Made by a program: the position numbers and the translations under genes. A stretch of 64,000 nucleotides of DNA, taken from UHGV virus genome UHGV-1342921. One strand, given 5' to 3'. This document shows positions 1-64,000 of the stretch, piece by piece (the stretch's first letter is position 1; each line of letters starts with the position of its first letter). This DNA comes from a virus. The notes below the pieces were generated by a model. The model worked only from the letters and a program-made list of their open reading frames with translations, had not been told where the DNA came from and made no database searches.

Positions 1-1
1 A

Positions 2-262
2 AATACTTTTTATGATTGGTCAAAGCCTAGTTTAGATCATATTCTCCCTAAATCGAGAGGCGGAAGTTGTGACATTTCAAATTTACAAGTCCTAACGGTC
101 TTTGAAAATCTCGCTAAAAGAGATATGACATGGGAAGAATGGCAAGACTTTAAACAAACAACTCATACACAATCTGATTATTTTATAGAAAACATCTTAA
201 AAAGATATAGAGAAAAACAAAACAATGGCGAGAAAGAGGGAGGGAAGGATGACGACAACTAA
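2..262 (+). CDS. HNH homing endonuclease, C-terminal fragment (5' end outside the window)
   Basis: The frame-2 translation reads ...FYDWSKPSLDHILPKSRGGSCDISNLQVL.... This is the HNH motif H-x3-P-x-S-x-GG-x5-N-L-x2-L. The ORF ends at TAA 260-262, overlapping the dnaE ATG at 249. Confidence 0.6.
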   Translation, partial: NTFYDWSKPSLDHILPKSRGGSCDISNLQVLTVFENLAKRDMTWEEWQDFKQTTHTQSDYFIENILKRYREKQNNGEKEGGKDDDN

Positions 263-2751
263 CCTTCGATTAGACTATCATTGTCATAGTTCATTGTCGA
301 ATATCCGCTTACTTTGACTCGATCAATACTCTCGAAGATCTAACCAAACGAGCTGTCGAATTAGGTCTCCCTGGCATTGCGATTACTGAACACGAATGCC
401 TTGGTAACTCTATTGATATAGAAATCCTTCAAGAAAAAATTCGACAAGAGCATCCTAGTTTTAAGATTGTTCATGGCAACGAAATCTACCTTACAGACGA
501 TCGGTCTATGGGGCAAAAATACTATCATTTTATTTTGTTAGCTCTTGACGAGGTTGGTTTCCACATGATGTCCGAGCTGTCGTCTACCGCCTGGCTGAAC
601 GGGTATTTCGACCGAGGACTCATGCGCGTGCCGACTTTGAAGTCAGACGTCGAGGACGTAATCAAGCGTTACGGGCAAGGCCACATCTACGCAAGCCAGG
701 CTTGTCTTGGGTCGGAGTTAAGCACTTATGTCCTGAAAATGCACGACTGCCAGGAGAAGGGTGACAAAGAAGGTCGCAAGCACTGGCACGACGAGATCGT
801 CAAGTTTGTGAGCTGGTGCACGAACACGTTCGGCAAGGACAACTTCTGCTTTGAGATTCAGCCGTCAAGGTCGCACGACCAGTTGATTCTCAATAACATC
901 ATGCCGTCCATCGCAAAGGCGTTCAAACTGCCGATGTGCATTACGTGCGACGCCCATTACTTGACAAAGGAAGACGCCCCGATTCATAAGGCGTTCCTGA
1001 ACTCCAAGCAAGGCGATCGAGAGGTTGACGAGTTCTATTCTGCGACGTGGTTGCAGTCGGAGGATGAGATTCTTGAGCACCTTGAAGGCACTCCCGTCGA
1101 TTATGAGCAATGTTGCAAAGACAGCATGGCAATCTTTGATAGGGTGCAGGACTTCACCTTGAGGAAGCCACAAGAGGTGCCTGAAGCTCCCGTGCCGTTC
1201 AAGCCCAAGCGACATGTGGAATGTTCTAAATATCCCATCTTGTCGAAGCTGTATGAGTCTGACAGCGAGCAGGAAAGGTTCTGGGTAAACGAGTGCATCG
1301 GCCAACTGAAGAAACGAGGGCTGTATAACGACCAATACGTTTCAAGACTTGAAGAAGAAGCCGACGTTATGGATTATATCGGGCAGAAGCTCAACACCTG
1401 CATCTTCGCCTACTCACTGTTCATGCGCCACTATATCGACCTGATTTGGAACTGTGGCTCAACGGTTGGTGTCGGTCGTGGATCAGCTGGTGGCGGTTTA
1501 TCTCACTGGTTGCTTGGCATCACCGGCACAGACCCTATTATTAGTGGTAGCCATTTTTGGAGGTTTCTTAATAAAGAACGTGTCGAACTGCCTGATATTG
1601 ATATTGACGTGTGCCCATCCAAGCGAGAAGCTGTCTTCGAAGAGACACGCAAGGAGACTGGAGAGCTTGGTTGCGTGCACGTGTGCACCTATGGAACATT
1701 AACAACAAAGGCAACTATCAAGCTGGCTGGGCGAGGATACCGTTCCAAAGAGTACCCAAACGGCATCCCTCTTGAAGAGACTGAATACATCTCCTCTCTT
1801 GTGCCCTCCGAACGAGGATTTTTATGGACACTTAAGGACGTCATAAACGGCAATCCTGACAAGGGACGAAAGGCATCTGTGCAATTCAATGCAGAGATTG
1901 AGAAGTACCCTGGTCTCAAAGAGATTCTGTTCAAGATTGAAGGTCTTGTAGTTCAAGCAGGCATCCACGCAAGCGGTGTGATCTACCCGCCCAAGGAGGA
2001 CTATTACCGTTATGGACCTTTCATGAAGGCCAAGAACGGCACCATCATCACGCAGTATTCCCTGCACATGGCAGAAGCGGCAGGTGCCACCAAGATTGAC
2101 TGGCTCGTCACAGAAGTCCAAGAGGTCATCACCCAGTGCATCGAGGAGCTTCAGCAGGCTGGGTACATCGAGAAAGGCTTAACCCTGCGCGAGGCTTATG
2201 ACAAGTACGTCAGCCCTGATGCGATTCCTCTTGACGACCCTGACACTTGGGACGCTGTAGACCGAGCAGATGTCCTCAAGCTATTCCAGCTCGACTCTAT
2301 GATCGGTCGTCAAGGTGCAAGGCTCATCAAGCCTCGTTCAATCGAGGAGCTGACGGCTGTCAACGCATTGATTCGACTGATGGCAGACGACGGTGAGGAG
2401 CGCCCAATGGACAGGTACGTCCGTCACAAGGCGCATCCGGAAGAGTGGGAGAAGGAACTTGACGAGTACGGCCTGTCAGACGAGGAGAAGACTGTCCTAC
2501 ACAAGCATTTCGACTCAAGCTACGGCGTCTGCTACGCACAAGAGCAGATGATGATGGCATTGATGGACCCAGGCATTTGTGGGTTTGACTTCAAAGCCAG
2601 TAACCAGGCAAGAAAAATCGTGGCGAAGAAAAAGTTCGATCAGATTGAAAGCTTGCATAAGCAGATTGTTGAGAGTGCCGTTTCACCTGCTATGGCAAAG
2701 TATGTGTGGGACGTTGTCGTTAAACCTTCGTTAGGATACAGCTTCAACTAG
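249..2751 (+). CDS. dnaE: DNA polymerase III alpha subunit-like (DnaE family), exon 1. The first 22 codons (249-317) are in frame 0 and the rest (316-2751) is in frame +1.
   Basis: The N-terminal PHP domain reads MTTTNLRLDYHCHSSLSNIRLL then DSINTLEDLTKRAVELGLPGIAITEHE, which aligns to DnaE HSGYSLLNSAAAVEELV...LALTDDH. The 508..2751 ORF continues with the polymerase core. The RBS is GAGGGAGGGAAGG before the ATG at 249. The reading frame breaks at 312-318. Confidence 0.8.
312..318 (+). other. CTT TGA C heptamer. Either a prfB-like +1 ribosomal frameshift site or a 1-nt T-homopolymer indel inside dnaE.
   Basis: Frame 0 terminates at TGA 315-317 immediately after CTT. Reading GAC in the +1 frame gives ...IRLL-D-SINTLEDL, which matches the conserved PHP-domain alignment. 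Confidence 0.4.
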
Positions 2752-3018
2752 AGGAGCCTTTTACCGGTGACGGTAATAGCAAAGCTACTTAACTGCGGGA
2801 ACTTCTTTAGAGCCTATAACTACCAACCGTGCGTGGCGACATACATGGGGCAGAGGGTAACGCCCGAGATATGGTAACAAGGTTATAGGATTAGAAAATC
2901 CGCAACGCCACCTCTGGCTGTTAGACAGAGGAACGCCCAGAGACTACCACGTAGCCTTCTCTACAAGAGAAGATGGTATAGTCCAGACCGCAACACATAA
3001 GTGGCTGGGGAGACCCAG
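2750..3018 (+). ncRNA. Group I intron (ORF-less, about 270 nt) interrupting dnaE. Boundaries are approximate.
   Basis: The conserved core elements are present: P TTAACTGCGGGAAC (2789-2802), Q AAAATCCGCAACGCC (2895-2909), R CAGAGACTACCAC (2938-2950) and S GAAGATGGTATAGTCC (2968-2984). They are followed by P9 hairpins, the last being CTGGG-GAGA-CCCAG ending at G3018. Exon 1 ends in U at 2749. Exon 2 resumes the conserved DnaE block NVHGYSYSIIGYQCAWLATHYP, which matches Bacillus subtilis DnaE RSHAVAYSMIGCQLAYLKAHYP. Confidence 0.75.
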
Positions 3019-4346
3019 TGCGGTATTGCTCAAACGTTCACGGATATAGCTACTCAATCATCGGCTACCAGTGCGCATGGCTTGCAACACACTACCCGAA
3101 GGTGTTTTGGAACACTGCATGCCTTCGAGTGGACTCGGGCGTTGAAGACGATGCAACGACAAGTTATGACAAGATTTCAAAGGCGGTCGGCAACATTCTC
3201 AACGCAGGCATCAAAGTGTTGCCGATTGACATCAACAAGTCGGGGTACATGTTTGAGCCAGACGAGAAGACACAGTCGATTCTTTGCGGTCTTAAAGCGT
3301 TGATCGGCATCAATGGCGACACTGTTCAGCAAATCATCGAAAACAGGCCTTACAGTTCGTTCGATGACTTCCGAGAGAAGGTGCCGCTGAACAAGACGGC
3401 GATGATTTCACTCATCAAGGCTCACGCATTTGACTGCTTTGACGTCAGATACAACGTCATGGTTCAGTACATCACCGAGCAGAGCGAGCCCAAGTCCAAG
3501 CTGACGATGGCTAACCTGCAAGGTCTTATTGACAGGAGCATGATTCCGGCAGACTATCAGTTGCAGATCAGGACGTTCGTTTTCAACAAGTCCTTGCGTG
3601 CCAACTGCAAATTCAAGGAATGGTACACCCTTGAGGGCAGATACTATCGTTTCTATGAGAAGTTCTTCGACATAGACGAGCTTGAGAGCGTCGGCGGCAA
3701 GTTCTGCATCTCACAAAAGAAGTGGCAGAAGATGTATACAAAGATGATGGAGCCTGTGAAGAAGTACATCACCGACAACCAAAAGGCCCTGCTTGAACAG
3801 TTCAACCTCACGTTGTTCAACGAGCAATGGAACAAGTACGCATCGGGCACTCGCGGTTCGTGGGACATGAGTTCCCTGGGCTTCTATTCCGCCAAGCACG
3901 AGCTGGACGGCATAGAGTACGACAAGTACGGCCTGTCGAAGTTCTCAAGCCTGCCCGAGGAGCCTGTAGAAGCCGAGTCGCGTGGCAAGTTCAAGATTTA
4001 CAATCTCACGAGGATCTGCGGCACGGTTGTGGCGAAAGACGACACTCGTTCGACCTTCACTCTCCTCACCCCGGATTCAGGCTCCGTCGACGTCAAGCTT
4101 CCCAGGGAGATTTACGCCCACTACAACAGGAAGATCGTGCTGGAGAACTCTGGCTCGAAGATTTCCGAGGACGGGTGGTTCACAAGGGGCACGCTTCTCA
4201 TGGCATGCGGTTATCGGCAGGGAAACATGTTCAGGCTAAAGAGGTACAAGAACACGTCAAGCTTGCTGTTGTATAACATGGCGATAACCAAGAGTGGTAG
4301 GATAATCTGCACCGGAAGCCGCCTCGGTGACGAAGACGAGGTATAA
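3019..4346 (+). CDS. dnaE: DnaE exon 2 (C-terminal part, about 440 aa). The start is approximate (2982-3033).
   Basis: The translation is ...NVHGYSYSIIGYQCAWLATHYPKVFW...GIKVLPIDINKSGYMF...IGINGDTVQQIIENRPYSSFDDF, which is the conserved DnaE finger/HhH region. The frame is open from 2982 and there is no convincing independent RBS. Confidence 0.8.
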
Positions 4347-4355
4347 GTTACATTG

Positions 4356-4385
4356 TTTGACTACAGCTCCGCTTTTGTGTTATAA
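4356..4385 (+). promoter_or_regulatory. Sigma-A-like promoter: TTGACT, 18-nt spacer, TGT TATAAT (extended -10).
   Basis: TTGACT lies at 4356-4361 and TGnTATAAT at 4377-4385. The AAGGAG RBS and the gmk ATG at 4428 follow. Confidence 0.55.
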
Positions 4386-4409
4386 TAATATTTCACAAGA
4401 GCGGAGCTG
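4362..4409 (+). promoter_or_regulatory. Perfect 11-bp inverted repeat (ACAGCTCCGCT / AGCGGAGCTGT) bracketing the -10 box. Putative operator.
   Basis: The arms lie at 4362-4372 and 4399-4409 and are centred on the TATAAT at 4380-4385. Confidence 0.4.
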
Positions 4410-4427
4410 TTTGTATGTAAGGAGAAA

Positions 4428-5022
4428 AATGAGACAGAAGATTCTGGCAATCGTCGGTCCTTCATGTGCCGGTAAAGACACAATCAAAGACAGGCTTGCG
4501 CTTATCGACAGCCATACGTTCCACGTTCCACAGCGCGTGACTAGCAGGCCTCGCAGGCCAGGGGAGAGGGACTCGGCGTATAGGTTCGTCACAAAGCGAA
4601 CGTTCAAGACCGAGATAAAGTATGGCTGCCTTGCCGAGTACGGGTGGTTCCGTGGATGGGGGTACGGCACCAGGATTGACGACCTCACCAACGATGACGA
4701 AAAGATCAACGTGCTCACGATGGACTTGAACTCCCTAAAGATGCTCAAGAGGAACCTCGGTGTGGCAGACATCCGCTGTGTCTATCTTGACGCGCCCTTG
4801 TCTGTCCGTCTTAAAAGGTACAAGGACAGGGACGGTGGAATGTCATCGTTTGAGATGTACAGGCGTGCCGTCTCCGACAGCCTTATGTACCGCAACGCCA
4901 TCGACGAGATTCTAAAGCTCGGCATTCCGCACGCCTACATCCCCAACGACAAAGGGTTGTACGGCAGGACAGACGAGGTGCTGTCTTTTTGCAAAGATTG
5001 GTTGAACGGTCAAAGGTTTTAA
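4428..5022 (+). CDS. gmk: Guanylate kinase-like nucleoside monophosphate kinase
   Basis: The P-loop is IVGPSCAGKDT. The guanylate kinase signature reads TSRPRRPGERDSAYRFVTKRTF, compare TTRxPRxGExDGxDYxFV. The RBS AAGGAG sits 6 nt upstream of the ATG. Confidence 0.7.
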
Positions 5023-5023
5023 C

Positions 5024-5052
5024 TTGACATTATGACTCCATCTAGTATATAA
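5024..5052 (+). promoter_or_regulatory. Sigma-A-like promoter: TTGACA, 17 nt, TATAAT.
   Basis: TTGACA lies at 5024-5029 and TATAAT at 5047-5052. The RBS GGAGG precedes the nrdD ATG at 5088. Confidence 0.55.
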
Positions 5053-5087
5053 TACAAAAACCAGACACAAGATATTGGAGGTAGCCT

Positions 5088-6389
5088 ATGAAAGTTAAAA
5101 AAAGGAACGGCAATCTCGAAAAGTACGACTTAAAGAAGATCAGACACGCGATTGAGCGTGCGTTTGAGGACATCTACGGTCAAGAGACGTACACAAATGA
5201 CATGCAGGTCAACATCAGCGGATTAGCTTCAGCGACAGAAGTCCAAATTTGCAAGGTTGGGGTCGCAGATGTAGAGGATATCCAAGATGTGGAGGATATC
5301 CAAGACGCTGTTGAAGACGTGTTGATGCTCAATGGATATTATGAGGTGGCGAAGGAGTATATTCGATACAGGTATCTCCACGAGCTACGTCGAAATGAGC
5401 GAGAGCAAGAGAAGTTTTATGACAGCATCGGTGAAAAGCTCAAAGCTACCAACGTTCAGAACCAGAATGCGAATGTCGATGAGAAGTCCTTCGGTGGTAG
5501 AATGGGTGAGGCCTGTTCTGAACTAACCCGTGATTACGCTTTAAAAAACTGTTTATCCGAAATGGCAAGGAACAACCATCTTAATAACGAGATTTACGAA
5601 CACGACCTTGATCATTACCCCACAGGAGACCACAACTGCCTGTCTATTCCATTTGACAAGCTTTTGGCTAATGGCTTCAACACAAGACAAACCGATGTAA
5701 GACCTGCAAATTCCGTCAATACGGCGTTTCAATTGGTTGCCGTCATTTTTCAGCTACAGAGTCTTATGCAGTTTGGTGGGGTAAGTGCGACGCATCTAGA
5801 TTGGACAATGGTTCCATATGTACGAAAGTCCTTCTTAAAGCATTTTAAAGACGGAATGCTTTGGTGGTGTAAGAGCTGTGACAACAGCGATAAATATGCT
5901 AAATTCCTCCGTGAAGTAGAAGACGGCTTGTGGCCCGACACACTCTTTATTGAAGACGAGAGATACAAAGTCCATGATATGGCTTATCAATACGCGGTCG
6001 AAATGACCAAGAAAGAGACTTATCAAGCGGTAGAAGGCATGTACCACAACCTAAATACACTACAAAGTCGAAGCGGGAACCAGCTTCCCTTTACATCAAC
6101 CAATTTCGGCACATGCACGCTTCCTGAAGGTCGTCTTGTCATAAAAGCAATGCTAGAAACTTCGATTCGCGGTCTTGGCAAGCTTCATAAAACCAGTATT
6201 TTTCCCTGCACTATTTTCCAGTGTATGAAGGGTGTCAATCGAGCTCCTGGAGATCCAAATTACGACCTGTTCCAGCTTGCTTTAAAATCAACCTCTCAAA
6301 GGCTTTACCCCAACTATGCTAACGTAGATTGGTCTGGCAACGCTGGCTACGATAGAAACGATCCAAAGACCTACTTCAGCACCATGGGT
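5088..6389 (+). CDS. nrdD: Anaerobic ribonucleoside-triphosphate reductase NrdD, exon 1
   Basis: An ATP-cone reads KVKKRNGNLEKYDLKKIRHAIERAF. NrdD core motifs IYEHDLDHYP...HNC...GGVSATHLDWTMVPYV follow. The exon ends ...STMG (GGT 6387-6389), immediately before the conserved MGCR motif that resumes at 7484. Confidence 0.85.
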
Positions 6390-7483
6390 AAGCGTAAACT
6401 ATAGCTCATGTAAAACCTCCTTAACCTCGCCAGAGGGTGTGGGTTCTTAAACTCGCTAACGGTTAGGGCTCTTATGAGTTGAGACCGTGCTAAACACTCT
6501 AAAAATGTTGTTCTTTTCTGACTCTCTTGAACAAAAAAGGGGTACATACAAGAGAAAGCAGTTAGAAAGGACCAACATGTATATCTACAAAGTAACAAAC
6601 AGTTTGAACGGTAAATTTTATATTGGGCAAACGGTTCGAACTCCAGAATCCAGATGGGAACGTCATAAAAATGATGCCCTAGGAGATCGTCACCTTGATA
6701 CACATTTTGCGAGAGCTATTAGAAAATATGGCCCTGAAAATTTTACCATTGAAACAATTGACACTGCATCCTCTCAAGAAGAACTGACGAAGAAAGAACA
6801 TGATTGGATAGTTAAGACTCGGGCGGTAGAGAAAGGTTATAACGAAACTTCTGCTATCGAAAAATGTGGTGGTAACACCTACGAGTCAAAAACCAAAGAA
6901 GAACTTGCTTGTATTGGTGAGAAAATTAGAAAAACTAAACTTGGTGGCAACAATCCTCACTCAACAAAGGTAAAATGTAAAGACACTACCACGGGCGAAG
7001 AATTTCATTTTAATTCTCAAGTAGAAATGCAAAAGTTCTTTGGCGCTCCTAATCACCTGTTTATTTCACGACGTTGTCTTGGACAAGTAAAAAGTTTATA
7101 CAAAAAACGCTGGCTAATCTCTTACGAAGAAGGAGAGATTATTGCGAAGAACCATATTGGAAAAGGTTCAGAAAGAGCAACCGGCGTTTACGTAAAAGAT
7201 TTACAAACAGGGGAAAGTAAGTCTTTTCCCAGCTATTCCGATGCAGAGCGATATTTTGGACAGAAGGAAAGAGCTTTTAGTAGCAAAGCCTACAAAAGAG
7301 GCAATTCTTTTGTTTATAAAAGTAGATATGAAATTACAAAAATTTTAGAGTGAAAGTGTATCGACTATCCCTGATGAATGTAAGGGAGTAGGGCTAGAGA
7401 TAGGCACTAGCTCGAAACGGGAGGCTACCGTCTTATGAAGGTAGAAGATATAGTCAGTGCAGATGGTGACATCTGATAACACG
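6390..7483 (+). ncRNA. Group I intron in nrdD carrying a GIY-YIG homing endonuclease ORF
   Basis: Exon 1 ends in U (6389). R contains CGACTA at about 7365. S is GAAGATATAGTC at 7446-7457. The P9 hairpin CAGATG-GTGA-CATCTG lies at 7460-7475, and omega-G is at 7483. Splicing restores the conserved NrdD motif TMG|CRTANG...DGRGN. Confidence 0.8.
6577..7353 (+). CDS. Intron-encoded GIY-YIG homing endonuclease
   Basis: The N-terminus is MYIYKVTNSLNGKFYIGQT...RWERHK (GIY-x10-YIG, Arg, His). The RBS GAAAGGA sits 5 nt upstream. The ORF lies wholly within the intron. Confidence 0.8.
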   Translation: MYIYKVTNSLNGKFYIGQTVRTPESRWERHKNDALGDRHLDTHFARAIRKYGPENFTIETIDTASSQEELTKKEHDWIVKTRAVEKGYNETSAIEKCGGNTYESKTKEELACIGEKIRKTKLGGNNPHSTKVKCKDTTTGEEFHFNSQVEMQKFFGAPNHLFISRRCLGQVKSLYKKRWLISYEEGEIIAKNHIGKGSERATGVYVKDLQTGESKSFPSYSDAERYFGQKERAFSSKAYKRGNSFVYKSRYEITKILE

Positions 7484-8422
7484 TGTAGGACCGCCAATGG
7501 ATACGACATCAATGGCATGGCCCAGACAAAAGACGGACGAGGGAACATCTGTCCTGTCACTATAATTATGCCGACTCTTGCTATGGAAGCCGACCGAGAT
7601 GTAGAGAAGTTCATGGAACTTCTTGACAAAAAGATTCACGAAGCCAAAGACATGCTTTTGGAACGTTTTGAGTACATCTGCTCACAGTCTCCTGAATCGG
7701 GCAAGTTCATGTACGAGAACGGCACTATGGAGGGATATATTCCGGAAGAGGGTATCCGTAGCGCTCTCAAGCATGGTACGTTGGCGCTTGGCCAGTTAGG
7801 ACTAGCGGAAACGCTTCAACTGCTTATCGGAACAGACCAGACAACAGACAAAGGAATGGAATTGGCCAAGCGTATCGAGTCTTTGTTCCGCAAGCGCTGT
7901 GATGAGTTTAAGCACAAGTACAAGCTTAATTTTGGAGTTTATTACACACCAGCAGAGAATCTATGCTTTAAAGCTCTTAAAAAGTTTAGAGCTAAATATG
8001 GCGTTATTCCTAACGTGTCAGACAAAGATTTCTTTACTAACTCTATTCATTGTCCTGTATGGAGCGATTTAACAGTTATGGAAAAGATTGACATTGAGTC
8101 TCAACTCACAGGATATTCCAACGCGGGCTGCATCGTTTACGCCGAATTGCCATCAACCACTAAGAACAACCTTGAAGCACTTGAGACTATTGTAAATTAT
8201 GCAATGGATAAAGATATCCCTTATTTTGCCATCAACGTGCCGAACGACACTTGCCTTGACTGCGGATATTGCGACGAGTTCAACGACCATTGCCCAATGT
8301 GCGGAAGCACTCATATTCAACAGCTTCGTAGAGTGACAGGCTACTTAACTGGGAACTATACCACCGCGTTCAATCTCGGCAAGCAAGACGAGGTTCACCA
8401 TAGAGCCAAGAATGCAAGATAA
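7484..8422 (+). CDS. nrdD: NrdD exon 2, carrying the glycyl-radical and zinc-ribbon C-terminus
   Basis: The translation is CRTANGYDINGMAQTKDGRGNICPVTII..., compare E. coli MGCRSFL...DGRNNLGVISLNL. The C-terminus has CLDCGYCDEFNDHCPMCGS and the glycyl-radical motif RRVTGYL. Confidence 0.85.
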   Translation, partial: CRTANGYDINGMAQTKDGRGNICPVTIIMPTLAMEADRDVEKFMELLDKKIHEAKDMLLERFEYICSQSPESGKFMYENGTMEGYIPEEGIRSALKHGTLALGQLGLAETLQLLIGTDQTTDKGMELAKRIESLFRKRCDEFKHKYKLNFGVYYTPAENLCFKALKKFRAKYGVIPNVSDKDFFTNSIHCPVWSDLTVMEKIDIESQLTGYSNAGCIVYAELPSTTKNNLEALETIVNYAMDKDIPYFAINVPNDTCLDCGYCDEFNDHCPMCGSTHIQQLRRVTGYLTGNYTTAFNLGKQDEVHHRAKNAR

Positions 8423-8459
8423 TAAACCTTGATTCTGCTTATAGAATTAAATTTTACCA

Positions 8460-8489
8460 TTGACGGCAGGTCCATATATGTGCTATAAT
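8460..8489 (+). promoter_or_regulatory. Sigma-A-like promoter: TTGACG, 18 nt, TGC TATAAT (extended -10).
   Basis: TTGACG lies at 8460-8465 and TATAAT at 8484-8489. It sits upstream of an RBS GAAAGGAG and the ATG at 8518. Confidence 0.5.
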
Positions 8490-8517
8490 ATACTTATCAG
8501 TTGAAAGGAGCACATAC

Positions 8518-8871
8518 ATGGACTCTGTCTTTCTTGTTTGGTATGACAACGGCGAAGATTACGAAGACAATTACACTTCCGTGGAGAAGGTGTTCCACAC
8601 CAGAAAGAACGCAGAGAGGTTCCTTGAGGAAGACCTAGACCTTGAGCGAGTTGACAGCAAGTTCGGTACAACTTGGATCCCCAAGAAAGCCCCCTGTCCC
8701 TTCGGTCTCACCGACGGAGAGAACTGCGCCCGTCAGTTCTGCCCGATGTTCTCCCCTTCCGAGAACGACGACGTTCTGACTGGCGTCCGAGAGTGCAAGC
8801 ACGAGGATATCTTCTGGGAGAACGAGTATCTTCGCCATTTCTACACAATAGAGCAGAGGGAAGTATATTAA
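8518..8871 (+). CDS. Hypothetical protein (117 aa)
   Basis: The ORF has a strong RBS and own promoter. It is acidic, with no recognisable motif. Confidence 0.5.
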   Translation: MDSVFLVWYDNGEDYEDNYTSVEKVFHTRKNAERFLEEDLDLERVDSKFGTTWIPKKAPCPFGLTDGENCARQFCPMFSPSENDDVLTGVRECKHEDIFWENEYLRHFYTIEQREVY

Positions 8872-8884
8872 GGAGGTAAGAAGC

Positions 8885-9409
8885 TTGAGGTATGCCGACA
8901 TCCACAAAATGAACATCAGCGACGGTCCTGGCATAGGCGTGTCGTTGTACGTTCAGGGGTGCGCGTTGCATTGCCCAGGTTGCTTTAACGAGGGAACCTG
9001 GGACTTCGACGGTGGGAAAGAGTACACGAACGACACGATGGACACAATCCTCGATCTGCTCAAGCCCGAGTGGATGACAAGGCTGTCCATCCTTGGCGGG
9101 GAACCACTATGTCCAGCGAACTACAGGGAGCTTATCAAGCTCACGTATCTGGCGCATGAGGAGAACAAAGACAAGCCAGACTTTAAGGTGTGGATGTGGA
9201 CCGGCAGGACTTACGAGAACCTTATGGCCGAGATAAACTCCGAGTCAGACTGCAAGCACCAGCACCCTTTGGAGCTCGTCCTGAAGGGCGTCGACTACCT
9301 GGTGGACGGCCCGTTCATCCAGGACAAGAAAGACCTGACGCTCAAGTGGCGCGGAAGCTCGAACCAAAGGATCATCGCCTTGAACGGCAACGAAGAGATT
9401 GGACAATAG
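8885..9409 (+). CDS. nrdG: Anaerobic ribonucleotide reductase activating protein (radical SAM)
   Basis: The radical-SAM motif reads GPGIGVSLYVQGCALHCPGCFN (CxxxCxxC). There is a TTG start with RBS AAGGAGG. The gene sits directly downstream of nrdD. Confidence 0.85.
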   Translation: MRYADIHKMNISDGPGIGVSLYVQGCALHCPGCFNEGTWDFDGGKEYTNDTMDTILDLLKPEWMTRLSILGGEPLCPANYRELIKLTYLAHEENKDKPDFKVWMWTGRTYENLMAEINSESDCKHQHPLELVLKGVDYLVDGPFIQDKKDLTLKWRGSSNQRIIALNGNEEIGQ

Positions 9410-9413
9410 CAAG

Positions 9414-9815
9414 ATGGAAATGAACACAGGCCTTACACAGTATGAATTTGCAAAGCGGCGATTTGAGAGCGGTGCCGTCGATGAGTTCACCGAGACCAAG
9501 ACGATTGCCGAGTTGACGAACATCAGCGCGTGGTTCTCTACGGAGAAGTACTTCCAATATTTCATGCTGTTGTGCCGAGAAGCCTACGACTTCACCGTCA
9601 TCAACATCAAGGGCACCAACTACCACAAGGCAATGACCGAGGTTCAGGAAGTGCTTGAGTCCCGTGGCAAGATCGTGTTCATTGAATATTGTCATGACAG
9701 CGGGGACTACGAGATTTGGATCAAGACCAACGAGCAGATGAAAATGGTTACCGGGTCCGACTATGTTATGTTTAAGTTGTTCCCATGCAACGACTTCGTG
9801 ATAGAGGTGGATTAA
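9414..9815 (+). CDS. Hypothetical protein. The start is ambiguous (TTG 9399 or ATG 9414).
   Basis: This is the tracked ORF 9399..9815 and it is tightly packed within the operon. Confidence 0.45.
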   Translation: MEMNTGLTQYEFAKRRFESGAVDEFTETKTIAELTNISAWFSTEKYFQYFMLLCREAYDFTVINIKGTNYHKAMTEVQEVLESRGKIVFIEYCHDSGDYEIWIKTNEQMKMVTGSDYVMFKLFPCNDFVIEVD

Positions 9816-9816
9816 A

Positions 9817-10074
9817 GTGAAGTTATATGTCAACATCAACGGACTGACAAAGATCACGGCTTTTGACGACAACAACAACATCGTCTTTGAGAAGAACTGC
9901 ACCTACCCTGAAATTCTCAACATCCTAGACGCCGTGTCTCAAAAGTACCAGGCAGAGTCTTTCGACAAGATCTACATCACCGGGGCAAGTAAGCTCACCG
10001 AGCGACTCATGAACTCAATGACCCCAGTGTTTACCAAGGCAATGTACTGCATTGAAGGAGGAAGGAAGCGCTAA
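9817..10074 (+). CDS. Hypothetical protein (85 aa)
   Basis: This is a tracked ORF starting with GTG. Its stop overlaps the next start (ATGA). Confidence 0.4.
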   Translation: MKLYVNINGLTKITAFDDNNNIVFEKNCTYPEILNILDAVSQKYQAESFDKIYITGASKLTERLMNSMTPVFTKAMYCIEGGRKR

Positions 10075-10355
10075 TGATTCAGTATCTTCTTAAAACCACC
10101 GAGGAAATCATGGTCGACACCGAGGTCGACGTCGATTCCCTTCAGGACTTTCTGAAGCGCGACGCAGAGGAGCAGAACTACGTCATCAAGACGTTCTCTT
10201 ATGAGAAGAAGGTTCGCAAGATGAAGGGCGAGGAAGACGAGGAGTATTACAAGTGCAAGGTGGTCAAGCTGTTCAACAGTGAGAAGTACCCCGACCTACC
10301 TCTTCGCAAGGTTGTTTACACGGGCTTCAACGACGGCAGGAGCGATGAGATTTGA
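10074..10355 (+). CDS. Hypothetical acidic protein (93 aa)
   Basis: This is a tracked ORF. An RBS GGAGGAAGG lies upstream. Confidence 0.45.
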   Translation: MIQYLLKTTEEIMVDTEVDVDSLQDFLKRDAEEQNYVIKTFSYEKKVRKMKGEEDEEYYKCKVVKLFNSEKYPDLPLRKVVYTGFNDGRSDEI

Positions 10356-10621
10356 TAGACATCACCAAAGAGAAGATGACTCAAGAGGAAATAAGCTCCA
10401 ACCTTCGACTTGACGGATTCTCTTGGTGCTACTTTTCAACGGCGAAGGGTCGGTTCGGCTTGTATCTTGTGCCGACCCTTCGCCAGGACGGCTTTCCCGT
10501 CAATGTGACAGTCATGGACAATGACGGTAGGGTCGTCATTTACGAGCATCATTTTGACGTGCCGAAAAAGGAATGGAGCAATTTCTTCAACAATATCATT
10601 GACCAGTTGAACGACATTTAG
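10352..10621 (+). CDS. Hypothetical protein (89 aa)
   Basis: This is a tracked ORF with an overlapping start (ATGA). Confidence 0.4.
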   Translation: MIDITKEKMTQEEISSNLRLDGFSWCYFSTAKGRFGLYLVPTLRQDGFPVNVTVMDNDGRVVIYEHHFDVPKKEWSNFFNNIIDQLNDI

Positions 10622-10628
10622 GAGGAAC

Positions 10629-11084
10629 ATGGAAAAGGACATGCTATCGCACAGTGAGTTTGAGACCATTCAGATCAAGTACTTCCCCGGTGCGCCCCAT
10701 CTAGAGAAGATTGACAAGGGCGATTGGATCGACCTATACACCAACGAGGATGCAGTGCTGTTTGAGGGCGAGTCAAAGATTGTCCCTCTAGGTGTAGCCA
10801 TGAAGCTTCCCGATGGCTATGAAGCCATTGTAGCCCCTCGTAGCAGTACTTTCAAGAGGTGGGGCGTTATTATGACGAACAGCCTTGGGATTATCGACAA
10901 CAAGTATTGCGGAAACGATGACCAGTGGGGCATGCCGGTCTACGCGACTCGCAACGTAACCATCCCCAAGGGAACCCGGCTTTGCCAGTTCCGCATCCAG
11001 AAGAACCAGCCTGACATTCTGTTCAAGGAAGTTGACAGCCTTAATGATTCAAACCGTGGTGGATGGGGCAGTTCGGGCGAGTAG
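10629..11084 (+). CDS. dut: dUTP diphosphatase (trimeric dUTPase)
   Basis: Motifs AIVAPRSSTFKRWGV, GIIDNKYCG and the C-terminal RGGWGSSG are present. The RBS is GGAGGAAC. Confidence 0.85.
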   Translation: MEKDMLSHSEFETIQIKYFPGAPHLEKIDKGDWIDLYTNEDAVLFEGESKIVPLGVAMKLPDGYEAIVAPRSSTFKRWGVIMTNSLGIIDNKYCGNDDQWGMPVYATRNVTIPKGTRLCQFRIQKNQPDILFKEVDSLNDSNRGGWGSSGE

Positions 11085-11096
11085 GAGAGGTTCCCA

Positions 11097-11375
11097 ATGT
11101 CAGTATTCGTTCTTGAATTTAAATTCCGCGAGTGGAACGAGGATGAAGGAAAATGGTTGGTCAGGAATCCGGACGAGTACCTGTTCTATGCTGATGCGGA
11201 AGCAGCTTTAAAAACGGCCTCTGAAGTTGCGAGCTCCAAATATTCATACCAAAAGCGTGGTTGTCCGTCAAGCATCTCCTTGTACTCTTTCCAAGATTGC
11301 GACGTCGTTACTGCCAACGACATTCGCTTGCCCGTTGCACAATGGACGGACCTTGATCATTCACGAAAATATTAG
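11097..11375 (+). CDS. Hypothetical protein (92 aa)
   Basis: This is a tracked ORF. Confidence 0.4.
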   Translation: MSVFVLEFKFREWNEDEGKWLVRNPDEYLFYADAEAALKTASEVASSKYSYQKRGCPSSISLYSFQDCDVVTANDIRLPVAQWTDLDHSRKY

Positions 11376-11399
11376 TGGAAGGAGCGGTGAAAACAGCCA

Positions 11400-12275
11400 A
11401 TGCCAAGAACCATAGATCCTCAACCAGCCATCGAAGCTCTTGAGGAAATCGTAATCAAACCAGCTTCGAAAGTTGTCACACCGACTCTTGGATGTATCAT
11501 CGAAGACAAGAGCGAGTCAAACAAGTCTGACTGGATCTATCTAAAACAGCTTATCAAATGTGCCAACAAGTACGGAGCAGAGATTGAGACGCTTTCTTGT
11601 TTTGGTTTACAAGACGCCTATAAGAATATTTCGACACTGAAAAACGACTCTAGGATTGACGGCATAATCATCTTGTCTTCCTTTAAGAAGGGTGACGACC
11701 AGTTCCTCAAGAACTACATCCCGATGCCTCTTGACATTGACTGCGCGTCTGCCGTCTCCCTTGGACACATGCTTTACGACCGAAGCGAGACGTTCTATAG
11801 GGGTGCACCTTGTACAGCTGGAGCTATATACAAGCTCTTGACCTACAATGACGTTGACGTAGCGGGCAAGCGAGTCGGTGTCGTAGGCAGGTCCCCAAGG
11901 GTCGGTAGGCCTGTCGCACAGCTTATGTCAATAGCAAACGCGACAGTTACGCTCTATCACTCAAAGTCAGACCTGTCTTCTCTTGCACAAGAGGACGTTG
12001 TGATTTCTGCAATCGGCAAGCCAAAGTTTTTAAAGGCAAACCTGTTCAGAGAAGGGCAGGTTGTCGTGGATGCGGGGATCAACGTCGATGAGAACGGCAA
12101 GCTCTGCGGTGACGTCGACTACGACGAGGTCTGCAAGGTTCTCGGTGACTCCGGTGCAATCACACCTGTGCCGAACGGGGTTGGTCCTTTGACGAACGTC
12201 GTCTTGTTCTCCAAGCTGTTCGCAAACAAGTACACGCTCCGAGGCTACACGTTCTCTCGCGGGGTCAACTCGTGA
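11400..12275 (+). CDS. folD: Methylenetetrahydrofolate dehydrogenase / methenyl-THF cyclohydrolase
   Basis: The motifs are GKRVGVVGRSPRVGRPVAQLM, ATVTLYHSKS, VVISAIGKP, VVDAGIN and TPVPNGVGPLT. Confidence 0.85.
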   Translation: MPRTIDPQPAIEALEEIVIKPASKVVTPTLGCIIEDKSESNKSDWIYLKQLIKCANKYGAEIETLSCFGLQDAYKNISTLKNDSRIDGIIILSSFKKGDDQFLKNYIPMPLDIDCASAVSLGHMLYDRSETFYRGAPCTAGAIYKLLTYNDVDVAGKRVGVVGRSPRVGRPVAQLMSIANATVTLYHSKSDLSSLAQEDVVISAIGKPKFLKANLFREGQVVVDAGINVDENGKLCGDVDYDEVCKVLGDSGAITPVPNGVGPLTNVVLFSKLFANKYTLRGYTFSRGVNS

Positions 12276-12766
12276 TGGATGGCGTAGAAATAGTCTTGTC
12301 GCTAGACCAGGCTTTAAGAACCACCGGATATGCCGTCTTCCAAGGAGACGACCTTGTGGCGAACGGCACATTCTCTATCCCCTCTGACAAGCCTATGGAC
12401 GAAAGACTTCACCTGTTCATGAAAGAGGTACAAAAGCTCAAACGGCAATATGAGCCGGATGTGATTTGTTTTGAGGATATACAAGACCAGAACAACACGA
12501 AGACGTTTAAAATTCTGGCGTATGTTCAAGCGTCGATGCTTATATTCTGCGCTTTGACAGACTCCAAATACTGCATTTTAGCGCCATCACATTGGAGGAA
12601 AGTCCTAGGAGGCGGGTTCGGCAGAACAAGAGCTGAACAAAAAGAACATTCCATTGCTATCGTAAAAGAACGTTTCGGTATCGACGTTGATTCAGACACG
12701 GCGGACGCGATTTGTATTGGATTGGCTTATCTTGAAGAGAGTAAATTATGCTCGCGGTCACAATAG
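12272..12766 (+). CDS. ruvC: RuvC-like Holliday junction resolvase
   Basis: Motifs VLSLDQALRTTGYAVF, YEPDVICFEDI and DSDTADAICIGLAY are present and include the RuvC catalytic acidic residues. Confidence 0.8.
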   Translation: MMDGVEIVLSLDQALRTTGYAVFQGDDLVANGTFSIPSDKPMDERLHLFMKEVQKLKRQYEPDVICFEDIQDQNNTKTFKILAYVQASMLIFCALTDSKYCILAPSHWRKVLGGGFGRTRAEQKEHSIAIVKERFGIDVDSDTADAICIGLAYLEESKLCSRSQ

Positions 12767-12831
12767 GCGGAATAATTACCTTTGTTGCCGTCGCTGCCAT
12801 AGGAATAACATTCATTTTACTTAAAGGATGA
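12748..12831 (+). CDS. Small hydrophobic peptide (27 aa, one TM segment). Untracked and speculative.
   Basis: The peptide is MLAVTIGGIITFVAVAAIGITFILLKG. Its start overlaps the 3' end of ruvC. Confidence 0.3.
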   Translation: MLAVTIGGIITFVAVAAIGITFILLKG

Positions 12832-12837
12832 CGTATC

Positions 12838-13014
12838 TTGAAGAAATCAGACTATGATGTAATAGATATTATTTGCGCTGCTGTACTAACACTATTTGGC
12901 ATTTACCTCGTTTTTGTTCTTGTCGTTGCCGTAGTTAGTGAAATACAAGCAGCCAATGGAGAGACTCCAATAACCACCAAGACCTGTTGCTGTTGTGAAG
13001 TGAAGAATAAGTAA
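12838..13014 (+). CDS. Small membrane protein (58 aa, TM helix plus a CCCC motif). Untracked.
   Basis: The TTG start follows an AAAGGA RBS. The sequence is KKSDYDVIDIICAAVLTLFGIYLVFVLVVAVVSEIQAANGETPITTKTCCCCEVKNK. It ends at TAA 13012-13014. Confidence 0.35.
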   Translation: MKKSDYDVIDIICAAVLTLFGIYLVFVLVVAVVSEIQAANGETPITTKTCCCCEVKNK

Positions 13015-13060
13015 ATAAAAAAAGCCCCCCTATACCAAGTTGTATAGGGGGGCTTTTTTA
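13013..13060. terminator. Bidirectional rho-independent terminator between convergent transcription units
   Basis: A perfect 12-bp stem GCCCCCCTATAC / GTATAGGGGGGC (13024-13035 and 13042-13053) has a 6-nt loop. It is flanked by an A-run (13013-13023) and a T-run (13054-13059). Confidence 0.8.
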
Positions 13061-13100
13061 GTGTGTGTGTTTGTCTTGCTTTATAGGAAAAAATTAAAAA

Positions 13101-14723
13101 TTAAATAGTGCCTGCGTTGAGACGACGCTGAAGCTCTTGCACGCAAGTGGAACCTTCGTCAAGAGTGCCGTCAACGTATGTGCCCATCCTTGTCTGAAGG
13201 GCCATGATAGTGTCTGTGCCGATTATGCCGTCAGCCGTGACGCCGAGGACGTTCTGGAGAGCCCTGATGACAGGCGAGCCCTTGGCTGTGCCGTCGCACA
13301 TCCAACCAGAGGTGAGAGCACCATTGCGGTTGATGTTCGGTGCCCACTGGTGCCAGACCTCACCGTCGGCATATGTGCCGAAGTAGTTCTGGAGCGCCAT
13401 TGTGGTGTTGCGTCCCCAATAGCCATCGACGTCAATTTGAGTCATGGTATCAGGCGTGGAGGGGGTCACAGTAGGCGTCTTGTCAGAAGAGCCGTCGCGC
13501 TTGGGTCCGATGTAAACCAACTTTCCGTCCCAACCTCCGTTTCCATAATTCGCGTAAGCCTTGATATTTGACTCCCAGCCTGTCTGGTCTCCCTGCTGTC
13601 CAGAGATTCCATAGGTCTCGGAGATGCTGAACTGCATCATGATGTCCGGCTCGGCAGACCAGCACATGGCTGTATGATGAACCTCGTTGAGGTAGATGTC
13701 ACCAGTCTGGGCGATATAGCCGTCACCCATTGGGTGCCACTCGAAGAGGCCTGTGGAGAGGAAGCACTCCCTCATATTGCCAGTGTAGGTAGCGTTGCCA
13801 GTGCAACCAGGAAGGGCAAGCTCCCAAGCCTCGATGACGGCGGACGAGCAGTCGAAGTCGCCGTTGGGGATAGAGACCTGTGTGCCGTCGGACAGGGTGA
13901 CAACCTCGCGGGTGCCGTCCCCCCAGCGCTGGTACTGGCTGTAGCCATGACCGCCGTTGCCGTCGTGGGTGACCATGTGGTGCATGATCTCGGCAGCGAC
14001 CTGCTGATAGGTCAGCTTGCCAGTCTCCTCGGGGACGTCCTGTTTTGGAAGGTCTTCAGAAGGCACGTCAGGCGTGTCGTCCTTCGGAGGATTGGCAGGG
14101 ATGGGCTGTCCGCAGTAAGGACACTTCTTGGGCTCCGAGGGGTCTGTCTTTGTTTGTGGGAGCATACTCTCGTTGAGGACCTCATTGACATCGGCAGGAC
14201 CAGCACCAGGCACATAGGCCTCGGAGTCATACTGCCAGAGGTCGCACTCAACGTTAGGCTTGTAACTGCTCCACTTGGCGACCCAGCGGTTCACGCCCGA
14301 GACGTCGGTGAGGTAGTTCTGCCACCAAGACTCGCTGGAATAGATGCCAGGCTTGTAGCCTGCATTACGGATGACGTCACAGAAGACAAGAGCGTTGTTC
14401 TGTGCGACACCCTCTGTGCCAGGCTCCTCTGCGTCAAAGTACACAGGGTAGCTTGGGTGATAACCCTTGATGGCTTCCACGCACTGTGTGCCCTCAATCT
14501 CGGCTGATGCCGTGCTGGTAGCGTATGAGTACCAGTAGAAGCCATAGGGGATGCCGAGCCGCTCGCATTCAGAAACGTTCGTGCCAAGGTTGTAGTCTAG
14601 ACGTCCGCCCGAGTCAAAACGACCAAAGCCGACGCGAATGATTGCATGATAACCAGCGTCCTTGATCTTTTGCCAATCAAGGGTGCCGTCATGCTCGGAT
14701 ACGTCTATTATTCTTTGAGACAT
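13101..14723 (-). CDS. Endolysin. It has an N-terminal GH25 muramidase, a central Cys/His (CHAP/amidase_5-like) domain and C-terminal tandem cell-wall-binding repeats.
   Basis: The N-terminus is IIDVSEHDGTLDWQKIKDAGYHAIIRVGFG (GH25 D-x-S-x-H-Q-G motif). The middle region has DCSSAVIEAW...HHTAMC. The C-terminus has two repeats GYWGRNTTMALQ / GIIGTDTIMALQ. Confidence 0.8.
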   Translation of the reverse strand: MSQRIIDVSEHDGTLDWQKIKDAGYHAIIRVGFGRFDSGGRLDYNLGTNVSECERLGIPYGFYWYSYATSTASAEIEGTQCVEAIKGYHPSYPVYFDAEEPGTEGVAQNNALVFCDVIRNAGYKPGIYSSESWWQNYLTDVSGVNRWVAKWSSYKPNVECDLWQYDSEAYVPGAGPADVNEVLNESMLPQTKTDPSEPKKCPYCGQPIPANPPKDDTPDVPSEDLPKQDVPEETGKLTYQQVAAEIMHHMVTHDGNGGHGYSQYQRWGDGTREVVTLSDGTQVSIPNGDFDCSSAVIEAWELALPGCTGNATYTGNMRECFLSTGLFEWHPMGDGYIAQTGDIYLNEVHHTAMCWSAEPDIMMQFSISETYGISGQQGDQTGWESNIKAYANYGNGGWDGKLVYIGPKRDGSSDKTPTVTPSTPDTMTQIDVDGYWGRNTTMALQNYFGTYADGEVWHQWAPNINRNGALTSGWMCDGTAKGSPVIRALQNVLGVTADGIIGTDTIMALQTRMGTYVDGTLDEGSTCVQELQRRLNAGTI

Positions 14724-14758
14724 TTATTCTTACCCACTTTCTATTGTCGTGGTTTTTA

Positions 14759-15739
14759 TTAGTAAATTTTAACAGGTACACCGGAGCTGTTATAGCGATA
14801 TACAGCTTTGGCTTTTTGCGGTACGCCCGAACTGTTATAAACATATATGTTTTGAGCAGGAAGTGGCGTCCCTGCTGAATTATATACCCAGATTTTAGAA
14901 CTTACCTTATAAGGGGCAGAAGAGAAAGAAGGCCAAGAGGTGCAATCTGCTTTTGTTCCACCACAGAAGAAGAATCCTGCGCCTAGATAAGAGTTGTAGT
15001 TAGCACCTCTGTTTTTCCATCCACCGATAAAAGTGGTTGAAGCATCTCCGTGCCAGTTTGAAAATACTACTGGGCACAATACCTTCGCTCCCCAACCGCT
15101 GTTGTAAGACATTGGGAATAGGTTGGATGCGATATCATCTCTACCGCTAATAGCAGAGATGTTCCTACTGGGACAGGTTGCCCTATAAGTGCTTTTTGCG
15201 GTAGAGTTTGGATTCCAGCTAGTGAAATAGCTTACAGAAGTGCTTTGGTTTGTGCCGTTGAATCTCTTGGTAAATTCCATGCCACCGACAGCGATAAACG
15301 GGATTATTCCCGTTGGGACAGTAGGCCAAGTAAAGGACGTTTCAAAAGTAGCATTCCAATAAGTCTCTGTTCCCGACCCTTCAGGAGTCGCTGTATAGAC
15401 CTGCTTTTGGCCTATTACTGACAAGGTTCCTGACTGGTTGATACTGGCAAAACCAAAGTCGATTGGAAAACCTGCAATGTAGCCAGGTGCCCTAAACGCG
15501 AACGACGCATGTGCATATCCCTTTCCGTTACTAGCCTTATAGCAGTCGTGGAATCGGATTGCAGGCCGGCCACAGATAAAACTGCCAGAAGAAGGCATGT
15601 AACACACGAAGTTGTTTCCTACATCGTTCCAGTTGTCCCAATAGACAATAGTCGAAGTAGCATTCCCAAGCTGATATTTGTTATGATTTTTAAGCTCTGT
15701 TAAATTCTCATTGCATAAGCCGAGCCAATTTTGTGCCAT
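14759..15739 (-). CDS. Tail fibre / receptor-binding-like protein with C-terminal YxYNSSGxP repeats. The start is revised to MAQNWLGL.
   Basis: The RBS AAAGGAG sits 8 nt before the ATG at 15739. The tracked upstream M at 15793 lies inside a hairpin. The C-terminus reads IWVYNSAGTPLPAQNIYVYNSSGVPQKAKAVYRYNSSGVPVKIY. Confidence 0.5.
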   Translation of the reverse strand: MAQNWLGLCNENLTELKNHNKYQLGNATSTIVYWDNWNDVGNNFVCYMPSSGSFICGRPAIRFHDCYKASNGKGYAHASFAFRAPGYIAGFPIDFGFASINQSGTLSVIGQKQVYTATPEGSGTETYWNATFETSFTWPTVPTGIIPFIAVGGMEFTKRFNGTNQSTSVSYFTSWNPNSTAKSTYRATCPSRNISAISGRDDIASNLFPMSYNSGWGAKVLCPVVFSNWHGDASTTFIGGWKNRGANYNSYLGAGFFFCGGTKADCTSWPSFSSAPYKVSSKIWVYNSAGTPLPAQNIYVYNSSGVPQKAKAVYRYNSSGVPVKIY

Positions 15740-15761
15740 AGGTTTTACTCCTTTTTTCTCT

Positions 15762-15834
15762 AAAAAAAATACGAGAATACCGTAATCCCGCATAGCTGAC
15801 GAGACTATGGGTTCGATGCGGTATCCTCGTATTT
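15762..15834 (-). terminator. Long imperfect hairpin (16-bp stem) with a T-run on the minus strand. Attenuator/terminator-like.
   Basis: AAATACGAGAATACCG at 15767-15782 pairs with CGGTATCCTCGTATTT at 15819-15834 with 1 mismatch. An A-run at 15762-15769 gives the minus-strand U-tract. Confidence 0.45.
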
Positions 15835-15861
15835 GATTTTATTATATCCATCAAAAAGAAG

Positions 15862-16016
15862 TTTATTCCTCTGTGGCAAACTTTTTTCGAAGTTGCTCGG
15901 CTTGTTCAGCAGAGAGCTTTGAATAAGAGGCGATTATATCCTCAAGAGCCTCTCCTTTGTTAAGTCGGATAGCAACGGCACGCTCTATAACGCGATACCC
16001 AACTGCACTGACAGCC
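15862..16016 (-). CDS. XkdX-like small phage protein (51 aa). Untracked.
   Basis: The sequence is MAVSAVGYRVIERAVAIRLNKGEALEDIIASYSKLSAEQAEQLRKKFATEE. Its ATG lies 2 nt after the upstream TAA and an RBS GGAGAA is present. Confidence 0.4.
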
Positions 16017-16019
16017 ATC

Positions 16020-16586
16020 TTATTCTCCAATCAGGTCGGCAAGGACCAAGTTGATATCGTTGATTTGATTTTCGAGGTCTGATGTGGCACCCTCTTTTTC
16101 AGCAAGCGCAAGAATGATGTCATCTACAGAAGACAGAAGATTCTGGTATTCTGTGTTTTTCTGTTCTCTCTCTTGAGCGTCGGCACGTTGCTGGTCTTCC
16201 CTAGCCTTGATTAAAGCAAGCTCGTCTTCTGCGTAGAGCTTGTAGCGAAGAATTTGCTCATACTCAAACCACTCGTGCTCGCCTTCTGTCGGAGGCTGGT
16301 CTTCCACCTTACGAGAATCCACAAAAGTGGCCTTCATGCCGTTGAGGGATTTGTTGGTGAACATATAGGCACCCGTCTTTAGATCGACGGAGTATTCGTC
16401 GTTCGGCACCCATATACCGTCTTCATCATCATCAAACTTGAATAACGTTTCGAGATGGGTCACAGCGGGAGCAACGTTTACCTCTGGATGATGAGCGATA
16501 AGAAAATAGTCTTCTACAAGGTGGCCTTTTGTGTCGTCAACATCGGATCGCTGAATCTCTTTGTCTTGCTCGTTAAGAATTCGCAC
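16020..16586 (-). CDS. Hypothetical tail-fibre-associated protein (XkdW-like position)
   Basis: The GTG start has an RBS AAAGGAG. The protein is acidic with a coiled-coil C-terminus. Confidence 0.5.
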   Translation of the reverse strand: MRILNEQDKEIQRSDVDDTKGHLVEDYFLIAHHPEVNVAPAVTHLETLFKFDDDEDGIWVPNDEYSVDLKTGAYMFTNKSLNGMKATFVDSRKVEDQPPTEGEHEWFEYEQILRYKLYAEDELALIKAREDQQRADAQEREQKNTEYQNLLSSVDDIILALAEKEGATSDLENQINDINLVLADLIGE

Positions 16587-16601
16587 AAAAGCTCCTTTCG
16601 C

Positions 16602-17090
16602 TTAATATTGGATATAGATGTCGCCATTGCCTCTAGCGGTATTTGTTCCAGGAGTGGCAGTACCACTGAAGATACCAATTGCGGTACGGACATTCGGCTT
16701 TGAAGAGAACCAATATGTTGTTCCGTCTGTGTCAGATTGTATGTTGTACTGCCGATATACAGCAAACCCTCCGTTTAATGCGGTCCCGTTTGACATTTTG
16801 TTTGAAGCATAAAAAGCCATAGAAGAAGGAGCGTTGTTTCCTGTTCTAAAACTATGGGTAATTTCTCCGCACTGCGTTCCGTTTTTATCATACATAAGAA
16901 TTGAAGGACCGTATATATTCTTGGTTTGGGTTGTCCCTACAGAAGCGGAGCTGTTTGTTGTTTGTACTCCTAGTTGAGTCTGATTAGTGCTCTTAATTGT
17001 TTGTGTTGACGAGCCTCCATTTAATCTTACATAATGGCTGTCACACTGGCTTTTAAAAGTGCTTAATCCAGTTTCGTCTAGAAAAGCCAC
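16602..17090 (-). CDS. Short tail fibre / receptor-binding-like protein
   Basis: The N-terminus MAFLDETGLSTFKSQCD is shared with the 18211 and 18958 genes. It is Thr/Ser/Asn/Gly-rich. The C-terminus is GDIYIQY. Confidence 0.5.
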   Translation of the reverse strand: MAFLDETGLSTFKSQCDSHYVRLNGGSSTQTIKSTNQTQLGVQTTNSSASVGTTQTKNIYGPSILMYDKNGTQCGEITHSFRTGNNAPSSMAFYASNKMSNGTALNGGFAVYRQYNIQSDTDGTTYWFSSKPNVRTAIGIFSGTATPGTNTARGNGDIYIQY

Positions 17091-17101
17091 TTTTACCTCC
17101 T

Positions 17102-18190
17102 TTATTTATAAAAATAAGAATTCGGGTATCCGTAAACAAGAGTCGGCTCAATCTTTGTACCGTTCTTCTTATAACAATATACCTGAACATTCTGTGTCGG
17201 CTCAACTTTTGTGCCGTTTTTCTTGTAATAAGAAATGCTTCCCGGTTGTATAAGGACGGGGGTCGTTGCATTCTTATAATAATAGATAGAGCTTCTTGGG
17301 GTCGGCATTATGATTCTAGTCCAAGCGACGCCAGAGTCATAATAACAGCTTTCTCCATATTGATTAGAGAACGTCTCGCTCCCTTTTTCTGATTTTTTGG
17401 TGAGGTTATCAGGACTTTGAGGGGGAGACTCTACAGAAGAACTACTGTTCGCTTCTGCGTCCCAGTCCCAGTCTTTAATCACAGAAGCGAGAGTAAGAGG
17501 CCTTGCATAACCTGTATTATCAACCCAACTACCAAACTTTAATTTAAAATATAGCTCTCTTGAAGGGATGGTTGTTAAATCAAGCGTTATCGTCGAGGTG
17601 ACAAAACTGTTATCTTGTTTAGCGAGGGTATCTGTATCTATTGCGCTATGCTTATCATATGTATCCGCATTCACGGTATTGGAGACATTATATTGCGTTG
17701 GAAGTGAGTCTGCGCAGTAAGAAAGTGCAAGTCCATAATAATTAAGTATTCTTTCGTTTTTTCCATTAACTTTTTTAGGAATCCATACAAGATTTGATCC
17801 GTTTGAGAGAAGTCTGTCAACGTTTGTGATTGCATTAGTAATTTTCATACCATATAAATCACCAGCAAAAGATATATAATAATATTTTATATTTTTCCAC
17901 AAGGGTTCTGCATAGAATTTTAAGGTTGCTTTGTTTTTTTCTATCTTTGTACAACGGACGTTCCACACAAAAGCCATCCTGGGATTAGATCCAACTATAG
18001 AAGGATAGTCTTGATAAATATCGCTATGAGGAGCAAAGATTGCTTTATAGAATTTTTTGTCGGTGTATGGTTCTGGCTCCAAACAGAACTTTGTAGGAAT
18101 TTTATTAACTATATATTCTGGCGACTTTGCATTTGGATCTGTGGCATTGGGTAGTGCCGAAAGATTAAATCGCCATAAAGTCCCTGCCAT
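17102..18190 (-). CDS. Tail-associated protein with C-terminal YYKKNGTK repeats
   Basis: The C-terminus reads ISYYKKNGTKVEPTQNVQVYCYKKNGTKIEPTLVYGY, a repeat style shared with the 14759 gene. Confidence 0.5.
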   Translation of the reverse strand: MAGTLWRFNLSALPNATDPNAKSPEYIVNKIPTKFCLEPEPYTDKKFYKAIFAPHSDIYQDYPSIVGSNPRMAFVWNVRCTKIEKNKATLKFYAEPLWKNIKYYYISFAGDLYGMKITNAITNVDRLLSNGSNLVWIPKKVNGKNERILNYYGLALSYCADSLPTQYNVSNTVNADTYDKHSAIDTDTLAKQDNSFVTSTITLDLTTIPSRELYFKLKFGSWVDNTGYARPLTLASVIKDWDWDAEANSSSSVESPPQSPDNLTKKSEKGSETFSNQYGESCYYDSGVAWTRIIMPTPRSSIYYYKNATTPVLIQPGSISYYKKNGTKVEPTQNVQVYCYKKNGTKIEPTLVYGYPNSYFYK

Positions 18191-18210
18191 TCAACAGCAC
18201 CTCCTTTATA

Positions 18211-18846
18211 TTATTCATATTTGATATAGATATCCCCAACAGTCATTCCAGTAATTTTACCAACAGCTTCAGTTCCAGCCTTTATTGTCTTCCCTTTAAC
18301 AGGGATTCCATCTTTGTTAAAGTAGACCCATGACTCTGAACTTCCTACTGTCCTTGGTGTAAAAGTTGAAGTGCTGGCGTTGTAAGAAGCAAGAGACGTG
18401 CTAGAGGCTTCGATTCCTTTTTGTTTTATGTTCATACGAATCTGCCTTACATTGGAGGCAGTGACATTGTCTTTAGGATTATAGACAAAGCTCATAACAC
18501 AACCGGCTTCGCTGTCTTTATCTCCGGCAACAGCTCCAACGCTTAATGTGCCTCCATTAACACTTTCCATTCCTATAACCGGGAAATAGTGTTGTGAATC
18601 TGGAGATGGATTGGCTCTATATAGACAACATCTCTCTTTTGAGTTATAGTAGCTATAAGAGTCTGTCTTGACGTAGGCCTTTTGGTTAATCTGCCCCGTC
18701 ATTGTTCCGCCAGATAGAGGAAGATATGGAAGATGCTCGGCATCTCCCTTTGATAAATAAATATTGCTTGCGTCTGCCTTTGATAAATATAAGGCATCAC
18801 AGCACTCTCTCAAAGCATGGAGTCCATTCTCGTTTAAAAAGGCCAT
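18211..18846 (-). CDS. Tail fibre-like protein. The start is revised to MAFLNENGL.
   Basis: The RBS GGAGGA sits before the ATG at 18846. The N-terminal MAFLxxxGL motif is shared. The C-terminus is GDIYIKYE. Confidence 0.5.
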   Translation of the reverse strand: MAFLNENGLHALRECCDALYLSKADASNIYLSKGDAEHLPYLPLSGGTMTGQINQKAYVKTDSYSYYNSKERCCLYRANPSPDSQHYFPVIGMESVNGGTLSVGAVAGDKDSEAGCVMSFVYNPKDNVTASNVRQIRMNIKQKGIEASSTSLASYNASTSTFTPRTVGSSESWVYFNKDGIPVKGKTIKAGTEAVGKITGMTVGDIYIKYE

Positions 18847-18861
18847 TTTATCCTCCGTTTT

Positions 18862-18905
18862 ACAAATAAAAAAGGAGTGGAGGAAACAACGTCGCTCCAC
18901 TCCTT
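18862..18905 (-). terminator. Rho-independent terminator (minus strand)
   Basis: An 11-bp perfect stem AAGGAGTGGAG / CTCCACTCCTT lies at 18872-18882 and 18895-18905. An A-run at 18864-18871 gives the U-tract on the minus strand. Confidence 0.65.
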
Positions 18906-18957
18906 CTTTAGATTTCATTTCTATATTATAACAACTTTACGGCACTTTTATTCAAAG

Positions 18958-21213
18958 TTAAGAGAATAAACCATTGATTGTTGCCTCGGGTATGGCGCTA
19001 TAAGTTGTGTTAGTATCTGTGTTTACAGAGGTGTATGTCCTATTTACAATAGAAGTGACCCTTCCGTATGAGTCAACCGTTATCTGTGGAACAGAAATAG
19101 TCGTGCCGTTCGTGCCGTTCACGTTCGCAGAAGGCCCGTAGGAGCCACTGGTGACGCCAGAAGAGCTTAAGCTGAAGGTTGTACCGCTTAAAGTCAGACC
19201 GGTTCCAGCATGATATTGGGTGTCTGTGTTCGTGTTCGGAGGCGTTGCCCATGTGCCGTCGCACCTTAAATAACGGTCGTTCGCACCTGCTGAAGGAGCA
19301 GGAGCATAACCAGCTATACCTGAATAAGAAGCGGTGCTACCAGTCAACTGCCTCCAAGTGTCTGTAAACACGGCATTTGCAGGGACCGTCTTGTTAAGAG
19401 AATATGAGCAGGCTGTGGGTTTGCCATCGCTAAAATAGACAGGAACAGTTCCACTACCAGCTGAAGTTGAAAGTTTAGTCGCTGTAGTCGCGCTACCAGC
19501 AGTGGTTGCGCTGCTTGCGCTACCGGCTGAAGTGGCATACCTTACGCTCTTCGTAGAGTCAGCGGTGTTGTCAACATTTCCAAGACCGACGTCTGTTTTT
19601 GTAGGCTTATCATCGCTTGTATATATCTTATACCAATCGCCCCAAGCAGCGGCACTTAAATCTGCGCTTCTTAAAGCAAGGCGAGGATGAGCGTCTGTGT
19701 TGTATCCGAAAGCAAGCTGATATCCGTTTCCTCCAGAGGTCTCGCTCCAAGGAGCTACAGACATAAGTCCACAGTATGTCCCGCCAAAACCAGTTGGAGA
19801 TCCAATTGTTGAAACGCCTTTAAATTCAGCTGTGATACTACTCTTTGTGAAAGACTCATCTTTAGGTTTTGAATTAACGTCTCGTGTATCTTTGAACTTT
19901 AATTCGCTTGATTCATTGGCAATAGAAGTATAACCAGCACTATTCGCGTAATTGACAGAAGCATTTGAATAAGGAGTACATGCGACAGGAACTCCGTTGC
20001 TGAAATATACCGGGGTTGTAATTCCACCAGCATTTGTATTTAATTTATTTGCAGAGGTCGCAGCGCCTCCCGGGGTTGAAGACCCAGCATAGTTATGCTC
20101 GTGACCTACCGCACTTGCACCAACGTCGCTTGCTGTCAACACAATATTAGAAATAAGGGCTTTGTTGTTGACAGTTCTCGAAGTCGGCACGTAGTTTGCA
20201 AACTTCTCGTTGAGGATCCTACCTTGGTTGGCAGAAAGAGATTGGTCTTTCGCTGTTGAGGTAAGATTATCAACACATGGCCTCCAGGTGTCTGTCGTCT
20301 TGGAGTCGGTTGAAGTGATTGTGATGACACCGTTGGCGTCCGCCGAGACTGTTGTGGCTCCAGCGCCTTTGATCTGATGAGAGTTCCTGACTCCACCGTT
20401 CTCAACCAGGTTCAAGAAGGTTGTGCCGTTTGCGGTTGCAGAATTGGCAACGGCAGAGCTAGAGGTTCCCACAATAAGATTTGAAGTGTAGTGGGTATCC
20501 GCGCCAGGAATACCAAGAGCAGTGATATCTGACTTCGTAACGGCAGTGGCTCCTGTAACGTGGCCTGCGTCGTTTGTGGTTATCTTGTATAGACCACTGG
20601 CATATGCTGAACCGTGCTTGTCAGCGTGGGCCTTTGCCGCCGATGCCCAAGAGTGAGCCTCGGCACCTAGATTACCCTGATATGCAGTGGAAGAAGTTGT
20701 GCCGAGAGCGAGGGAGTCCGAGATGACAACATATTTTGAGCCACCCCAGCGATAGATTTTATTAGTAGAGGTGTCAGTGTAAATCTTCCCTGTCTCGCCT
20801 GCCGTTGGGAAGTTGTCAACACTGTCATACTCAAGAACGTCGTCAACATAGCTAGGAAGAAGGCCGGAAGGAATCTCTCCTGTCAGTTGAGTACCAGCAT
20901 TGACTTGTCCGCCAATCTCACTGAAATTGTAGCTTGGCTTGCTAGAAGCCTTGGCCCAAGAGTAGACGTCCGAAGCGGGCATGCTTGAAGGGAAGTCACT
21001 TATCTTACTCTTGGTAATAGATGGGATATCGTTCGCAACAAGCTTGCGGAAAGTGGCAGGTCCAGCAGCGCCGTTAGGGCCAGCAAGGACTGTGTTGGCA
21101 GTCCTGCTTTCGTTCATATTTAAATATTGAGTGTGAGAGTGAGATTTAGGAGCATACCTATTGTCACACCCAGATAGAAAAGTCTTTAGTCCATCCAAGT
21201 CAAGGAAAGCCAT
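18958..21213 (-). CDS. Tail fibre protein (751 aa), mosaic
   Basis: The N-terminus is MAFLDLDGLKTFLSGCD. An internal module [46 protein letters not shown] and the C-terminus TNTTYSAIPEATINGLFS are both shared with the 21370 gene. Confidence 0.6.
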   Translation of the reverse strand: MAFLDLDGLKTFLSGCDNRYAPKSHSHTQYLNMNESRTANTVLAGPNGAAGPATFRKLVANDIPSITKSKISDFPSSMPASDVYSWAKASSKPSYNFSEIGGQVNAGTQLTGEIPSGLLPSYVDDVLEYDSVDNFPTAGETGKIYTDTSTNKIYRWGGSKYVVISDSLALGTTSSTAYQGNLGAEAHSWASAAKAHADKHGSAYASGLYKITTNDAGHVTGATAVTKSDITALGIPGADTHYTSNLIVGTSSSAVANSATANGTTFLNLVENGGVRNSHQIKGAGATTVSADANGVITITSTDSKTTDTWRPCVDNLTSTAKDQSLSANQGRILNEKFANYVPTSRTVNNKALISNIVLTASDVGASAVGHEHNYAGSSTPGGAATSANKLNTNAGGITTPVYFSNGVPVACTPYSNASVNYANSAGYTSIANESSELKFKDTRDVNSKPKDESFTKSSITAEFKGVSTIGSPTGFGGTYCGLMSVAPWSETSGGNGYQLAFGYNTDAHPRLALRSADLSAAAWGDWYKIYTSDDKPTKTDVGLGNVDNTADSTKSVRYATSAGSASSATTAGSATTATKLSTSAGSGTVPVYFSDGKPTACSYSLNKTVPANAVFTDTWRQLTGSTASYSGIAGYAPAPSAGANDRYLRCDGTWATPPNTNTDTQYHAGTGLTLSGTTFSLSSSGVTSGSYGPSANVNGTNGTTISVPQITVDSYGRVTSIVNRTYTSVNTDTNTTYSAIPEATINGLFS

Positions 21214-21369
21214 AGATTCTTATCCTCCTTTATTCCCCACCTCTTTTAGAGGTAGAGTAAATCTAAAAATCAAATTTATCGCATCCTCCGATAGAGCGGG
21301 GATAACGGAGCCATATAACTTATGGTTATAGAGAGAAGAGGCTTAATTCGCCCCTTCTCTCTATTTTTT

Positions 21370-24300
21370 TTATTTGAACAATGCGTTGATATCTGTATCA
21401 GAAATTTTACTATACGTAGTGTTTGTGTCTGTGTCTGTCAACGCAATAGTCGCATTGCCGGACTGGTTTAAAGTGAACGAGCCTTTTGAGACACCGTTCT
21501 GGGTTATCGTGATAGTGCCGTTCCCCACGTTTGGGATCGTAGGCTTGTTGCTTAAGTCGTTATAGCTACCAGACGTGGCGACAGTCGAGAACGAAGGCTT
21601 GCCGGACACGTTGCCCCAAGCAACCGAATTTGCCGTCGACGCAGTGCCCGCACTGGTGGCACAAGAGGCCAAGCTACTTGTATAAACAGGCGTCACAGAA
21701 GCTACGAATGTTCCAAGACCAAACTGGAAGTACTTTGTTCCAGCAACATCAATCAGTGTTACAGAAGGAGACTCGTAATCTCTAACCGGCTTATAGTAAA
21801 GTTCATAAGCATTGGAAGAGTTCTTGACAGCAACGACATTGCTTGCATAATCTAAACTGTTGAGCGACACCCAAGTAAGGATTCCGGAACCAAGAGTCCC
21901 TGCGGTGCCACCATTTCTAAACTCAAACTTTAATAAACCTAAAACAGAAGCACCTTCTGTCATACCGAATGACAGAGTGCCCGAGCAATAATCCCAAGCA
22001 GGGGCAGACGACAAATCAATAGTAGCAAACTTCAAGTACTTACCCTTGTCTGTATTACTGTTTGAGCGTAGGATTATCTGCTTGTTTATATAAGTTGTTT
22101 TAGAAGTTCCGTCACCTTTAACAAGAGAAAGCGATTGTCCGTCCGAACCTATATCTTTAAGGTACGTCTTATGAATCGGGTTTCCGCCTGCGTCGTTCGT
22201 CGCTTTTGTGGCGTAGTTGACGGAGGCACTTGAGTAAGGCGTGCAAGCAACTGGGATGCCATTGCTAAAGTACACAGGGGTTGTTGTACCGCCTGCGTCA
22301 GTATTCAGCTTGTTTGCCGAAGTTGCAGGTCCACCAGCCGAAGATGAGCCTGCGTAGCTATGGCTGTGACTTGCAGGAGCGTAAACAGACTTGTCGGTAT
22401 AAGCAGCGCTTCCAAGTCCCTTGACTGCAATATCTGTAGTCGTTCCACCTGCATTGACGCTTATTGTGCCGTTTGTGGTTCCCGAGTCAATAGCCCTAAC
22501 ACCTGCGTTGCTGATCTGTGTACCTGAAATTGAAATTCCAGTACCAGCTGTATAGGTTGTATTGGTAGGCGTAGCCCATGTGCCGTCTCCGCGAAGGAAC
22601 GACACTCTCTCTCCAGATGTTGGAGCGGGAACCAATCCATGTACGCCATTAGCACTTGAGGTGGCACCCTTCATGTCGGAGTAGGTCGTGTTATCGTCTG
22701 TTCTCCAAGCAGGCACTCCGTTGGCGTCTGTCTTCCAAACCTTGTTGGCTTGTCCGGCACCGGAGGCGACATAACCTTCACTACTTGCAGAGTTGGCTTT
22801 CCAGGTGTTAGTGTCTGTCAGTTTTGATCCAGCAGGCACGTCCATTCCAAGAGAGTAGGAGCAAGCTGTAGGCGTTCCACCATTGAGATATATACCCTTT
22901 GTTGAGCTTCCTACAGTAGCAGAACCAAGTTTTGTCGCGGTTGTTGCCGAAGTTGCAGTCTTGGCAGAGTTGACATTTGCATTTGCGATATCGGTTATCT
23001 CTGCTATTGTGTGAGTGTGAGCAGACGGAGTGAATGTCCCAGGCTTGCCTGTAACACCACTCCACGGCACACTAGAAGCAGAGCCAGCCGTGTACTCCAT
23101 GTAACCCTTCGAGTTGGAGAGGTTGGCCGTGTCAACGACGATATACATTGTGCCGGTGTCAAGACGCTTGACTGTGTCGCCAAGCTGGACAGTAGCGGTC
23201 GTCAAAGCATACATGGCAGTCTGGTCTTTGACTGTCACAAGCCTCTCAAGAGCTCCAGCTGGAAGCCTGTCGATTGAGATTGTGCCGCTTGTGATCTTGC
23301 TTGCATCAAGGCCAGGTATACGCTCTGTGGAAAGCACACCGGAGCTTACCTTGCTGGCATCGACAGAGGTAATCGTCGAGTTGCCGTGGGTGTGAGAGTC
23401 GTTGTTGACGCTGACGTTACCGCTTGAGTCAACAGTGATATCCGTGCCACTCTTGACAAGACCGGCGGTAGAGGAAGTTGCGATTCCATATGTATGGTCG
23501 TTCTCGGCTCCCCATGTCGCTGTGCCGTCTGCACTCCAACGTAGAATCTGCCCTGAACTGCCCCCCGAGGGGATATGCTTGTTCCCGCTTGATGTCGGGT
23601 GAACGTAGTTGTTTGCATTGGTTGCTATGCCGTCTAGCTTACTCTTGTCAGAGGACGACATAAAGCCATTGGCTGATGTGGTCGCAGCAGAGTGAGTGTG
23701 GTTGCCAGAAGCAACTGTATTAGCAGAAGTTCCGACAGGAAGACGTCCGTAGGCGACGGTGCCTTGAGAGATGTTGTTGGCGTTAAGGTTCGTCAAGGAA
23801 CCTGCTTCGCCAGAGAAACTAGAAGCCGTCACCTTCTTGGGGAAGATTGCATTCTGGTCTGCGTCCCAAGAGTAAAGATGGCCGTTGGAGAACATGTAGT
23901 TTGGATCACTCCAGTTGGTGTTGCCATAAATACGGATGTCACCTATTGTAGCGTTAGACGACGCCCATTCAGAGTTTACTTTTGTATAGTAGAAAGTAAT
24001 TCTATAGGCGTAGGTGTTGGACGTTTGACTAGATCCACCACCAAAAGTATATCCAGGCAAACCTATGCAGTTTGGTCCACTCCAACCAGCTACAGGAACG
24101 TTTGTCCTATAAGTCTTAAATGTGGTTTTCGCACCAATAGTAGAATATTCTATGTCAACAGCGACACTATGTCCACTTGTAGACACCCAAAGATATAACA
24201 TTAAAGCATTGGAATAGCGGTCTATTGGGTTTACCGTAATGCGAATCTTATTGGAAAGAGATGGCGTGCCTGGACTCACGGCAGAAGAGTTCCTGCCTAG

Positions 24301-24924
24301 GAACAATCCTCTTTTTGTTTGATTGTCTGTTCCTGCATCTACCCAAGTCTTACCGCCGTCTGTTGTCTTCTCAATAACAATCGCGTCCGCTGGCATGAAA
24401 ATAGTCTTGTTTTCAAGAGAGCCTGAAATTGCACCAGAGTAGATAGGAGGGACGCTTCCTTGAGTGTTCCTACCAGAACCATAACTGTTAACTGCAAATG
24501 CGTCATGATCATGGTTTACCTTCGCATACACATAGTCCGCTTGAGACCTCATGTATGACCATAAAGCAGAGATAGGACGACGAACGAACTCTGCTGTTCC
24601 ATTTACGTCTTGAGCGATATAGTAGTTAGACCCAGATGGAGTCACAGTCGCCGTATCAAGCAGGTTTAACGCTGTGTAAACTCCTATCCTTGTATTATCA
24701 ACTTTATTACCAAGGGCCGTGTTAATTACCTTGTTTTGTACTGGATTTGTAGAGGAGCTCGATAGAGCCGAGTCAACCGTGGTAGCCTTCGTCAAGTCAA
24801 GCCTTTTCCCGTTGGCATCGACATAAAGAGTCGAAGTGTCGGTAGCCACCAGGACGGCACCATCAGTAATTGCCTTCTTATCAACATCGGCCTTCGTGCC
24901 TCTAAAGACTTTTAGTTTTGCCAT
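21370..24924 (-). CDS. Large tail fibre / receptor-binding protein (1184 aa)
   Basis: It shares the modules [46 protein letters not shown] and ATKLG...ACSYSL, and the C-terminus [20 protein letters not shown], with the 18958 gene. The RBS is AAAGGAGG. Confidence 0.6.
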
Positions 24925-25002
24925 TTGAGAGGTGTCCTTTCACTTTTGTATAACCCCTAGCAACAGGGATATTCAGACAAAAGATTCTTGTTCCCAGGAG
25001 TT

Positions 25003-25037
25003 ATAAAAAAAGCGGAGGGCGGTTTCCCGCCCTCCGC
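25003..25037 (-). terminator. Rho-independent terminator (minus strand)
   Basis: A perfect 11-bp stem GCGGAGGGCGG / CCGCCCTCCGC lies at 25012-25022 and 25027-25037 with a 4-nt loop. An A-run at 25004-25011 gives the minus-strand U-tract. Confidence 0.75.
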
Positions 25038-25076
25038 CATTAAGAGAGAAAAAATGAAAAGCGGAAGGCTCTTTCT

Positions 25077-26348
25077 CTACTCGCCTAGATCCTCCCACGA
25101 AATAAGATCATCGGCATATTTCTTGGCATTGGCCTCGGCTGTGTCAGCCTTGGACTTTGCGTCAGAAGCAGCAGCGGTGATGGCAGCTTGCTTGGCCGCA
25201 TCTGCCTTTGTGGTAGCGTCAGTCGCAGCGGCAGCTTGAGCCTTGGCAGCTTCGCCAGCAGCATCGAAAGCAGTTGTGTTGACATAAGCGGCGCTACCTA
25301 GACCATGAACCTTGACGTCCTTGCCGTTGACTGCGATTGTGCCGTTAGCGGTGCCCTCGGCGACAGACTTAACGGGAAGCTCAACCCTTGTGACAGTGAT
25401 GACACCGTCTGTCTGGGAAACGGCGGACACATAGTTGTCAGCAACGGCAGCGTCAGCCTTGTCGAGAGCCTGAATCTTGGCAAGAGAGTCGGCCTTGGCA
25501 GCGGTTAGAGCGTCGTTGGCCTTGCCCTCGGCGAAAGCCTTTGTGGCGTAGTCGGTGAGGTCAACCTTGGAGTCGCCGACAAGCTCGAACTTGCCGTTGA
25601 CAAGCATGTACTCCTTGTAGTTAGAAGCCTCGGAGCCTTCACCGGTGCCGACCATGTAGATGGTGTCCTCGTTGGCCTCGCTGACATCAGGAAGCGCGGT
25701 GACAATCTGACGCTTCAGGTGGTGGGCACCAGCAACGGCAGTCTGGATGGCGGTATCAGTCTGTGTCTTTGTGTAGGCGTCAGCGATGCCATAACCGGCA
25801 AGAGTGGTGGCCTTTGTGGCCTTCTTGGCAATCTCACCCTCAAGAGTGGTCTTGGCTGTGTCGGTGTAAGCCTTGGCATCAGAGAGAGCCTTGCTGATAG
25901 AGCCAACGCCAGTGCCGTTGATGACACCGATGGCGGCTTCGTTGGCACTAGCCTTGGCCTCGACGGCGGCTAGACGGTCATTGAGCTTGCCAGCGTCGAG
26001 CTTGCTGATTTCAGTGGCGACATAGTCGACGACAGCCTTTGTGGTGGCCTGCTCGTCAGCGGAGCCCTTGCCTGTAATGGAAGCGGGGGCAGGCTTGACG
26101 ATGGTGACAAATGCTGTGCCGTTCCAGTACTTGGCAGAACCATCCTTGGTGTTGACATAGATGGTGTTGACCTCACCTGTGACAGGATAAGTCGTGCAAG
26201 TCTCATATAGACCGCCAGTGAAGGGAACGTCGCCCTTGTAGATCCTACGAGAGTCTGTAATGAAATAGAGGGTTGAAGCGGAATGCTCTGCTAAACCGTT
26301 GTACTTGGATAGAGAGCAAGAAACAAATTTAACTGCACTGGTAGCCAA
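25077..26348 (-). CDS. Tail / baseplate structural protein with an Ala-rich coiled coil. Probable TTG start.
   Basis: An RBS AAAGGAG precedes the TTG. The internal module HHLKRQIVTALPDVSEANEDTIYMVGTGEGSEASNYKEYMLVNGKFELVGDSK is paralogous to one in the 26816 gene. Confidence 0.5.
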   Translation of the reverse strand: MATSAVKFVSCSLSKYNGLAEHSASTLYFITDSRRIYKGDVPFTGGLYETCTTYPVTGEVNTIYVNTKDGSAKYWNGTAFVTIVKPAPASITGKGSADEQATTKAVVDYVATEISKLDAGKLNDRLAAVEAKASANEAAIGVINGTGVGSISKALSDAKAYTDTAKTTLEGEIAKKATKATTLAGYGIADAYTKTQTDTAIQTAVAGAHHLKRQIVTALPDVSEANEDTIYMVGTGEGSEASNYKEYMLVNGKFELVGDSKVDLTDYATKAFAEGKANDALTAAKADSLAKIQALDKADAAVADNYVSAVSQTDGVITVTRVELPVKSVAEGTANGTIAVNGKDVKVHGLGSAAYVNTTAFDAAGEAAKAQAAAATDATTKADAAKQAAITAAASDAKSKADTAEANAKKYADDLISWEDLGE

Positions 26349-26365
26349 TTTAATCTCCTTTAACT

Positions 26366-26803
26366 TTACGCAGGGATGTCTTCCCATTGAGTCATGTTTG
26401 CGACTGCTAGGTATTTGGATAAAACGCTATCCCATTTATATATAACGTCTTCGTCGACGTATAGAGTGTTATCTGACCCGACTTTAGGAAAATCTTCCAA
26501 AGAACCACAAAAGATAGGGTTAAGGTTCTCTGGGGTCAGTTGCCACCATCCATCCTTACCGTAAGACCAAAGGATGTGTGTCTCTTGCACATAGTAAGTC
26601 CCTTGAACAGGAGCAAGCATTGCCGTCCTATCAGCTTCGGTGTCAAGGATGGTGAGGTTTGAATATGAAACCCTCAAGCCATGAGAGTCCATATATATGG
26701 TGTGGGAATCTCTTACAAAAATCATCTGTCCTGTGACGACGGGGATGGTAGAGAGCTTCCCCTCTGTTGTCTCGTACAGTTTTACAATAGAGTTGTTTGG
26801 CAT
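26366..26803 (-). CDS. Hypothetical structural protein (145 aa)
   Basis: This is a tracked ORF. It is operon-packed. Confidence 0.45.
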   Translation of the reverse strand: MPNNSIVKLYETTEGKLSTIPVVTGQMIFVRDSHTIYMDSHGLRVSYSNLTILDTEADRTAMLAPVQGTYYVQETHILWSYGKDGWWQLTPENLNPIFCGSLEDFPKVGSDNTLYVDEDVIYKWDSVLSKYLAVANMTQWEDIPA

Positions 26804-26815
26804 CTCCCCTCCTCC

Positions 26816-27712
26816 TTATTCGACATAGGTTATTGTAAGAGCTTCTGTTATTTTATTTGTGACATAATCTGTCACTTTTATCTGCTTGCCGTTCTCGTCC
26901 TTACCGGTGTCGCCGATAATGGTATCTATAATGGAGCCAGCAGTAGAGCTGAAGAAGCCGTCAACATAAGCCTTGGCTTCACCCAATGCGTCGTCCGCCT
27001 TGATCTTGGCGTACTTCTTTGCCTCGACAAGAGAAGCGTCGACTTCATCTTTTGTGGCAAAGTTGGAAGTGTCGATCTCATTGTCGCCAAGCTTCTCGAA
27101 CTTGCCTTCGACAAGGACGTACTCGTCGTAAGACTGATGCCCGGCCTCGTCTGGGTTGGCTTTCGGCACCATGTAAATGACGGTCTCGCTTGCCTCTTCA
27201 ACTGGCGGTAGCTCTTCGACTATCTTCCTTGTGATATGGCCGACGCTCGCTACAAGAGCCTTGGCTTCATCATAGGAGATCTTTGTGGACAACTTGCCGT
27301 CTATGTCCTGTTTGAGTTCGTCAATCGCAGGCCCGATTTCAACGTCGTCAAAGATCATCTTGAAGTCTGTGCCGTTGAAGATATAACCCTTGCCGTCAGA
27401 GGTGTTCAGATAGACAACGCCTTGCTCGGCGTTCTCTTTCTCGGGAAGCACTTCGACGGGTTGAACGTAGTTCTTCACAAGAGCAGTGTTGACGTTCAGC
27501 TTGTCAAGTGTAAGATGGCCTTCTGTGCCGTTTATGACATATGAATCAAAACTGCCGTCCGCGTTGCGAACTTTTATTGTCTGACCTGGATACGCTTTCC
27601 CGCTTGAAAGGTAGGTATTCGCACCATCAATAGACTCATGGACTTCCGAAGCGTCTAAAGGTATTGGGTTCAAACGTTCGTAAGACCTAAACGTCGATAC
27701 TGTAGCGCTCAT
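26816..27712 (-). CDS. Structural protein paralogous to the 25077 gene
   Basis: The module HITRKIVEELPPVEEASETVIYMVPKANPDEAGHQSYDEYVLVEGKFEKLGDNE is shared with the 25077 gene. Confidence 0.5.
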   Translation of the reverse strand: MSATVSTFRSYERLNPIPLDASEVHESIDGANTYLSSGKAYPGQTIKVRNADGSFDSYVINGTEGHLTLDKLNVNTALVKNYVQPVEVLPEKENAEQGVVYLNTSDGKGYIFNGTDFKMIFDDVEIGPAIDELKQDIDGKLSTKISYDEAKALVASVGHITRKIVEELPPVEEASETVIYMVPKANPDEAGHQSYDEYVLVEGKFEKLGDNEIDTSNFATKDEVDASLVEAKKYAKIKADDALGEAKAYVDGFFSSTAGSIIDTIIGDTGKDENGKQIKVTDYVTNKITEALTITYVE

Positions 27713-27715
27713 TAA

Positions 27716-28720
27716 CTACCTCCCCTCAAGAGTGAACTCGAATGTCATTCCGGTCGTTGGAGAACAAGCGACCTGAAGACAATAAACGTCATATTCTGAT
27801 GCAGTATACCCATCTACACCCTCAACCATTGCGGTTGTTTTGTCAAAACAGTCAAGAATTTCAGATTCTCCTGCTTCAAGATAAACGGCGTTTGTGACGA
27901 CAACGGAACTCGGCACACACAACATAACCCACTTTTGTCCAGGCTCCATCTTGACCTGCACGGCACTCTTGTCTTCAATGTCAGGGCCAGACGGCAAACC
28001 TCTCACAAAAGCAGATGTGATTTCTTCAGGGGGATCGTCGATTCCGCCTCCGTGGAACATCGCTTTTATAGGAATGTAAACGAGCGGTTTTGAAGCTATT
28101 TGACCAGCTTCTATCTTGTTTGTGCCGTCTTCCTCGCCGAGGTTGTTGAGCTTGAGGTCGCTTGCCTCATAGGATGCTTGCACATCGAACGACGTCTTCT
28201 CCTCAAGCCTGAACTCCGGGATGTGCTGTTCGATTGTGTCCTTGAACGCGCCGTATATCTTGTCGCCGTTTTCAAGGACGTCTATCGAGACAAGCCTGCC
28301 AGCCTCGTTGCGAGTGAACGCAGCTTCTATCGTCGGCGAAAGGACTGTGCCGATTTCGTATCTGCCTGGCTTGTCGTCAGACGTCACTTCTGCAACCAGT
28401 TCAGGCTTCTTATACTCGGGGTGGACGGCTCTTTTGACGAGCTTCTCAAGGAACTGCTCGAACGACAAGCCTGTCTTCAGCGTGTCGCCATCCTCTATCC
28501 CGCCGATAAAACCGTTGCTTCCCAAGTTGACTTCTATCTCGTTCTTTGTCCTATCGTCGTAGCCAAGGGGTATGGCGTTCTTGTCTGCGTCGATGTAATA
28601 AAGAACGTTCTCGTCAGAAGAGACTACGAAGTCGTTCTCGTTGACCTTGCCTTTCTCGATGTTGGCCTGAATCTTCTCGGTCGGCCCGTGGAAGAAGGAG
28701 ATTTTTTTATCTACAGCCAT
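27716..28720 (-). CDS. Hypothetical structural protein (334 aa)
   Basis: This is a tracked ORF. Confidence 0.45.
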   Translation of the reverse strand: MAVDKKISFFHGPTEKIQANIEKGKVNENDFVVSSDENVLYYIDADKNAIPLGYDDRTKNEIEVNLGSNGFIGGIEDGDTLKTGLSFEQFLEKLVKRAVHPEYKKPELVAEVTSDDKPGRYEIGTVLSPTIEAAFTRNEAGRLVSIDVLENGDKIYGAFKDTIEQHIPEFRLEEKTSFDVQASYEASDLKLNNLGEEDGTNKIEAGQIASKPLVYIPIKAMFHGGGIDDPPEEITSAFVRGLPSGPDIEDKSAVQVKMEPGQKWVMLCVPSSVVVTNAVYLEAGESEILDCFDKTTAMVEGVDGYTASEYDVYCLQVACSPTTGMTFEFTLEGR

Positions 28721-28738
28721 TATGAAAACCTCCCCTCT

Positions 28739-29356
28739 TTAATCATCGAGTTCGTTCATATATAAAGCAAACTCTCCAGCGATAAGGTTGTTGACTTTGT
28801 CTAAAGCCTCTTGTGCCTTATCCTCTGCTCTGGAAACGGTGTCCTTGATGTCAGAGACATCTAGTTGGAAGTCTTCAAACAGCTTCTTCTGATAGTTGAA
28901 CTCATCAAGCATGTCGTCCTTGAGCGTGGTCAGGTCAAGGATCGCCTGTTGGAAATCAGAGTAGTCGTCCGTCACCACAAAAGACGAGCCGTCGTTTGGG
29001 TTCTGTAGCACGTGGACGGTGAAGTTGTTGCTTGGGGCGATGCTTACGTCGTCGACTATCTCTAGACGGCACAGCACGGTCCCCTCGAACAACATGTCTT
29101 TAGGCCAGTGAATCTCCCAAGTGGACGGCGTGTCGCTCACCTTTGTGAGAACGTTGTATCCCTTGACTTTCCTGTCTTGATGAATCCAGTTTAAATACAC
29201 TTTTGAGTTTGGACAGAGTTGGCATCCTGCCTTTTGTGTGAACACCACCCTTAAGGTACAGCCGTTCACATCACCAGCGCCAGCTATGACAGGAGAGCCT
29301 ATTTCTTGGTCCAAAGACTTCAACTCAATCGTGAAGGTCTTCAATTCTTGGCTCAT
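28739..29356 (-). CDS. Hypothetical protein (205 aa)
   Basis: This is a tracked ORF. Confidence 0.45.
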   Translation of the reverse strand: MSQELKTFTIELKSLDQEIGSPVIAGAGDVNGCTLRVVFTQKAGCQLCPNSKVYLNWIHQDRKVKGYNVLTKVSDTPSTWEIHWPKDMLFEGTVLCRLEIVDDVSIAPSNNFTVHVLQNPNDGSSFVVTDDYSDFQQAILDLTTLKDDMLDEFNYQKKLFEDFQLDVSDIKDTVSRAEDKAQEALDKVNNLIAGEFALYMNELDD

Positions 29357-29912
29357 TTAATCTCTTCCTCTCCGTGTCATAGAGAACAGGCTCACCGCTT
29401 GTCTTCACGAGGGGGAGCGCCCTTAATCTGTCCATCAAGCCGTCGATGAAACTGTTCCCTCCATGACTTTTATATGTGGCGTATCTATTTTCAAGACTGT
29501 CCATCGTTATCTCGTCTATCTGATGTACGACATAACAGTGGTAATGATACTTGTCTATAATGAACACCCTTGCGCTGTATAGAAACTGCTCTTGAATGTC
29601 CACTTGCGAAGACTCCATGTCAAGTATTTTTTTTTGAAGAGAGTCTTGTTTTTCCGACAAAGAATGAATCTCGTCCTGAATTGACTGAACCGACTCGCAT
29701 AAAGCGTTCACGTTGTCGGAAAGTGTGTTTATCTTCTGCTCTATCGTCTCATGCTCGTCAATAATTTGCTCGGTCTCTGAATCTTTTCGGAACTTGCCTT
29801 TTATAGCCTTATATGCCCAAGACAGAGCTTCCCCGAGAGACTTTGCGCACATCAGCACGAGGATTATTATAATAACTACATCTCCGAAATTATATTGACC
29901 AAGCAGTTGGTT
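29325..29912 (-). CDS. XhlA-like membrane protein (TM helix plus coiled coil). The start is revised to GTG 29912.
   Basis: The RBS AGGAGGG sits 5 nt before the GTG. The TM segment is VVIIIILVLMCAKSLGEALSWAY, followed by a heptad-rich coiled coil. It lies adjacent to the holin. Confidence 0.4.
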   Translation of the reverse strand, partial: NQLLGQYNFGDVVIIIILVLMCAKSLGEALSWAYKAIKGKFRKDSETEQIIDEHETIEQKINTLSDNVNALCESVQSIQDEIHSLSEKQDSLQKKILDMESSQVDIQEQFLYSARVFIIDKYHYHCYVVHQIDEITMDSLENRYATYKSHGGNSFIDGLMDRLRALPLVKTSGEPVLYDTERKRLNEPRIEDLHD

Positions 29913-30009
29913 AAAAGGCTCCACTTTTACCCTCCTGAAACTTGTCAAATTCGGCAAATCTACTTATTAGAAAAAAAGAGGGAAATAACAGTGTGTATTG
30001 CCCAGAACA

Positions 30010-30041
30010 ATAAAAAACCTCCCCGACAAGCAGGGAGGTTT
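30010..30041 (-). terminator. Rho-independent terminator (minus strand)
   Basis: An 8-bp stem AACCTCCC / GGGAGGTT lies at 30016-30023 and 30033-30040 with a 9-nt loop. An A-run at 30011-30017 gives the minus-strand U-tract. Confidence 0.65.
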
Positions 30042-30044
30042 CTT

Positions 30045-30308
30045 TTAATCCTTCTTGGGGCAAGTGTACGTCAAAGCCTGTTCGGAGTCTTTGATACCGC
30101 TTGTTGTCGGGTCAACAACGACGCCCAACATAGAGAGCACCATAAACACGGTTGTGATGACTGTGGTGGCTGTAGACTCAACTCCTGCCAAGTCTAAATC
30201 CACACCGAACAAAGAGGCCATAGACACAGCGAAAGAGCCTATGACACCTACAAGGCCGATCCAGAACGACTTGTTCTTTAGACGGACTGTCCAGTTAATG
30301 TTAGCCAT
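30045..30308 (-). CDS. Holin (87 aa, two TM segments)
   Basis: The sequence is MANINWTVRLKNKSFWIGLVGVIGSFAVSMASLFGV...VITTVFMVLSMLGVVVDP with a charged C-terminus. Confidence 0.7.
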   Translation of the reverse strand: MANINWTVRLKNKSFWIGLVGVIGSFAVSMASLFGVDLDLAGVESTATTVITTVFMVLSMLGVVVDPTTSGIKDSEQALTYTCPKKD

Positions 30309-30342
30309 GGCAAATCACCTCCTCTCCTTTTAATATTTTAAA

Positions 30343-31182
30343 TTAAGAGCGAGGGGTAAACAAGCTTGAAACTTGTCCTTCAGGTATTGCATTTATAGAA
30401 GCAGTTATTGTTGTCGTGGATCCCAAAGTGAGCGTCTTTACATCCGACGTCACATCCCCGTCTGAAAATTGAATATACATGTTTCTCGGAATAGCGTTAA
30501 CCTTTGCATCTATACTGCTGTCTATATTGCTCTTTGCCTCGGAACTTAACTTGTTGTATGATAAGGTTCCGTCTGCTACCTTATCTCCGGTGATACTGCC
30601 GTCTGTTATCTTGTTCCCACTTATATTACTAGGAAGCTTGTCTTCCGTCAAAGTCGGGATCATATCTAGAGGGAAGACTCTAATGGGAACGGTTACAGTG
30701 TCAACGTCCAGGTCTCCCGTTCCTATAATATAGCTATTGTCTGAAGAAGGAAGATTTGCATTCGCAATTCTGACGGAAAAAGCAGTAATGCCTGGCTTGT
30801 CAGAAGACCCGCCGTTTATTGGTTTTGCAAAAGTAACATTTCCTTTAAAGACTATGTCGTCTGAAGATGTTTTAACACCGCTTTCATTTTTCGTCGTCCA
30901 AAGGGTGTTGTCTTTGACACCTTGAGGTGTTATAGCTGTCATTCCTCTTTTAGCGCCAAGAACGCTGTTGGTTTTTTTATCAACTAAATCATCAGTGAGC
31001 CATACAACACCTTGGGTTTTATCTGTTGCATCAAACGGAATGTATAAAGGCCACACTTCATTTTTGCCATTTACTTTTACCTGTGTGTTGGCAAAAAAAG
31101 GAGGGAGTTTTTCATTCGGGACTCTTTCCTTTTTTGAAGACCAGTGCCTTGATGTATAATCATAATGAATCTCTGCCATATT
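30343..31182 (-). CDS. Hypothetical tail/baseplate protein. The start is revised to MAEIHYDY.
   Basis: The RBS GGAGGA sits 8 nt before the ATG at 31182. Confidence 0.5.
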   Translation of the reverse strand, partial: NMAEIHYDYTSRHWSSKKERVPNEKLPPFFANTQVKVNGKNEVWPLYIPFDATDKTQGVVWLTDDLVDKKTNSVLGAKRGMTAITPQGVKDNTLWTTKNESGVKTSSDDIVFKGNVTFAKPINGGSSDKPGITAFSVRIANANLPSSDNSYIIGTGDLDVDTVTVPIRVFPLDMIPTLTEDKLPSNISGNKITDGSITGDKVADGTLSYNKLSSEAKSNIDSSIDAKVNAIPRNMYIQFSDGDVTSDVKTLTLGSTTTITASINAIPEGQVSSLFTPRS

Positions 31183-31516
31183 ACTCATCCTCCAAAGTCG
31201 TATAAACAATATCTATAACAGTCTCGGGAGGAAGGTCGCAAAGAGCTTCTATTGTAAACGTCTCTTCTTCCACTCCGTCAAACTCAAGAACATTATGCTC
31301 ATTCAAAAGGTATTTATGCTCATCGGTTCCAGGTTTAGAAGAAGAGCCAAGCACTTGTAACCAAGGAGAACTGTGTTCTTTTTTGAGGTCTTTCACCGGC
31401 CATTGTTTCGGGACATGAAGACCGATGTGAACAAAAGTACAGTTGTTATCACCGGGAGGAGAGATTGTTGTAACAGTCCCTTCTTTTATGGGACCTACGA
31501 TTTGTGTCATTTTCAT
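31181..31516 (-). CDS. Hypothetical protein (111 aa)
   Basis: This is a tracked ORF. Confidence 0.45.
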   Translation of the reverse strand: MKMTQIVGPIKEGTVTTISPPGDNNCTFVHIGLHVPKQWPVKDLKKEHSSPWLQVLGSSSKPGTDEHKYLLNEHNVLEFDGVEEETFTIEALCDLPPETVIDIVYTTLEDE

Positions 31517-31522
31517 GACATC

Positions 31523-32902
31523 TCACTCCCACCAATTTGTCTTTTTTGGAATATAGGTTACATTTTTGGCTTTCTTGAAATACCACCCATTGGGGACGTT
31601 ATTCACACCGTCTGACACAGAGAACTTTGTTCCTCCACCATTAAAAGTGCCGACATAGTACCATCCATTAGCATCCTTGTTATAATCCCAAGCAAACACC
31701 CAGGTCTCTCCCTTTTGGTTCCGATAGGTGCATACTTTGCCATCTACCTTACCAGAAGCAATCGTGTAGTTGGTATTTAACGTGGTAACAATTTCGCTAG
31801 GATCAGAAGCATTTGAGCTGAACCCCTCATCTTTATTATTGAGGTCTCTTCCAACCAAAAGTCCGCTTTGATCTTTTATCGCTCCCAGGTCTTTCCAGTT
31901 TAATGTTTTCGTGTTAATATCAGGGAAAGCTTTTGATTGAAAGCCCTGTTTATATCCTTCAGCGCCCAAAGCGTCTCCTTTACGAGCTTTAGAGCTACTA
32001 AACAAGGCATAAAGGCGATTGCTTTTTCCTTCGCCAATGTCTGAATATAAATCAACTATCTCATTAACAGTAAAAGACTCCGTCGTAGACTCTAACTTTC
32101 CTGTATTGTTATTGATTCCAGTCGTTGTGCAGTCAACCCTAGCACCATTTGTGTTAGTTTCCGAGAATGGAGCAGTGGAAACTTTGACTGAATCGCCTTT
32201 TGCTCCACGAGGAATCTTAAATAACAATTTGTGAGCGAAAGGATGGTTCTCTCCTTCGGGCCAAGCTACTTCTTCAATAACCGGTTGAGTACCAGGATCA
32301 AGAGCTTGCGCTGTCGCTTCAAAGACGGGGTACGGAATTTTAAAACCGACAAGAGTTTCAGAAACGGCAAACTTGTTATTTCCTTTCCCATAGGGATACG
32401 CGATGTTTACCCAAGTATACTCTATATCATCAACGAAAGTGTTCGCCCCATCCCATCCTTTGACAAGGCTTCCATTTGGAATACTAAATGATTCCACGTC
32501 AATTGCCGGTTTGTTTTCGTCTGGATTTTCTGCGTAATCTTGGTAGAGTTTACCATCAAACGGCCAGGTTCTTATTTCACCGTTACCAAACTCTGTTTTG
32601 ATATAGTTTTTAACATTATCGAAAGGTTTAAAATCAAACCCAGGAACACCAGACTGTGGACCGACAACTTGTCCAACGTACTTGGCGTCACCAGTCCCGT
32701 TTCCATACTCTGTGCCACGCTGGTATATCTTACCGTTATCGAAGTCGTTCTTGTTCTCTGTGTCGATAATGCAATACTCGCCGTACCATACGTCTTTATA
32801 CTCTGGCCCTTTTTGGAATGCTTCCTGCATCTCTTTGATAGAGACGAATTGAGCTTTAATCACAAAAGGCGAGCCAGGACGGCCTCCATAAATAGAATCC
32901 AT
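31523..32902 (-). CDS. Hypothetical baseplate/tail protein (459 aa)
   Basis: This is a tracked ORF. Confidence 0.5.
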   Translation of the reverse strand: MDSIYGGRPGSPFVIKAQFVSIKEMQEAFQKGPEYKDVWYGEYCIIDTENKNDFDNGKIYQRGTEYGNGTGDAKYVGQVVGPQSGVPGFDFKPFDNVKNYIKTEFGNGEIRTWPFDGKLYQDYAENPDENKPAIDVESFSIPNGSLVKGWDGANTFVDDIEYTWVNIAYPYGKGNNKFAVSETLVGFKIPYPVFEATAQALDPGTQPVIEEVAWPEGENHPFAHKLLFKIPRGAKGDSVKVSTAPFSETNTNGARVDCTTTGINNNTGKLESTTESFTVNEIVDLYSDIGEGKSNRLYALFSSSKARKGDALGAEGYKQGFQSKAFPDINTKTLNWKDLGAIKDQSGLLVGRDLNNKDEGFSSNASDPSEIVTTLNTNYTIASGKVDGKVCTYRNQKGETWVFAWDYNKDANGWYYVGTFNGGGTKFSVSDGVNNVPNGWYFKKAKNVTYIPKKTNWWE

Positions 32903-32924
32903 ATAAAACTACCTCCTTTTGCTT

Positions 32925-34061
32925 TTAAGCTCCCGTGTTTTTGCTTGCAGGGCCAAAATAATCTATTGTGAAGTTGTTGTTCCAATCATTGTTGTTTACA
33001 ACGACTCCAAGCGTCTCAACCTCTACAGCGTCTTGCTCATAGAAACCAGAGTTGCCGACACGTATAGGTTCTCCGTTGATGCACATCAACAAACCAGGCC
33101 TGCCCCATACGCCGATCTTTGTGATGGAAGACATGACTCCTCTGTCTTTCAGAGTTGGAACAAGGTCGTTCACAATCTTGAGAGAGCAGTCGCTCTCGAC
33201 AACGCCAAGCTGTCGTCCCTTACCAGTGATAGAGAACGACACTTGCTCGTCAATTGCCTCCCTAACGATCTCGGCGCACACGCGGTCGAATGTGCCGACA
33301 AGCGGCCTGAACGTTATGTCAAAGATGCCGTAGGCGTCCTCGGAATTGGAAGCCCTCCAGCTGGTCGTCACAATAGCTTGAGAAAGTGCCATCCAGTTGT
33401 CATTCCAACCAACTCGTACTTTTCTTCTAGTAAGAGTGTCTGTTGAGTCAAAACTCTCTGTTTTGTCAGTCTTGCTTCCTTGAATTTCACCATCAGGGAC
33501 ACTTGACCTATACAGCGAATACGTTATATTACCAGAGGTGTCTTTTTTGTAATACAGCTTCTTGTCTTGGGGAGTCGTCTTATCTGTTTTCTCTTCGACT
33601 TCCCCAGTAGCGATAAGCTCTCTGCTAAACCATTGCGCCTTCGTTTCTTTTTCGGTAGAAGTAGAGTTTTTCTTGTTGACCCCATAAAGATAGACTGCCA
33701 ATATTTTTTGTTGAACATAGTTGTTCTCGTTAGAGGACCACTTCGGCAAATGAACGGTATCAAGATATTGGTAGTTGTCGTCCATGTCCTTCTCGTTTGT
33801 CGCACTCGACCGAAGCGTCAAACGAATGTCTATATCTGTCGTAAGGTCTCTTCTTACCTTCAGCGTGAAGTGATAGTCTGTATCCTTGTCAAAGAATGTA
33901 CTGCCTTTGTTGGCAGATAGTAAATTTGAGTCTTCTTTTTTTATTGCAAAACAACGCTCGTTGAAGCCATCTATTTTTATCATGTCAACTTTAAGTGGGA
34001 TACTATCCCCGACACATCCTGTGCCGCTAAACCTATACTGGTTCATGACATTTTTGCTCAT
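32925..34061 (-). CDS. Hypothetical baseplate/tail protein (378 aa)
   Basis: This is a tracked ORF. Confidence 0.5.
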   Translation of the reverse strand: MSKNVMNQYRFSGTGCVGDSIPLKVDMIKIDGFNERCFAIKKEDSNLLSANKGSTFFDKDTDYHFTLKVRRDLTTDIDIRLTLRSSATNEKDMDDNYQYLDTVHLPKWSSNENNYVQQKILAVYLYGVNKKNSTSTEKETKAQWFSRELIATGEVEEKTDKTTPQDKKLYYKKDTSGNITYSLYRSSVPDGEIQGSKTDKTESFDSTDTLTRRKVRVGWNDNWMALSQAIVTTSWRASNSEDAYGIFDITFRPLVGTFDRVCAEIVREAIDEQVSFSITGKGRQLGVVESDCSLKIVNDLVPTLKDRGVMSSITKIGVWGRPGLLMCINGEPIRVGNSGFYEQDAVEVETLGVVVNNNDWNNNFTIDYFGPASKNTGA

Positions 34062-34071
34062 TTTGTCTCCT

Positions 34072-36555
34072 TTAGAACCTCTCTACAAGCTCGGTTGCAT
34101 TTACCGTCATCGTAGAGCCAGTCCCCAAAGTATAAGTGACACTCTTAACGATGTAGTCTCCATAAGTGTTTGTCGTTTTGTCTTTGACAGACACCCTTAT
34201 GTTTGGCTCAAGATAAAAAGCGGGGATTGCTGTTATAGACAGTGTCCTCTGGTAGCCTGTATGAAGATACAGCTCATACTTTATCCTATCAAAAGCACCG
34301 TTCTTATATCCACCTGTTGCCAATGCTGAATATATCTCTTTTGGTGCGATAGACCAGCGCTCTCCCTTGCTTTCTAATTCTTGAGCAATTTTATTGCCAC
34401 TCTCTGTATTCTTTTCAGCATCTACGAACACAATGTCTGGTATGTTCGGCTGGAACAGACAGTTTATGTCGTTGTCCACAACCACGTCAGACCTACGGCC
34501 AATGGCTGGCACAGCGTACTCGCCAAGAGAAGATGTGCCTGCATCAATAAAATCCAAGAACATGTTTCCATCAGTCAACGACGCAAGAGTGACAGGGTTC
34601 TTTTTATCGTCGTCCCCGATAAACTGTTGCTTTTCCAAGTCGTATATCTGCGTCCATCCCGCCGACAATTCCTCGAAGTAATATCCTTTGTCGGTGCCGT
34701 TCGTCCTGGCGTACTCTCCTTGCAAGTAGAGCTCCGTCCTCCAGTCCTCTGCGACGTATGGCCCTTTTTCGTCGTAAACATGAACAACGTCAAGCTTCTC
34801 GTACTCTTCGCCGTTCCATTTAGCACAGCTTGGCTCATATTTGTAACATGGTTCATAGTCGTACTTATAGCTCTTACCACCCGTTAGCTCTTGGCCTTCA
34901 GCCTTTGATGGGTCTGTTTTAAATATCTTTATTGTGGCAGAACTTGCAGAGGTAAGCTTGTCAACATTTTCACCCTCGTGTGGTACTTTGATATGCTCAA
35001 ATTTATTTGGCTTATAATATTCATAGAAGTCAGACGATGGGTCGCTTATCAACTCATAACCTATCGGCCTGCTGACATAATACAAAAGCCTGTCAACGTC
35101 CTTCTCTGCGTTCTGATACTTATATTCTTCGCCCTCGATGCCTTTAGCTTGATATTTAAACGATTTATCATAATAGATAATGTCAAGAGTGCCGATATCG
35201 GGTAACGGCACTGCATCGGTTTCTTCCCCGCCAATCTTTTTGGGATTGCTGTTGTAAACCTTTGGAAAGCAGGCTTTTGTCTGGTTCGTATCGGAATCCT
35301 TGTATAGGACGACTCCTTCGCGAGGTGGATAAGTGAACGCCTTCCTCTTCTCGCTCCAGTACGTCTTGGGGGGAATCTCATCAATAGCAAGGTGGTATCT
35401 AACCGGATAGCTCACGTCTGACACGGTGGACTTCCTCAACCCCTCGACGATATAGTCGTTCTTTATGTTGTCGTAAGAAGGGTTGGAAGATATGTTTATG
35501 ATGTTCGTGCCGTCCGAGAAGGCATAAGAACTCTTGGGGGCAGTTGTGTTCATCAGATATGAGTTCTTCGTCATATCCGCAATGGCTGTTGTGGCATAAG
35601 TAGTGTTGACGTAATTCTTGATTTCCCTGAAGTGGAATATGCCGAACTCGTCATAGAAATATTCGTAGTTGCCGAGATACGACACTATCTTGTCCAGGAC
35701 GTCTGTCACCTTGCTACCTGCGTTCAAAGTCAGGTCGCTTGTGTATACAAAGTCGTCGTAGACATACCCACAATCGTCGCCTTGCTTCACCTCGATGAAG
35801 TCAGCGTTCTCGTCTGGTTTCTCGATGGTGGCAGTGTAGTAACTAAAGACGCCGTCCTTGTATGTCTTCACAAGGTACAGCACGTTCTCGGCAGTCCAAC
35901 GGACCACACGGCGAATCTTCAAGTCAACATCCTCTATCACGATGTTGCACAGATCCTCGCCGCCGAAGTGGTTAACGACGTTCTCTATAAGCTCATAGAC
36001 AGTCACTTTCTGTGAGATGAACTGTCCAGTAGAAGACTGTGTGTCTATAGAGTCAAAGATGGTAGAGGCGGGGATTATGCCTCCGACATCACCGTTGAGC
36101 ATAGACATCTTGTCTCTCAAGTTCAACGTCAAAGAGACGGAAGAGGATGCCGAGGAGGACATGGAAGCCTTGTTTATAAAGAAGACACCTTGAGGGAACC
36201 ACAGTATCGGATACTGGGTCCACTCGTCGGTGTCATTCTTTACGCCTAGTTCCACAAACACTTTCTTGTTCAAAGAGAAATCCATGTCCAACGACGTGGC
36301 ATCATATTCCCCTCCGTCAAGGTTGACGGTAAGGGTCATCGTCCTGCGAACGGAAGACGAACCGTCTTTTGTCATAGAGCCGTTCGTCACAATGCCCTGA
36401 ATCTCTTTCAATGGCTTTTCAGCCCAGTTCAGCAACGTTATGCGAATGTATTGCCGTTGGTTGAGGGCTTTGTCTATCTTGTAGAAGAAATTAGTCCTCT
36501 TCTGCGCATCAGACAATGTGCCAGAAGATTGGAGGTACTCATATACTCTCCTCAT
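34072..36555 (-). CDS. Large baseplate/tail protein (827 aa)
   Basis: This is a tracked ORF. Confidence 0.5.
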   Translation of the reverse strand: MRRVYEYLQSSGTLSDAQKRTNFFYKIDKALNQRQYIRITLLNWAEKPLKEIQGIVTNGSMTKDGSSSVRRTMTLTVNLDGGEYDATSLDMDFSLNKKVFVELGVKNDTDEWTQYPILWFPQGVFFINKASMSSSASSSVSLTLNLRDKMSMLNGDVGGIIPASTIFDSIDTQSSTGQFISQKVTVYELIENVVNHFGGEDLCNIVIEDVDLKIRRVVRWTAENVLYLVKTYKDGVFSYYTATIEKPDENADFIEVKQGDDCGYVYDDFVYTSDLTLNAGSKVTDVLDKIVSYLGNYEYFYDEFGIFHFREIKNYVNTTYATTAIADMTKNSYLMNTTAPKSSYAFSDGTNIINISSNPSYDNIKNDYIVEGLRKSTVSDVSYPVRYHLAIDEIPPKTYWSEKRKAFTYPPREGVVLYKDSDTNQTKACFPKVYNSNPKKIGGEETDAVPLPDIGTLDIIYYDKSFKYQAKGIEGEEYKYQNAEKDVDRLLYYVSRPIGYELISDPSSDFYEYYKPNKFEHIKVPHEGENVDKLTSASSATIKIFKTDPSKAEGQELTGGKSYKYDYEPCYKYEPSCAKWNGEEYEKLDVVHVYDEKGPYVAEDWRTELYLQGEYARTNGTDKGYYFEELSAGWTQIYDLEKQQFIGDDDKKNPVTLASLTDGNMFLDFIDAGTSSLGEYAVPAIGRRSDVVVDNDINCLFQPNIPDIVFVDAEKNTESGNKIAQELESKGERWSIAPKEIYSALATGGYKNGAFDRIKYELYLHTGYQRTLSITAIPAFYLEPNIRVSVKDKTTNTYGDYIVKSVTYTLGTGSTMTVNATELVERF

Positions 36556-36573
36556 ACAAAAGCTCCCTCCAAC

Positions 36574-39501
36574 CTATCCGCCAATCATAGTGCTGACTAA
36601 TATCTCTCCAACGTAATTCACGCTACCGCTAACAACTGCGTCTATTATTCCCGCTTCGTAGTTGCTTCCTTTTACCTGTTCAAAATTGTACCACTTCTTG
36701 TCAAGGGAGTAATACTTTGTCTTGCCGTTCACGGTGTAGACATATCCAGGCACAGCTTTGCTTAAATCATCAAGAATGGCGGGTTGAGAATTCTCATCTT
36801 TGTCCTTACCGCTTAATCCAAACTCTCCAAGCGTGATGTTGCTGTTTCCTTTGCGTCTGAATATCTTTATTCCCTTAAAATACAAGTCCTCACAGGGGAA
36901 GCCGTCTGTTATATTGAAAATTCCAGACTCTCCAACTGTGAAGTCTTTGTATTCAAAGTCGTCTTCAAACTCGACGGCAAAGACGGCATATGGGTCAACC
37001 TCAAGGCTGACTCCTTTCCAATACTCCATCTTATACCGCTTTGTCTGGGTGACAACGTCGTTCTCTTTCACCTGCTCTTTATAGGCATAACGGTTGTAGA
37101 TCCTATCGCCCAGACGTTCCTCTGGATAGAACCTGCCGTTCACCTGTCCAGCAACAGTCTTATAGACAGACATTATGCCGTCGCTGAAGTCTGCGTTGGA
37201 CCTATCTATCACGCGCTCATGGGTGATAACATAGTCAAGAGTGACGACGTCGCAGTCGTCTTTCCCCCGCTTGGCATCTGGAAAGGCAAGTTCGTCTATC
37301 TCTATTGACGAGGGGATTTGATAATAGCCGTCTCTGTTCACAAAGATAGTCTTGCCATTCAAAGAGATACGGTAGCCGATCAATAGAGACTCTTCGTTCT
37401 CCTTGCTATCTGGCTGGTGAACGACACCGTTATCTGTCTTCGTATATTCGTGAGGTTGTAATTCTCCGCTCTTGTCGACATAGAACACATGAGGCTTGTT
37501 GTGAAAGTATATCTTCACGTCTTTCAATTTTAAAGAGCCAGGCTTATATTGATATTTCTTTAGAATACCCTTGCCCAGGTCGGCCATCTTTTCTCGGACT
37601 ATTACCTCTGCAACGCCAGGGTCAAGCACCATGTCGCTTGAATTGTCAACATTTCCAACCCATGGGCTTGTGTTGTACAGCTGGCTTAACTTGGTGACTA
37701 CTATTGTGCCGGTCTCGCCTGACGATTCTTTGGACTTTTCATAATCGCTAATCGCCTTCTCTTCCCCAACACTATGGATGCCGAGTTCGACAAGAGTGTC
37801 AAGGTTCATCCCGCTCTCAACCTCATAAGCGGTTGCAGAGAAAGAGCAAATCCTACGACCAAGGACTTTGTTTGGGGTAAGGGAGATGTCAGTGAGCATG
37901 ACGCACACATTACCCTCGGTCATCGTCCTCATCAGCTTTGGCTCGCCGTCGTTTAGCCAGCTTACGACCTCTTCTCGGAAACCTCTCTCCCAATAGTAGT
38001 CATAATTGTCACGGATGGCTTCCTCCTTGTTATAGCTGTCCATATCCTGCATTGCGACGCCGTACAGGTCGCTCTTCTTGAAGAACCTGACATTTGGATC
38101 TGTTTGAGAAGAGATTATGCCGGATATCGAGAATTGCTTGTACCTCATCTGCGCGTTCTCAACGAACTTGGGGTACCTGCCGCCAAGCGTGTCAACCTTC
38201 GACCTGTTGACAACAGGCTTCAAAGAGGATATGGTGAAATCGTACCTCATGGAGACTTGCCGTCCAAGTCTATAGAACATCGCGTCATAGAAGTCGCACA
38301 TCACCTTGCTTGACTTATAGGCTTTTGTGCATCTACCCTCGATGGCTGTTCCTGTTGAGAAAGTCTCGGGCTCAACGAGTTGGATGGAATATCTGTAGAA
38401 GATTCCACTGCACACCGTCATGTCATCATAGGTGTAGTCCACAGCGGAGTTGACGAACCTTGTGTCGAGAGACTCCCATGTCTCATAGTTGCTCTCGGCA
38501 GAGGTGCGCTTGAGGCACAGGAATCCCCTGATGGAGATCTTGTTGGTGATGTGAACCCTTACCGCACCATCGTCTTTAAGGCTCTCAACGGCAATCGTAG
38601 GCTTAAAGCTGTCGTTCCTTGAGTAAGACGAGATGGAAAACGGCATATCGTCTTCTTTGGAACTCCATTTGTATTGGTTGACAGACACAAAATCCATAAC
38701 GATATGGAACTTGTCCCCAGCTCTTGAGGAGTACCCCTCAACGTCAAGCGCATAGTTTATAGACTTGCCGTCTTGACAATAGATGGTGGGCGTCTCTGTC
38801 ATCAGCTCGCCGGTCTTGTCGGAGTACACCTTTATCTTGTAAGACTCAAGCTGTTCGGTCGAGTCTATATAGGACATCTTGCTGTCGCTCGTGTTTCTCA
38901 CATAAAACGAGACGTTTCCTGCAATGGGAATCGTCCCTTTGTTGAAAGACGGCACAGTGTCATCTTCGATATCGCCCCACGTGTTGAGCAACACAACAGG
39001 CGTACCGATCGGGCGGATGAGGCAGACAGTAGACCACTCTGAAAAGTTCTTCAGGTTGGTTGACAGGTATTCCTCTGTCAGCGGGCCCGCTTTTGTGCCG
39101 TCGGTCGTCTGGTCGAAACGAAGCTGTACCTTGTAGTACATCCCTGTCGTGAATCCCTCGCCTTTCATCTTGGCAGAGTTCACGTCGGTGTTCGCCAAAG
39201 ACGTTATATGGAGGCTGTACTCTCCCGTCGACGTCTGTTCTATCTTATCGAACGGGATGTAATAGACTCCTGTTGACGCATCAAGGGCGTTCACATTAGA
39301 TGCCATATTCACGCAAGTAACGTGAACACCCTTGATGTTCGTTATTGAGTTGTATTGAGATATGGAAAAAAGGACTTCCGCGTCACCGTCAACGACAAAC
39401 TTGTTCTCGCCTGCGTCTTTCCAGCTGACGGGAAACGAGGGCGCGAATGTCCCAGACCCACCTATTTGAGGTGGATACATCGTGTTGATTACTGTAGCCA
39501 T
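36574..39501 (-). CDS. Large baseplate/tail protein (975 aa)
   Basis: This is a tracked ORF. Confidence 0.5.
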   Translation of the reverse strand: MATVINTMYPPQIGGSGTFAPSFPVSWKDAGENKFVVDGDAEVLFSISQYNSITNIKGVHVTCVNMASNVNALDASTGVYYIPFDKIEQTSTGEYSLHITSLANTDVNSAKMKGEGFTTGMYYKVQLRFDQTTDGTKAGPLTEEYLSTNLKNFSEWSTVCLIRPIGTPVVLLNTWGDIEDDTVPSFNKGTIPIAGNVSFYVRNTSDSKMSYIDSTEQLESYKIKVYSDKTGELMTETPTIYCQDGKSINYALDVEGYSSRAGDKFHIVMDFVSVNQYKWSSKEDDMPFSISSYSRNDSFKPTIAVESLKDDGAVRVHITNKISIRGFLCLKRTSAESNYETWESLDTRFVNSAVDYTYDDMTVCSGIFYRYSIQLVEPETFSTGTAIEGRCTKAYKSSKVMCDFYDAMFYRLGRQVSMRYDFTISSLKPVVNRSKVDTLGGRYPKFVENAQMRYKQFSISGIISSQTDPNVRFFKKSDLYGVAMQDMDSYNKEEAIRDNYDYYWERGFREEVVSWLNDGEPKLMRTMTEGNVCVMLTDISLTPNKVLGRRICSFSATAYEVESGMNLDTLVELGIHSVGEEKAISDYEKSKESSGETGTIVVTKLSQLYNTSPWVGNVDNSSDMVLDPGVAEVIVREKMADLGKGILKKYQYKPGSLKLKDVKIYFHNKPHVFYVDKSGELQPHEYTKTDNGVVHQPDSKENEESLLIGYRISLNGKTIFVNRDGYYQIPSSIEIDELAFPDAKRGKDDCDVVTLDYVITHERVIDRSNADFSDGIMSVYKTVAGQVNGRFYPEERLGDRIYNRYAYKEQVKENDVVTQTKRYKMEYWKGVSLEVDPYAVFAVEFEDDFEYKDFTVGESGIFNITDGFPCEDLYFKGIKIFRRKGNSNITLGEFGLSGKDKDENSQPAILDDLSKAVPGYVYTVNGKTKYYSLDKKWYNFEQVKGSNYEAGIIDAVVSGSVNYVGEILVSTMIGG

Positions 39502-39537
39502 CCTTTAGGCCCTCTCCTTTTTTCTCTTGTTTATTTG

Positions 39538-39786
39538 TTAGGGAGTCTGTGATGTGTCTTCTGGCATAGGCTTAAACCTTGTGTCTATGCGGACTCCCTG
39601 GTTTGCGTACTCTTGAAGATATCTCAAGTAAGTAGACAGAGCGACATCGTTGGTTCCATCATTACAACTCACGTTGTCCGCGCTTACTGTAAAACGATAC
39701 TCTTGCGGGGTCCCGCTTGAGTTGTCGACAAGAGTGTCGATGTATTGTGGGGTTGGAGTGTCTGCTATTAGTGCTTCTCCGCTCAT
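39538..39786 (-). CDS. Hypothetical protein (82 aa)
   Basis: This is a tracked ORF whose stop overlaps the next start. Confidence 0.4.
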   Translation of the reverse strand: MSGEALIADTPTPQYIDTLVDNSSGTPQEYRFTVSADNVSCNDGTNDVALSTYLRYLQEYANQGVRIDTRFKPMPEDTSQTP

Positions 39787-40031
39787 TCTTCACCGTCCTC
39801 CTCTGTCTCCTGTTGAGCTTGAGCCTGCTGTTGCTTTCTATACTCTTTAACAGCTTCCTTATATTCAGCTTGTTCCTTTATGTTTAGATTATAAACCGCT
39901 TCTAATAGCAGATTTTTGACCATATAAACAGGAACTTGGTTGTCGTTGATTAGTGAGTCTACGAGAGATTTTATGGAATCTCTTGACTCATGAAAAATAA
40001 GGTTGAAGAACACTGAATCTTTATCGTCCAT
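39783..40031 (-). CDS. Hypothetical protein (82 aa, acidic Gln-rich C-terminus)
   Basis: This is a tracked ORF. Confidence 0.4.
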   Translation of the reverse strand: MDDKDSVFFNLIFHESRDSIKSLVDSLINDNQVPVYMVKNLLLEAVYNLNIKEQAEYKEAVKEYRKQQQAQAQQETEEDGEE

Positions 40032-40045
40032 AAAAATCTCCTTTT

Positions 40046-43000
40046 TTAAACCAAGCTTAAACTATAATATGCGCCACGGAGTGAATTGCAATAGTTGGCT
40101 AACCCTGCTAGAGCGCCGGTTACCTCACTAAAACTGCTTACCGAAGTTGGCGTCTGACAAGCGGCAAACTCGGCTTTTTGAAGCGTATAGGTTTTACTTT
40201 CTGGAGAGAAAGTTCCTCCTCCTCCTTGTATTGTTGACCAAGAAAGTAAGTTGCCGTTCTTGTTAATACTAGTTACAAAATCTCCATTGATAACTCTGCG
40301 TCGTACCATCAGGACATCATTTCTGTCTATTATTGCTGAAAAATCTTCTGGATCGCTCGGGTTAAGAAAACAAATGTGAGCATTATCGCCTGTTATATCT
40401 ATTATCCGACCACTAAAATAATCACTACTTATAGATTTGGTAGCTTTTAGAGCCTCATCTACAAGCACATTCCCTTTTACTCTTAAAGCGTGGTCTTTAT
40501 CGTCAGGAGAATTTCTTCGGAGCACATACATATTAGAGTCCCAGGTTTCACTACCTCTTTGTTCTTGATATCGTTCTATAAGAAGACCGTTCGGTGCACT
40601 AGTAAAATACAATCCTTTGTTCTCTTTAGTGTCACCTAGAATAGTGAGATTGTTAGAGAGTGTAGAGGAAGTCAATTTTAATTTTTTCTCTTCCTTGTTT
40701 ACTGTTACTTTAAAACCAGAGTAAAGAGAAAGTATGCCTCCTTTTTGAGAATGAAGTTCAAAATCATCTCCCTCCATTTTGATATAGTTCCTTGTTAGTT
40801 TCTCTTCATTTGAGCTCGTTGACTTATATCCTGTTGTATAGAAATATGCCTTTTCCCCCGCATGGACAAGGAGGTCGCCAGGAGTCTCCATTGTGATTCC
40901 ATCAACTGTGTTTAACAAAAGATAGCTCTCATACTCTTTCGAGCCGTCCTTGTACTTATGACTGAAACGACTGCTGTCTTTGTCAATCTTTAAAAACTCG
41001 CCTTTAGAACTAATCTTGGCCGTAAAAGAGTCATGGTTTAATACCAGATTGCTTGTTTCTGTAGTTTTTCCTTCGGTCTTCTGTATTTGAAGAATGGCAG
41101 AATCAGGTTGTATTTGAAGGAAACTTTTTTCATCTGTCAGGGTTAGATTCAATAAGCTGTTGCCTGCTTTAAGAATGGTTCTGTCACTTGTTGAATTAAA
41201 ATTAAGGAACTGTTCAGGGCCGTTCAACAAGCTTGTCGATCTGTCAGTTACATCAACAGACACATTCAATCCGTATGAGTTAAACTTCTTTTCGTCTTTC
41301 TCATCATAAATTCTCTTTTGAAGCTCAATGGTAGAGTTTGAACCATCGTGAACCATATTTAAGAAAGTATCTTTCTCTGTGCCGAAGAAATTCTCATTCT
41401 GCTTTAAGATGAGTTTATGAGGAGTTGTCATGTCTGTACTCTTGCTATCTGAAACATAGGCATCAAATGTTTTTGCGTTCATTCTAATGCCTCTATAATA
41501 CTCTGTGTCAATGTTTGTTCCTGTGGTGATAAAAGTACAATCATCGTTAGGATGTTCACCCAACCATATCGGATTAGTTGCCTCGAACATCTTTATAATC
41601 GTTTCTCCGCCAACTGCAAAATTAACACCAAGGAATTCTGGATAAGTGCCGGTTCCACTCTCGGAAAATTTAGTAGAATCAAGTCCGAAAGCTCCAATCC
41701 GGTTAATCGTCATTGTTGTGTTTTCTTGCTTTACCGAGTTGGTGTAAAAACTTCCGGTTGCATCAATTCCTACTATAGGATAACGCTCATATACTGGATT
41801 ACCCTTGCTATCGAGCTTTTTATGATGTCGATAAATAGAAAAAATACTTGTTTTATTAGGATCAATCTCGACTTCTAGACTATCGTTTTTCGCAAGCGAG
41901 CGCATTCCACTTTTCCAATTGATATCACTGTTGTATTCATTAAGAGGATGACCTTTTGCAGAAAAATAAGGGGGAGTTGAACTTAAAAGAATTCCTTGAT
42001 CTTCTGGTGGGATACCAAGGCGAGCCCCAACAACAGGATAGTGAGTATATGGTTTATTTAATTTCCTGTCATATTCAAAATTATCTAAATAATTATCTCT
42101 GTGATCAACTGTAAAACTATACCCTCTGCCTGGTTCTTTCTTCTTCGTAACCCTGGTAATCCAAACTTCATTATTGTCTTTGTCTTTCTCTTTCGGCCAG
42201 TAGTTAACATACTGACCAAGCTCATCTTCTGCCCCCGCTTCCCCTTCTTTTTCCCAGTCTAAAGGCAATTTTAACCTTGATGCTCCATATATGGTATTTG
42301 ATGCTAAAGTTAGATTCGCTATTGTCGACTCGCCACCAGGAGCCAAAATGATACGGCCTTCATAATTACCATTATCTTCGTCAGCTTGCTCTTCTGGTAA
42401 GCCAAACACTGCATCCCCAGTTTTAGAATCTAGAAATATTGATTGTTTGCCTTCATGATAGCCAAATAAACCAACGTCATTCTGCTCGGTGACTTTTCCT
42501 TCTGCGTCTTCTACTTGCTCAAATCTAGAGCCCATAACAATCCCTGTGAAAGAATTATCTTTACCCTTGATTCCAGCACCAATTTGTGGAGCAAGGATGT
42601 AGCTTCTCTCTTTTTCTTCGTTCTTAATCTCTATAGAGTTGCCGTCCCACTTGTTGAGAGAGGCAAGAGAGTAACGATTCAACGACATATAGACAGGAAT
42701 CCACGCATCACAGACAACGCTATTGCCTTTCTGGACTTTTATATAGATTCCATTATTTTGATACGCTCCGCTATAATTTTCTGAAGGAGTAACAACGTAA
42801 CGCTTAAGAATAGGTTTTATTCCAACCTGGTCAGGAGCTTCTTCACATTTTACAAGAGACGACGTGGAGGAACTGTGCATTACCCCTTCTTCGTCAGTTG
42901 TTGGATCTCCGATCTGACCTCCATAAGTAAAAGCTTTTACAGTAAACTCATCAAGACTTTCGTTGTTGACTCTTGTAAAAGCAATGGTGTCAGCCATAAG

Positions 43001-45919
43001 ATTGTCACAACAAAACACCCCGTCAATCTTAAAGCCTCTATCGGTGTCGTATTGTGGATATTTTCCGTCAGAATTGTAAAGAACTTGTTGTAAAGTATAA
43101 GTCTTGTTCAAAGAGATTGTATAGCCAGAGTTATTTTCGCTGTTTATATAAGACCTAACAACAGGCATTGGATAAAATCCATAAACTGTATCCCAAGTCT
43201 GTTCCTCGTCAGTACCTTCAATATTAACTTTCGAGGAAACTCGAATAACTTGTCCTCTCAAAGCTCTCTCTTTATCAAAAGACCATCCAAGAGTACCATC
43301 GTCACTGATTGTAAAAGGATAAGTTTTTTTTCGTCCACCACTTCTAACTAAATCCCATGAATATCCACTTGCCGTTGCTTTTGTTCCCCGTTGATAAAGT
43401 TCAGGTGTCAGTACAGCCTCGGGATAAATTGAAGTTTCATTGCTCATTCCATCTGAACATTTCATATACATTGCTGGCAAACAGCTTTGTTCATAGAACG
43501 CATTGTGATAAGAATATATTGTATTACCCTTATCGTCAGTTACTTTTGTTTCTTCCTCTGGTATTGGCACTAAACTTGGAAGAGGGAAGAAGCGGTTGTC
43601 TTTCGGCACTATCTTTACGACATAGTCAGTACCGTTCGTGCCGTTATCTCCTATTTTTGCAAAGAGAAATTCAGTGTCTTTCCTAAACTCTTCTCCTTGA
43701 TATGTCACAATAGCAGTAATCTGTCTATTGGTATAGGCGTATCTCCAACGGCTCTGAATCTTGAACGTGAGGACTTGCGAGTTGGACACCTGCTCGCCTG
43801 TATCATCAGCCGGGTTCTTATACGACAGATCCAATTCGTTTGTTGTGAAGAACGAGTCGGAAGTCGGCACAGACCATTGAATGACATACTCGCTTGCAGG
43901 GACCTCAAGTCCTTGCGGATCGAAAAAGTGACAGGTCAACGGCAGAATCTCTTGGTAGTCCAACCCATTATACTTTTCGTCGCAAGGAGATATGCCGATC
44001 TCGGAATACTGGAAAGACTGCGTGCCGTTCTCGATGATGATATGATACCTTGCGACCTCGACGGATTTTGAGTTCTTCAGCGTGATAGAGGCTGTGCCGA
44101 TGTTGTGAGAATCATCATTCCCTTTTTCTCTCTGATATACCGTGCAATACACAGTAGCCGAGGAAGCAACCGAGCTAATCGGTAGGGTTAAGATATAACG
44201 CGCTTCCTTGTTATTTGCATCTGTTCCATACTTGACACCAGAAGCTAGAGCTCTGTCGTTCTTGGCTTGAGCATAATCGGCATATCCAACAGGACTACCT
44301 GTCTGGTTAAGAGAAGCATAAATATCGTCAACTTTCTTTTGTGCCTCTTGTTCAGAATAAATCTGTCGTGATGTGCCTTCTTCTGTGGTGATAGACCATA
44401 CGAAGATATACTCATTTTCAGTGTCTTTGAGAAAAGAATTTCCCTCGTCGTCTTTGACACTGCAAGTCAGAGTTGGCGTGCCATTGTCGAAAGCAAACTC
44501 TGTTCCAAGGTTAGACGTTATCTCTATGTCTCTCTTGGAGTTCATGTTGTATACAATGAACTCCTGCACAAGAATCACTTTTGTGTCGTCGTCTCCAGAG
44601 TAGATAGCAGAACACTTGTATTTGTTCTCATAGGCTAGGTTGTCGCTCTCTTTTGTAGAAAAATAAGCGCTATTTCCTATGTTTTTAATCTCTTTCCATC
44701 CGCTGCCAAGATAACCATTATATCCGTCTGACACACTTGTAATAGTCTTGTCCTCTGTGCCCCAGACAAACTTCATCCTGACATCACTCGACAAAGAAAG
44801 AGACTTCTTCCTGAAATCTGCTCTCGTGGAGACTTCTCTATCTTCTTCTGTATTATTACCGCCAGATTTTGAGAACACAAGAGTAGCAGGATTGAGCCTT
44901 AAAGAATAATCTCCTTGAACTGCCGTTATCCTTGACAAGCCGTATATCTGAACATTTCTTATAAAGATGTTCTCTGGTTCGTTAAGATCCCCTTCTTTAA
45001 GAGGGAAACCTTGGCAGTAGACGACGACGCTTTCAACAGCATTAAAGTTCTTTGCGTCAAAGTCAAAGATCGCATACTGCTCGGTAAACGACGGATAGTT
45101 GAACGGCTGTCCGGTAAATGCAGATGAACTGCTCTCAAGAGTGTAAAGCTGATATCTCTTCTTGTGTCCAACTTGCACGCCCTCGTCACTGGCAGTATAG
45201 GGCGTGCCGTCATCCTTTGTTGTTTTCTCTTTATTATCGCCGTCAAGAACATAATAATAAACATCGTTTGTGTTAAAAGAAAGTATGACTTTTAAGCCAT
45301 ATTCACCACCACAGTTTGGCATACGATGGTAGGATGGCAAACTAGTCCTGAACTCGGCCTTGAGCATTATCTTCTCTGAATTTTTTGCCGACTGACCGAA
45401 CCTTGTGTTGACAATGTAGGGGCTTTCTTGGTCTCCTGCTTGTCCCAGGAACTCTTTCGAACCATACACAAGCGCGGAATCCTTCTTGTTTTGTTTATCC
45501 GCTTGATAATTAGACCTCAAACCGAACACAGTAGGCGAGCTTAAAAAGGCGTTCTCTCCAGAGTAAGTGTAGTCGTTCATTACAGAAGAGATAAACCCTG
45601 CTTCAGAGGATGCGTTGTCGACAGAGGCGGTTCCTAGAATTATCTTGTCGTTGGATAAGTCGTTCTGGGGGACGAGGACGTATACTTGCTGACCTTTCTT
45701 GTAGGTATCCCCAGACTGGGCTTTGGCAATAAGGTTCTCATTTCCCTGATATCTTATCCTATAGGTGTTCTTGAGCAAGTCTTCGTTCTTCACTATTGTA
45801 GCCACGACAGTCTTGTCAAGAGTAAGCTTGTCCATCTTCGCCGTCGTCATGTAGTCTATCGCATCAAGAAGGGCATCCTGCAATGTCTTTTGTTCGGCTC
45901 CTTTTAAAGTTGTTGCCAT
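40046..45919 (-). CDS. Giant tail/baseplate structural protein (1957 aa)
   Basis: This is a single uninterrupted ORF with an RBS AAGGAGAAG. Confidence 0.55.
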   Translation of the reverse strand: MATTLKGAEQKTLQDALLDAIDYMTTAKMDKLTLDKTVVATIVKNEDLLKNTYRIRYQGNENLIAKAQSGDTYKKGQQVYVLVPQNDLSNDKIILGTASVDNASSEAGFISSVMNDYTYSGENAFLSSPTVFGLRSNYQADKQNKKDSALVYGSKEFLGQAGDQESPYIVNTRFGQSAKNSEKIMLKAEFRTSLPSYHRMPNCGGEYGLKVILSFNTNDVYYYVLDGDNKEKTTKDDGTPYTASDEGVQVGHKKRYQLYTLESSSSAFTGQPFNYPSFTEQYAIFDFDAKNFNAVESVVVYCQGFPLKEGDLNEPENIFIRNVQIYGLSRITAVQGDYSLRLNPATLVFSKSGGNNTEEDREVSTRADFRKKSLSLSSDVRMKFVWGTEDKTITSVSDGYNGYLGSGWKEIKNIGNSAYFSTKESDNLAYENKYKCSAIYSGDDDTKVILVQEFIVYNMNSKRDIEITSNLGTEFAFDNGTPTLTCSVKDDEGNSFLKDTENEYIFVWSITTEEGTSRQIYSEQEAQKKVDDIYASLNQTGSPVGYADYAQAKNDRALASGVKYGTDANNKEARYILTLPISSVASSATVYCTVYQREKGNDDSHNIGTASITLKNSKSVEVARYHIIIENGTQSFQYSEIGISPCDEKYNGLDYQEILPLTCHFFDPQGLEVPASEYVIQWSVPTSDSFFTTNELDLSYKNPADDTGEQVSNSQVLTFKIQSRWRYAYTNRQITAIVTYQGEEFRKDTEFLFAKIGDNGTNGTDYVVKIVPKDNRFFPLPSLVPIPEEETKVTDDKGNTIYSYHNAFYEQSCLPAMYMKCSDGMSNETSIYPEAVLTPELYQRGTKATASGYSWDLVRSGGRKKTYPFTISDDGTLGWSFDKERALRGQVIRVSSKVNIEGTDEEQTWDTVYGFYPMPVVRSYINSENNSGYTISLNKTYTLQQVLYNSDGKYPQYDTDRGFKIDGVFCCDNLMADTIAFTRVNNESLDEFTVKAFTYGGQIGDPTTDEEGVMHSSSTSSLVKCEEAPDQVGIKPILKRYVVTPSENYSGAYQNNGIYIKVQKGNSVVCDAWIPVYMSLNRYSLASLNKWDGNSIEIKNEEKERSYILAPQIGAGIKGKDNSFTGIVMGSRFEQVEDAEGKVTEQNDVGLFGYHEGKQSIFLDSKTGDAVFGLPEEQADEDNGNYEGRIILAPGGESTIANLTLASNTIYGASRLKLPLDWEKEGEAGAEDELGQYVNYWPKEKDKDNNEVWITRVTKKKEPGRGYSFTVDHRDNYLDNFEYDRKLNKPYTHYPVVGARLGIPPEDQGILLSSTPPYFSAKGHPLNEYNSDINWKSGMRSLAKNDSLEVEIDPNKTSIFSIYRHHKKLDSKGNPVYERYPIVGIDATGSFYTNSVKQENTTMTINRIGAFGLDSTKFSESGTGTYPEFLGVNFAVGGETIIKMFEATNPIWLGEHPNDDCTFITTGTNIDTEYYRGIRMNAKTFDAYVSDSKSTDMTTPHKLILKQNENFFGTEKDTFLNMVHDGSNSTIELQKRIYDEKDEKKFNSYGLNVSVDVTDRSTSLLNGPEQFLNFNSTSDRTILKAGNSLLNLTLTDEKSFLQIQPDSAILQIQKTEGKTTETSNLVLNHDSFTAKISSKGEFLKIDKDSSRFSHKYKDGSKEYESYLLLNTVDGITMETPGDLLVHAGEKAYFYTTGYKSTSSNEEKLTRNYIKMEGDDFELHSQKGGILSLYSGFKVTVNKEEKKLKLTSSTLSNNLTILGDTKENKGLYFTSAPNGLLIERYQEQRGSETWDSNMYVLRRNSPDDKDHALRVKGNVLVDEALKATKSISSDYFSGRIIDITGDNAHICFLNPSDPEDFSAIIDRNDVLMVRRRVINGDFVTSINKNGNLLSWSTIQGGGGTFSPESKTYTLQKAEFAACQTPTSVSSFSEVTGALAGLANYCNSLRGAYYSLSLV

Positions 45920-46039
45920 TTACTTCTCCTTCTATCTCTAAACATTGAATGCAGACGCACGTCTTCCTTATTCGACTGCATAGCAAGGGAGCGGTGGAGA
46001 TTTGACCGTCTCCACCGCTCCGTTTATTATACCCAGGTA

Positions 46040-49000
46040 TTAAGCTTTTCTATGTGTGTAATGTAGCACTTGGTTGTTCAATCCGAGGATAGCTTCTCTG
46101 ATTTCATCGGCAGACGTTGCGTTCGGGAACTCGGCTGTGATGTTGACGTTCTGGTCGACCTTGCTGTTGGCCGTCTCTATGCTCTTCCCGATGGAGGAGA
46201 TGGAACCTACTGCCTCGGCAAGAGTGGCACCCTTCATAGCAGAGGTCATTGCCCTGACGCTCTCGACAGCCTTGAGGATGTTCTGCGTGTCGCTCGCGTT
46301 GAGGACTATCTCTTTGGAGTGAAGGAGTGCAAGCTTACCGGAACCGTCTGACCAGTTACCTGTATAACCGCCAGTATCGTAGCCAACTAGGTTCGTGGAG
46401 GTAAATTTTATAGAAGATGGGTCCCAATATAAATGTTTGTTGTCGTCATGTTCATACCAATAATCAATGTAGTTTTGTACATCGTTAGCAAAATCTTGTC
46501 CGTAGGCTTTAATAAGTTTCGCACTACGGTCTGGATCGTTACCCCATCCGCTCCTTAAACCATAATTGTGAATAGCAAGTGCAACTCCCTTCATCAACTC
46601 GTCTCTTGAATATCCAGAGCCTCCGAAGTTGTTTGTATTTCCTTTGCCATCGTCTCCCTTGCCGTTCCCCTTTCCAGAAGACCCGCTTGGAGTCGTGCTG
46701 ATGATTCCACCTTCGTTTTTGCCTTGTGCTTCCTGACGCTTCATCTTGTTGATTTCGTCCTGTAAGTCTGTTATCGTCTGTCTTAACTCGCCATTCTTCT
46801 GTGAAATAGAGTCAAATGTTGTTTGATATTCTTTTAGCTTGTCGGAGTACCCACCTATCTTTTCTATATATCCTTGGAGCTTACTGGTTAGGAGTCCAAA
46901 ACTGTCTGTAAGATCGTTAACAGACGTTTTAACTCCGTTAAGGCATCCAGATATATCTCCGATATTCTCTTTCGCAATCTTTGAAGCGTTTTCTACAGAC
47001 GTATCATATTGCTTGAGAGACTCTTCCATCTTTGTTTGCATGTCTCTCATAGATTCTGCGAATTTGTCTTTGTTCTGTAACAAGGTGGTAATTGTAGTGC
47101 TCCACCGCGTGTCAATGGAATCAAAAGCGTCTGTCGAGCCATCTTTCAACTTGTCGTAAATTTCTTGCAAGCTTCCAGCGTTTTCACTGTTAAGGGAATC
47201 AACCATGCCGTAGAAGCTTTCAAGTAAGTTCGCTTGAGACGTTGAAAGTTGCTCACCCGTCATATTAACATACTGGACGAAATTGTCGATAATAGCTGTC
47301 ATTTTGTCTGTTCGCTCTTGGACGCTTAAAGTTGTATCGGCAAAGACTTCAGACAAGAGCTGTTTGGTCTGTTGAAAAGCAGAGAAGAAATCTTCCTGAA
47401 CCTGCTTCATTTGATCTTTCGACAAGTTGTAGGCGTTGTTTTGGGCGTCAAGCAAGCCTTCTTGAGCACTCTTAACGTTATCTTCGTTCGCAGTGTATAC
47501 GTAATTATAGTTACCTTGTGAGTCACGACGAAGTTTCATCTGACTCTTATTTGCCTGTGCCTCTTCAAGAGCAATCTGTTGCTTCAGAATCTCTAATTGG
47601 GCTTGAGCGTAAGCAACGTCGTACTCGCTTAAATTGGTCTTTGTTCGAAGATATTCGAGCTGTTGGTTCATCTGGTCGGTAATCTTTGTTTGAATATCAA
47701 GAGTGTTGGCCCCGTCAAGAAGGTCGGTGTATTGAGATTGAAGCTTTTGGATGTTATAAGCTTTGTTCACATCGTCCAAGTAGTAATCGGCGTTCCTGTT
47801 CATCATTTCCCATTGTGTCTGCGCCCAGTCCATGTCGTCTGTGCCGAGCCACTTCTTCTGCCACTCGGCAAGAGCGAGGTTAGCACGGGCTTGCGCTTGT
47901 TGCTTGTAGAGGTTGACAGAGTTTTCTATTGCCTCGTTTTTCTTCTCTGTCGCTTCTCTTACGTGATTTAGGACTTCTTCCTCTTCTTTTGAGCCTTTTA
48001 TGACGGTAGAGGCTATCTTATTCCAATAATCAAGCTCTTCCGTGGCCTCTGCCAATCTTTGGTCGGCAAGCTGGGACTGCACAGCAAGGATTTCGTTCTG
48101 CTCTTTGTATCCTTGAATCGTGTTACCATGAAGAATTTGAGACATTGAGGTGAGATGGTCAAGGCGGTTGCTTATTGAATCAAGCAGGTCCTCTCTCTTT
48201 TCAATCTCGTCTGCGACCAGGTCTATGGCGTCGACGATCGAGTCACGGAGGTTGTCGATCTCTTCCCGGAGGTCGGATGCCATGTCTGTAAGCTGGTCGA
48301 ACACAGCTTTCGCAGCTTCCATCATCGCTTGCTGGTTCTCACCGAAGAGATCTGACTTGCCGGTCTCCTCATACTGCTTGATGTTTTGCAGGATAAGCTG
48401 ACCGCCCCTCAAAGCCATGTCGAGATAGCCTGTGCCGTTTTCGTCGAGGACGCCTTGGCCTTGAAGCTTCTGTCCCGCCAACAAGCCGTCTATCGCGGTC
48501 TGGTACTTGGCTTTTTCCTCGTCCGTCTTTGCCTCGTCCTTAAGTTTCTTCAAGCGAGCGATGGCTGTGTCGAAGAACGTCTTGGCGGCTTTTGTACCAG
48601 CGTCGAAATATTTTGCAATCTTATTGTCGGAGATCTCCGCCGACAGGAACGGGTCGTCCTCTTCGGTATTAAAGTCGCGGAAGGTTTTCTTTAGGTCTGT
48701 TACAGCATCGTCAACTTCTTTTATGGTATCAACTGCTTCAATAGCCTTGTTGAAGATATCTGTAATCATATCTTCAATTTGATCTTGAAGATCTTGAATC
48801 TCTTTCTTTGTTTGTTCAATAGTGTTCGAATTGAGGTCGTTATATTCATCAACCAAATCTTTGTACTTATCAAACTCTTCCTGTTTATCTTCTATTCTCT
48901 CGTCGATGGCTTCCTGCTCTTCTTTCGAGGAGGCATTGTTATATTGCGTGATAAGGCTGTTTATCTCTGCAAGATAGAATTTAAACCGATCCTCATAGTT

Positions 49001-51718
49001 ATCTATGTAGCCTTCTGTGTCAAATTTAATTCCATACTTGGCTAACTCGGCCTGCTTCTCTTGTCTTTCTTGCTTTTCAAGCTCAAGCTTTTGCTGCTGT
49101 AGCTCTATCTGCCTCTTTAAATTCTGTGTAGCTTGCTTTGTATAGTCAAATTTATTATAGCCGACAAGCCGCTCTTGTTCTTTGTTTATTTGTTCCAGCA
49201 GATTTTTCATTTTGTCGAGCTGGGAATTTATCTTTTTATATCTATCATATTCGTCATCAAGAAGGTCTTTTTGGTCTAGGTCTTCGCCACTACCAGAGCC
49301 GTTTCCACCACCTCCTCCTCCGCCACCATCGGAAGAGTTGTCTTTTGGAGTGTAACCACCTCCTTTGTAGGGGGAGTAATCACTTAAACCGGGGTTGTTA
49401 AAAAGCTGGCCTGTGCCTTCTGCGAGATACCAAGCACCAGTTTGATAGTCAGTAGCTTGAACGCCGACGTAGTTTCCCCTGTCGTCTTTGTATACTGCGA
49501 CAACAGGGCCGTCTCCAGCATCAGCTGCTATGTTGACACCAGCTTGTCTAGCTTGTTCTGTGGACATAACAGAATCAAAGGCATACTTACCCTTGTTCTT
49601 AACCTTGTCTTGAGAGGTGCCACCGCTCTTGCCTGCGGCTCCATTACTGGATCCTTTTCCGGAAAGACGAAGTCTAAACCTAGGGATGTGAATCGTTCCT
49701 ATTTCTTCTGAAGTACCGTCTTTCTTGTTAGTTTGATAAATCTCTTTTATTGTTTCATCTTCACCAACGACCTGACTCTCAACTTCTGCGTCGATACTTG
49801 AAACTTCAGACATGACACCTTGAATAATTAACGAGATACCTGTTGCAATGTTGCTAATGGCGCTTTGAGTTTGAGTCATTGTCCCCTGCATGACGGCTCC
49901 TGCGACGGCAGAACTGCTCATCATGTTTTCTGCCAAGCTATCAACAGATGTCAACATCTCTTTTGCTTGATCCTGCATCATGCCAGTGGCAGCAGTTATT
50001 TGAGAAGACATTGCATTAAGAGCAAGTTCATCTGTTTTATAAAAATCTACCACTTCTTGAGCTAAACCTTGAATCATAGGCCTGAACGACTCATTTAGCC
50101 CGCCTAGCTCATTTTTAGCAGACTCCAATACGTCTCCTGTTTCAGAGAAAACTTGAGTCATCTCGTCAAAGTTATCGGTAATATACTCACTGAAATCTGC
50201 CGCTGCACTTAACCTGTCAAAACTCTTCTCCATGTTTTCTAGCTCTTTGACTGCGTCTTTGCTCTCTTTATCCATGTTTTTCAAAGCGACGGTGCCGTGA
50301 CTCGTTACTTTAACCCATTCGCCCTCTACCTTTGACAAGCCGTTTTGGGCTGCTTTTAATTTAATGGCGTTTGTGGCTGTCGTGGCAAGAGACCTTGCAT
50401 ATTGTCCGACAGTTATCTTTCCTGCTTGATATTGAGTATTTAACTGCTTGATACCCTGGTACATCTCATCCGAGAATATCTGGGCCATGTTGGCAGCGTC
50501 GTCATTGTTGTCAAAGAATTCTTTTATTGACTGCCCAGCGTTTATTGCTTGAGCAGAGACTCTAGAGAAGAAATCCTCAAATTGAGAAGAAATTTGATCA
50601 AGGAACTGGGTTGTCTGAACCGACCCGTCTTCAAGAGCATGATTTAGATTAAGAATTTGATCTAGATAACCAGAGCCGTCCTCGCTTGTATAAGCAGAGT
50701 TCATGGACATAACAGTAGCGATATCTTGGTTCTGTTGAGACAGGTCTATTGCATCGCCTGTCAGCTGCTCCATTGCTTTACCAGCATCAAGAACCGATTG
50801 CTCGTACTCTAGAACAGCCCTGTTGTTAAGTTGCCACCCGCCTTCGACTTCGTCAAGATATTTAATATATTCAGGGTTTTCTTTTAAGATATCATATGCT
50901 TCATCTTGGGTGAAATAAGCGCGACCTTCATCTGTGTAAATGTCATCAGCTTGCTTCATCAATCCTTGAATGCTGTCTCTTGAGTCAAGAGCGTCTGATA
51001 AACCTGTGAACTCATCAAGAGATCCTGACAGCTCGTTAAAAGACTTGGTGGCATCCTCTGCCGAGTCCCCTGTCTTATCTATCGCTTTTAAGAAGTCAGA
51101 AATAATATCAGAAGAATCTTGATTTAAATCAATACCTAAACGAGTTAAGTCGTCAACAGAGTAGTTGTATTTCTTTAACACGTCGTATACTGAATCAACA
51201 CTCTCATCAAGCTCGTCTTGGTTTACGTGGCCTTTGCCGTACTTGTCTTCCATGTAACGATTTTGAGCCATTCGAAGGGGCGCTGTCTCTTTGCGCTTTT
51301 CTGCTTCTTCTTTTTTGTCTTTGTCTGCTTGCCCTGTTTTTATATCAAGGACTTCTTGTTCTATCTCTTCAAGAGTCTTGCCGACAGTGCTAATTCCCAT
51401 TGCATCAAAATCAGCCTTTGTAATTCCATGCTCATTTAACCATGCGTCAAACTCATTGACGTCTTTCATCGCCATATCGACAGAATTTGCGCCATATTCT
51501 TTAGAATAATCTCTTGAGCGTGAATCATAAAAATCTTGCCATTGCGAGGCTTTCTCTTGGGCTTCTCTCTCAATTCTGTCTTCTGCCCACTGCTCTGCTT
51601 GTGCGGTGCCATTCTTAAGATCAAAGAAAGCTTGTAAAGCAGCTTCGATGCCATCGTCAAGAGATGGAGCCGTCTGCAATGGCGTCTGTAAATTCAGTGA
51701 TTTCATAATTTGCAGCAT
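46040..51718 (-). CDS. Giant coiled-coil tail protein (1892 aa). It may be a second tape-measure-like protein or a continuation of the TMP.
   Basis: It has long heptad coiled coils, a poly-Gly linker (GGGGGGGGNGSGSG) and a C-terminal globular domain. There is no SD before its first ATG, and its start overlaps the TMP 3' end in the +1 frame. Confidence 0.55.
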   Translation of the reverse strand: MLQIMKSLNLQTPLQTAPSLDDGIEAALQAFFDLKNGTAQAEQWAEDRIEREAQEKASQWQDFYDSRSRDYSKEYGANSVDMAMKDVNEFDAWLNEHGITKADFDAMGISTVGKTLEEIEQEVLDIKTGQADKDKKEEAEKRKETAPLRMAQNRYMEDKYGKGHVNQDELDESVDSVYDVLKKYNYSVDDLTRLGIDLNQDSSDIISDFLKAIDKTGDSAEDATKSFNELSGSLDEFTGLSDALDSRDSIQGLMKQADDIYTDEGRAYFTQDEAYDILKENPEYIKYLDEVEGGWQLNNRAVLEYEQSVLDAGKAMEQLTGDAIDLSQQNQDIATVMSMNSAYTSEDGSGYLDQILNLNHALEDGSVQTTQFLDQISSQFEDFFSRVSAQAINAGQSIKEFFDNNDDAANMAQIFSDEMYQGIKQLNTQYQAGKITVGQYARSLATTATNAIKLKAAQNGLSKVEGEWVKVTSHGTVALKNMDKESKDAVKELENMEKSFDRLSAAADFSEYITDNFDEMTQVFSETGDVLESAKNELGGLNESFRPMIQGLAQEVVDFYKTDELALNAMSSQITAATGMMQDQAKEMLTSVDSLAENMMSSSAVAGAVMQGTMTQTQSAISNIATGISLIIQGVMSEVSSIDAEVESQVVGEDETIKEIYQTNKKDGTSEEIGTIHIPRFRLRLSGKGSSNGAAGKSGGTSQDKVKNKGKYAFDSVMSTEQARQAGVNIAADAGDGPVVAVYKDDRGNYVGVQATDYQTGAWYLAEGTGQLFNNPGLSDYSPYKGGGYTPKDNSSDGGGGGGGGNGSGSGEDLDQKDLLDDEYDRYKKINSQLDKMKNLLEQINKEQERLVGYNKFDYTKQATQNLKRQIELQQQKLELEKQERQEKQAELAKYGIKFDTEGYIDNYEDRFKFYLAEINSLITQYNNASSKEEQEAIDERIEDKQEEFDKYKDLVDEYNDLNSNTIEQTKKEIQDLQDQIEDMITDIFNKAIEAVDTIKEVDDAVTDLKKTFRDFNTEEDDPFLSAEISDNKIAKYFDAGTKAAKTFFDTAIARLKKLKDEAKTDEEKAKYQTAIDGLLAGQKLQGQGVLDENGTGYLDMALRGGQLILQNIKQYEETGKSDLFGENQQAMMEAAKAVFDQLTDMASDLREEIDNLRDSIVDAIDLVADEIEKREDLLDSISNRLDHLTSMSQILHGNTIQGYKEQNEILAVQSQLADQRLAEATEELDYWNKIASTVIKGSKEEEEVLNHVREATEKKNEAIENSVNLYKQQAQARANLALAEWQKKWLGTDDMDWAQTQWEMMNRNADYYLDDVNKAYNIQKLQSQYTDLLDGANTLDIQTKITDQMNQQLEYLRTKTNLSEYDVAYAQAQLEILKQQIALEEAQANKSQMKLRRDSQGNYNYVYTANEDNVKSAQEGLLDAQNNAYNLSKDQMKQVQEDFFSAFQQTKQLLSEVFADTTLSVQERTDKMTAIIDNFVQYVNMTGEQLSTSQANLLESFYGMVDSLNSENAGSLQEIYDKLKDGSTDAFDSIDTRWSTTITTLLQNKDKFAESMRDMQTKMEESLKQYDTSVENASKIAKENIGDISGCLNGVKTSVNDLTDSFGLLTSKLQGYIEKIGGYSDKLKEYQTTFDSISQKNGELRQTITDLQDEINKMKRQEAQGKNEGGIISTTPSGSSGKGNGKGDDGKGNTNNFGGSGYSRDELMKGVALAIHNYGLRSGWGNDPDRSAKLIKAYGQDFANDVQNYIDYWYEHDDNKHLYWDPSSIKFTSTNLVGYDTGGYTGNWSDGSGKLALLHSKEIVLNASDTQNILKAVESVRAMTSAMKGATLAEAVGSISSIGKSIETANSKVDQNVNITAEFPNATSADEIREAILGLNNQVLHYTHRKA

Positions 51719-54700
51719 GAAGCTGGGAAGCCACAGAAGCCACTTGGGAAGCTACTTCTTCATCGTTGTAATGCCCCTCGCCATACTTCTGTTCAGACTC
51801 TCTTCTAGCTTGCTCAACGAGTGTATTATAAGCATCAACGGATTTTTGGCTATAGCCTATCTCTTCACCGTTCTCGAAAGTGATGTCGGCTGTCCATTCG
51901 CCGGTTGTGAGATAAGAAAGAATGGCCGCTTGCACATTCTCCGGAGACCATCCGGCTTCCATGGCGTCCGCTGCATACTGGGCCATAGAAGCAAGTTGCT
52001 CGTCTGAATAATTGACGATATTTTCCCCAAGAACTCCATAGAGGAATTTCATATCCAAACCGGCTTGTTCCTGCCTTTTATCAAATGTTTGACCATCCCC
52101 AAGACGTTGAGCATCAAGTAGTGAAGCCGCATTTGCCATGGCATTTTTTGCTTCATCAGAAGCGCCGGCCATGTCATTGACATTATAAGTCATCTGGTTT
52201 ATATCATTTAAAAGATCACTCTCTGATAATGTGCCGCTCATCACAGCCCAAAATCTTTCGGTTTTTTGCGCATCTGTAAGAATATCGTCGCTTATTGAAA
52301 AAATTTCGTCATGAACTCTATCGCTTTCAGTAACCGCGTCTTCCCAAGACAAGGAAGGGTCTCTTGCCATAAGATATCCAGCAGCTTTGTTTTGGCGATC
52401 TTCTTTCTCTCTTTGAGCTTTTTCAGCTTCAGCTTGCTGTCCAAATAAAGAATCGGCAGTGGCAACCGCTTCTGGCTTTCGAGTACCAGCAAAATTAGCT
52501 GGATCCATCAATGTTGTAGCAAGGTCCTCAATGGTTTTACTGTTTTCCCCTAAATTTGAGACAAAAGTGTCCATGCTGATACCAAAAGATTGAGCATATT
52601 TTGCAGCAAGAGAAAGCTTATCGTAAGAAAGATTTGTTCCTTGAATGTACTCCATCGCAGAAGGAGACTTAAGAAGAGCTTCGTTTAATTCGTCGTTTCC
52701 TGCCGCGCCGCCTTGATAACTAGATAGTTTAGACTTGTTTGACAGTTTTCCGTTACCGGCCCACTCTGGTTTTTCTGTATCTATATTAAAGTTGTCCATT
52801 GTTTGAGCGAGTAATTCACGATATTGCTCACCAAAAATACTCGCAAGTGTATCAAGGACAAACTGCCCGCGATCCTCTTTATTTGTACTATCATAAAGAT
52901 TCTTAAACGACTCGTCATGTAATAATTCTTGAATAGTTGGTATTACCAATTTCGCTATATCTTCGTCAGAAGCGTTATCTGGAATCTTGTCTTTCAAATT
53001 AGATTTTGCAATTTCAACCATGTTTTCTTCGTATTGTTTTTCTTGAGAAACAAGTGTTTCAATGTCTTCGACGCTTCCAAAAATATTTTGAAACAAACCG
53101 AGAGCAGCGGTATATTCTTCGCTAGAAATAGTGCCGTTGGCTAGAGCATCTTGTAAACCAGATAAAACTTGAGAATAGTCATCAACGATCTGCATAGTAG
53201 AAGCATTTGTATCTACTGCTGCGTATGCTAACTCAACATAATCCCGTTCATTTATAGCATTCTTGCCTTGTTGCATTGAAAAAACAGTGCCTTCCATTGC
53301 TTGCGAAAGAGCGTCTGTTGCTTTCTTGTTCGAGGCTCGTTGTGTTTTTTCTTGTTCAGTCTCTTCTTGCCCAGGCCATTGAGGACCAGACCTTACATTT
53401 GTGCCAACCTCTAAATAGTTTGAAGACCAACCATTCTTACTTGTAAAGAAGTCATCAGAGTTCCTAGAAGATTCTATTCCAGAAAGAAGATCTGCGTTAC
53501 TTACTTGTAATTGTGCACTAGTAGCTCTTTCCGCTTGTGTAACATAGTCTTTGAGTGCTTGAGTACCATTTTCGACGCGAGTGGTTAAACCTAATTTTTC
53601 ATAAAGATCATTAACTGCATCTGTCATCTCTGAAGCAGAAATTTTACCATTTTTATATTGCTCATAGAGGCTTTCCATATTATCGCGAGCCTCAATGATT
53701 CCAGAAGAATTAGAAAGCGCTTCGTTAGCTTTATCTACAGCTTTTGCCAGCTTATCTTCTGCGATTTGAGCTTGCTCTTCAATGGCCGCTCCTGCAATTC
53801 CGCTTCCAACAGCAAGCACTGTAGCCCCAATAGAAACCGCCGTTCCTATTCCAGGAATCAACCCACTGGCTCCTCCGATCAATCCAGCAACTTTCCCGAA
53901 TTTTCCAACGGCATTTCCAAGCTTGCTATTTTTAGAAGATGAAGACGCAACTCCACCACTATTGGTTGACGCTCCTTGGACTAGATTGTTTCTTTCTTGA
54001 GCTTCTGTGTTTTGATCAGTAATGATTGTGTTTTCTGCTGTCGCAATTGAATCTTGCTTTACGGCCTGTCTTTTTGCTTTAAAATTATTAACAAGCAATT
54101 CAACTTGATCTCCAAGATTCATTGCGGCGCTTGCTAACATAGGAGCAGTAAAAGCAAGGTTCTCAATAGTTTGGAGAAGCTTCTCTCCTCCTGTTAAATC
54201 TGCGTTTCCCCATATAGAACCAATTGACTTAAAACTCAAGACACTTGCCGAAAGTTGTCCGATAGAACCAACTAAATTTGTTACTTCTGAAACAACTTCT
54301 TTTGTGGTTAAACTGTCTTTAAAGTCACCTACCGCCTCTGTCATTCCTACAACCGCGCCTTTTTGTAGGCCCATTTCCTGAAGGAATTGTTTTATTGAAG
54401 CAGCTGTCTTTTCATCAATCTCATCAAGATTCTGTAATGACTCAATAAAATCTATAACTGCCCGCCTCACGTTTACAAAAGCAGCTTCTACCTCTTGTGT
54501 AATAACTTTAGAAACTTTTGACCCAGGAGCAGTTGGCATTTTTGCAACAGCCTCCCCTAGGGCTGTATTGGCAGAAACAAGAGCTTGATATTGGGGAAGA
54601 GTAGACATAACGTTGGTTCCATCTGCTCCAAGAAATTTTGTATCTGTTGAGAATTGTCTTAACAGAGTGTCAAGAGACAGAGAAACATTTCCAATTCTCG

Positions 54701-55787
54701 TTCTCGTCGCTTTGTTAAATCCACCGTTTTTATTCTTCTTAATGCCAGCAGATACAGCATTCATCTCTGCACTAATCTTCCCTATGTCTGGAGACATACT
54801 GTCAGAAACTTCGTTAATGTCTGTAAAAGCTTTTTTAATATCGCCTAAAACAAGAAGAACTTGATCTAGATTCTCAACCTGACCATCTTCGTTTATTTTA
54901 AGCTCAACAGCCTGACCGGTAACATTCTTATAAGCGATAGCCATCTTATCTAATACGCCAACTGCTTTTTCTCTTTTGTTTAGTAAATCGTTTTCAAGAT
55001 TTACCATTTGCATAAGCATTTGTCTTGATTGTCCGCGTTGTTGTTCGTTCATTATCGCTGCTTTTGAACCAAGGGCTTTAGCGGCTTTATATGTAGCAGA
55101 GTCTTTACTTAAATTAGAAGAATCTACATCCAATTCTGCCAAAAGTTGAGCTCCAAGGACCGAGCTGTCTTGAGTTCTTTTTCGAGCTTTCTTGTTTTGA
55201 GACCTGGTTAAAGCTTGATCACCAATATTTCGACTAAATACCCTTGCTCCAGTACCAAGGACACCGGCAAATAAACTTGTTGAACCAATAGAGGTCGTAA
55301 ACCCGGTGAGAAGCTGAATCAACCCTGTAATATCATCAATAAAAGGCTTAATGTCGTCTACATTAAAGATAGAGTTGATAAAACCTTCAAAAGCAGATTG
55401 CATCGTATTGAGTTTGCCCTCAAGCGAATCAAGATAAATCTGCTGTTGTTGATTGATTGTACCAAGAGAATTTTGAGCAGCTTCCAAATTCTCCTCGTAC
55501 ATCTTGGAATTCTCAAGCAAGGCCATCAAGTTGTTGTATTGATACTTACCAGCGAGTTTAACGGCAAGAGCCTGTTTTTGAGCGGTGTCGAGGTTTTGCC
55601 ACTTACCCATGAGTTCCTCGATAACATCGCCCATGTCACGAAGGTCTCCAGTAGAAGTCTGGATGCTGACACCGACCTCGTCCAAGGCTTCACCAATAGA
55701 GCCTAGAGTGGTGCCGTCTTCGAGAGTCTCTCCGAGCTGGAGGTCACCAAGCCTTGCGTATATGGTTTTGACGCACTTCTTTTACAG
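51657..55787 (-). CDS. Tape measure protein, exon 2. The 5' boundary is approximate.
   Basis: The in-frame sequence upstream of the tracked start reads KTIYARLGDLQLGETLEDGTTLGSIGEALDEVGVSIQTSTGDLRDMGDVIEELMGKWQNL.... This continues the TMP consensus (GNALK-TIF/YARL) after the intron. Confidence 0.7.
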
Positions 55788-57005
55788 GTTCGTGAAGCCT
55801 GTATCATGTCAAGCATGACTCGTACTTTCATACGAGGCGAGACTATATCTTAACCTATTTCTAGGCAAGAGCCATTTCCCTCGCCACGATTTCGCGAGGT
55901 ACTCTCCTTCACGGAGATAGTCGTTGAACCTTGAAAAGGTAATATATCAAGATTAAGAAGCTGTTGTTTCTCTGAAATAATTTCGTAAAGAGGTATCCCC
56001 ATCCTCTTGCAATACTCACGTTTTTTATTATCTCTAGCCTGTTGTCGTTGTAATCCTTTCTCCCCACCCCAGATTTCTACTGGCTTAAAGTGTTGTTCTC
56101 CTTGCACTTCAATAAAATATTGAATTTGTTTATTTTTATCAAATACAACAAAATCGAATCTTTGATGAGGAAGGTCAGGAGCAACAAATTGCTCCTCAAA
56201 AATTATATGATTATCGTTTAGAATCTGTCCCATAAGCTTCTCGCCAAAAGATTTCTTTTTATCGCAAGAGGGGCAGCCTTTTGAAGTCATCATACAAACT
56301 TGTTTACGTTTAAAAATCTTCCCACATTTTTTACAGCGGTAATAGTTTTGCTCAAGTTGGCCTTTATATTCGAGAAGCTCTATTTGTCCTTCAAATAAAC
56401 TGTCTAGTTGAGCTTTTGCATCTTCGATTGATAACATATTGTTAGTCTTTTGCGTATCACAGTTTGTACAGGCGAAAGGGTTGTCAAGACAAGCGTTGAG
56501 CGCCCTGTGACACTCGCACCCACAAACAGAATGTCTTACAATAACATGATCTTTATCTATAACTTTCACAATAGAGAAATCACTGCCTTGATACATTCTA
56601 TATGCTTTTTGTAGCCTTGTCTCATCATGTGCTCCGCAGCAGTCAAATCCATTTAGAAATTGCCTTGCTTTTTTTCTGTTTAAAATTTTTCCACATTTTA
56701 GACATCTTATTGAAGCCGGACCAGAGATAGAAGTATATTCAAGTACTTCAATCTTCGCTTGGGGATAGCGGAAGTTGAACCTAGATAAAAACTCATCTTT
56801 AGAAATTTTTTTAGCCATTCTTATATATTACCTTTCCCTTGGCTGCTGATTGCCCATTCGAAGGATTTAGGCTATAACACATGCCATGTCCCATCCGCTT
56901 ACTTGTTTCTGCTTTCGCTCCTTTTACCTTCGGGAATTTACAAGTAAAAGGCAAAGCGGCTTTAGGGTTTTCCAGCAATTAGACTCTTTTATGCCTTACA
57001 AATTA
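55788..57005 (-). ncRNA. Group I intron in the tape measure gene (minus strand, about 1.2 kb). Boundaries are approximate.
   Basis: Read on the minus strand, the elements are P AATTGCTGGAAAACCC (56986-56965), Q TGGGCAATCAGCAGCCAAGG (56857-56838), R GGTTCAACGACTATC (about 55929-55915) and S AAGATATAGTC (about 55850-55838). Exon 1 ends ...QAPESVGNALK and exon 2 begins KTIYARL. Confidence 0.7.
55850..56818 (-). CDS. Intron-encoded endonuclease with two zinc-ribbon repeats and a C-terminal PD-(D/E)xK / Vsr-like nuclease domain
   Basis: There are duplicated CLKCGKILNRKKARQFLNGFDCCGAHDE and CKKCGKIFKRKQVCMMTSKGCPSCDKKK units. The C-terminus reads FDFVVFDKNKQIQYFIEVQGEQHF...KKREYCKRMGIPLYEI. Its 3' end encodes FQGSTTIS across the R element of the ribozyme. 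Confidence 0.55.
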   Translation of the reverse strand: MAKKISKDEFLSRFNFRYPQAKIEVLEYTSISGPASIRCLKCGKILNRKKARQFLNGFDCCGAHDETRLQKAYRMYQGSDFSIVKVIDKDHVIVRHSVCGCECHRALNACLDNPFACTNCDTQKTNNMLSIEDAKAQLDSLFEGQIELLEYKGQLEQNYYRCKKCGKIFKRKQVCMMTSKGCPSCDKKKSFGEKLMGQILNDNHIIFEEQFVAPDLPHQRFDFVVFDKNKQIQYFIEVQGEQHFKPVEIWGGEKGLQRQQARDNKKREYCKRMGIPLYEIISEKQQLLNLDILPFQGSTTISVKESTSRNRGEGNGSCLEIG

Positions 57006-58022
57006 TTTTAGGGCGTTACCAACAGACTCGGGAGCCTGTCGTGTTACAGAAATAATGGTCGAAAGCTGGGAAACTAGCTGGTCTTGGCTTACACCCAGCG
57101 CGTTGGCGGTAGACGCAACCTTTGATTCTGCCGTTGCAAGCTCTTCCAAGTCAGAAGCACTGACTGCTGCGACTTTTGCGAGCTTATCGACAGAAGACTC
57201 CATATTGTCAACAGAGATTTGGTAGCCGTTCATGAGCGACGTCAACTGCTCTGACACTTCTGCGGTTGCCTGCCCTGTGACGTTTGCCGTCTTGAGGGTT
57301 AGCTCGGCAAGAGAATTGGACTCTTTAAGAGTCTTACCCTGCTGAATGTAAATCAACGAAGCGTTGGTGTACTCTGTCGTCGTCTTGCCGAGAGCTTGGG
57401 CCGCTTTGTTGGCAGAGTCGGCAAATTTATTCATGTCCTCGGCGTTGTATCCGGAAATGATCCTGATGTCGTTGAGCGACCTATCCAAGTCTTTCACATA
57501 GTCGACAGCACGTCCTATGCTGTTAGAGGCTGTCTCAAAGATGCTGGCCGTTATACCCCAACGAAGGGTGTTCTGGAACGTGTTGAACATCTTTGTGACT
57601 GTTGTGCTCATCCTGGAGACTTTTGCCTCGGTTGAACCAAGAGCCGCTGCCAACTGGTTAAACGCCTGTTGTCCAGTAACACCGGTAGTGGAGAATGTCT
57701 TGACAAGGTTCTGGGCAGACACGTTCATCTTCTGGAGGTCCGACAAGAACGCCGAGGTGTTGAACGATCCAGTGGAAAAGTTGGTGGCAGAGTTTAACGC
57801 CTTCTGAATTTTCAGAATTGTTTGATAACTTTCTTCAAGCTCTTTATTGTCTGTTAGTTTAAGTGCATTGTTGTTCTTCGTGTCAGAGGTAAGACCCTTC
57901 ATGCCTTTAAGTTTGTACAAGTCTGTCTGTACTTGACTTAATTTCTTCCTTAAAGTGTCTATACCTCTACTGTCGAGGTTTGTTTGCAAGTTATATACAA
58001 TAGTATTGGAATACTTTGCCAT
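57003..58022 (-). CDS. Tape measure protein, exon 1 (339 aa)
   Basis: The TMP core is conserved: RWGITASIF...AQALGKTTTEYTNASLIYIQQGKTLKESNSLAELTLKTANVTGQATAEVSEQLTSLMNGYQI...VSQLSTIISVTRQAPESVGNALK. The tracked stop that follows lies inside the intron. The RBS is AGGAGGAAAAAGG. Confidence 0.75.
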   Translation of the reverse strand: MAKYSNTIVYNLQTNLDSRGIDTLRKKLSQVQTDLYKLKGMKGLTSDTKNNNALKLTDNKELEESYQTILKIQKALNSATNFSTGSFNTSAFLSDLQKMNVSAQNLVKTFSTTGVTGQQAFNQLAAALGSTEAKVSRMSTTVTKMFNTFQNTLRWGITASIFETASNSIGRAVDYVKDLDRSLNDIRIISGYNAEDMNKFADSANKAAQALGKTTTEYTNASLIYIQQGKTLKESNSLAELTLKTANVTGQATAEVSEQLTSLMNGYQISVDNMESSVDKLAKVAAVSASDLEELATAESKVASTANALGVSQDQLVSQLSTIISVTRQAPESVGNALK

Positions 58023-58040
58023 ATCCTTTTTCCTCCTAAT

Positions 58041-58088
58041 ATAAAAAAAGTCCCTACTTTTTATCTAAAAGCAGGGACTTCTTTTTTT
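58041..58088. terminator. Bidirectional terminator/attenuator immediately upstream of the TMP gene
   Basis: An 8-bp stem AAGTCCCT / AGGGACTT lies at 58048-58055 and 58073-58080 with a 17-nt loop. It is flanked by A7 (58042-58049) and T7 (58082-58088). Confidence 0.55.
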
Positions 58089-58329
58089 AATGTATGACCG
58101 CTAGTTTTAGCGTCAGCCGACGCGCTCTTTCTAGAGCTCCTAAATATTTTAGTTTGTCACTATTTTGGTTGCTCCAAACAATCCGATCTTTGTAATCTTC
58201 AAAAACGATTATTTTAGGTGGAAAGTGTATAATAAAAGAATCGTCGTTTCTAGCAAGATACTTGCCGAACCCACACATCAAATCTCGTAAATCTGCATCT
58301 TCTCCTGGAATTATCGTAACATATAACAT
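58087..58329 (-). CDS. Small protein (80 aa) in the tail-chaperone position
   Basis: This is a tracked ORF between a chaperone-like gene and the TMP. Confidence 0.4.
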   Translation of the reverse strand: MLYVTIIPGEDADLRDLMCGFGKYLARNDDSFIIHFPPKIIVFEDYKDRIVWSNQNSDKLKYLGALERARRLTLKLAVIH

Positions 58330-58366
58330 GTCGATTCACTTCTTATTTTTAACCATTAACAACTAA

Positions 58367-58861
58367 TTAGGCTGGGAGAAGAGTGTTGTTCATGCCCCAC
58401 TTCTCGGCAATGTCCATGATATCCTTGTACTGGTCAGAGGAAAGCATCTGCGACATCTGCTTGGCCGCGTTTTCCATAATACTGTTGCTGGCAGACTGAA
58501 TATTGGCAAAAGACGCCCTGATAGACCTACTATAACCATTGTAATCGTCAAACACGTCTGCGCCAGCCCTCTCGGCAAGAGCAATCTCTGTTTGGTGATC
58601 CTGGGCCATCTGCTCGATCTTACCCGTGCCGACCAACTCCTGCCACACGACAAGGACCCCGTTCTCGTTGATTGAGTTCCTAACCTTCTCCTGCTCGTCA
58701 CCCTCTGCGAGTAGAAGATACAGGTAGGTGTACATGGCCCTCTCGAAGACGTAACGGTTCACAAAGCCGTCGTTCTCGGATTCTCCGATAGCGAATGCGA
58801 GAAGGTCGTTTATATCCTTTGCAGTGAGTGTTGACTGCTTTTCAAGTTCCATATCAATCAT
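58367..58861 (-). CDS. Tail assembly chaperone-like protein (164 aa, acidic)
   Basis: This is a tracked ORF in the position typical of gpG-like chaperones upstream of the TMP. Confidence 0.45.
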   Translation of the reverse strand: MIDMELEKQSTLTAKDINDLLAFAIGESENDGFVNRYVFERAMYTYLYLLLAEGDEQEKVRNSINENGVLVVWQELVGTGKIEQMAQDHQTEIALAERAGADVFDDYNGYSRSIRASFANIQSASNSIMENAAKQMSQMLSSDQYKDIMDIAEKWGMNNTLLPA

Positions 58862-58894
58862 ATCCTTTTATCTCCTTTTCTTGTCAACCTGCTA

Positions 58895-60634
58895 TTATGC
58901 AGGAGTAATCTCTCTTAATAAAGCAATTATTATACTAGAATTTAATGTGATGTTAATTTTATGCGCTCTCATTGCATCAACGTTTTTTCCTATGACCTGT
59001 TTAGAGCGTTGCCTTGCAAGAGTTGTAAGACTACCATTTCCAGACGAAGCTTGCACAAAACTGTTTTTGTTATTGGCTTCATATGTTCCAAAAGTAGTTC
59101 CTTTGCTTTGGTTCCTAGTCCTTAAACCCAAAATAGTAATAGGGTTCGACCTGGTATAAGTCTTATTATTTTTTAGGTTTACTAAAGAGTCCATACACCT
59201 TGTTAAAATGTCTTCCATAGAAATAAGTCTTCCACCAATAAGCATGAAGCTTGAATATGTTTGACCTACGATGGAAAGCCCACCTCTAATTCCAGTAAGC
59301 GCAGAAAGGGCGCTCATTGCAGAAAGTTGAGAGATAAGAACTTCAAGGTCTCTCTGTTTTTCTGCTCTTGAACTTGTTTTTTGCTTAATTGGGGCATCTT
59401 TTCTTTCCCCGTCTTCTGCCGGGATAGCAGAGAGGAGATTTAAAACTTTGAAAAAGTCAGAATCATTATACCCAATAAAGTTGGTAAGTAAAGCCAAAAG
59501 GTTGGTTGACAGAATTTTTATATTGCCAAGTTTTTTACCTTGTGGTAAAGTGCTGATGTTTTTGTACCCAGCGTAGTTCTTTACCGATATGCCAAATCTA
59601 ACTGTCACTCCATCACGGGTTGCTTTTACTGTGATATCAGATTTAGAAGTAGTATTGATTTCAGAATCTTTTAAGATGCTTTGTGTGGCACGCCTTTTTA
59701 GCTCCGGATCTTCTTTAAAAATTATAATTCCTGGATCCGATCCTGTAATACTGATTTCTCGATCCTTAAAATTGTTAAAAAACTCATCGTCGGCATTCGC
59801 AAAAGCCATTGCACCGACCAGCTCTTCTATGCTTCCTTTAAAACTCATTAAAGAGTTTATAATGGCAACTTCAGTTCCCCTTATATCATCTTTCCATTTC
59901 TTTTCAGAAGCACGCCCAGAAACATTTTTTGACGTCTGTTTTGCATATCTCTCTAGCTCTTTTATTTTTTTGTTTATTTCTTGAACTTGATCATAAAGGC
60001 CACCATACTTCTTCTTAAAACTTTCTAAATCAATTATCTGCCCTTCTTTGTAATTCGGGAAGAATAATTTTATTGCACTTTCTTGCTCTGAGGTTAAATT
60101 CTTTAATCCTTGGTTTATTGCTCCAACGACTAAATCGTATTGACATTTTGCAAACAGCCCGTTGTTCTTATCTAAATACTGCCAGCAAAGTTCTTTTAAC
60201 GCTGTAAGAAGTCCTTGCATGCTGGTCGCAGAATTTTCTACAAAAGTCCATAGATATCCTATGTTGTTTAAATCGCCTTGTTTGAGGACGCGAGCTTCAT
60301 TGCCGTCCATCGACCAATCTATACCATTCTCAAATGGCTTAAAGAAGTAACCTTCAGGAACGTTCCCTTCTCTATCGATAGCCTTAAATTCTTTTGCTAG
60401 TCTGTCAACCTCTTTTGGACTAACTTTTTTATCGTTTAAGCCTTGTGTGCTGTTTTTGGCTCTTTTTTTTCTAAAATCATTCAAATGAGACATGTAGATA
60501 TCGTTTAAATCCCTAGGTTGGAATTTATGTTTTATGTTATCATAATAGTAATATACATACCCATAATTAGTATATTCTTTACTCCCAGCAGGAGTATTCC
60601 CACTATTGTTTGAGCTAGAAGACTTTTTTGCCAT
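58895..60634 (-). CDS. Structural protein of unknown function (579 aa, Lys/Asn-rich)
   Basis: This is a tracked ORF with an RBS GGAGGAGGAAATG. Confidence 0.5.
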   Translation of the reverse strand: MAKKSSSSNNSGNTPAGSKEYTNYGYVYYYYDNIKHKFQPRDLNDIYMSHLNDFRKKRAKNSTQGLNDKKVSPKEVDRLAKEFKAIDREGNVPEGYFFKPFENGIDWSMDGNEARVLKQGDLNNIGYLWTFVENSATSMQGLLTALKELCWQYLDKNNGLFAKCQYDLVVGAINQGLKNLTSEQESAIKLFFPNYKEGQIIDLESFKKKYGGLYDQVQEINKKIKELERYAKQTSKNVSGRASEKKWKDDIRGTEVAIINSLMSFKGSIEELVGAMAFANADDEFFNNFKDREISITGSDPGIIIFKEDPELKRRATQSILKDSEINTTSKSDITVKATRDGVTVRFGISVKNYAGYKNISTLPQGKKLGNIKILSTNLLALLTNFIGYNDSDFFKVLNLLSAIPAEDGERKDAPIKQKTSSRAEKQRDLEVLISQLSAMSALSALTGIRGGLSIVGQTYSSFMLIGGRLISMEDILTRCMDSLVNLKNNKTYTRSNPITILGLRTRNQSKGTTFGTYEANNKNSFVQASSGNGSLTTLARQRSKQVIGKNVDAMRAHKINITLNSSIIIALLREITPA

Positions 60635-60714
60635 TTCCTCCTCCTTTCAATCAACAAACGAAAAAAGCCGCCCCACCCCAAAGTAGGGCAGAACGGCTTT
60701 TTAGAGGATGTTTC

Positions 60715-61254
60715 TTACTTAAAAACACACTTTGAAAAGTCAAAGGCGTAAGTGGAAACCTTGTCGTCAGAAGCTCCTGTAACCTTAACCTCAACAACGG
60801 GGTTAGTGGAGTCAACGGCGAAGAGCATGTCTCCATCGTCGCTGGTAAGAGCAGTTCCGGCAACGGACTTGTACGCATACTTCGTGCCACCAGTGAGAGT
60901 GACGGGGAAGTAGTAGCCAGTGGCCTCACCCTCGGGAAGAACCGTCTCGCTCTTACCGGTGAGCTTGTTCCACTTGGCAAGATAATCAGTTGTGTCACTG
61001 ACAGGATAGAGCATACCGAAGAAGTCAATATTCTTACGGGTAATCTCTGTCTTCAGGTTACGGCCATACTTGGCTTCCTTACCAGGAACAGCGCTCGTAA
61101 TCGCAGGATCGGCAGGGTTGCAAGTGTCGTCCTTCACGAGGCTATCCTTTGGAAGAACGTTCTCGTCACCCATGATCTGGATAGCGCAGAACACCTTCTT
61201 GGTACGGTCGAACTTGGTGTAATCCGGGAAAGCATCGAGCGTGAAAGTAAATGA
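60715..61254 (-). CDS. Major-tail-protein-like exon/gene (SFTFTLDAF...VFK). The ATG at 61255-61257 may be the intron's 3' terminal AUG.
   Basis: This is the tracked ORF 60715..61257. There is no SD upstream of its ATG, and the intron P9 hairpins abut the ATG directly. Confidence 0.55.
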   Translation of the reverse strand, partial: SFTFTLDAFPDYTKFDRTKKVFCAIQIMGDENVLPKDSLVKDDTCNPADPAITSAVPGKEAKYGRNLKTEITRKNIDFFGMLYPVSDTTDYLAKWNKLTGKSETVLPEGEATGYYFPVTLTGGTKYAYKSVAGTALTSDDGDMLFAVDSTNPVVEVKVTGASDDKVSTYAFDFSKCVFK

Positions 61255-62149
61255 CATTATTTTCGTATAGGTTCGTTACACCTATACCTCTTAAATAAGA
61301 GCTCATGTTTTCGCATGAGATAAGACTATATCTTCACCCTGTTACCAGGGGTCCCCCATTTCGAGCGCACTTGCGCTCTACTCCAATAAATGGATAGTCG
61401 TTGAGCCTTGACCTCTCCAAGTCTTTCCTTTTAGGATATATCCTATGTTAGATCGAGAACATCCAAACAAAGAAGCAATTTCTTGTAATTTTTTACCCTG
61501 CGAACGGAGAGTAAAAATTTCTTTAATATCATCTTCTTTTAACTTTGAATTTCCTATTTGCTCACCTCGGCAAAAATGTCTTAAACCATGTTCAGAAGCA
61601 TGTTCCATGTTTTGCTTTGGTGTCACCCATTCAAGGTTCTTTAAAGTGTTGTTTGTTTTGTCTCCGTCTATATGATTAACTTCATACAAACTAAAATCTC
61701 TAACAGGATAAAAACAAGCTAATACAAGCCGATGTACCAAAAACTTTTTTGTCTTTTTAGTCTTGGTTACTAGCACCTGCTCCATATAGCCTGTTTTTCT
61801 ATTTAAGAAAGGCTTTAAAAATTTTTGAGAATATTCAGAATAAATTTTTCCATCATCGGAAATGTGGTAAAAATCTTTTATTTCCGGGAAAATCGAACTG
61901 ATTTGTTTTTTCAAGAAAGGCCTTCTTCCTATAGTAAGTTTTCACTATATATAGGATACCCTTTCCCATAAAACTTATTCTCTAAAACGAGAGGTCCTTG
62001 GTTGCTGATTGCCCAATCCTTGTAATTTTCAAACCATCACGCTCGACGTTGCCGTCCACGTTGTGGTTTACAAGGCTATAAGGGTGTTCCAGCAGTTAAG
62101 GGGCTAATTTTTCAACGTATTACTACGCAGCCAAGCAATATTCTACTTT
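61255..62149 (-). ncRNA. Group I intron B (minus strand) carrying an HNH endonuclease ORF. Boundaries are proposed.
   Basis: Read on the minus strand, the proposed P1 pairs exon CCAAGU (62155-62150) with IGS GCUUGG (62136-62131). Then come P AACTGCTGGAACACCC (62101-62082), Q TGGGCAATCAGCAACCAAGG (62015-61996), R TCAACGACTATCC (about 61404-61392) and S GAAGATATAGTC (61335-61324). Three 3' hairpins follow (CTCATG-CGAAAA-CATGAG, CTCTT-ATTT-AAGAG and TATAGG-TGTAACGAA-CCTATA), ending ...AAUAAUG (omega-G at 61255). Confidence 0.7.
61378..61914 (-). CDS. Intron-encoded HNH homing endonuclease (NUMOD4/HNH_3 plus a C-terminal HTH)
   Basis: The HNH motif reads VNHIDGDKTNNTLKNLEWVTPKQNMEHA and the HTH is KKLQEIASLFGCSRSNIGYILKGKTW. 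There is a TTG start with an RBS GGAAGAAGG. The C-terminal ...GSTTIHLLE is encoded across the R element. Confidence 0.75.
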   Translation of the reverse strand: MKKQISSIFPEIKDFYHISDDGKIYSEYSQKFLKPFLNRKTGYMEQVLVTKTKKTKKFLVHRLVLACFYPVRDFSLYEVNHIDGDKTNNTLKNLEWVTPKQNMEHASEHGLRHFCRGEQIGNSKLKEDDIKEIFTLRSQGKKLQEIASLFGCSRSNIGYILKGKTWRGQGSTTIHLLE

Positions 62150-62847
62150 ACTTGGATCTCCGGAGTTAGCCATTGTGAAGGTGAAGTTGGACTGAATCTT
62201 GGCGTCAGGAATGACGAAGACGGCAGGCATATCCTTCTTGGTGTACTGATCGCGGAACAGAGTGGAGGCTTCGATGTAGAAGTCACCAGCGAAGTTCTCG
62301 GCGTCAATAGTTATCTGCCTGGCTCCGCTTGAACGCTGGCAGTAGCAATCAACGCGGAGTGTGCAACCGATGTACTGCTCGGCATCGACGAAAGTCAGCT
62401 CAAGATAAGAGTTGGCAGAAGAAGGAATGGTGAAAACATGTCCATCATCGGTATCACCAAGCACGCACTCACCGATATAATCCTTTGGATTCTGTGTTGT
62501 TGAGGTGTCATCCTTGCGAACCTCGCCGTTCTCGACAAGCTTGATGCCGTCGGTGGCAAGAGAAAGGAAGTAGACACCAGCACCGGCGTTGTCGAGAACC
62601 GTGCCGAAAATCTGGCCCTTGTTCTCGCTAAAGTAGATGTCATGGGCGTCCTGGGCTGTGTCGTAATCAAGGTGGACACAGGCAGTTCCTTCCTTCCTAC
62701 CCTTGACGATAGGAAGATCGAACTGGACGGGCTGGTAAATGTAAGTGCCAGTGGCGTTGCTGGCGTCGGTCACGTTGTTAAGACCAGCACCAGTAAGCAT
62801 GGCGAGAGAAACAGGCGAAATCAATGCGTCTTCAACAGTGAAGGTCA
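62123..62847 (-). CDS. Major-tail-protein-like exon/gene (MTFTVEDALISP...CLAA). The tracked N-terminal extension is intron sequence. The real 3' end may be the splice donor at 62150.
   Basis: The ATG at 62847-62845 is immediately preceded by intron A hairpins. Tandem TAG TAA stops lie at 62125-62120. A P1-like pairing suggests splicing after ...SGDPS (62150), in frame to SFTFTLDAF. Confidence 0.55.
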
Positions 62848-64000
62848 TTGTGCGTTCCCTATGTGTTGGAGCCAGGTCGCTACCCTGACCCTCCTGGTCA
62901 CTGCCGTGTTGCCAGGACTCCACCTTTATGTATACGTGGAGAGCAGACTATATCTTCACCCCGCTCAATGCAGGGGCCTCCCACTTCGAACGCGCTTGCG
63001 TCCTACTCCGACAGACGGATAGTCGTTGAACCTTCTCGATTACTTTTGAAATCTCTTAAAATTGTTCTCGGAATGAGTAACTTTTTGCAAATTGGCAAGT
63101 CGATTATCCGACGGATCGTTATTGATATGGTCAATAACGTAGCCGTCGTAATCATAATCTCCAGTGAAAGTGCTGTAAACAAGCCTATGAATGTAATACC
63201 TTGGGCCGTTCATCCCAAGTTTCACTCTACTATATCTTAAGTTATCATCCGTTCGAATCAATTTTCCAGATTTGGTATTTACAACTCGACCCATGTTGGA
63301 TACCTCGTAAATGGGCGCATCTTTAACCGGTAACCATTGCTCGCCAGGGAGGTTTTCAATGTGATATCGGTGACTTCTGTGAATGACCTTCGCATTCTTC
63401 AGATACTCGTCTGTGTTTTGCTTGAAAGTCGCCCACTCTAGATTCTCAACTCTGTTGTCAAGTTTATCGCCGTTCTTGTGATGGACGACCGGAAGGTTGT
63501 CAGGGTTTGGAAGAAAATATTCAGCGACAAGACGATGCGCATAAACCATCTTGCCCTTTTTTCCGGTAAGTTCGTTCATGAGTGCCAGACAATATGTCTG
63601 GTAGCCAACATTGTCAATCTTACCTGAAACCCAACGACCCTTATCTTCCTCGTACCGTCCTCCGTGACGGCCAGGCTTTTTTAAGCTCTTGACTCTGCCG
63701 TCGTTGTAAATCAAATAATCTGGATCTTCTTTTAGAGGTTTGTATTCGAGCTTGGATGCTGATTGTCCAGTCATAAATATCGCTCTCCTTTTTTTATACT
63801 GGTTTATATGTCCTAGGGACATTATACCCCAATAGATTTAAAAAGTCAAGAAATTTTATGCTTCTGGATTTTCCAGCAGTTCAGGAGGTATTTCTTATAA
63901 GCATTGGTTTGCTTATTGGAGGGTTCACGCGAATGCGAGTGTAAACCTTATAGGGAAGGTTTACCCCAGCCCTCCCATGCTATCAAGCGTGGGTTGCCCT
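62845..64000 (-). ncRNA. Group I intron A (minus strand) carrying an HNH endonuclease ORF. The 5' end is at or beyond the window edge.
   Basis: Read on the minus strand, the elements are P AACTGCTGGAAAATCC (63886-63867), Q TGGACAATCAGCATCCAAG (63769-63751, inside the HNH ORF), R GGTTCAACGACTATC (63032-63018) and S GAAGATATAGTC (62957-62946). The 3' hairpins are CTCCAC-GTATACATAAAG-GTGGAG and TCCTGG...CCAGGA, ending ...CACAAUG. The intron core is closely related to intron B. Confidence 0.65.
63040..63822 (-). CDS. Intron-encoded HNH homing endonuclease (two HNH_3-like halves)
   Basis: The two halves read VHHKNGDKLDNRVENLEWATFKQN and IDHINNDPSDNRLANLQKVTHSEN. The RBS is AAAAAGGAGAG. The ORF spans the Q element. 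Confidence 0.75.
   Translation of the reverse strand: MSLGHINQYKKRRAIFMTGQSASKLEYKPLKEDPDYLIYNDGRVKSLKKPGRHGGRYEEDKGRWVSGKIDNVGYQTYCLALMNELTGKKGKMVYAHRLVAEYFLPNPDNLPVVHHKNGDKLDNRVENLEWATFKQNTDEYLKNAKVIHRSHRYHIENLPGEQWLPVKDAPIYEVSNMGRVVNTKSGKLIRTDDNLRYSRVKLGMNGPRYYIHRLVYSTFTGDYDYDGYVIDHINNDPSDNRLANLQKVTHSENNFKRFQK

Follow-up and report, generated by a model that had tools for sequence, protein, structure and literature searches.

Organization of the dnaE locus

The window analyzed here is a 64,000-nt stretch of the virus genome UHGV-1342921, and the locus of interest lies at its left end, where an HNH-type endonuclease ORF runs into the gene for a DnaE-like polymerase. The features of the locus are as follows.

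1-262, plus strand: 3' end (last 87 codons) of the HNH-type endonuclease ORF, with the motif …SLDHILPKSRGGSCDISNLQ… and the stop codon TAA at 260-262
236-251, plus strand: dnaE ribosome binding site (GAGGGAGGGAAGG, tract 236-248) and start codon ATG 249-251, read from the sequence
249-314, plus strand: zero-frame mini-ORF of 22 codons (MTTTNLRLDYHCHSSLSNIRLL), encoding the first PHP-domain strand with the HxH metal-binding motif
309-318, plus strand: putative recoding site UUA CUU UGA C, with E-site UUA 309-311, P-site CUU 312-314, UGA 315-317 and C318
316-2744, plus strand: dnaE exon 1 in the +1 frame (DSINTLEDL…PSLGYSF), encoding PHP, polymerase core and fingers
2745-3028, plus strand: ORF-less group I intron of 284 nt, with the 5' splice site after U2744 and G3028 as its last base
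3029-4346, plus strand: dnaE exon 2 (…SNVHGYSYSIIGYQ… to the C terminus), with the stop codon at 4344-4346

On the basis of its sequence, the region 249-4346 is predicted to encode the replicative C-family polymerase, of the SPβ YorL type, of a large uncultivated phage. The mature coding sequence joins 249-314, 316-2744 and 3029-4346 into a product of 1270 aa, which was aligned with an intact 1270-aa relative (P0011) without a single gap. Similarity to YorL extended over the full length, both exons being 37-38% identical to it, and exon 1 showed 37% identity to YorL and 93-95% to the relatives P0001-P0003. Near-identical relatives carried PF02811, PF07733, PF17657 and PF14579, in keeping with the PHP domain, pol III alpha core, fingers and HhH domains of C-family DnaE/YorL proteins. 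Among cultured phages, no match was obtained by megablast of window positions 1-4500, no phage above approximately 48% identity was obtained by tblastn with the proteins of the frameshifted clade, and blastn with the shift site itself returned only noise, so that no cultured phage with the site was found.

Frame break and group I intron

The original prediction, that the dnaE frame breaks at a prfB-type heptamer, was confirmed in its details at the 5' end of the gene. From ATG249 to CTT312-314, the zero frame comprises 22 codons, ends in …HCHSSLSNIRLL and is closed by TGA315-317, while the polymerase resumes with GAC316 in the +1 frame, which translates from G316 as DSINTLEDLTKRAVELGLPGIAITEHE…. 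When HCHSSLSNIRLL was fused to DSIN, the product matched HCHTDRSNIRLLDSTN of SPβ YorL without a gap. The extra base at the shift site is T315, and its removal gives SNIRLL/DSIN, collinear with SNIRLLDSTN of YorL and with the intact 1270-aa relative. The break falls on the heptamer CUU UGA C at 312-318, in which CUU is in phase with ATG249 and UGA is in frame. Because CTTTGAC occurred 29 times in the window against approximately 12 expected, the heptamer by itself is uninformative; what is non-random is that it sits on the frame break and turns up again in homologues.

Other ways of reading past the stop were considered and rejected. Beyond TGA, the zero frame encodes no polymerase, which speaks against stop-codon readthrough and an alternative code, and the long ORFs of the window are intact in code 11. 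Termination-reinitiation was rejected as the +1 frame has no start codon near the stop.

The exact break, the UGA-C context and the +1 collinearity stood, but the expected run of approximately 1200 contiguous +1 codons did not, because a 284-nt group I intron interrupts it: the +1 frame closes at TAG 2749-2751, and the gene continues in another frame past the intron. Excision of the intron restores the frame and leaves a gap-free product, with a U before the 5' splice site and a terminal G, and the intron-less L004 and P0001 read through the same junction as GYSF/SNVH. Rfam returned nothing for the window at the gathering threshold; with relaxed filters only, RF00028 was matched on the intron at 27.3 bits (E 6e-5), below the gathering score of 50. 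Selfish elements abound nearby, as the group I intron in dnaE is accompanied by a GIY-YIG ORF that splits nrdD.

Recurrence of the shift site in other phages

A separate genome (L006), 94.5% identical to the window over the compared 5.4 kb (275 mismatches), carried the same TTT and an identical site. Searches with the pattern AAYATHMGNYTNCTTTGAYNNNATHAA recovered 31-33 dnaE 5' ends among 43 IMG/VR matches and at least 24 among the 80 metagenome loci listed of 108 matches, some of the latter being the same contigs as the IMG/VR loci. Two Firmicutes MAGs, assigned to Erysipelotrichaceae and Clostridium, carried the site as well, and it was present in approximately 50 assemblies from many studies. 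At the recovered dnaE loci, HxH…SNIRLL-TGA was followed by +1 D(S/C)IN…DHE, with the break at the same codon throughout, and every frameshifted homologue had a strong GGAGG-type SD and a start codon 17-25 codons ahead of the shift site. The frameshifted alleles fell into at least eight clades interleaved with intact alleles, and very close sister phages were found without the site. With a broader pattern that admitted other Leu codons before TGA, 10 extra loci were obtained, none of which was dnaE. No report of a dnaE/YorL frameshift was found in a full-text literature search.

Two explanations had been offered at the outset, a trivial one-T indel and genuine +1 recoding. The conservation of the site in L006 and in dozens of diverged dnaE genes, together with the codon signatures described below, argues against the former and for the latter. 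Judged from these comparisons, the one-base break is neither a sequencing error nor the mark of a pseudogene, and the ribosome probably skips one base to make the polymerase.

Codon signatures and selection at the site

The codons around the break were compared between the 24 non-redundant frameshifted alleles and 47 intact alleles. CTT preceded TGA in all 24 frameshifted alleles and occupied the corresponding position in 9/47 intact alleles (p 7e-12); TTR (UUR) preceded CTT in 24/24 versus 23/47 (p 3e-6), and GAC came next in 21/24 versus 16/47 (p 2e-5), where the p values ignore kinship and the intact alleles had been selected for their similarity to the window protein. The invariant CUU, the UGA-C context and the weak UUR codon in the E site are the features that a prfB-type shift site should show. 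Shared ancestry of the 5' segment of a cassette, rather than selection, could account for part of the invariance of CTT.

Within the mini-ORF frame of the same 24 alleles, the entropy by codon position was 0.44, 0.45 and 1.09, and downstream of the site the third position of the +1 frame was again the most variable (1.34 versus 0.96 and 0.67). This pattern indicates that the mini-ORF is under purifying selection and that both sides are constrained, each in its own frame, with CTT fixed amid variable synonymous positions around it. Between L056 and its intact sister L019, 16/54 upstream bases differed, spread over 13 codons (hand count), with one conservative change from I to L.

The expected lack of a Shine-Dalgarno-like stimulator was borne out, as no G-rich element lies upstream of CTT in the window or in the whole family; in all alleles, the shift is preceded by AAY AUY CGN UUR. 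RNAalifold on 19 frameshifted alleles gave 0 pairs and thus no conserved RNA structure, and the fold of the window at the site gave z = +0.48 with no hairpin. Where an SD stimulator and structure are missing, frameshift efficiency may be well below that of prfB.

HNH gene and cassette boundary

Three features of the locus lay beyond the original prediction, namely, the HNH gene ending at 262, the association of HNH genes with the frameshift and a cassette boundary that coincides with the extra T. The HNH ORF overlaps the dnaE ATG by 14 nt, out of frame, and the complete ORF encodes 314 aa in L006 (2003-2947). It gave weak profile matches to PHROG HNH and endonuclease VII families (E 4e-9 to 4e-4) and a Pfam HNH match below threshold only, with the motif DHILPKSRGG…N present; a PDB sequence search with the protein gave no useful match.

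An HNH homologue immediately preceded dnaE in 12/24 non-redundant frameshifted loci versus 1/56 intact loci (p 5e-7, kinship ignored). The link is statistical and not obligatory: half of the frameshifted loci had no HNH gene, and L052 and L064 carry one beside an intact dnaE, which indicates that the insert is not the sole route to coexistence with HNH.

Relative to L019, L056 contains a 727-nt HNH insertion, and the divergence between the two drops off exactly at the extra T, with 16/54 mismatches upstream and 0/54 just downstream against a background of 3.7 on average and 8 at most. Likewise, the window and L006 share an identical block of HNH and 5' dnaE sequence in otherwise diverged genomes, remaining identical for 270 nt past the site and diverging by approximately 7% thereafter. 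Presence/absence polymorphism and multiple insertions were observed in L056 versus L019 and its sisters and in L094/L103 versus L080/L082.

Longer inserts were found in close relatives (L004, L005, L007, L205 and L207), where 5-16 nt of several lengths were inserted at two nearby positions; in some relatives, inserts of 13-16 nt were accompanied by a hairpin and Ser/Ser codons. Pattern searches of IMG/VR for the 5-nt and 13/14-nt types returned the known contigs only, plus one more.

Discussion

Proposed decoding and origin of the extra T

The reading preferred here, to which we assign a probability of roughly 0.7, is that T315 is a cassette-borne plug beside an HNH homing-endonuclease gene, decoded by prfB-type +1 slippage and protecting its carriers. 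Ribosomes would initiate at ATG249 and stall while peptidyl-tRNA-Leu occupies CUU and the A site holds UGA-C, a poor termination signal. This tRNA-Leu would then re-pair on UUU, and translation would go on at GAC316, giving a full-length enzyme that includes the HxH residues of the PHP domain. We infer this ribosomal slippage as the decoding route from the signatures of the site.

As to origin, the extra T would be the right-hand end of a mobile cassette rather than random damage. The cassette would consist of the HNH homing-endonuclease gene, a re-coded dnaE ribosome binding site and the first approximately 20 codons, and in many phage lineages it would have entered the intergenic region in front of dnaE. 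If T4 MobA/gene 60 is taken as a guide, the added base most likely destroys an endonuclease target in the very conserved SNIRLL/DSIN coding sequence. The presumed target is the T-less …AATATCCGCTTACTTGACTCGATCAAT…, whereas the native sequence has TTTG. An intact allele would thus be cut and the extra-T allele immune, so that carriers would be spared while insert-free competitors would be cut and converted. The cost would be a polymerase whose synthesis requires frameshifting and so is subject to RF2 activity at UGA.

A broader version, tentative and held at slightly under even odds, would place the longer inserts in the same scheme. Phage dnaE would then host a family of homing-endonuclease cassettes self-protected by out-of-frame plugs of 1, 5, 8, 13, 14 and 16 nt within HxH…SNIRLL/DS, all bypassed by the host ribosome rather than spliced out, the 1-nt plug of the window through prfB-like +1 slippage and the longer ones of its closest relatives through short hops from a UCC-UAG hairpin to UCR/NCC. 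If true, it would provide a natural series of recoding signals and a second, much larger example of the MobA/gene 60 type, and phage replication would be tied to host termination-factor activity. The 5-16-nt inserts are candidate new cases of translational bypassing.

Alternative explanations

The frameshift might instead be purely regulatory, tuning or timing polymerase synthesis and sensing RF2 or termination capacity as in prfB, with the HNH genes as incidental passengers at a favored insertion spot. The HNH-less half of the non-redundant frameshifted loci, which keep the site amid synonymous drift, would fit such a role, and UGA-C and UUR-CUU are the features that give prfB its RF2 sensitivity (PMC3711429). 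Nevertheless, the enrichment of HNH genes at frameshifted loci, the L056/L019 discontinuity exactly at the extra T, the absence of stimulators and the very close sisters that thrive without the site make this account unlikely. The coupling of replication to RF2 capacity, suggested originally as the purpose of the shift, is possible, but it is not the best-supported reading. It is more doubtful still that the extra T and the 5-16-nt inserts of the relatives are scars, i.e., repair errors or escape mutations at the cut site of attacked phages that survived where CTT GAC permits ribosomal correction and were not borne by a cassette. HNH-less frameshifted alleles in several clades, inserts of differing lengths at two nearby positions in close relatives and the CTT GAY already present in 9/47 intact alleles would agree with scars. 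Against this, the 54 nt upstream of the T are foreign in L056 (16 mismatches), and therefore the T came with the HNH segment; the identical HNH and 5' dnaE block shared by the window and L006 in otherwise diverged genomes points the same way.

An inactive or N-terminally truncated polymerase, in which the 22-codon ORF is a decaying remnant and either an internal start yields an enzyme lacking the HxH strand or the gene no longer functions, is regarded as highly improbable. Gene callers do place internal starts in P0001-P0012, and the PHP domain is catalytically inactive in some DnaE proteins. However, the +1 frame of the window has no ATG, GTG or TTG between 274 and 508, yet the stretch 316-507 is strongly conserved at the protein level; the mini-ORF has kept its SD, start codon, open frame and HxH in at least eight clades, with variation mostly at third positions, and no second replicative polymerase gene was seen in the locus. 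There is a very small chance that the frame is corrected in the transcript, through slippage during transcription or RNA editing, or by a tRNA-Leu of the phage or host whose expanded anticodon reads CUUU. In favor of such a route, tRNA genes occur in the large phages of this group and stop-codon reassignment in some relatives, and the window covers 64 kb of a genome estimated at approximately 140 kb from related contigs. When a frameshift-suppressor tRNA was sought, however, ARAGORN found no tRNA gene in the window; moreover, a run of three T is too short for polymerase slippage, and the conserved in-frame UGA with its C is explained by ribosomal shifting and not by slippage, editing or a tRNA. 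Finally, gaining or losing one base in a T run is a classic type of error, and a homopolymer miscount in which TT was read as TTT was the first option raised for this locus. An artifact of sequencing or assembly is nonetheless scarcely credible, as an independent genome that differs by 5.5% across the 5.4 kb compared has the identical site, as do the approximately 50 other assemblies, a 3-nt run is not error-prone, and the codon biases are confined to the T-carrying alleles.

Significance

If the cassette-borne plug is confirmed, an essential phage replicative polymerase would join the very short list of bacterial-type genes that depend on prfB-style +1 shifting, and a prfB-type site could work and persist without an SD stimulator. 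Moreover, the idea drawn from MobA/gene 60, that an endonuclease shields its own genome through an insert ignored by the ribosome, would move from a curiosity to a widespread strategy of gut and rumen phages. The systematic truncation of these polymerases by gene callers would also be explained, and annotators would gain a simple repair rule.

Comparison with known systems

YorL and the other phage C-family polymerases belong to the same family as the window dnaE. Interrupted relatives are known in this family, with inteins in P0019 and P0033 and HNH insertions in Enterococcus phage EF1. Introns, inteins and HNH interruptions are spliced out as RNA or protein or split the gene, whereas the 5' break of dnaE would need translational recoding.

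The closest likeness in decoding is with prfB, the gene of release factor 2, whose shift-site consensus is CTT_TGA_C (PMC3711429). The dnaE heptamer is identical and in the same phase, placing CUU in the P site ahead of an in-frame UGA and its C, with the potential for +1 re-pairing on UUU; a weak A/U-rich E-site codon and conservation across many lineages are also shared. Unlike prfB, the dnaE site has no SD-like stimulator 3 nt upstream, and its product is a DNA polymerase rather than RF2, and therefore no autoregulatory loop exists. Furthermore, the dnaE site belongs to a phage gene, where it falls at codon 22, is polymorphic, being absent in close sisters, and is associated with a mobile endonuclease gene.

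Compensated or "savior" indels, such as that in the G run of herpesvirus thymidine kinase, are beneficial indels that are tolerated since low-level frameshifting supplies enough protein (PMC5009743). The dnaE indel differs in being ancient, widespread and located on an optimized shift site rather than in a homopolymer, and the advantage proposed for it is immunity to a nuclease instead of a drug.

In origin, the dnaE locus resembles T4 MobA/gene 60, in which an HNH ORF is inserted beside or in an essential replication gene (bioRxiv 10.1101/2022.08.31.505936; PMC5009743), a parallel of gene arrangement. In both, a divergent version of the neighboring coding sequence comes with the cassette, which is closed by a non-coding insert for ribosome recoding, the endonuclease ORF and the downstream start overlap in different frames (for the MobA element, bioRxiv 10.1101/2022.08.31.505936), and multiple independent insertions with presence/absence polymorphism are seen. 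The two differ in that the dnaE insert is 1 nt instead of 50 nt and would be passed by +1 slippage instead of long-range hopping, and it has neither a take-off hairpin nor a nascent-peptide signal. A further difference is the target, dnaE in Firmicute-associated phages, and the host gene is not split into two polypeptides.

Frame break and reconstruction of the dnaE product

The window was read and translated across the 5' end of dnaE, its C-family replicative polymerase gene. A strong purine-rich ribosome binding site (236–248) lies before ATG249, which opens 22 codons (MTTTNLRLDYHCHSSLSNIRLL) that stop at TGA 315–317, and the +1 frame from G316 translates as DSINTLEDLTKRAVELGLPGIAITEHE…. The break sits on CTT TGA C (312–318), which confirmed the original prediction of a passage from frame 0 to +1 at this heptamer. 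The nearest characterised protein was the SPβ polymerase YorL, with 37% identity across both gene parts and the N terminus HCHTDRSNIRLLDSTNS. As this N terminus matches, a one-base deletion at the break restores SNIRLL-DS without adding or losing a residue. Counting both strands, the window contains 29 copies of CTTTGAC, compared with 12.3 ± 3.1 expected from shuffles; thus, the heptamer alone carries little meaning. Codon usage or TTGAC promoter boxes may account for the excess.

It had also been predicted that roughly 1200 codons follow in the +1 frame. This proved wrong, as the +1 frame ends at TAG 2749–2751 and the gene resumes in the third frame. The features of the region are as follows.

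Features of the dnaE region (window coordinates)
Window start (5'-incomplete) to stop 260–262: HNH-type ORF, putative homing endonuclease, product ending …SLDHILPKSRGGSCDISNLQVLTVFENLAKRDMTWEEW…
249–314 + 316–2744 + 3029–4346: reconstructed dnaE coding sequence, product of 1270 aa
2745–3028: group I intron, ORF-less, 284 nt, between GYSF and SNVH of dnaE

The intron matched Rfam RF00028 under the gathering score (27.3 bits, E 6e-5). U2744 lies directly before the 5' splice site and G3028 is the last intron base; relatives lacking the intron read GYSF-SNVHGYSYSII uninterrupted, and the exon junction is exact. When compared with the intact 1270-aa polymerase P0011 of a relative, residues 7–1269 of the reconstructed product aligned with zero gaps.

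Recurrence and coding constraint

All nearest relatives in the protein search (90–95% identity) were annotated as N-terminally truncated products; accordingly, their DNA was inspected. The IMG/VR genome L006 showed 275 differences from the window over 5.4 kb, with the site exactly the same. A degenerate DNA pattern for N-I-R-L-CTT-TGA-Y-x-I-N was then searched. It gave 43 matches in IMG/VR, 31–33 of which were dnaE 5' ends depending on the filter used. Metagenome contigs gave 108 matches, with at least 24 dnaE 5' ends among the 80 listed; several of these lay on contigs that were also among the IMG/VR loci. Among the 38 matches in bacterial genomes (596 Gb), two were MAG contigs with a dnaE 5' end (Erysipelotrichaceae and Clostridium sp.) and 36 were chance. 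A broader search for any Leu codon before TGA returned no further dnaE case.

Every dnaE match shared one architecture: SD, start codon, …HxH(S/T)xYSNIRLL, TGA, and +1 D(S/C)IN…G(I/V)A(I/L)TDHE. The proteins downstream of the site were highly diverse, and a neighbour-joining tree built on the first 200 residues placed alleles carrying the extra T (frameshifted) in at least eight clades, interleaved with those without it (intact). For 24 non-redundant frameshifted alleles, nucleotide entropy at codon positions 1/2/3 was 0.44/0.45/1.09 over the 12 upstream codons in the ATG frame and 0.96/0.67/1.34 over the 12 downstream codons in the +1 frame. Thus, both pieces are protein-constrained, each in its own frame.

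An artefact or dead gene was rejected, since the site is the same in L006, recurs widely and shows frame-specific constraint on both sides. Internal initiation was likewise rejected because the +1 frame of the window holds no ATG, GTG or TTG before 508, so that conservation of 316–507 would be left unexplained. The reading best supported by these data is that making the phage polymerase requires a real and conserved +1 ribosomal frameshift of the prfB type; that the break is real recoding rather than artefact or pseudogene is given a probability of roughly 0.85–0.9.

Signatures of the shift site

The prfB consensus is CTT_TGA_C (PMC3711429). The dnaE site shares with it the CUU P-site codon, the in-frame UGA and the following C. 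The prfB shift is further favoured by an E-site codon that pairs weakly.

Codon choice in frameshifted and intact alleles (Fisher p)
CTT as the Leu codon before the stop: 24/24 frameshifted, 9/47 intact, 7e-12
TTA or TTG preceding CTT: 24/24 frameshifted, 23/47 intact, 3e-6
C after TGA (GAC, not GAT): 21/24 frameshifted, 16/47 intact, 2e-5

Intact alleles also use TTA, CTC, TTG, CTG and CTA at that Leu position, and the Asn, Ile and Arg codons beside the site differ synonymously among alleles. Ribosomal +1 slippage is the likely route of recoding. Unlike prfB, all dnaE alleles lack the SD-like stimulator; moreover, RNAalifold found no conserved RNA structure at the frameshifted alleles, and the local fold of the window site was unremarkable. 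Thus, judged from sequence, frameshift efficiency would be expected to be modest. No tRNA gene was found within the 64-kb window.

Association with an HNH endonuclease cassette

The HNH stop codon and the dnaE start overlap in different reading frames. The complete ORF, seen in L006, encodes 314 aa and matched phage HNH/endonuclease VII families, with Pfam HNH below threshold only. Among 24 non-redundant frameshifted loci with sufficient flank, 12 had a homologue (38–50% identity) immediately 5' of dnaE, compared with 1 among 56 intact loci (p 5e-7). Two loci, L052 (297–1139) and L064, are exceptions, carrying the homologue directly upstream of a dnaE without the extra T (…CGT TTG CTT GAT AGT…); the insert is thus not obligatory. 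Some frameshifted loci have no HNH gene, which would fit the homing-gene life cycle of invasion, fixation and gene loss.

The frameshifted locus L056 is nested inside a tight clade of intact alleles and differs from its sister L019 by a 727-nt insertion, the HNH gene. The 54 nt of dnaE 5' sequence after the insertion held 16 mismatches, falling by hand count in 13 codons with one amino-acid change (I to L), and the 54 nt past the extra T held none (background per 54-nt window: mean 3.7, maximum 8). This drop indicates that the foreign tract of L056 ends at the extra T. The window equals L006 between the HNH end and a point 270 nt beyond the site, after which the two are about 7% diverged. Its strong difference from L004 (93–95% identical) is confined to the ~216 nt immediately following the site.

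Longer inserts and other mobile elements

The nearest relatives of the window carry different interruptions six codons upstream, just after the Ser codon of HxHxxS.

Out-of-frame inserts in relatives
5 nt: TCY-TRACC-AAY; L005 (~2925–2945), L013 (L168 grouped with it), L180
8 nt: TCT-TAAAAGCC-AAC; L207, about 2440–2460
13 nt: L004, 2940–2975
14 nt: L007 (with L186)
16 nt: L205/L209, about 2270–2300

The inserts of 13, 14 and 16 nt displace the frame by differing amounts, and the landing frame of L004 and L007 also contains a stop codon. Each of the three forms a 7–9-bp hairpin with compensatory changes, UCC in the 5' arm and UAG at or in the loop, next after the UCC Ser codon of HNHTCYS; a UCR Ser codon stands just before the resumed frame. 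They look like candidate short translational bypass sites, that is, hops rather than frameshifts. The 5- and 8-nt inserts, found in phages whose polymerases share only ~50–70% identity, are followed by an NCC triplet and then by the resumed frame.

Signs of stop reassignment were seen in relatives rather than in the window. Seven in-frame TAG codons in the L056 HNH gene (1730–2380) suggest a TAG-reassigned phage reading TAG as Gln. The L207 HNH homologue (2170–2500) has in-frame TGA codons only, possibly read as Trp, and its dnaE plug uses TAA rather than TGA. This would fit a requirement that the A-site codon be a genuine stop.

In the window, nrdD (anaerobic ribonucleotide reductase, 5088–8422) is in two pieces, 5088–6404 and 7457–8422, between which lie a GIY-YIG endonuclease ORF (6487–7353) and a weak group-I-like match (7267–7476, 23 bits). 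Two readings fit this interruption: an intron that carries a homing gene, or the splitting of nrdD by a free-standing endonuclease. Among homologous phage polymerases, P0019, P0033 and P0118 contain domains of inteins and homing endonucleases (PF14890, PF05203); thus, depending on the phage, the polymerase gene harbours inteins, introns, HNH cassettes or recoding inserts.

Proposed role of the insert and comparison with known systems

In the best-supported reading, the 1-nt insert marks the boundary of an HNH homing cassette, for which it is probably the determinant of immunity. As the selective reason for the site, endonuclease immunity is favoured only slightly. A purely regulatory role, as an RF2 sensor, is possible and compatible with the cassette model, and the extra T may possibly have originated as an escape scar.

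No description of the dnaE CTT TGA C site was found in the literature, nor was a cultured phage carrying it; the site is therefore taken as a new form of known kinds. The T4 MobA element is described as pairing an HNH ORF with its own diverged copy of the adjoining coding sequence; a recoding insert closes the element on the right, and the ORF overlaps the start downstream in another frame (bioRxiv 10.1101/2022.08.31.505936; PMC5009743). The arrangement at dnaE matches this layout, and the site would bring together prfB-type frameshifting and MobA/gene 60 cassette logic.

Follow-up and report, generated by a model that had tools for sequence, protein, structure and literature searches.

Positions 6390-7483 of the window, the 64,000-nucleotide stretch of UHGV virus genome UHGV-1342921 analyzed here, are very probably a mobile group I intron that interrupts nrdD in an uncultivated gut phage of ~140 kb. 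Anatomy, homology, covariation, patchy distribution and endonuclease turnover, all read from DNA sequence, point to an RNA that would splice itself out between the exons and to an encoded enzyme that would cleave DNA and support homing.

The interrupted nrdD gene and its insert

Joining the exons at 6389/7484 yields a seamless 746-aa NrdD ORF that reads ...YFSTMG/CRTANG... (slash at the junction; ...ACCAUGGGU joined to UGUAGGACC), which bears out an earlier annotation made from the letters of the window alone (hereafter, the sequence-only reading) that had divided nrdD into the same two segments and noted the restored TMG/CR motif. The Pfam NRDD profile breaks at the same point: exon 1 matches its positions 2-262 and exon 2 its positions 264-560 (E = 6e-76). 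Neither exon contains a stop or frameshift. Exon 1 also encodes the ATP-cone (Pfam, E = 5e-18), while exon 2 encodes the Pfam Gly_radical domain, the glycyl-radical motif RVTGY and a C-terminal Cys cluster (CxxC...CxxC). With a full NRDD domain, the finger-loop Cys, the radical motif, the Cys cluster and an adjacent activase gene, nrdG (8885-9409), the joined product has the features of a class III (anaerobic) ribonucleotide reductase (RNR). In an alignment with T4 NrdD, the MGCR motif of the window aligns with T4 Cys290, which we take to be the thiyl-radical residue on the strength of structural and mutagenesis work on the T4 enzyme; a literature search found no open-access support for this role. 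The exon 1 frame continues for 15 nt into the insert, ending at TAG 6402-6404, and the inserted ORF is not in the exon frame, so we rejected an intein.

We set the splice sites by the seamless NrdD product, the P1/P10 pairing and 31 complete same-site homologues (Table 1). The guide is contiguous (CUAUA-GCUCAU, 6399-6409) and complementary to both exons, and the combination of a 5' exon-terminal U paired with G in P1 and an intron-terminal G occurs in 32 of 32 complete family members. Downstream, covariation supports a conserved core that runs from P3 to P9 and includes a P3/P7 pseudoknot. Two hairpins, P7.1 and P7.2, separate P7 from the 3' strand of P3, a T4-like architecture that we provisionally call IA2, after the subgroup of the T4 introns. 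Landmarks picked out by the sequence-only reading were mostly where it had put them: CGACTA, its R element, is at 7362-7367 and the P9 hairpin is as described, while its S element exists but was misplaced by two positions (GAAGATATAGTC is at 7444-7455, not 7446-7457). The intron ends 8 nt past P9.

In the mechanism that we propose, the guide would form P1 with the final six exon 1 bases and P10 with the opening five of exon 2, and the core would fold into P3-P9, P7.1/P7.2 included, along with the two additional hairpins that lie between P3 and P4. Guanosine-initiated transesterification would then join the Gly434 and Cys435 codons to give full-length NrdD, the catalytic Cys codon being the first of exon 2. 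Translation of the GIY-YIG protein would probably be held back by a predicted hairpin that sequesters its ribosome-binding site (RBS). In a co-infection the endonuclease would cut an intron-less nrdD near the site, and the intron would spread by homing as the cut allele is repaired from the copy that carries it.

Table 1 Features of the interrupted nrdD locus (window coordinates; paired strands separated by a slash)
Feature	Position	Strand	Description
nrdD exon 1	5088..6389	+	434 codons: ATP-cone and N-terminal half of NrdD; ends ACC ATG GGU
Group I intron	6390..7483	+	1094 nt; T4-type, P7.1/P7.2 present; last base G7483
P1	6384-6389 / 6404-6409	+	exon AUGGGU : guide GCUCAU; U6389•G6404 at 5' splice site
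P10	6399-6403 / 7484-7488	+	CUAUA : exon 2 UGUAG
P3, 5' strand	6416-6421	+	intron 5' core (6416..6504)
P3.1	6425-6428 / 6433-6436	+	extra hairpin
P3.2	6441-6444 / 6451-6454	+	extra hairpin
P4	6459-6463 / 6484-6488	+	
P5	6468-6471 / 6476-6479	+	
P6	6490-6491 / 7355-7356	+	5' strand / 3' strand
P6a	6495-6504 / 7343-7352	+	5' strand / 3' strand; loop houses GIY-YIG ORF
Predicted endonuclease-leader hairpin	6505..6578	+	pairs across Shine-Dalgarno GAAAGGA and first two AUG bases
GIY-YIG homing-endonuclease ORF	6577..7353	+	258 aa; in P6a loop; PF01541 E = 2e-8
P7	7363-7368 / 7450-7455	+	intron 3' core (7343..7483)
P7.1	7369-7372 / 7383-7386	+	identical to T4
P7.2	7391-7397 / 7407-7413	+	3 covarying pairs
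P3, 3' strand	7419-7424	+	
P8	7425-7429 / 7440-7444	+	
P9	7460-7465 / 7470-7475	+	CAGATG-GTGA-CATCTG at 7460-7475, then AUAACACG
nrdD exon 2	7484..8422	+	312 codons plus stop; first codon Cys435 (T4 Cys290 equivalent)

The endonuclease gene and the intron family

The GIY-YIG gene that the sequence-only reading had placed in the insert is confirmed by its Pfam match (34.7 bits against a cut-off of 22.6), and the 3' strand of P6a is formed in part by its final codons together with the UGA stop (7351-7353). Its PHROG matches are homing-endonuclease families, and among solved structures it matched only the catalytic domain of I-TevI (1MK0/1LN0, E ~ 2e-5). In that alignment the ORF agrees with I-TevI at four catalytic residues, Arg, His, Glu and Asn, the corresponding elements in the ORF being YIY...YIG, R(W)ERH, the E in KKEHDW and the N in GYN. 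As for a zinc finger or DNA-binding domain of the I-TevI type, the protein gave only a NUMOD1 match in the C-terminal region that, at 17.5 bits, falls below its cut-off of 22.8, accompanied by weak PHROG matches over residues 195-237. The predicted leader hairpin has a folding energy of -25.1 kcal/mol (z = -3.19; 2 of 200 shuffles fold as well) and is similar to those reported to sequester the RBS of I-TevI, II and III (PMC2988022). A search for related loci with the endonuclease returned only five distant matches to its N-terminal GIY-YIG part.

At least 35 contigs of uncultivated phages in IMG/VR carry an intron of this family at the same codon boundary, and the empty site was found on >120 contigs with related nrdD genes, a sample chosen by its junction sequence. 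Some nrdD genes with only ~25% protein identity have intron cores that match this one at 65-73% identity. In complete copies the P6a loop holds a GIY-YIG gene of the window type, a short GIY-YIG gene, an HNH_3 gene or no ORF; ORFs of the window type in this loop are 39-66% identical to that of the window. ORF-less versions of 238-286 nt sit at the same nrdD site, and the RNA is therefore conserved independently of any encoded protein. We read the patchwork of occupied and empty sites, along with the variety of loop contents, as signs that the intron moves within the family, and the comparison marks the Gly-Cys boundary as a hotspot in its own right, in phages other than T4's set.

An unlikely alternative is that, in an intron that still splices, the GIY-YIG gene has become a decaying passenger with no further role in mobility, leaving the window lineage with vertical inheritance only. 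In the family, the GIY-YIG ORF is fragmented in seven members and lacking in five, and the C-terminal DNA-binding region of the window protein matches NUMOD1 only below threshold. In addition, neither a 32-mer nor a 21-mer across the window's own exon-exon junction, which could have revealed an empty site or spliced RNA, had a match among viral and metagenome contigs; these contigs thus gave no intron-less copy of precisely this nrdD lineage, and recent homing in it is unsupported. The window gene itself, however, does not look decayed: it is full length (258 aa, compared with 252-253 aa for the other long ORFs of the family), retains the aligned catalytic residues, has upstream both a Shine-Dalgarno sequence and a hairpin that looks regulatory, and encodes a protein whose exact sequence is present on 10 public contigs. 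An active homing endonuclease is accordingly the reading we prefer, as a prediction.

Helix conservation and predicted splicing

Across 27 distinct homologous introns from the same nrdD site, 97.5% of 1948 pair cells hold standard pairs and 37 of the 74 pairs show double (compensatory) changes; the same structure slid along the alignment is only 37-47% paired, and none of 500 shuffles did as well. Compensatory changes occur in each of P3, P3.1, P3.2, P5, P6 and P6a, and P1 and P10 are 100% and 83.6% paired, respectively. The homologues were collected by their P7/P7.1 motif and both helices are by construction invariant in the sample, so these two contribute no covariation evidence. The group I assignment made by the sequence-only reading is upheld by the P1/P10 pairing, by the covariation and by the 35 IMG/VR contigs with a homologous insert at the same boundary, a recurrence far beyond chance.

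The Rfam group I model was less receptive. At the RF00028 gathering score (50 bits) nothing matched in the whole window or in five other family loci, four of which have ORF-less introns. In E-value mode, Intron_gpI aligned to the 3' half of the window intron only (7267-7476; 23.3 bits, E = 0.002, below the gathering score), and even at E <= 1 two short members, L025, whose intron has no ORF, and L040, gave no match at their loci. Because the T4 nrdD intron, run as a positive control, scored 105.3 bits, we put the failure down to the model: it was probably the 33-nt P3.1/P3.2 insertion, together with the ORF in P6a, that kept the score low. The result nonetheless fails the formal test. At its curated threshold, RF00028 misses the intron family of the Gly-Cys site.

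We consider it very improbable that nrdD is permanently split, with an insert that no longer splices and either two polypeptides making up NrdD or a gene reduced to a pseudogene. There is a precedent in Aeromonas phage Aeh1, whose nrdA is split by mobE, divided RNR genes that function without splicing are documented (PMC3653736), and the sub-threshold Rfam score counts on the same side. Yet all core helices are intact in the window copy and are kept by compensatory change in the family, and the conserved ORF-less versions make no sense without an RNA function. The reading frames tell against separate polypeptides and a pseudogene as well, both exons being open throughout and exon 2 having no start codon or RBS at the junction; its only ORF start, GTG 7457, is inside the 3' core of the intron between P7 and P9. 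The preferred reading remains a spliced nrdD.

Interruption of nrdD recurs in other phages. The closest cultured relatives of the window nrdD are those of the Thomasclavelia phages TR-TP1 and TR-TP2 (PQ571309/PQ571310; 68% amino acid identity); these genes too are broken within the Met-Gly-Cys motif, the insert having a similar sub-threshold Rfam group I match (27.9 bits), and GenBank lists their parts as separate CDSs with no intron feature. Split nrdD genes of this kind are given as separate CDSs in metagenome assemblies too. Their insert is a different intron of 877 nt (5248-6124 of locus L002) that lies 4 nt upstream (AU/GGGU as against AUGGGU/), carries an HNH endonuclease, a different guide and a long tail past P9, and went undetected by the profile of the Gly-Cys-site family. 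In the gut 'Jug' jumbo phages (Sci Adv 2026, PMC12880540), 95 of 104 genomes are reported to have an nrdD broken up by group I introns and homing endonucleases, in one case into four fragments, and RNA reads support splicing at some junctions, an observation that we counted in favour of splicing; the available part of that paper describes these introns without site-level or structural detail. Two contigs of the Gly-Cys-site family, L040 and L046, are 280-345 kb in length.

Relationship to the T4 introns

The nrdD (sunY) intron of T4 is an experimentally proven group I intron. It shares with the window intron its host gene, P7.1/P7.2, a GNRA-capped P9 and a GIY-YIG endonuclease. The ribozymes are 68.6% identical over 204 aligned core nucleotides and share an uninterrupted run of 32 nt (7362-7393) that spans P7, P7.1 and the start of P7.2, in agreement with the T4-like 3' end pointed out in the sequence-only reading; the guide GCUCAU is also common to both, within the shared stretch AGCUCAUGUAAAA. 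By these alignments, the window ribozyme is of the same lineage as the T4 nrdD intron. The two differ in that P3.1/P3.2, between P3 and J3/4, are present only in the window intron, and a long 3' extension past P9 only in that of T4.

Mapping the insertion sites separates the two introns. The T4 intron lies inside codon Tyr180 (after CDS nt 538), which aligns with His320 of the window and places it between 6045 and 6046, whereas the window intron lies between Gly434 and Cys435, the counterparts of T4 Gly289 and Cys290, equivalent to a position after T4 CDS nt 867. The T4 site is thus upstream by 329 nt of T4 coding sequence or 344 nt of that of the window (~110 codons). The I-TevII ORF follows P9/P9.1, beginning 40 nt past P9, in contrast to the P6a position of the window ORF. 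We rejected orthology of the window endonuclease with I-TevII because BLASTP gave no similarity between the proteins (E = 0.96). The layout therefore differs from that of T4 in site, ORF loop and endonuclease, contrary to the sequence-only reading, which had equated the two and supposed an ancient hotspot shared with T4. Descent of the window intron as the direct orthologue of the T4 intron with I-TevII, at one ancient site, can be dismissed on the site mapping for all that the cores are homologous, the guide is shared and both ORFs encode GIY-YIG proteins of 258 aa, since the loops and the proteins differ too and the extra nrdD introns found in relatives never use the T4 site (the nearest, of another intron type, is 7 nt away, in the Leu322 codon).

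The ORF of the T4 td intron is also looped out of P6a, with its 3' end overlapping core sequence. That intron interrupts the thymidylate synthase gene and not nrdD, and the window ORF has an I-TevI-like catalytic domain and, like I-TevI, an RBS-sequestering hairpin (PMC2988022; predicted in the window).

We tentatively suggest, as a possibility short of an even chance, that the T4 nrdD intron and the Gly-Cys-site family are linked by a guide-constrained jump between two sites in nrdD. Their 5' exon hexamers are one transition apart (AUGAGU in T4, AUGGGU in the window), and spliced T4 nrdD contains exactly two ATGRGT hexamers, precisely at the two intron sites; at other sites, introns of this ribozyme subfamily carry other guides that fit the exons flanking them. 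Reverse splicing could have brought about the jump, as could an illegitimate DNA insertion that was retained only where the guide already present was able to pair.

By itself, the window intron is textbook biology, a further phage RNR intron with a homing endonuclease. The family offers more: one ribozyme lineage at one codon boundary, beside the catalytic Cys codon, in dozens of uncultivated phages. Its members cover every stage of the endonuclease life cycle, from the empty intron through three endonuclease lineages in one loop to decayed copies, with a competing intron 4 nt away in sister phages and T4 sunY as a relative that has the same guide at a second site. These properties make it a good natural system for the gain, swap and loss of group I introns and of their endonucleases, and for how introns arrive at new sites.

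The nrdD intron and its family

The nrdD gene is split at 6389|7484 as the sequence-only reading described, and the ORF map, the sequence, Pfam and the joined product agree on this. The exons match positions 2–262 and 264–560 of the Pfam NRDD profile, so that no part of NrdD is absent or doubled, and joining U6389 to U7484 yields a 746-aa ORF (…YFSTMG|CRTANGYDINGMAQTKDGRGNICP…) with the glycyl-radical motif RVTGY and the C-terminal cysteine cluster. The proposed GIY-YIG ORF lies inside the insert and matches the Pfam domain; a split nrdD with an intron-borne endonuclease is therefore confirmed. The sole slip in the finding concerned the GAAGATATAGTC motif, which is present but lies at 7444–7455, not at 7446–7457.

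Features of the split nrdD gene and of other interrupted or apparently interrupted genes (window coordinates unless a locus is named)
Feature	Coordinates	Strand	Length	Content	Basis
nrdD exon 1	5088–6389			ATP-cone and N-terminal half of NrdD	ORF map, Pfam
Group I intron	6390–7483		1094 nt		
GIY-YIG ORF	6577–7353		258 aa	GIY-YIG domain	Pfam
nrdD exon 2	7484–8422 (stop)			C-terminal half of NrdD	ORF map, Pfam
nrdG	8885–9409			downstream of nrdD	
Insert in dnaE-like gene	2735–3007	+	~265 nt	between ORFs 508..2751 and 3018..4346	
HNH_3+NUMOD4 ORF	61378..61914	-		region ~61302–62159	
HNH_3+NUMOD4 ORF	63040..63822	-		region ~62924–63900	
ORF	60715..61257			no Pfam match	
ORF	62123..62923			no Pfam match	
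TR-TP2 intron (same in TR-TP1)	L002 5248–6124		877 nt	HNH ORF 5394–5900	

At its curated threshold Rfam gave no match in the whole window, and with permissive settings the 3′ part of the insert scored 23.3 bits (E = 0.002). Since the same tool scored the proven T4 nrdD intron, our positive control, at 105 bits, the miss required an explanation, and we built the case on comparative data instead. A 32-nt stretch (7362–7393) is identical between the insert and the T4 nrdD intron, and ~110 nt can be aligned at 74%. Searching IMG/VR with a 31-nt motif from this stretch retrieved 42 contigs, in 35 of which the motif lies within an nrdD broken exactly at the window's Gly434|Cys435 boundary. All 32 complete introns that we extracted, the window's included, start after …ATGGGT and end in a terminal G before TG[TC]. 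The ORF-less members are only 238–286 nt long, which shows that the RNA is conserved in its own right.

Twenty-seven distinct introns were aligned, with the variable P6a loop swapped for GAAA, and pair counts were scored on a structure proposed from the window's own sequence. Standard pairs filled 97.5% of 1948 cells, against 37–47% in a control with 3′ partners slid by 1–3 columns; both sides changed in 37 of 74 pairs, and none of 500 shuffles equalled the observed values. P3, P5, P6, P6a, P7.2, P8 and P9 covary; the lack of variation in P7 and P7.1 simply reflects the motif by which the sequences were selected. P1 (AUGGGU/GCUCAU), which has its U•G at the splice site, shows complete pairing in the family, and the intron bases of P10 (CUAUA/UGUAG) directly precede the P1 guide. 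Two extra covarying hairpins, P3.1 and P3.2 (6425–6454), separate P3 from the conserved UAA-P4; the T4 nrdD intron lacks them, and with the ORF in P6a they plausibly account for the weak Rfam score. T4 homology, the exact-site family and covariation together uphold the original call: the insert is a genuine group I intron, and we infer that it self-splices.

The exon 1 frame stops at a UAG (6402–6404) inside the guide region, so that exon 1 ribosomes would halt before the core. The 70-nt endonuclease leader is predicted to fold into a hairpin (−25.1 kcal/mol, z = −3.2) whose base pairs take in the Shine-Dalgarno sequence together with the A and U of the start codon; this resembles the way in which translation of I-TevI, II and III is controlled (PMC2988022). 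Ten public contigs, the longest 142 kb, encode the window endonuclease unchanged, and NCBI DAL50548.1 (Caudoviricetes sp.), in its cluster of at least 90% identity, had already been automatically named "intron associated endonuclease".

Comparison with the T4 nrdD intron

The sequence-only reading had also seen the same layout as T4 nrdD with I-TevII and a possible insertion hotspot common to both, but site, ORF position and endonuclease all differ. The sole T4 junction obeying the U…G rule (GAGU|UAACG…CAUUG|AUGAAG) falls inside codon Tyr180, aligned to window His320 (6045|6046), whereas the counterpart of the window site in T4 is Gly289|Cys290, 329 nt downstream in the T4 coding sequence. Homing sites typically abut catalytic codons; we take Cys290 to be the thiyl-radical cysteine of T4 NrdD, and if that is right the window intron abuts the catalytic cysteine codon. 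The I-TevII ORF of T4 begins only after the complete core, P9 included, whereas the window ORF sits in the P6a loop and supplies the P6a 3′ strand with its final codons and stop. BLASTP of the window endonuclease against I-TevII gave no similarity; the protein matches instead the catalytic domain of I-TevI (1MK0/1LN0; E ~ 2e-5), the T4 td intron endonuclease, whose catalytic Arg, His, Glu and Asn are conserved. The ribozymes are homologous (68.6% identity over 204 aligned positions). The earlier interpretation is thus partly supported, in that intron and endonuclease are real and the T4-like layout and common hotspot are not.

Occupancy, turnover and mosaicism

Occupancy of the Gly|Cys site is patchy. 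A junction-spanning pattern matched more than 120 empty IMG/VR contigs, a lower bound, and all 80 empty-site loci examined carry a related nrdD (42–81% identity) uninterrupted through the site; a search for an unoccupied allele that has the junction sequence of the window itself found none. Of the 32 complete introns, 5 carry no ORF in the P6a loop, 14 an intact window-type GIY-YIG ORF (150–258 aa), 7 fragmented copies of that type, 2 a distinct 174-aa GIY-YIG + NUMOD protein, 3 an HNH_3 + I-HmuI-type NUMOD protein (one a remnant) and 1 an unidentified ORF. Window-type ORFs are 39–66% identical to the window's. In two contigs (L011 and L025) NrdD is only ~25% identical to the window's and closer to T4's, and yet their intron cores are 65–73% identical to the window's, near or within the 69–79% found in hosts with 62–77% identical NrdD, which suggests horizontal spread.

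The closest cultured relatives, Thomasclavelia phages TR-TP1 and TR-TP2 (NrdD 68% identical), have another intron, one that encodes an HNH enzyme, at AU|GGGU, 4 nt before the window site; GenBank annotates two NrdD CDSs and an HNH endonuclease, and no intron feature. This second intron makes the Met-Gly-Cys motif a genuine hotspot, though not one common with T4.

Further nrdD inserts occur in IMG/VR relatives (L009, L027, L028, L032, L040, L043, L045 and L049) at His172|Asp173, Gly230|Gly231, in the Leu322 codon, after Gly330, in the Leu333 codon and at Pro590|Ala591. Up to three, possibly more, were mapped per gene, L043 and L027 probably have a micro-exon, and more breaks lie near aa 537/538 in contigs with an empty Gly|Cys site. 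In an nrdD exon of L049 (~1395–1400, motif-forward orientation) the CAG of relatives is replaced by an in-frame TAG (NTL*SRSG versus NTLQSRSG); recoding of TAG to Gln, a pseudogene or an error in sequencing could each explain this. In Vibrio phage vB_VorS-PVo5 one 1022-aa ORF (L003 1501–4569) encodes the whole NrdD and carries no annotation beyond hypothetical protein; an intein-like insert of ~300 aa interrupts it at another conserved cysteine (…MTN|C…N|CCLVDL).

Syntenic loci L172–L177 carry P0021, another member of the window's NrdG cluster (at least 90% identity), with a completely different nrdD body. Measured directly for L176 (3109–5054 against window ~5387–8438), the bodies have no DNA similarity and the proteins only ~31% identity (~70% in the first 131 aa), but the flanks match window 2938–5386 and 8439–11038 at 86–90% DNA identity; the window nrdD module, intron included, thus looks like a mosaic replacement. 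In these close relatives (L171–L177) the other nrdD type is extremely polymorphic in intron content, being uninterrupted in L176 (739 aa) and in 4–5 pieces in L171–L174, separated by HNH_3 genes, a ~300-nt ORF-less insert and a 248-aa ORF without a Pfam match. A LAGLIDADG gene splits the dUTPase/DCD gene of L172, and the L176 and L177 copies are intact.

Elsewhere in the window, an insert without an ORF seems to interrupt a DNA polymerase III alpha (dnaE-like) gene; the insert gives a sub-threshold Rfam group I match (27.3 bits, E = 5e-5), and the syntenic L176 has a LAGLIDADG ORF at that position. Towards the window's edge, HNH_3+NUMOD4 ORFs alternate with ORFs lacking a Pfam match, and sub-threshold Rfam group I matches of 26–30 bits lie at 61302–61519, 61902–62159 and 62924–63142. 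The region 61302–63900 probably holds two more putative endonuclease-bearing introns in one gene, possibly structural, with its first exon beyond the edge.

A guide common to two nrdD sites

A AGCUCAUGUAAAA stretch, with the guide sequence within it, is common to the T4 and window introns, and the 5′ exon ends, AUGAGU in T4 and AUGGGU in the family, pair with the same GCUCAU. Spliced T4 nrdD contains exactly two ATGRGT hexamers, at nt 533–538 (its own intron site) and nt 862–867 (the Gly|Cys site). Where the same ribozyme subfamily sits at other sites the guides differ, each matched to its own exon (exon/guide GACGGU/GCCGUC in the second intron of L025, GAGGAU/GUCCUC in L037, CCCU/GGGG in L017), so the common guide does not extend to the clade as a whole. 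The pattern fits an ectopic, guide-constrained move between the two nrdD sites, whether by reverse splicing or by selection for splicing ability after illegitimate insertion, a reading that we consider rather unlikely.

Cultured phages with a split nrdD have been described before (PMC3653736), and a study of gut Jug jumbo phages reports nrdD fragmented in 95 of 104 genomes, with RNA reads supporting splicing at some junctions (PMC12880540). From a limited literature check, the Gly|Cys-site family, the P3-J3/4 insertion and the guide common with T4 sunY may be undescribed.

The 31-nt P7-P7.1-P7.2 core motif also occurs in IMG/VR introns outside nrdD (L017/L019/L023, L030, L035 and L037), whose guide sequences match other exons. 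On this evidence the ribozyme module is distributed over several phage genes.

Follow-up and report, generated by a model that had tools for sequence, protein, structure and literature searches.

Group I introns of the T4 td/nrdB type carry P7.1/P7.2, an ORF that emerges from the P6 loop and runs into elements of the core, and a promoter-like site inside the intron for that ORF; a U.G pair at the 5' splice site is near-universal among group I introns. In Staphylococcus phage Twort, the tail tube gene orf142 is interrupted by three group I introns (Landthaler & Shub 1999, PNAS 96:7005, described in PMC10136302 and PMC11878797). A survey of Bastillevirinae (PMC11878797) reported genes with two or three group I introns of polymorphic presence, ribozymes that Rfam detects as partial hits with endonuclease ORFs between them, and introns restricted to core genes for nucleotide and DNA metabolism, terminases among them. 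According to the citation in PMC6468297, there are also group I introns in which C.G replaces U.G at the 5' splice site (Hur & Waring 1995, NAR 23:4466).

The locus described here lies at the end of the window, i.e., the whole 64,000-nucleotide stretch of viral DNA that was analysed. We are highly confident that its minus strand carries a single tail-tube gene split by two related HNH-encoding group I introns (A and B), and that the two ATG codons at or near the intron 3' ends are internal to this gene and are not starts. The preliminary description had offered one multi-exon structural gene of the Twort orf142 type as the first of two models, and this model is supported, because intron-less homologs are collinear over both junctions; the product is a tail tube protein. 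The features, with the evidence for each, are as follows.

63969..64000, minus strand: 3'-terminal 32 nt of exon 1, encoding ...K G N P R L I A W E G; sequence, identity to contig L004, intron-less allele L006.
62858..63968, minus strand: intron A, group I, 1111 nt, P1-P9.2 including P7.1/P7.2, ORF in the P6 loop; sub-threshold Rfam matches, helices, intron-less alleles.
63918..63925, minus strand: AACCCUCC, putative internal guide sequence of intron A; its pairing partner is exon GGAGGGCU (63975-63968).
63821..63849, minus strand: sigma-70-like promoter TTGACT-17-TATAAT inside intron A, in its P5 extension and upstream of its HNH ORF; 11/12 matches.
63040..63774, minus strand: HNH ORF of intron A, 244 aa from the ATG at 63774, two NUMOD4-HNH_3 modules; Pfam, PDB.
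62150..62857, minus strand: exon 2, 708 nt, 236 codons, ERTMTFTVEDA...MANSGDPS; homolog alignments, phrog_2729, PF27173.
61255..62149, minus strand: intron B, group I, 895 nt, ORF in the P6 loop; sub-threshold Rfam matches, helices, alleles L009 and L006.
61378..61914, minus strand: HNH ORF of intron B, 178 aa, TTG start, NUMOD4-HNH_3-HTH; Pfam, phrog_59, PDB.
60715..61254, minus strand: exon 3, 179 codons and TAA; alignments to homologs.
60662..60702, minus strand: intrinsic terminator-like hairpin and T-run after the tube gene; sequence.

The window is identical to contig L004 across 12.3 kb, and in this contig the start codon of the tube gene lies 169 nt past the window end (position 6466), with an AAGGAGG ribosome-binding site. 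Intron A is inserted after codon 67 of the tube ORF, and intron B after codon 303. It is very probable that the spliced gene would encode a 482-aa tail tube protein of the SPbeta YomU type, a predicted virion structural protein and an essential one. The tail-tube identity follows from PF27173, the synteny with YomW/YomV and the tape measure, and the fold matches. PF27173 (YomU_Tube) was precomputed for the exon products and for all of the 120 homologs listed, and the tail module runs YomW, YomV-like, tube, 579 aa, 164 aa, 80 aa and tape measure. Foldseek, run with the structure model of homolog P0019 (mean pLDDT 74.7, and 85-92 across residues 345-485, the C-terminal domain), gave as best matches the tail tube proteins of several phages (8vhx, 8xkn, 8ygm, 9jgh; E 1e-7 to 1e-4). 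Exon 2 matches phrog_2729 (E 6e-20), and exon 3 contains the conserved tube C-terminus SFTFTLDAFPDYTKFDRTKKVFCAIQI, followed by a beta-rich C-terminal domain of ~140 aa. A PDB sequence search with the spliced protein returned no match, so that the structural matches came via the fold search; a Pfam profile search in a collection without the PF27173 model found no family for exons 2 and 3, and megablast of the region gave no match among GenBank phages. The source phage is a human gut phage of ~142 kb with an SPbeta-like tail module.

Both junctions are fixed by the DNA of intron-less alleles. Alignment to these alleles makes the terminal G the last intron base, at G62858 and G61255, and each join restores the reading frame without insertion or deletion. 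The intron-less homologs are likewise collinear, without indels, over AWEG/ERTMTFTVEDA and GDPS/SFTFTLDAF; P0019 reads AWDGERTMTFTVEDA and GDPSSFTFTMDAF over the junctions, and MT835936, Enterococcus phage VRE9_2 and Phass-1 agree with it there. This comparison bears directly on the second model of the preliminary description, in which separate tandem genes have their start codons where the introns end, and splicing would remove the initiation site or regulate its use. In-frame ATGs do occur at or near both intron ends, and gene callers, which break the tube gene up into three unrelated ORFs (73, 241-266 and 180 aa), annotate the latter two from those ATGs. However, the homology of single-ORF tube proteins spans both junctions, exons 2 and 3 form one ORF in relatives without intron B, and the ORFs of exons 2 and 3 have no ribosome-binding sites, in line with the earlier remark that neither ATG has a Shine-Dalgarno sequence. 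The upstream ATG (62848-62846) is the internal Met71 of the tube protein, is aligned with Leu, Met or Val in a conserved strand, and follows three codons that are conserved as coding; the other ATG shares only its G, the intron terminal base. Introns parked on the start codons of tandem paralogs are thus contradicted, and we regard separate genes as extremely improbable.

Exons 2 and 3 are also unrelated, contrary to their description as paralogs. Paralogy and internal repeats were rejected at a BLASTP E of 1.5, with similarity confined to short motifs of the FTFT type. These TFT-like motifs are short beta-strand motifs, which intron-less relatives carry too, and the insertion points are not equivalent relative to them; internal repeats that each gained an intron at the same target are not upheld.

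The intron cores were matched by Rfam RF00028 below threshold, at 61302-61519, 61902-62159, 62924-63142 and 63723-63878 (E 7e-5 to 0.23). At the gathering threshold (50 bits), RF00028 gave nothing, the best scores being 29.6, 26.8 and 25.9 bits. The gathering score was missed because an ORF of 0.5-0.8 kb splits each ribozyme; an ORF-less group I intron elsewhere in the window likewise scores just 27.3 bits. Together with these matches, the P, Q, R and S elements confirm two minus-strand group I introns with shared cores. The elements lie at the positions first given for them: P (AACTGCTGGAA) at 63881-63871 in intron A and 62097-62087 in intron B, Q at 63764-63751 and about 62010-61997, R (TCAACGACTATCC) at 63029-63017 and 61404-61392, and S at 62957-62946 and 61335-61324, with the minor correction that the R element of intron B has GGCTC where GGTTC had been given. 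In both introns, the core P3-P8 is conserved, and P, Q, R and S follow one another in the correct order. The 16-mer GGTGAAGATATAGTCT has two exact and two near copies in the window, compared to 0.06 expected. All helices P1-P9.2 were found, and in many of their pairs introns A and B and the tape-measure intron differ by compensatory changes; when introns A, B and C are compared, such changes are seen in P3, P6, P7.1, P7.2, P8 and P9. The helices were verified directly; in the four-sequence comparison of the 3' half, MAFFT misaligned P7.1/P7.2. Introns A and B are 78% identical from R to S, and with P7.1/P7.2 present both appear IA2-like. Over 49-68% of its length, the 3' core shares 72-82% identity with regions of other phages; one of these regions bears the annotation 'Group I catalytic intron'.

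The sub-threshold Rfam scores would also suit an arrangement without splicing, in which free-standing HNH genes fragmented the tube gene, and either its products are made as separate polypeptides that assemble or the gene is no longer functional; homing-endonuclease genes are known in general to split phage genes without introns. We consider this very unlikely, since the ribozyme secondary structure is complete around each ORF, P1 pairs exactly with the exon end, the terminal G coincides exactly with the point where homology breaks off, translation signals are absent from exons 2 and 3, and the arrangement is kept in many independently assembled phage genomes. The split tube was seen in 10 contigs, and is therefore not an assembly artefact.

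Each intron contains an HNH ORF, as first described; the ORF lies in the P6 loop, and both products are HNH_3/NUMOD4 proteins by Pfam. In the intron A product, HNH_3 (4.6e-29) and NUMOD4 (9e-12) were each found in two stretches, above the cut-off, and PDB entry 1U3E, deposited as 'HNH homing endonuclease' and corresponding to I-HmuI, was matched at 7e-14; an upstream ATG at 63822 would yield 260 aa. The intron B product has HNH_3 (1.9e-9) and HTH_7 above the cut-off and NUMOD4 just below it (21.5 versus 23.4 bits), and matches phrog_59 (3e-44) and 1U3E (4.9e-13, residues 14-164); the 3' end of its ORF overlaps R/P7 and P7.1. An IMG/VR search with this endonuclease returned only relatives of at most 49% identity. 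The promoter-like site in intron A may drive the HNH ORF, and its TTGACT is kept in L009, L013 and L015.

For intron B, the boundaries 62149 and 61255 and the P1 helix CCAAGU(AA)/(UU)GCUUGG stand as originally drawn: CCAAGUAA (62155-62148) pairs with UUGCUUGG (62138-62131), and the splice site itself falls at a U.G pair. The tandem TAG TAA inside the intron and the join GDPS/SFTFTLDAF were likewise correctly described, the AAGAGG was confirmed and lies inside a hairpin, and the terminal G (61255) is the G of the 'ATG'. Alleles L009 and L006, which are without intron B, are contiguous over the insertion site, and a second phage contig (L046) has the same intron at this site.

Intron A required more revision. 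It was thought to extend beyond 64000 and to end at AAUG; its 5' splice site, 63969/63968, lies inside the window, and it ends ...CACAUAGG (62858), 12 nt upstream of the ATG. The intervening GAA CGC ACA ATG (62857-62846) is exon, encoding E-R-T-M, with ERTM or EKTL as the counterpart in intron-less homologs, and the intron-less allele L006 reads GGC GAG CGC ACC ATG ACC across the junction. The substitutions of L013 in the ERT codons are synonymous, and therefore these 9 nt are translated.

The P1 of intron A appears to have C63969 (position -1) opposite A63924, in place of a U.G pair. P1 and P2 are backed by covariation; L013 has a compensatory change in P1 (GGAAGG/CCUUCC) and L015 one G.U, and the guide/exon pairing was equalled in 0/500 shuffles. 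Position -1 is C-G in L040 and L011, whereas most variants have C opposite A; the L011 variant requires either that the 5' site move by 1 nt or that the intron end in a nucleotide other than G. A GGU codon would be synonymous, and thus no protein constraint explains the C. We enumerated by hand all combinations of U-ending 5' sites and post-G 3' sites for intron A, and all but one were rejected, as they give stop codons, frameshifts, or loss of the invariant W65/G67. The exception leaves the split gene unchanged and places the 5' site after UGGGGU (63963/63962), which adds two residues (AWEG-WG-ERTM). This site has the usual U at position -1, UGGGGU is kept in window-type variants, and junction A lies between two predicted strands, where a two-residue insertion might be tolerated. 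Even so, we think it unlikely: no guide sequence pairs well with GCUGGGGU, U63963 is Watson-Crick paired in a separate conserved hairpin, the L013 guide covaries with GGAGGG and not with GGGGU, the Trp-Gly residues are absent from all intron-less homologs, and the L011 and L040 variants have no in-frame equivalent of the site. C opposite A at position -1 recurs, moreover, in P1 of the tape-measure intron, where the same register is U.G in the L011 homolog and A opposite G in L006. The same enumeration for the tape-measure intron rejected the other junctions; given a terminal G and the protein length of unsplit alleles, only C at -1 remains.

Relatives of this phage differ in intron content. 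Several of high identity keep intron A and are without intron B, an absence confirmed at the DNA level for L009/L010. The fetched sequences of the group with 86-96% protein identity (P0001-P0018) all read GDPSSFTFTMDAF contiguously, without exon 1, and a relative at 65% identity is without both introns. The codons beside the empty intron sites differ. In the L015-L017 clade, a third intron leaves a 17-nt micro-exon between itself and intron A, and group I introns also occur in the tape-measure and DnaE-like genes of the window. On balance, we give about equal weight to belief and doubt in the following reading. Intron A and the tape-measure intron appear to cleave after C and not at a U.G pair, which would make U.G dispensable, or replaceable by C.A, in a phage IA2-like lineage, and the tube gene of this gut-phage clade would be a polymorphic intron hot spot, whose three sites and 17-nt micro-exon could allow exon skipping of the Twort type. 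Skipping of exon 2 (708 nt) would keep the frame.

Splicing of the tube gene is predicted from comparative sequence only, and the self-splicing chemistry of both introns is assumed from the established group I pathway. The pre-mRNA would begin at the gene's own start site, outside the window, and both introns would fold as P1-P9 ribozymes. Exogenous guanosine would attack the P1-selected 5' splice site, and the freed exon would then attack behind the terminal G, joining ...GGGAGGGC to GAACGCACAAUG... at junction A (AWEG/ERTM) and ...GAUCCAAGU to UCAUUUACU... at junction B (GDPS/SFTF), both in frame. The predicted junction peptides are LIAWEGER and IQSNFTFTMANSGDPSSFTFTLDAFPDYTK. An unspliced message would meet a stop inside each intron, so tube production would depend on splicing. 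The I-HmuI-like HNH enzymes presumably cut or nick intron-less alleles in co-infection, with the intron copied in; such homing would explain related phages with or without each intron.

Recognition of the introns restores the 482-aa tail tube protein and an intact tape-measure gene in the annotation, and it places HNH-carrying group I introns among the colonisers of tail genes in an abundant uncultured human-gut phage clade. Their presence or absence among phages with 86-96% protein identity offers a natural system for studies of homing and co-conversion. If C at position -1 is true, it is a small but real exception to the textbook rule of group I splice-site recognition, and the variants would form a natural series on cleavage-site wobble in a phage IA2-like lineage.

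Among known systems, the likeness to Twort orf142 is close, as several mutually similar IA2-type introns lie in a tail tube gene in both, and the 23-nt micro-exon between two Twort introns has a 17-nt counterpart in the L015-L017 relative. However, the Twort tube protein is unrelated in family and size to the 482-aa YomU/siphovirus-type protein with its insertion domain and C-terminal domain, the insertion sites differ, intron A appears to be without U.G, and the phage carrying these introns is an uncultured gut phage of ~142 kb. A further near system is that of the introns of Bacillus phages SPO1/SP82, which encode I-HmuI and I-HmuII. The intron ORFs of the window match 1U3E, and that of intron B has the same layout as I-HmuI (N-terminal region, HNH, C-terminal helix-turn-helix); the host gene there is a DNA polymerase, whereas here it is structural, and the intron A enzyme has two NUMOD4-HNH modules. 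With T4 td/nrdB-type introns, the locus shares P7.1/P7.2, a P6 ORF that overlaps the core, and a promoter-like site, but the sequences are only distantly similar and I-TevI is a GIY-YIG enzyme, compared to HNH here. The introns with C.G at the 5' splice site are reportedly fungal mitochondrial; intron A also appears to have C at -1, paired with G in L040/L011 and facing A in the window type. Multi-intron genes, partial Rfam hits around endonuclease ORFs, and polymorphism are common to the Bastillevirinae and this phage, in which the genes invaded are those of the tail tube and the tape measure.

Read on the minus strand from 64000 to 60660, the locus contains the following elements.

64000 to 63969, minus: short coding stretch, the end of exon 1 (67 codons in all), followed by a structured non-coding region
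63968-62858, minus: intron A, 1111 nt
63774/63822-63040, minus: HNH ORF of intron A, flanked on both sides by structured RNA
62857-62150, minus: exon 2, a coding block of 236 codons, 3' of the structured RNA of intron A
62149-61255, minus: intron B, 895 nt
61914-61378, minus: HNH ORF of intron B, within the second structured region
61254-60715, minus: exon 3, the last coding block of the tube gene, 179 codons plus the stop TAA
60702-60662, minus: strong terminator-like hairpin after exon 3

Rfam at curated thresholds gave no match in this region; a permissive scan gave four sub-threshold group I intron matches, which bracket the two HNH ORFs. The conserved core elements P, Q, R and S were found where the preliminary description had placed them, and the 16-mer containing S has two exact and two near copies, compared to 0.06 expected by chance. 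Directly downstream of the tube gene lies a conserved ORF of 579 aa (58895-60634, minus) that matches neither Pfam nor PHROG; all related contigs have an ORF in this position, with a length of 528-583 aa.

The interrupted gene encodes a tail tube protein, because three lines of evidence agree: its neighbours are YomW, a YomV-like gene and the tape-measure gene; exon 2 matches phrog_2729 ("virion structural protein"); and the best fold matches to the structure model of an intron-less homolog are tail tube proteins of several phages (E 1e-7 to 1e-4). The host genome is that of a human-gut phage (~142 kb), and the window is identical over 12.3 kb to the ENA contig H14_Tanzania_scaffold_4 (L004). 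On that contig, the start of a 73-aa ORF, which has a good ribosome-binding site, is 169 nt outside the window, and the ORF extends into the first 32 nt of the window. Both the 73-aa piece and the 236-codon block belong to the precomputed Pfam family PF27173 (YomU_Tube), and the same tube-gene arrangement was seen in the 10 contigs read.

Two models had been proposed for this locus, namely one multi-exon gene with internal repeats, or tandem paralogs with introns ending at their start codons. As far as sequence comparison goes, the intron-less homologs settle the architecture as one gene: the alignments of MT835936, Enterococcus phage VRE9_2 and Phass-1 run without a break over both interruptions. 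The homolog P0019, retrieved when the in silico spliced protein (482 aa) was searched against a database, is full length (485 aa, 65% identical) and reads ...GNPRLIAWDGERTMTFTVEDALISP... and ...MANSGDPSSFTFTMDAFPDY... across the junctions. The internal repeats were not supported. The tandem-paralog model is contradicted, since the first ATG is internal Met71 of the predicted protein, not the end of an intron; the E-R-T codons that precede it are translated, because only synonymous changes separate them from those of the diverged contig L013 (GAA AGA ACC). The distant tube homolog of Phage Phass-1 (OQ749652) is located at 3957-5573, and this phage has been assigned to the 'code 15' (TAG-recoded) clade; in the region of the window examined, the standard code gives long ORFs.

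Eighteen further homologous proteins (P0001-P0018) are 86-96% identical and lack exon 1, and exons 2 and 3 form a single ORF in all six of these that were fetched; thus, they represent alleles with intron A and without intron B, as confirmed by the DNA of L009 and L010. We obtained exact splice sites by DNA comparison with empty alleles. At site A, GGC GAG CGC ACC ATG ACC of the empty allele corresponds to GGC / UGGGG...CACAUAGG / GAA CGC ACA AUG ACC in the window (slashes mark splice sites); both ends proposed earlier for intron A, 62845 and a point beyond 64000, were therefore wrong. At site B, GAC CCA TCC TCG TTC (L009) and GAT CCT AGC TCC TTC (L006) correspond to GAU CCA AGU / AAAGUAG...AAAAUAAUG / UCA UUU, and the boundaries and P1 of intron B were exactly as originally drawn.

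Helices P1, P2, P3, P4, P5, P6, P7, P7.1, P7.2, P8, P9, P9.1 and P9.2 can be drawn in both introns; the P7.1/P7.2 layout is associated with subgroup IA2, to which phage introns usually belong. The HNH ORFs are located in the P6 loops (P6 is CUCGA paired with UCGAG in intron A, and GACCUCUC with GAGAGGUC in intron B) and extend into the core, where Q is overlapped by the start of ORF A, and R and P7.1 by the end of ORF B. From R to S, the introns are 78% identical, with compensatory differences in P3, P6, P7.1, P7.2 and P8. Other phages have regions that match 49-68% of the length of the 3' core at 72-82% identity, and one such region carries a group I intron annotation. The two endonucleases are distant relatives, sharing 49% identity over just 45 aa. 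Both carry HNH_3 and NUMOD4, the NUMOD4 of the intron B ORF being just under the Pfam cut-off, and chain 1U3E, a PDB deposition named "HNH homing endonuclease" that we take to be I-HmuI, is a match for both. The intron A endonuclease (63040-63774, minus) contains a NUMOD4-HNH_3 module twice in tandem (each Pfam family gives two stretches), and 1U3E, its single PDB match, has one HNH region; the two modules could allow double-strand cutting by one polypeptide. A promoter-like, near-consensus site, TTGACT-17-TATAAT, precedes ATG 63774 in intron A.

Two further introns were found in the window.

57010-55772, minus: tape-measure gene intron of the same family as A and B, with a DUF723/DUF2726 ORF (322 aa, 55850-56818)
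~2747-3010, plus: DnaE-like polymerase gene, probable group I intron without an ORF (Rfam 27.3 bits, E 0.006)

In unsplit tape-measure alleles (L009, L016), the uninterrupted site encodes GNAMKTIY. The DnaE-like gene appears to be split, because the ORF-less intron sits between a PHP/Pol III-alpha/finger ORF (508-2751) and an HHH_6 ORF (3018-4346). At ~51659, a 2-nt deletion (TC within TCTCTC), compared to the otherwise identical L004 and L005, splits the distal tape-measure ORF into 51657-55685 and 46040-51718; either a true frameshift variant or a mistake in the assembly could explain it.

The 5' splice site of intron A is irregular. Its guide CCCUCC (63923-63918) pairs with exon GGAGGG (63975-63970), the P1 loop contains two hairpins, and P2 follows. 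In a comparison of eight distinct variants from other contigs, standard pairs made up 93.8% of P1 and P2 pair positions over all variants, compared to 30-46% in registers slid by 1-3 columns; both-sided changes were found in four pairs, one of them in P1 (GGAAGG with CCUUCC in L013), and none of 500 shuffles reached the observed pairing values. The last exon base, C63969, is opposite A63924 in six variants, and this position pairs with G in two (L040, L011); no variant has U at -1, though a GGU codon would be synonymous. The sole canonical alternative places the 5' site after U63963, adding Trp-Gly, but the guide gives it no support. In the tape-measure intron, the sole G-ending, length-preserving junction is GCC C/UAAAA...GUGCG/UC AAA, where C faces A inside P1 (GCCCUA with UAAGGC); in the same register, its homologs have a canonical U.G (L011) or A opposite G (L006). 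We infer that C at -1 is the 5' splice position. Hur and Waring (1995) reportedly described two fungal introns with C.G at the 5' splice site, which is one precedent. Such non-U sites, if confirmed, would be the one feature of interest to ribozyme specialists.

Predicted junctions and empty-site sequences
Intron A, C at -1: CATGGGAGGGCGAACGCACAATGACC; peptide LIAWEGER
Intron A, U-ending alternative: CATGGGAGGGCTGGGGTGAACGCACA; peptide LIAWEGWGER
Intron B: GGAGATCCAAGTTCATTTACTTTC; peptide IQSNFTFTMANSGDPSSFTFTLDAFPDYTK
Tape-measure intron: GGTAACGCCCTCAAAACCATATAC
Empty site, L006: GGCGAGCGCACCATGACC
Empty site, L009: GGAGACCCATCCTCGTTCACT

These comparisons show the three coding blocks to be one predicted gene and the intervening RNAs to have group I architecture. 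By the established group I pathway, guanosine-initiated self-splicing would restore the tube ORF. Unspliced RNA would give only the 73-aa fragment, and tail assembly would thus depend on splicing. Homing by the HNH endonucleases, as their presence suggests, may account for the patchy intron distribution, with four tube-gene states within the phage clade.

No intron: L006-L008
Intron A only: L009-L014 and others
Introns A and B: the window, L004/L005 and IMG/VR contig 3300045988_131152
Intron A and a third intron 17 nt downstream: L015-L017

The Ser codon at -1 of site B is AGU in alleles with intron B, supplying the U.G pair, and UCC or AGC in empty alleles, a pattern consistent with co-conversion during homing or with selection for P1 pairing. 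The third intron (L015 2029-3487; also L016 and L017) has a canonical U.G P1 (GACCUU with GAGGUC) and a 369-aa ORF with no Pfam match.

The closest case is orf142 of phage Twort, with the same kind of arrangement; passages in two papers now recognise it as a tail tube gene (PMC10136302, PMC11878797). The 17-nt micro-exon GAACGCACAAUGACCUU left between intron A and the third intron recalls the 23-nt skippable exon of orf142. An intron-split tail tube gene is thus a known kind of arrangement, to which the present locus adds a new example; here the tube protein belongs to an unrelated family, and the phage is an uncultured one from the gut.
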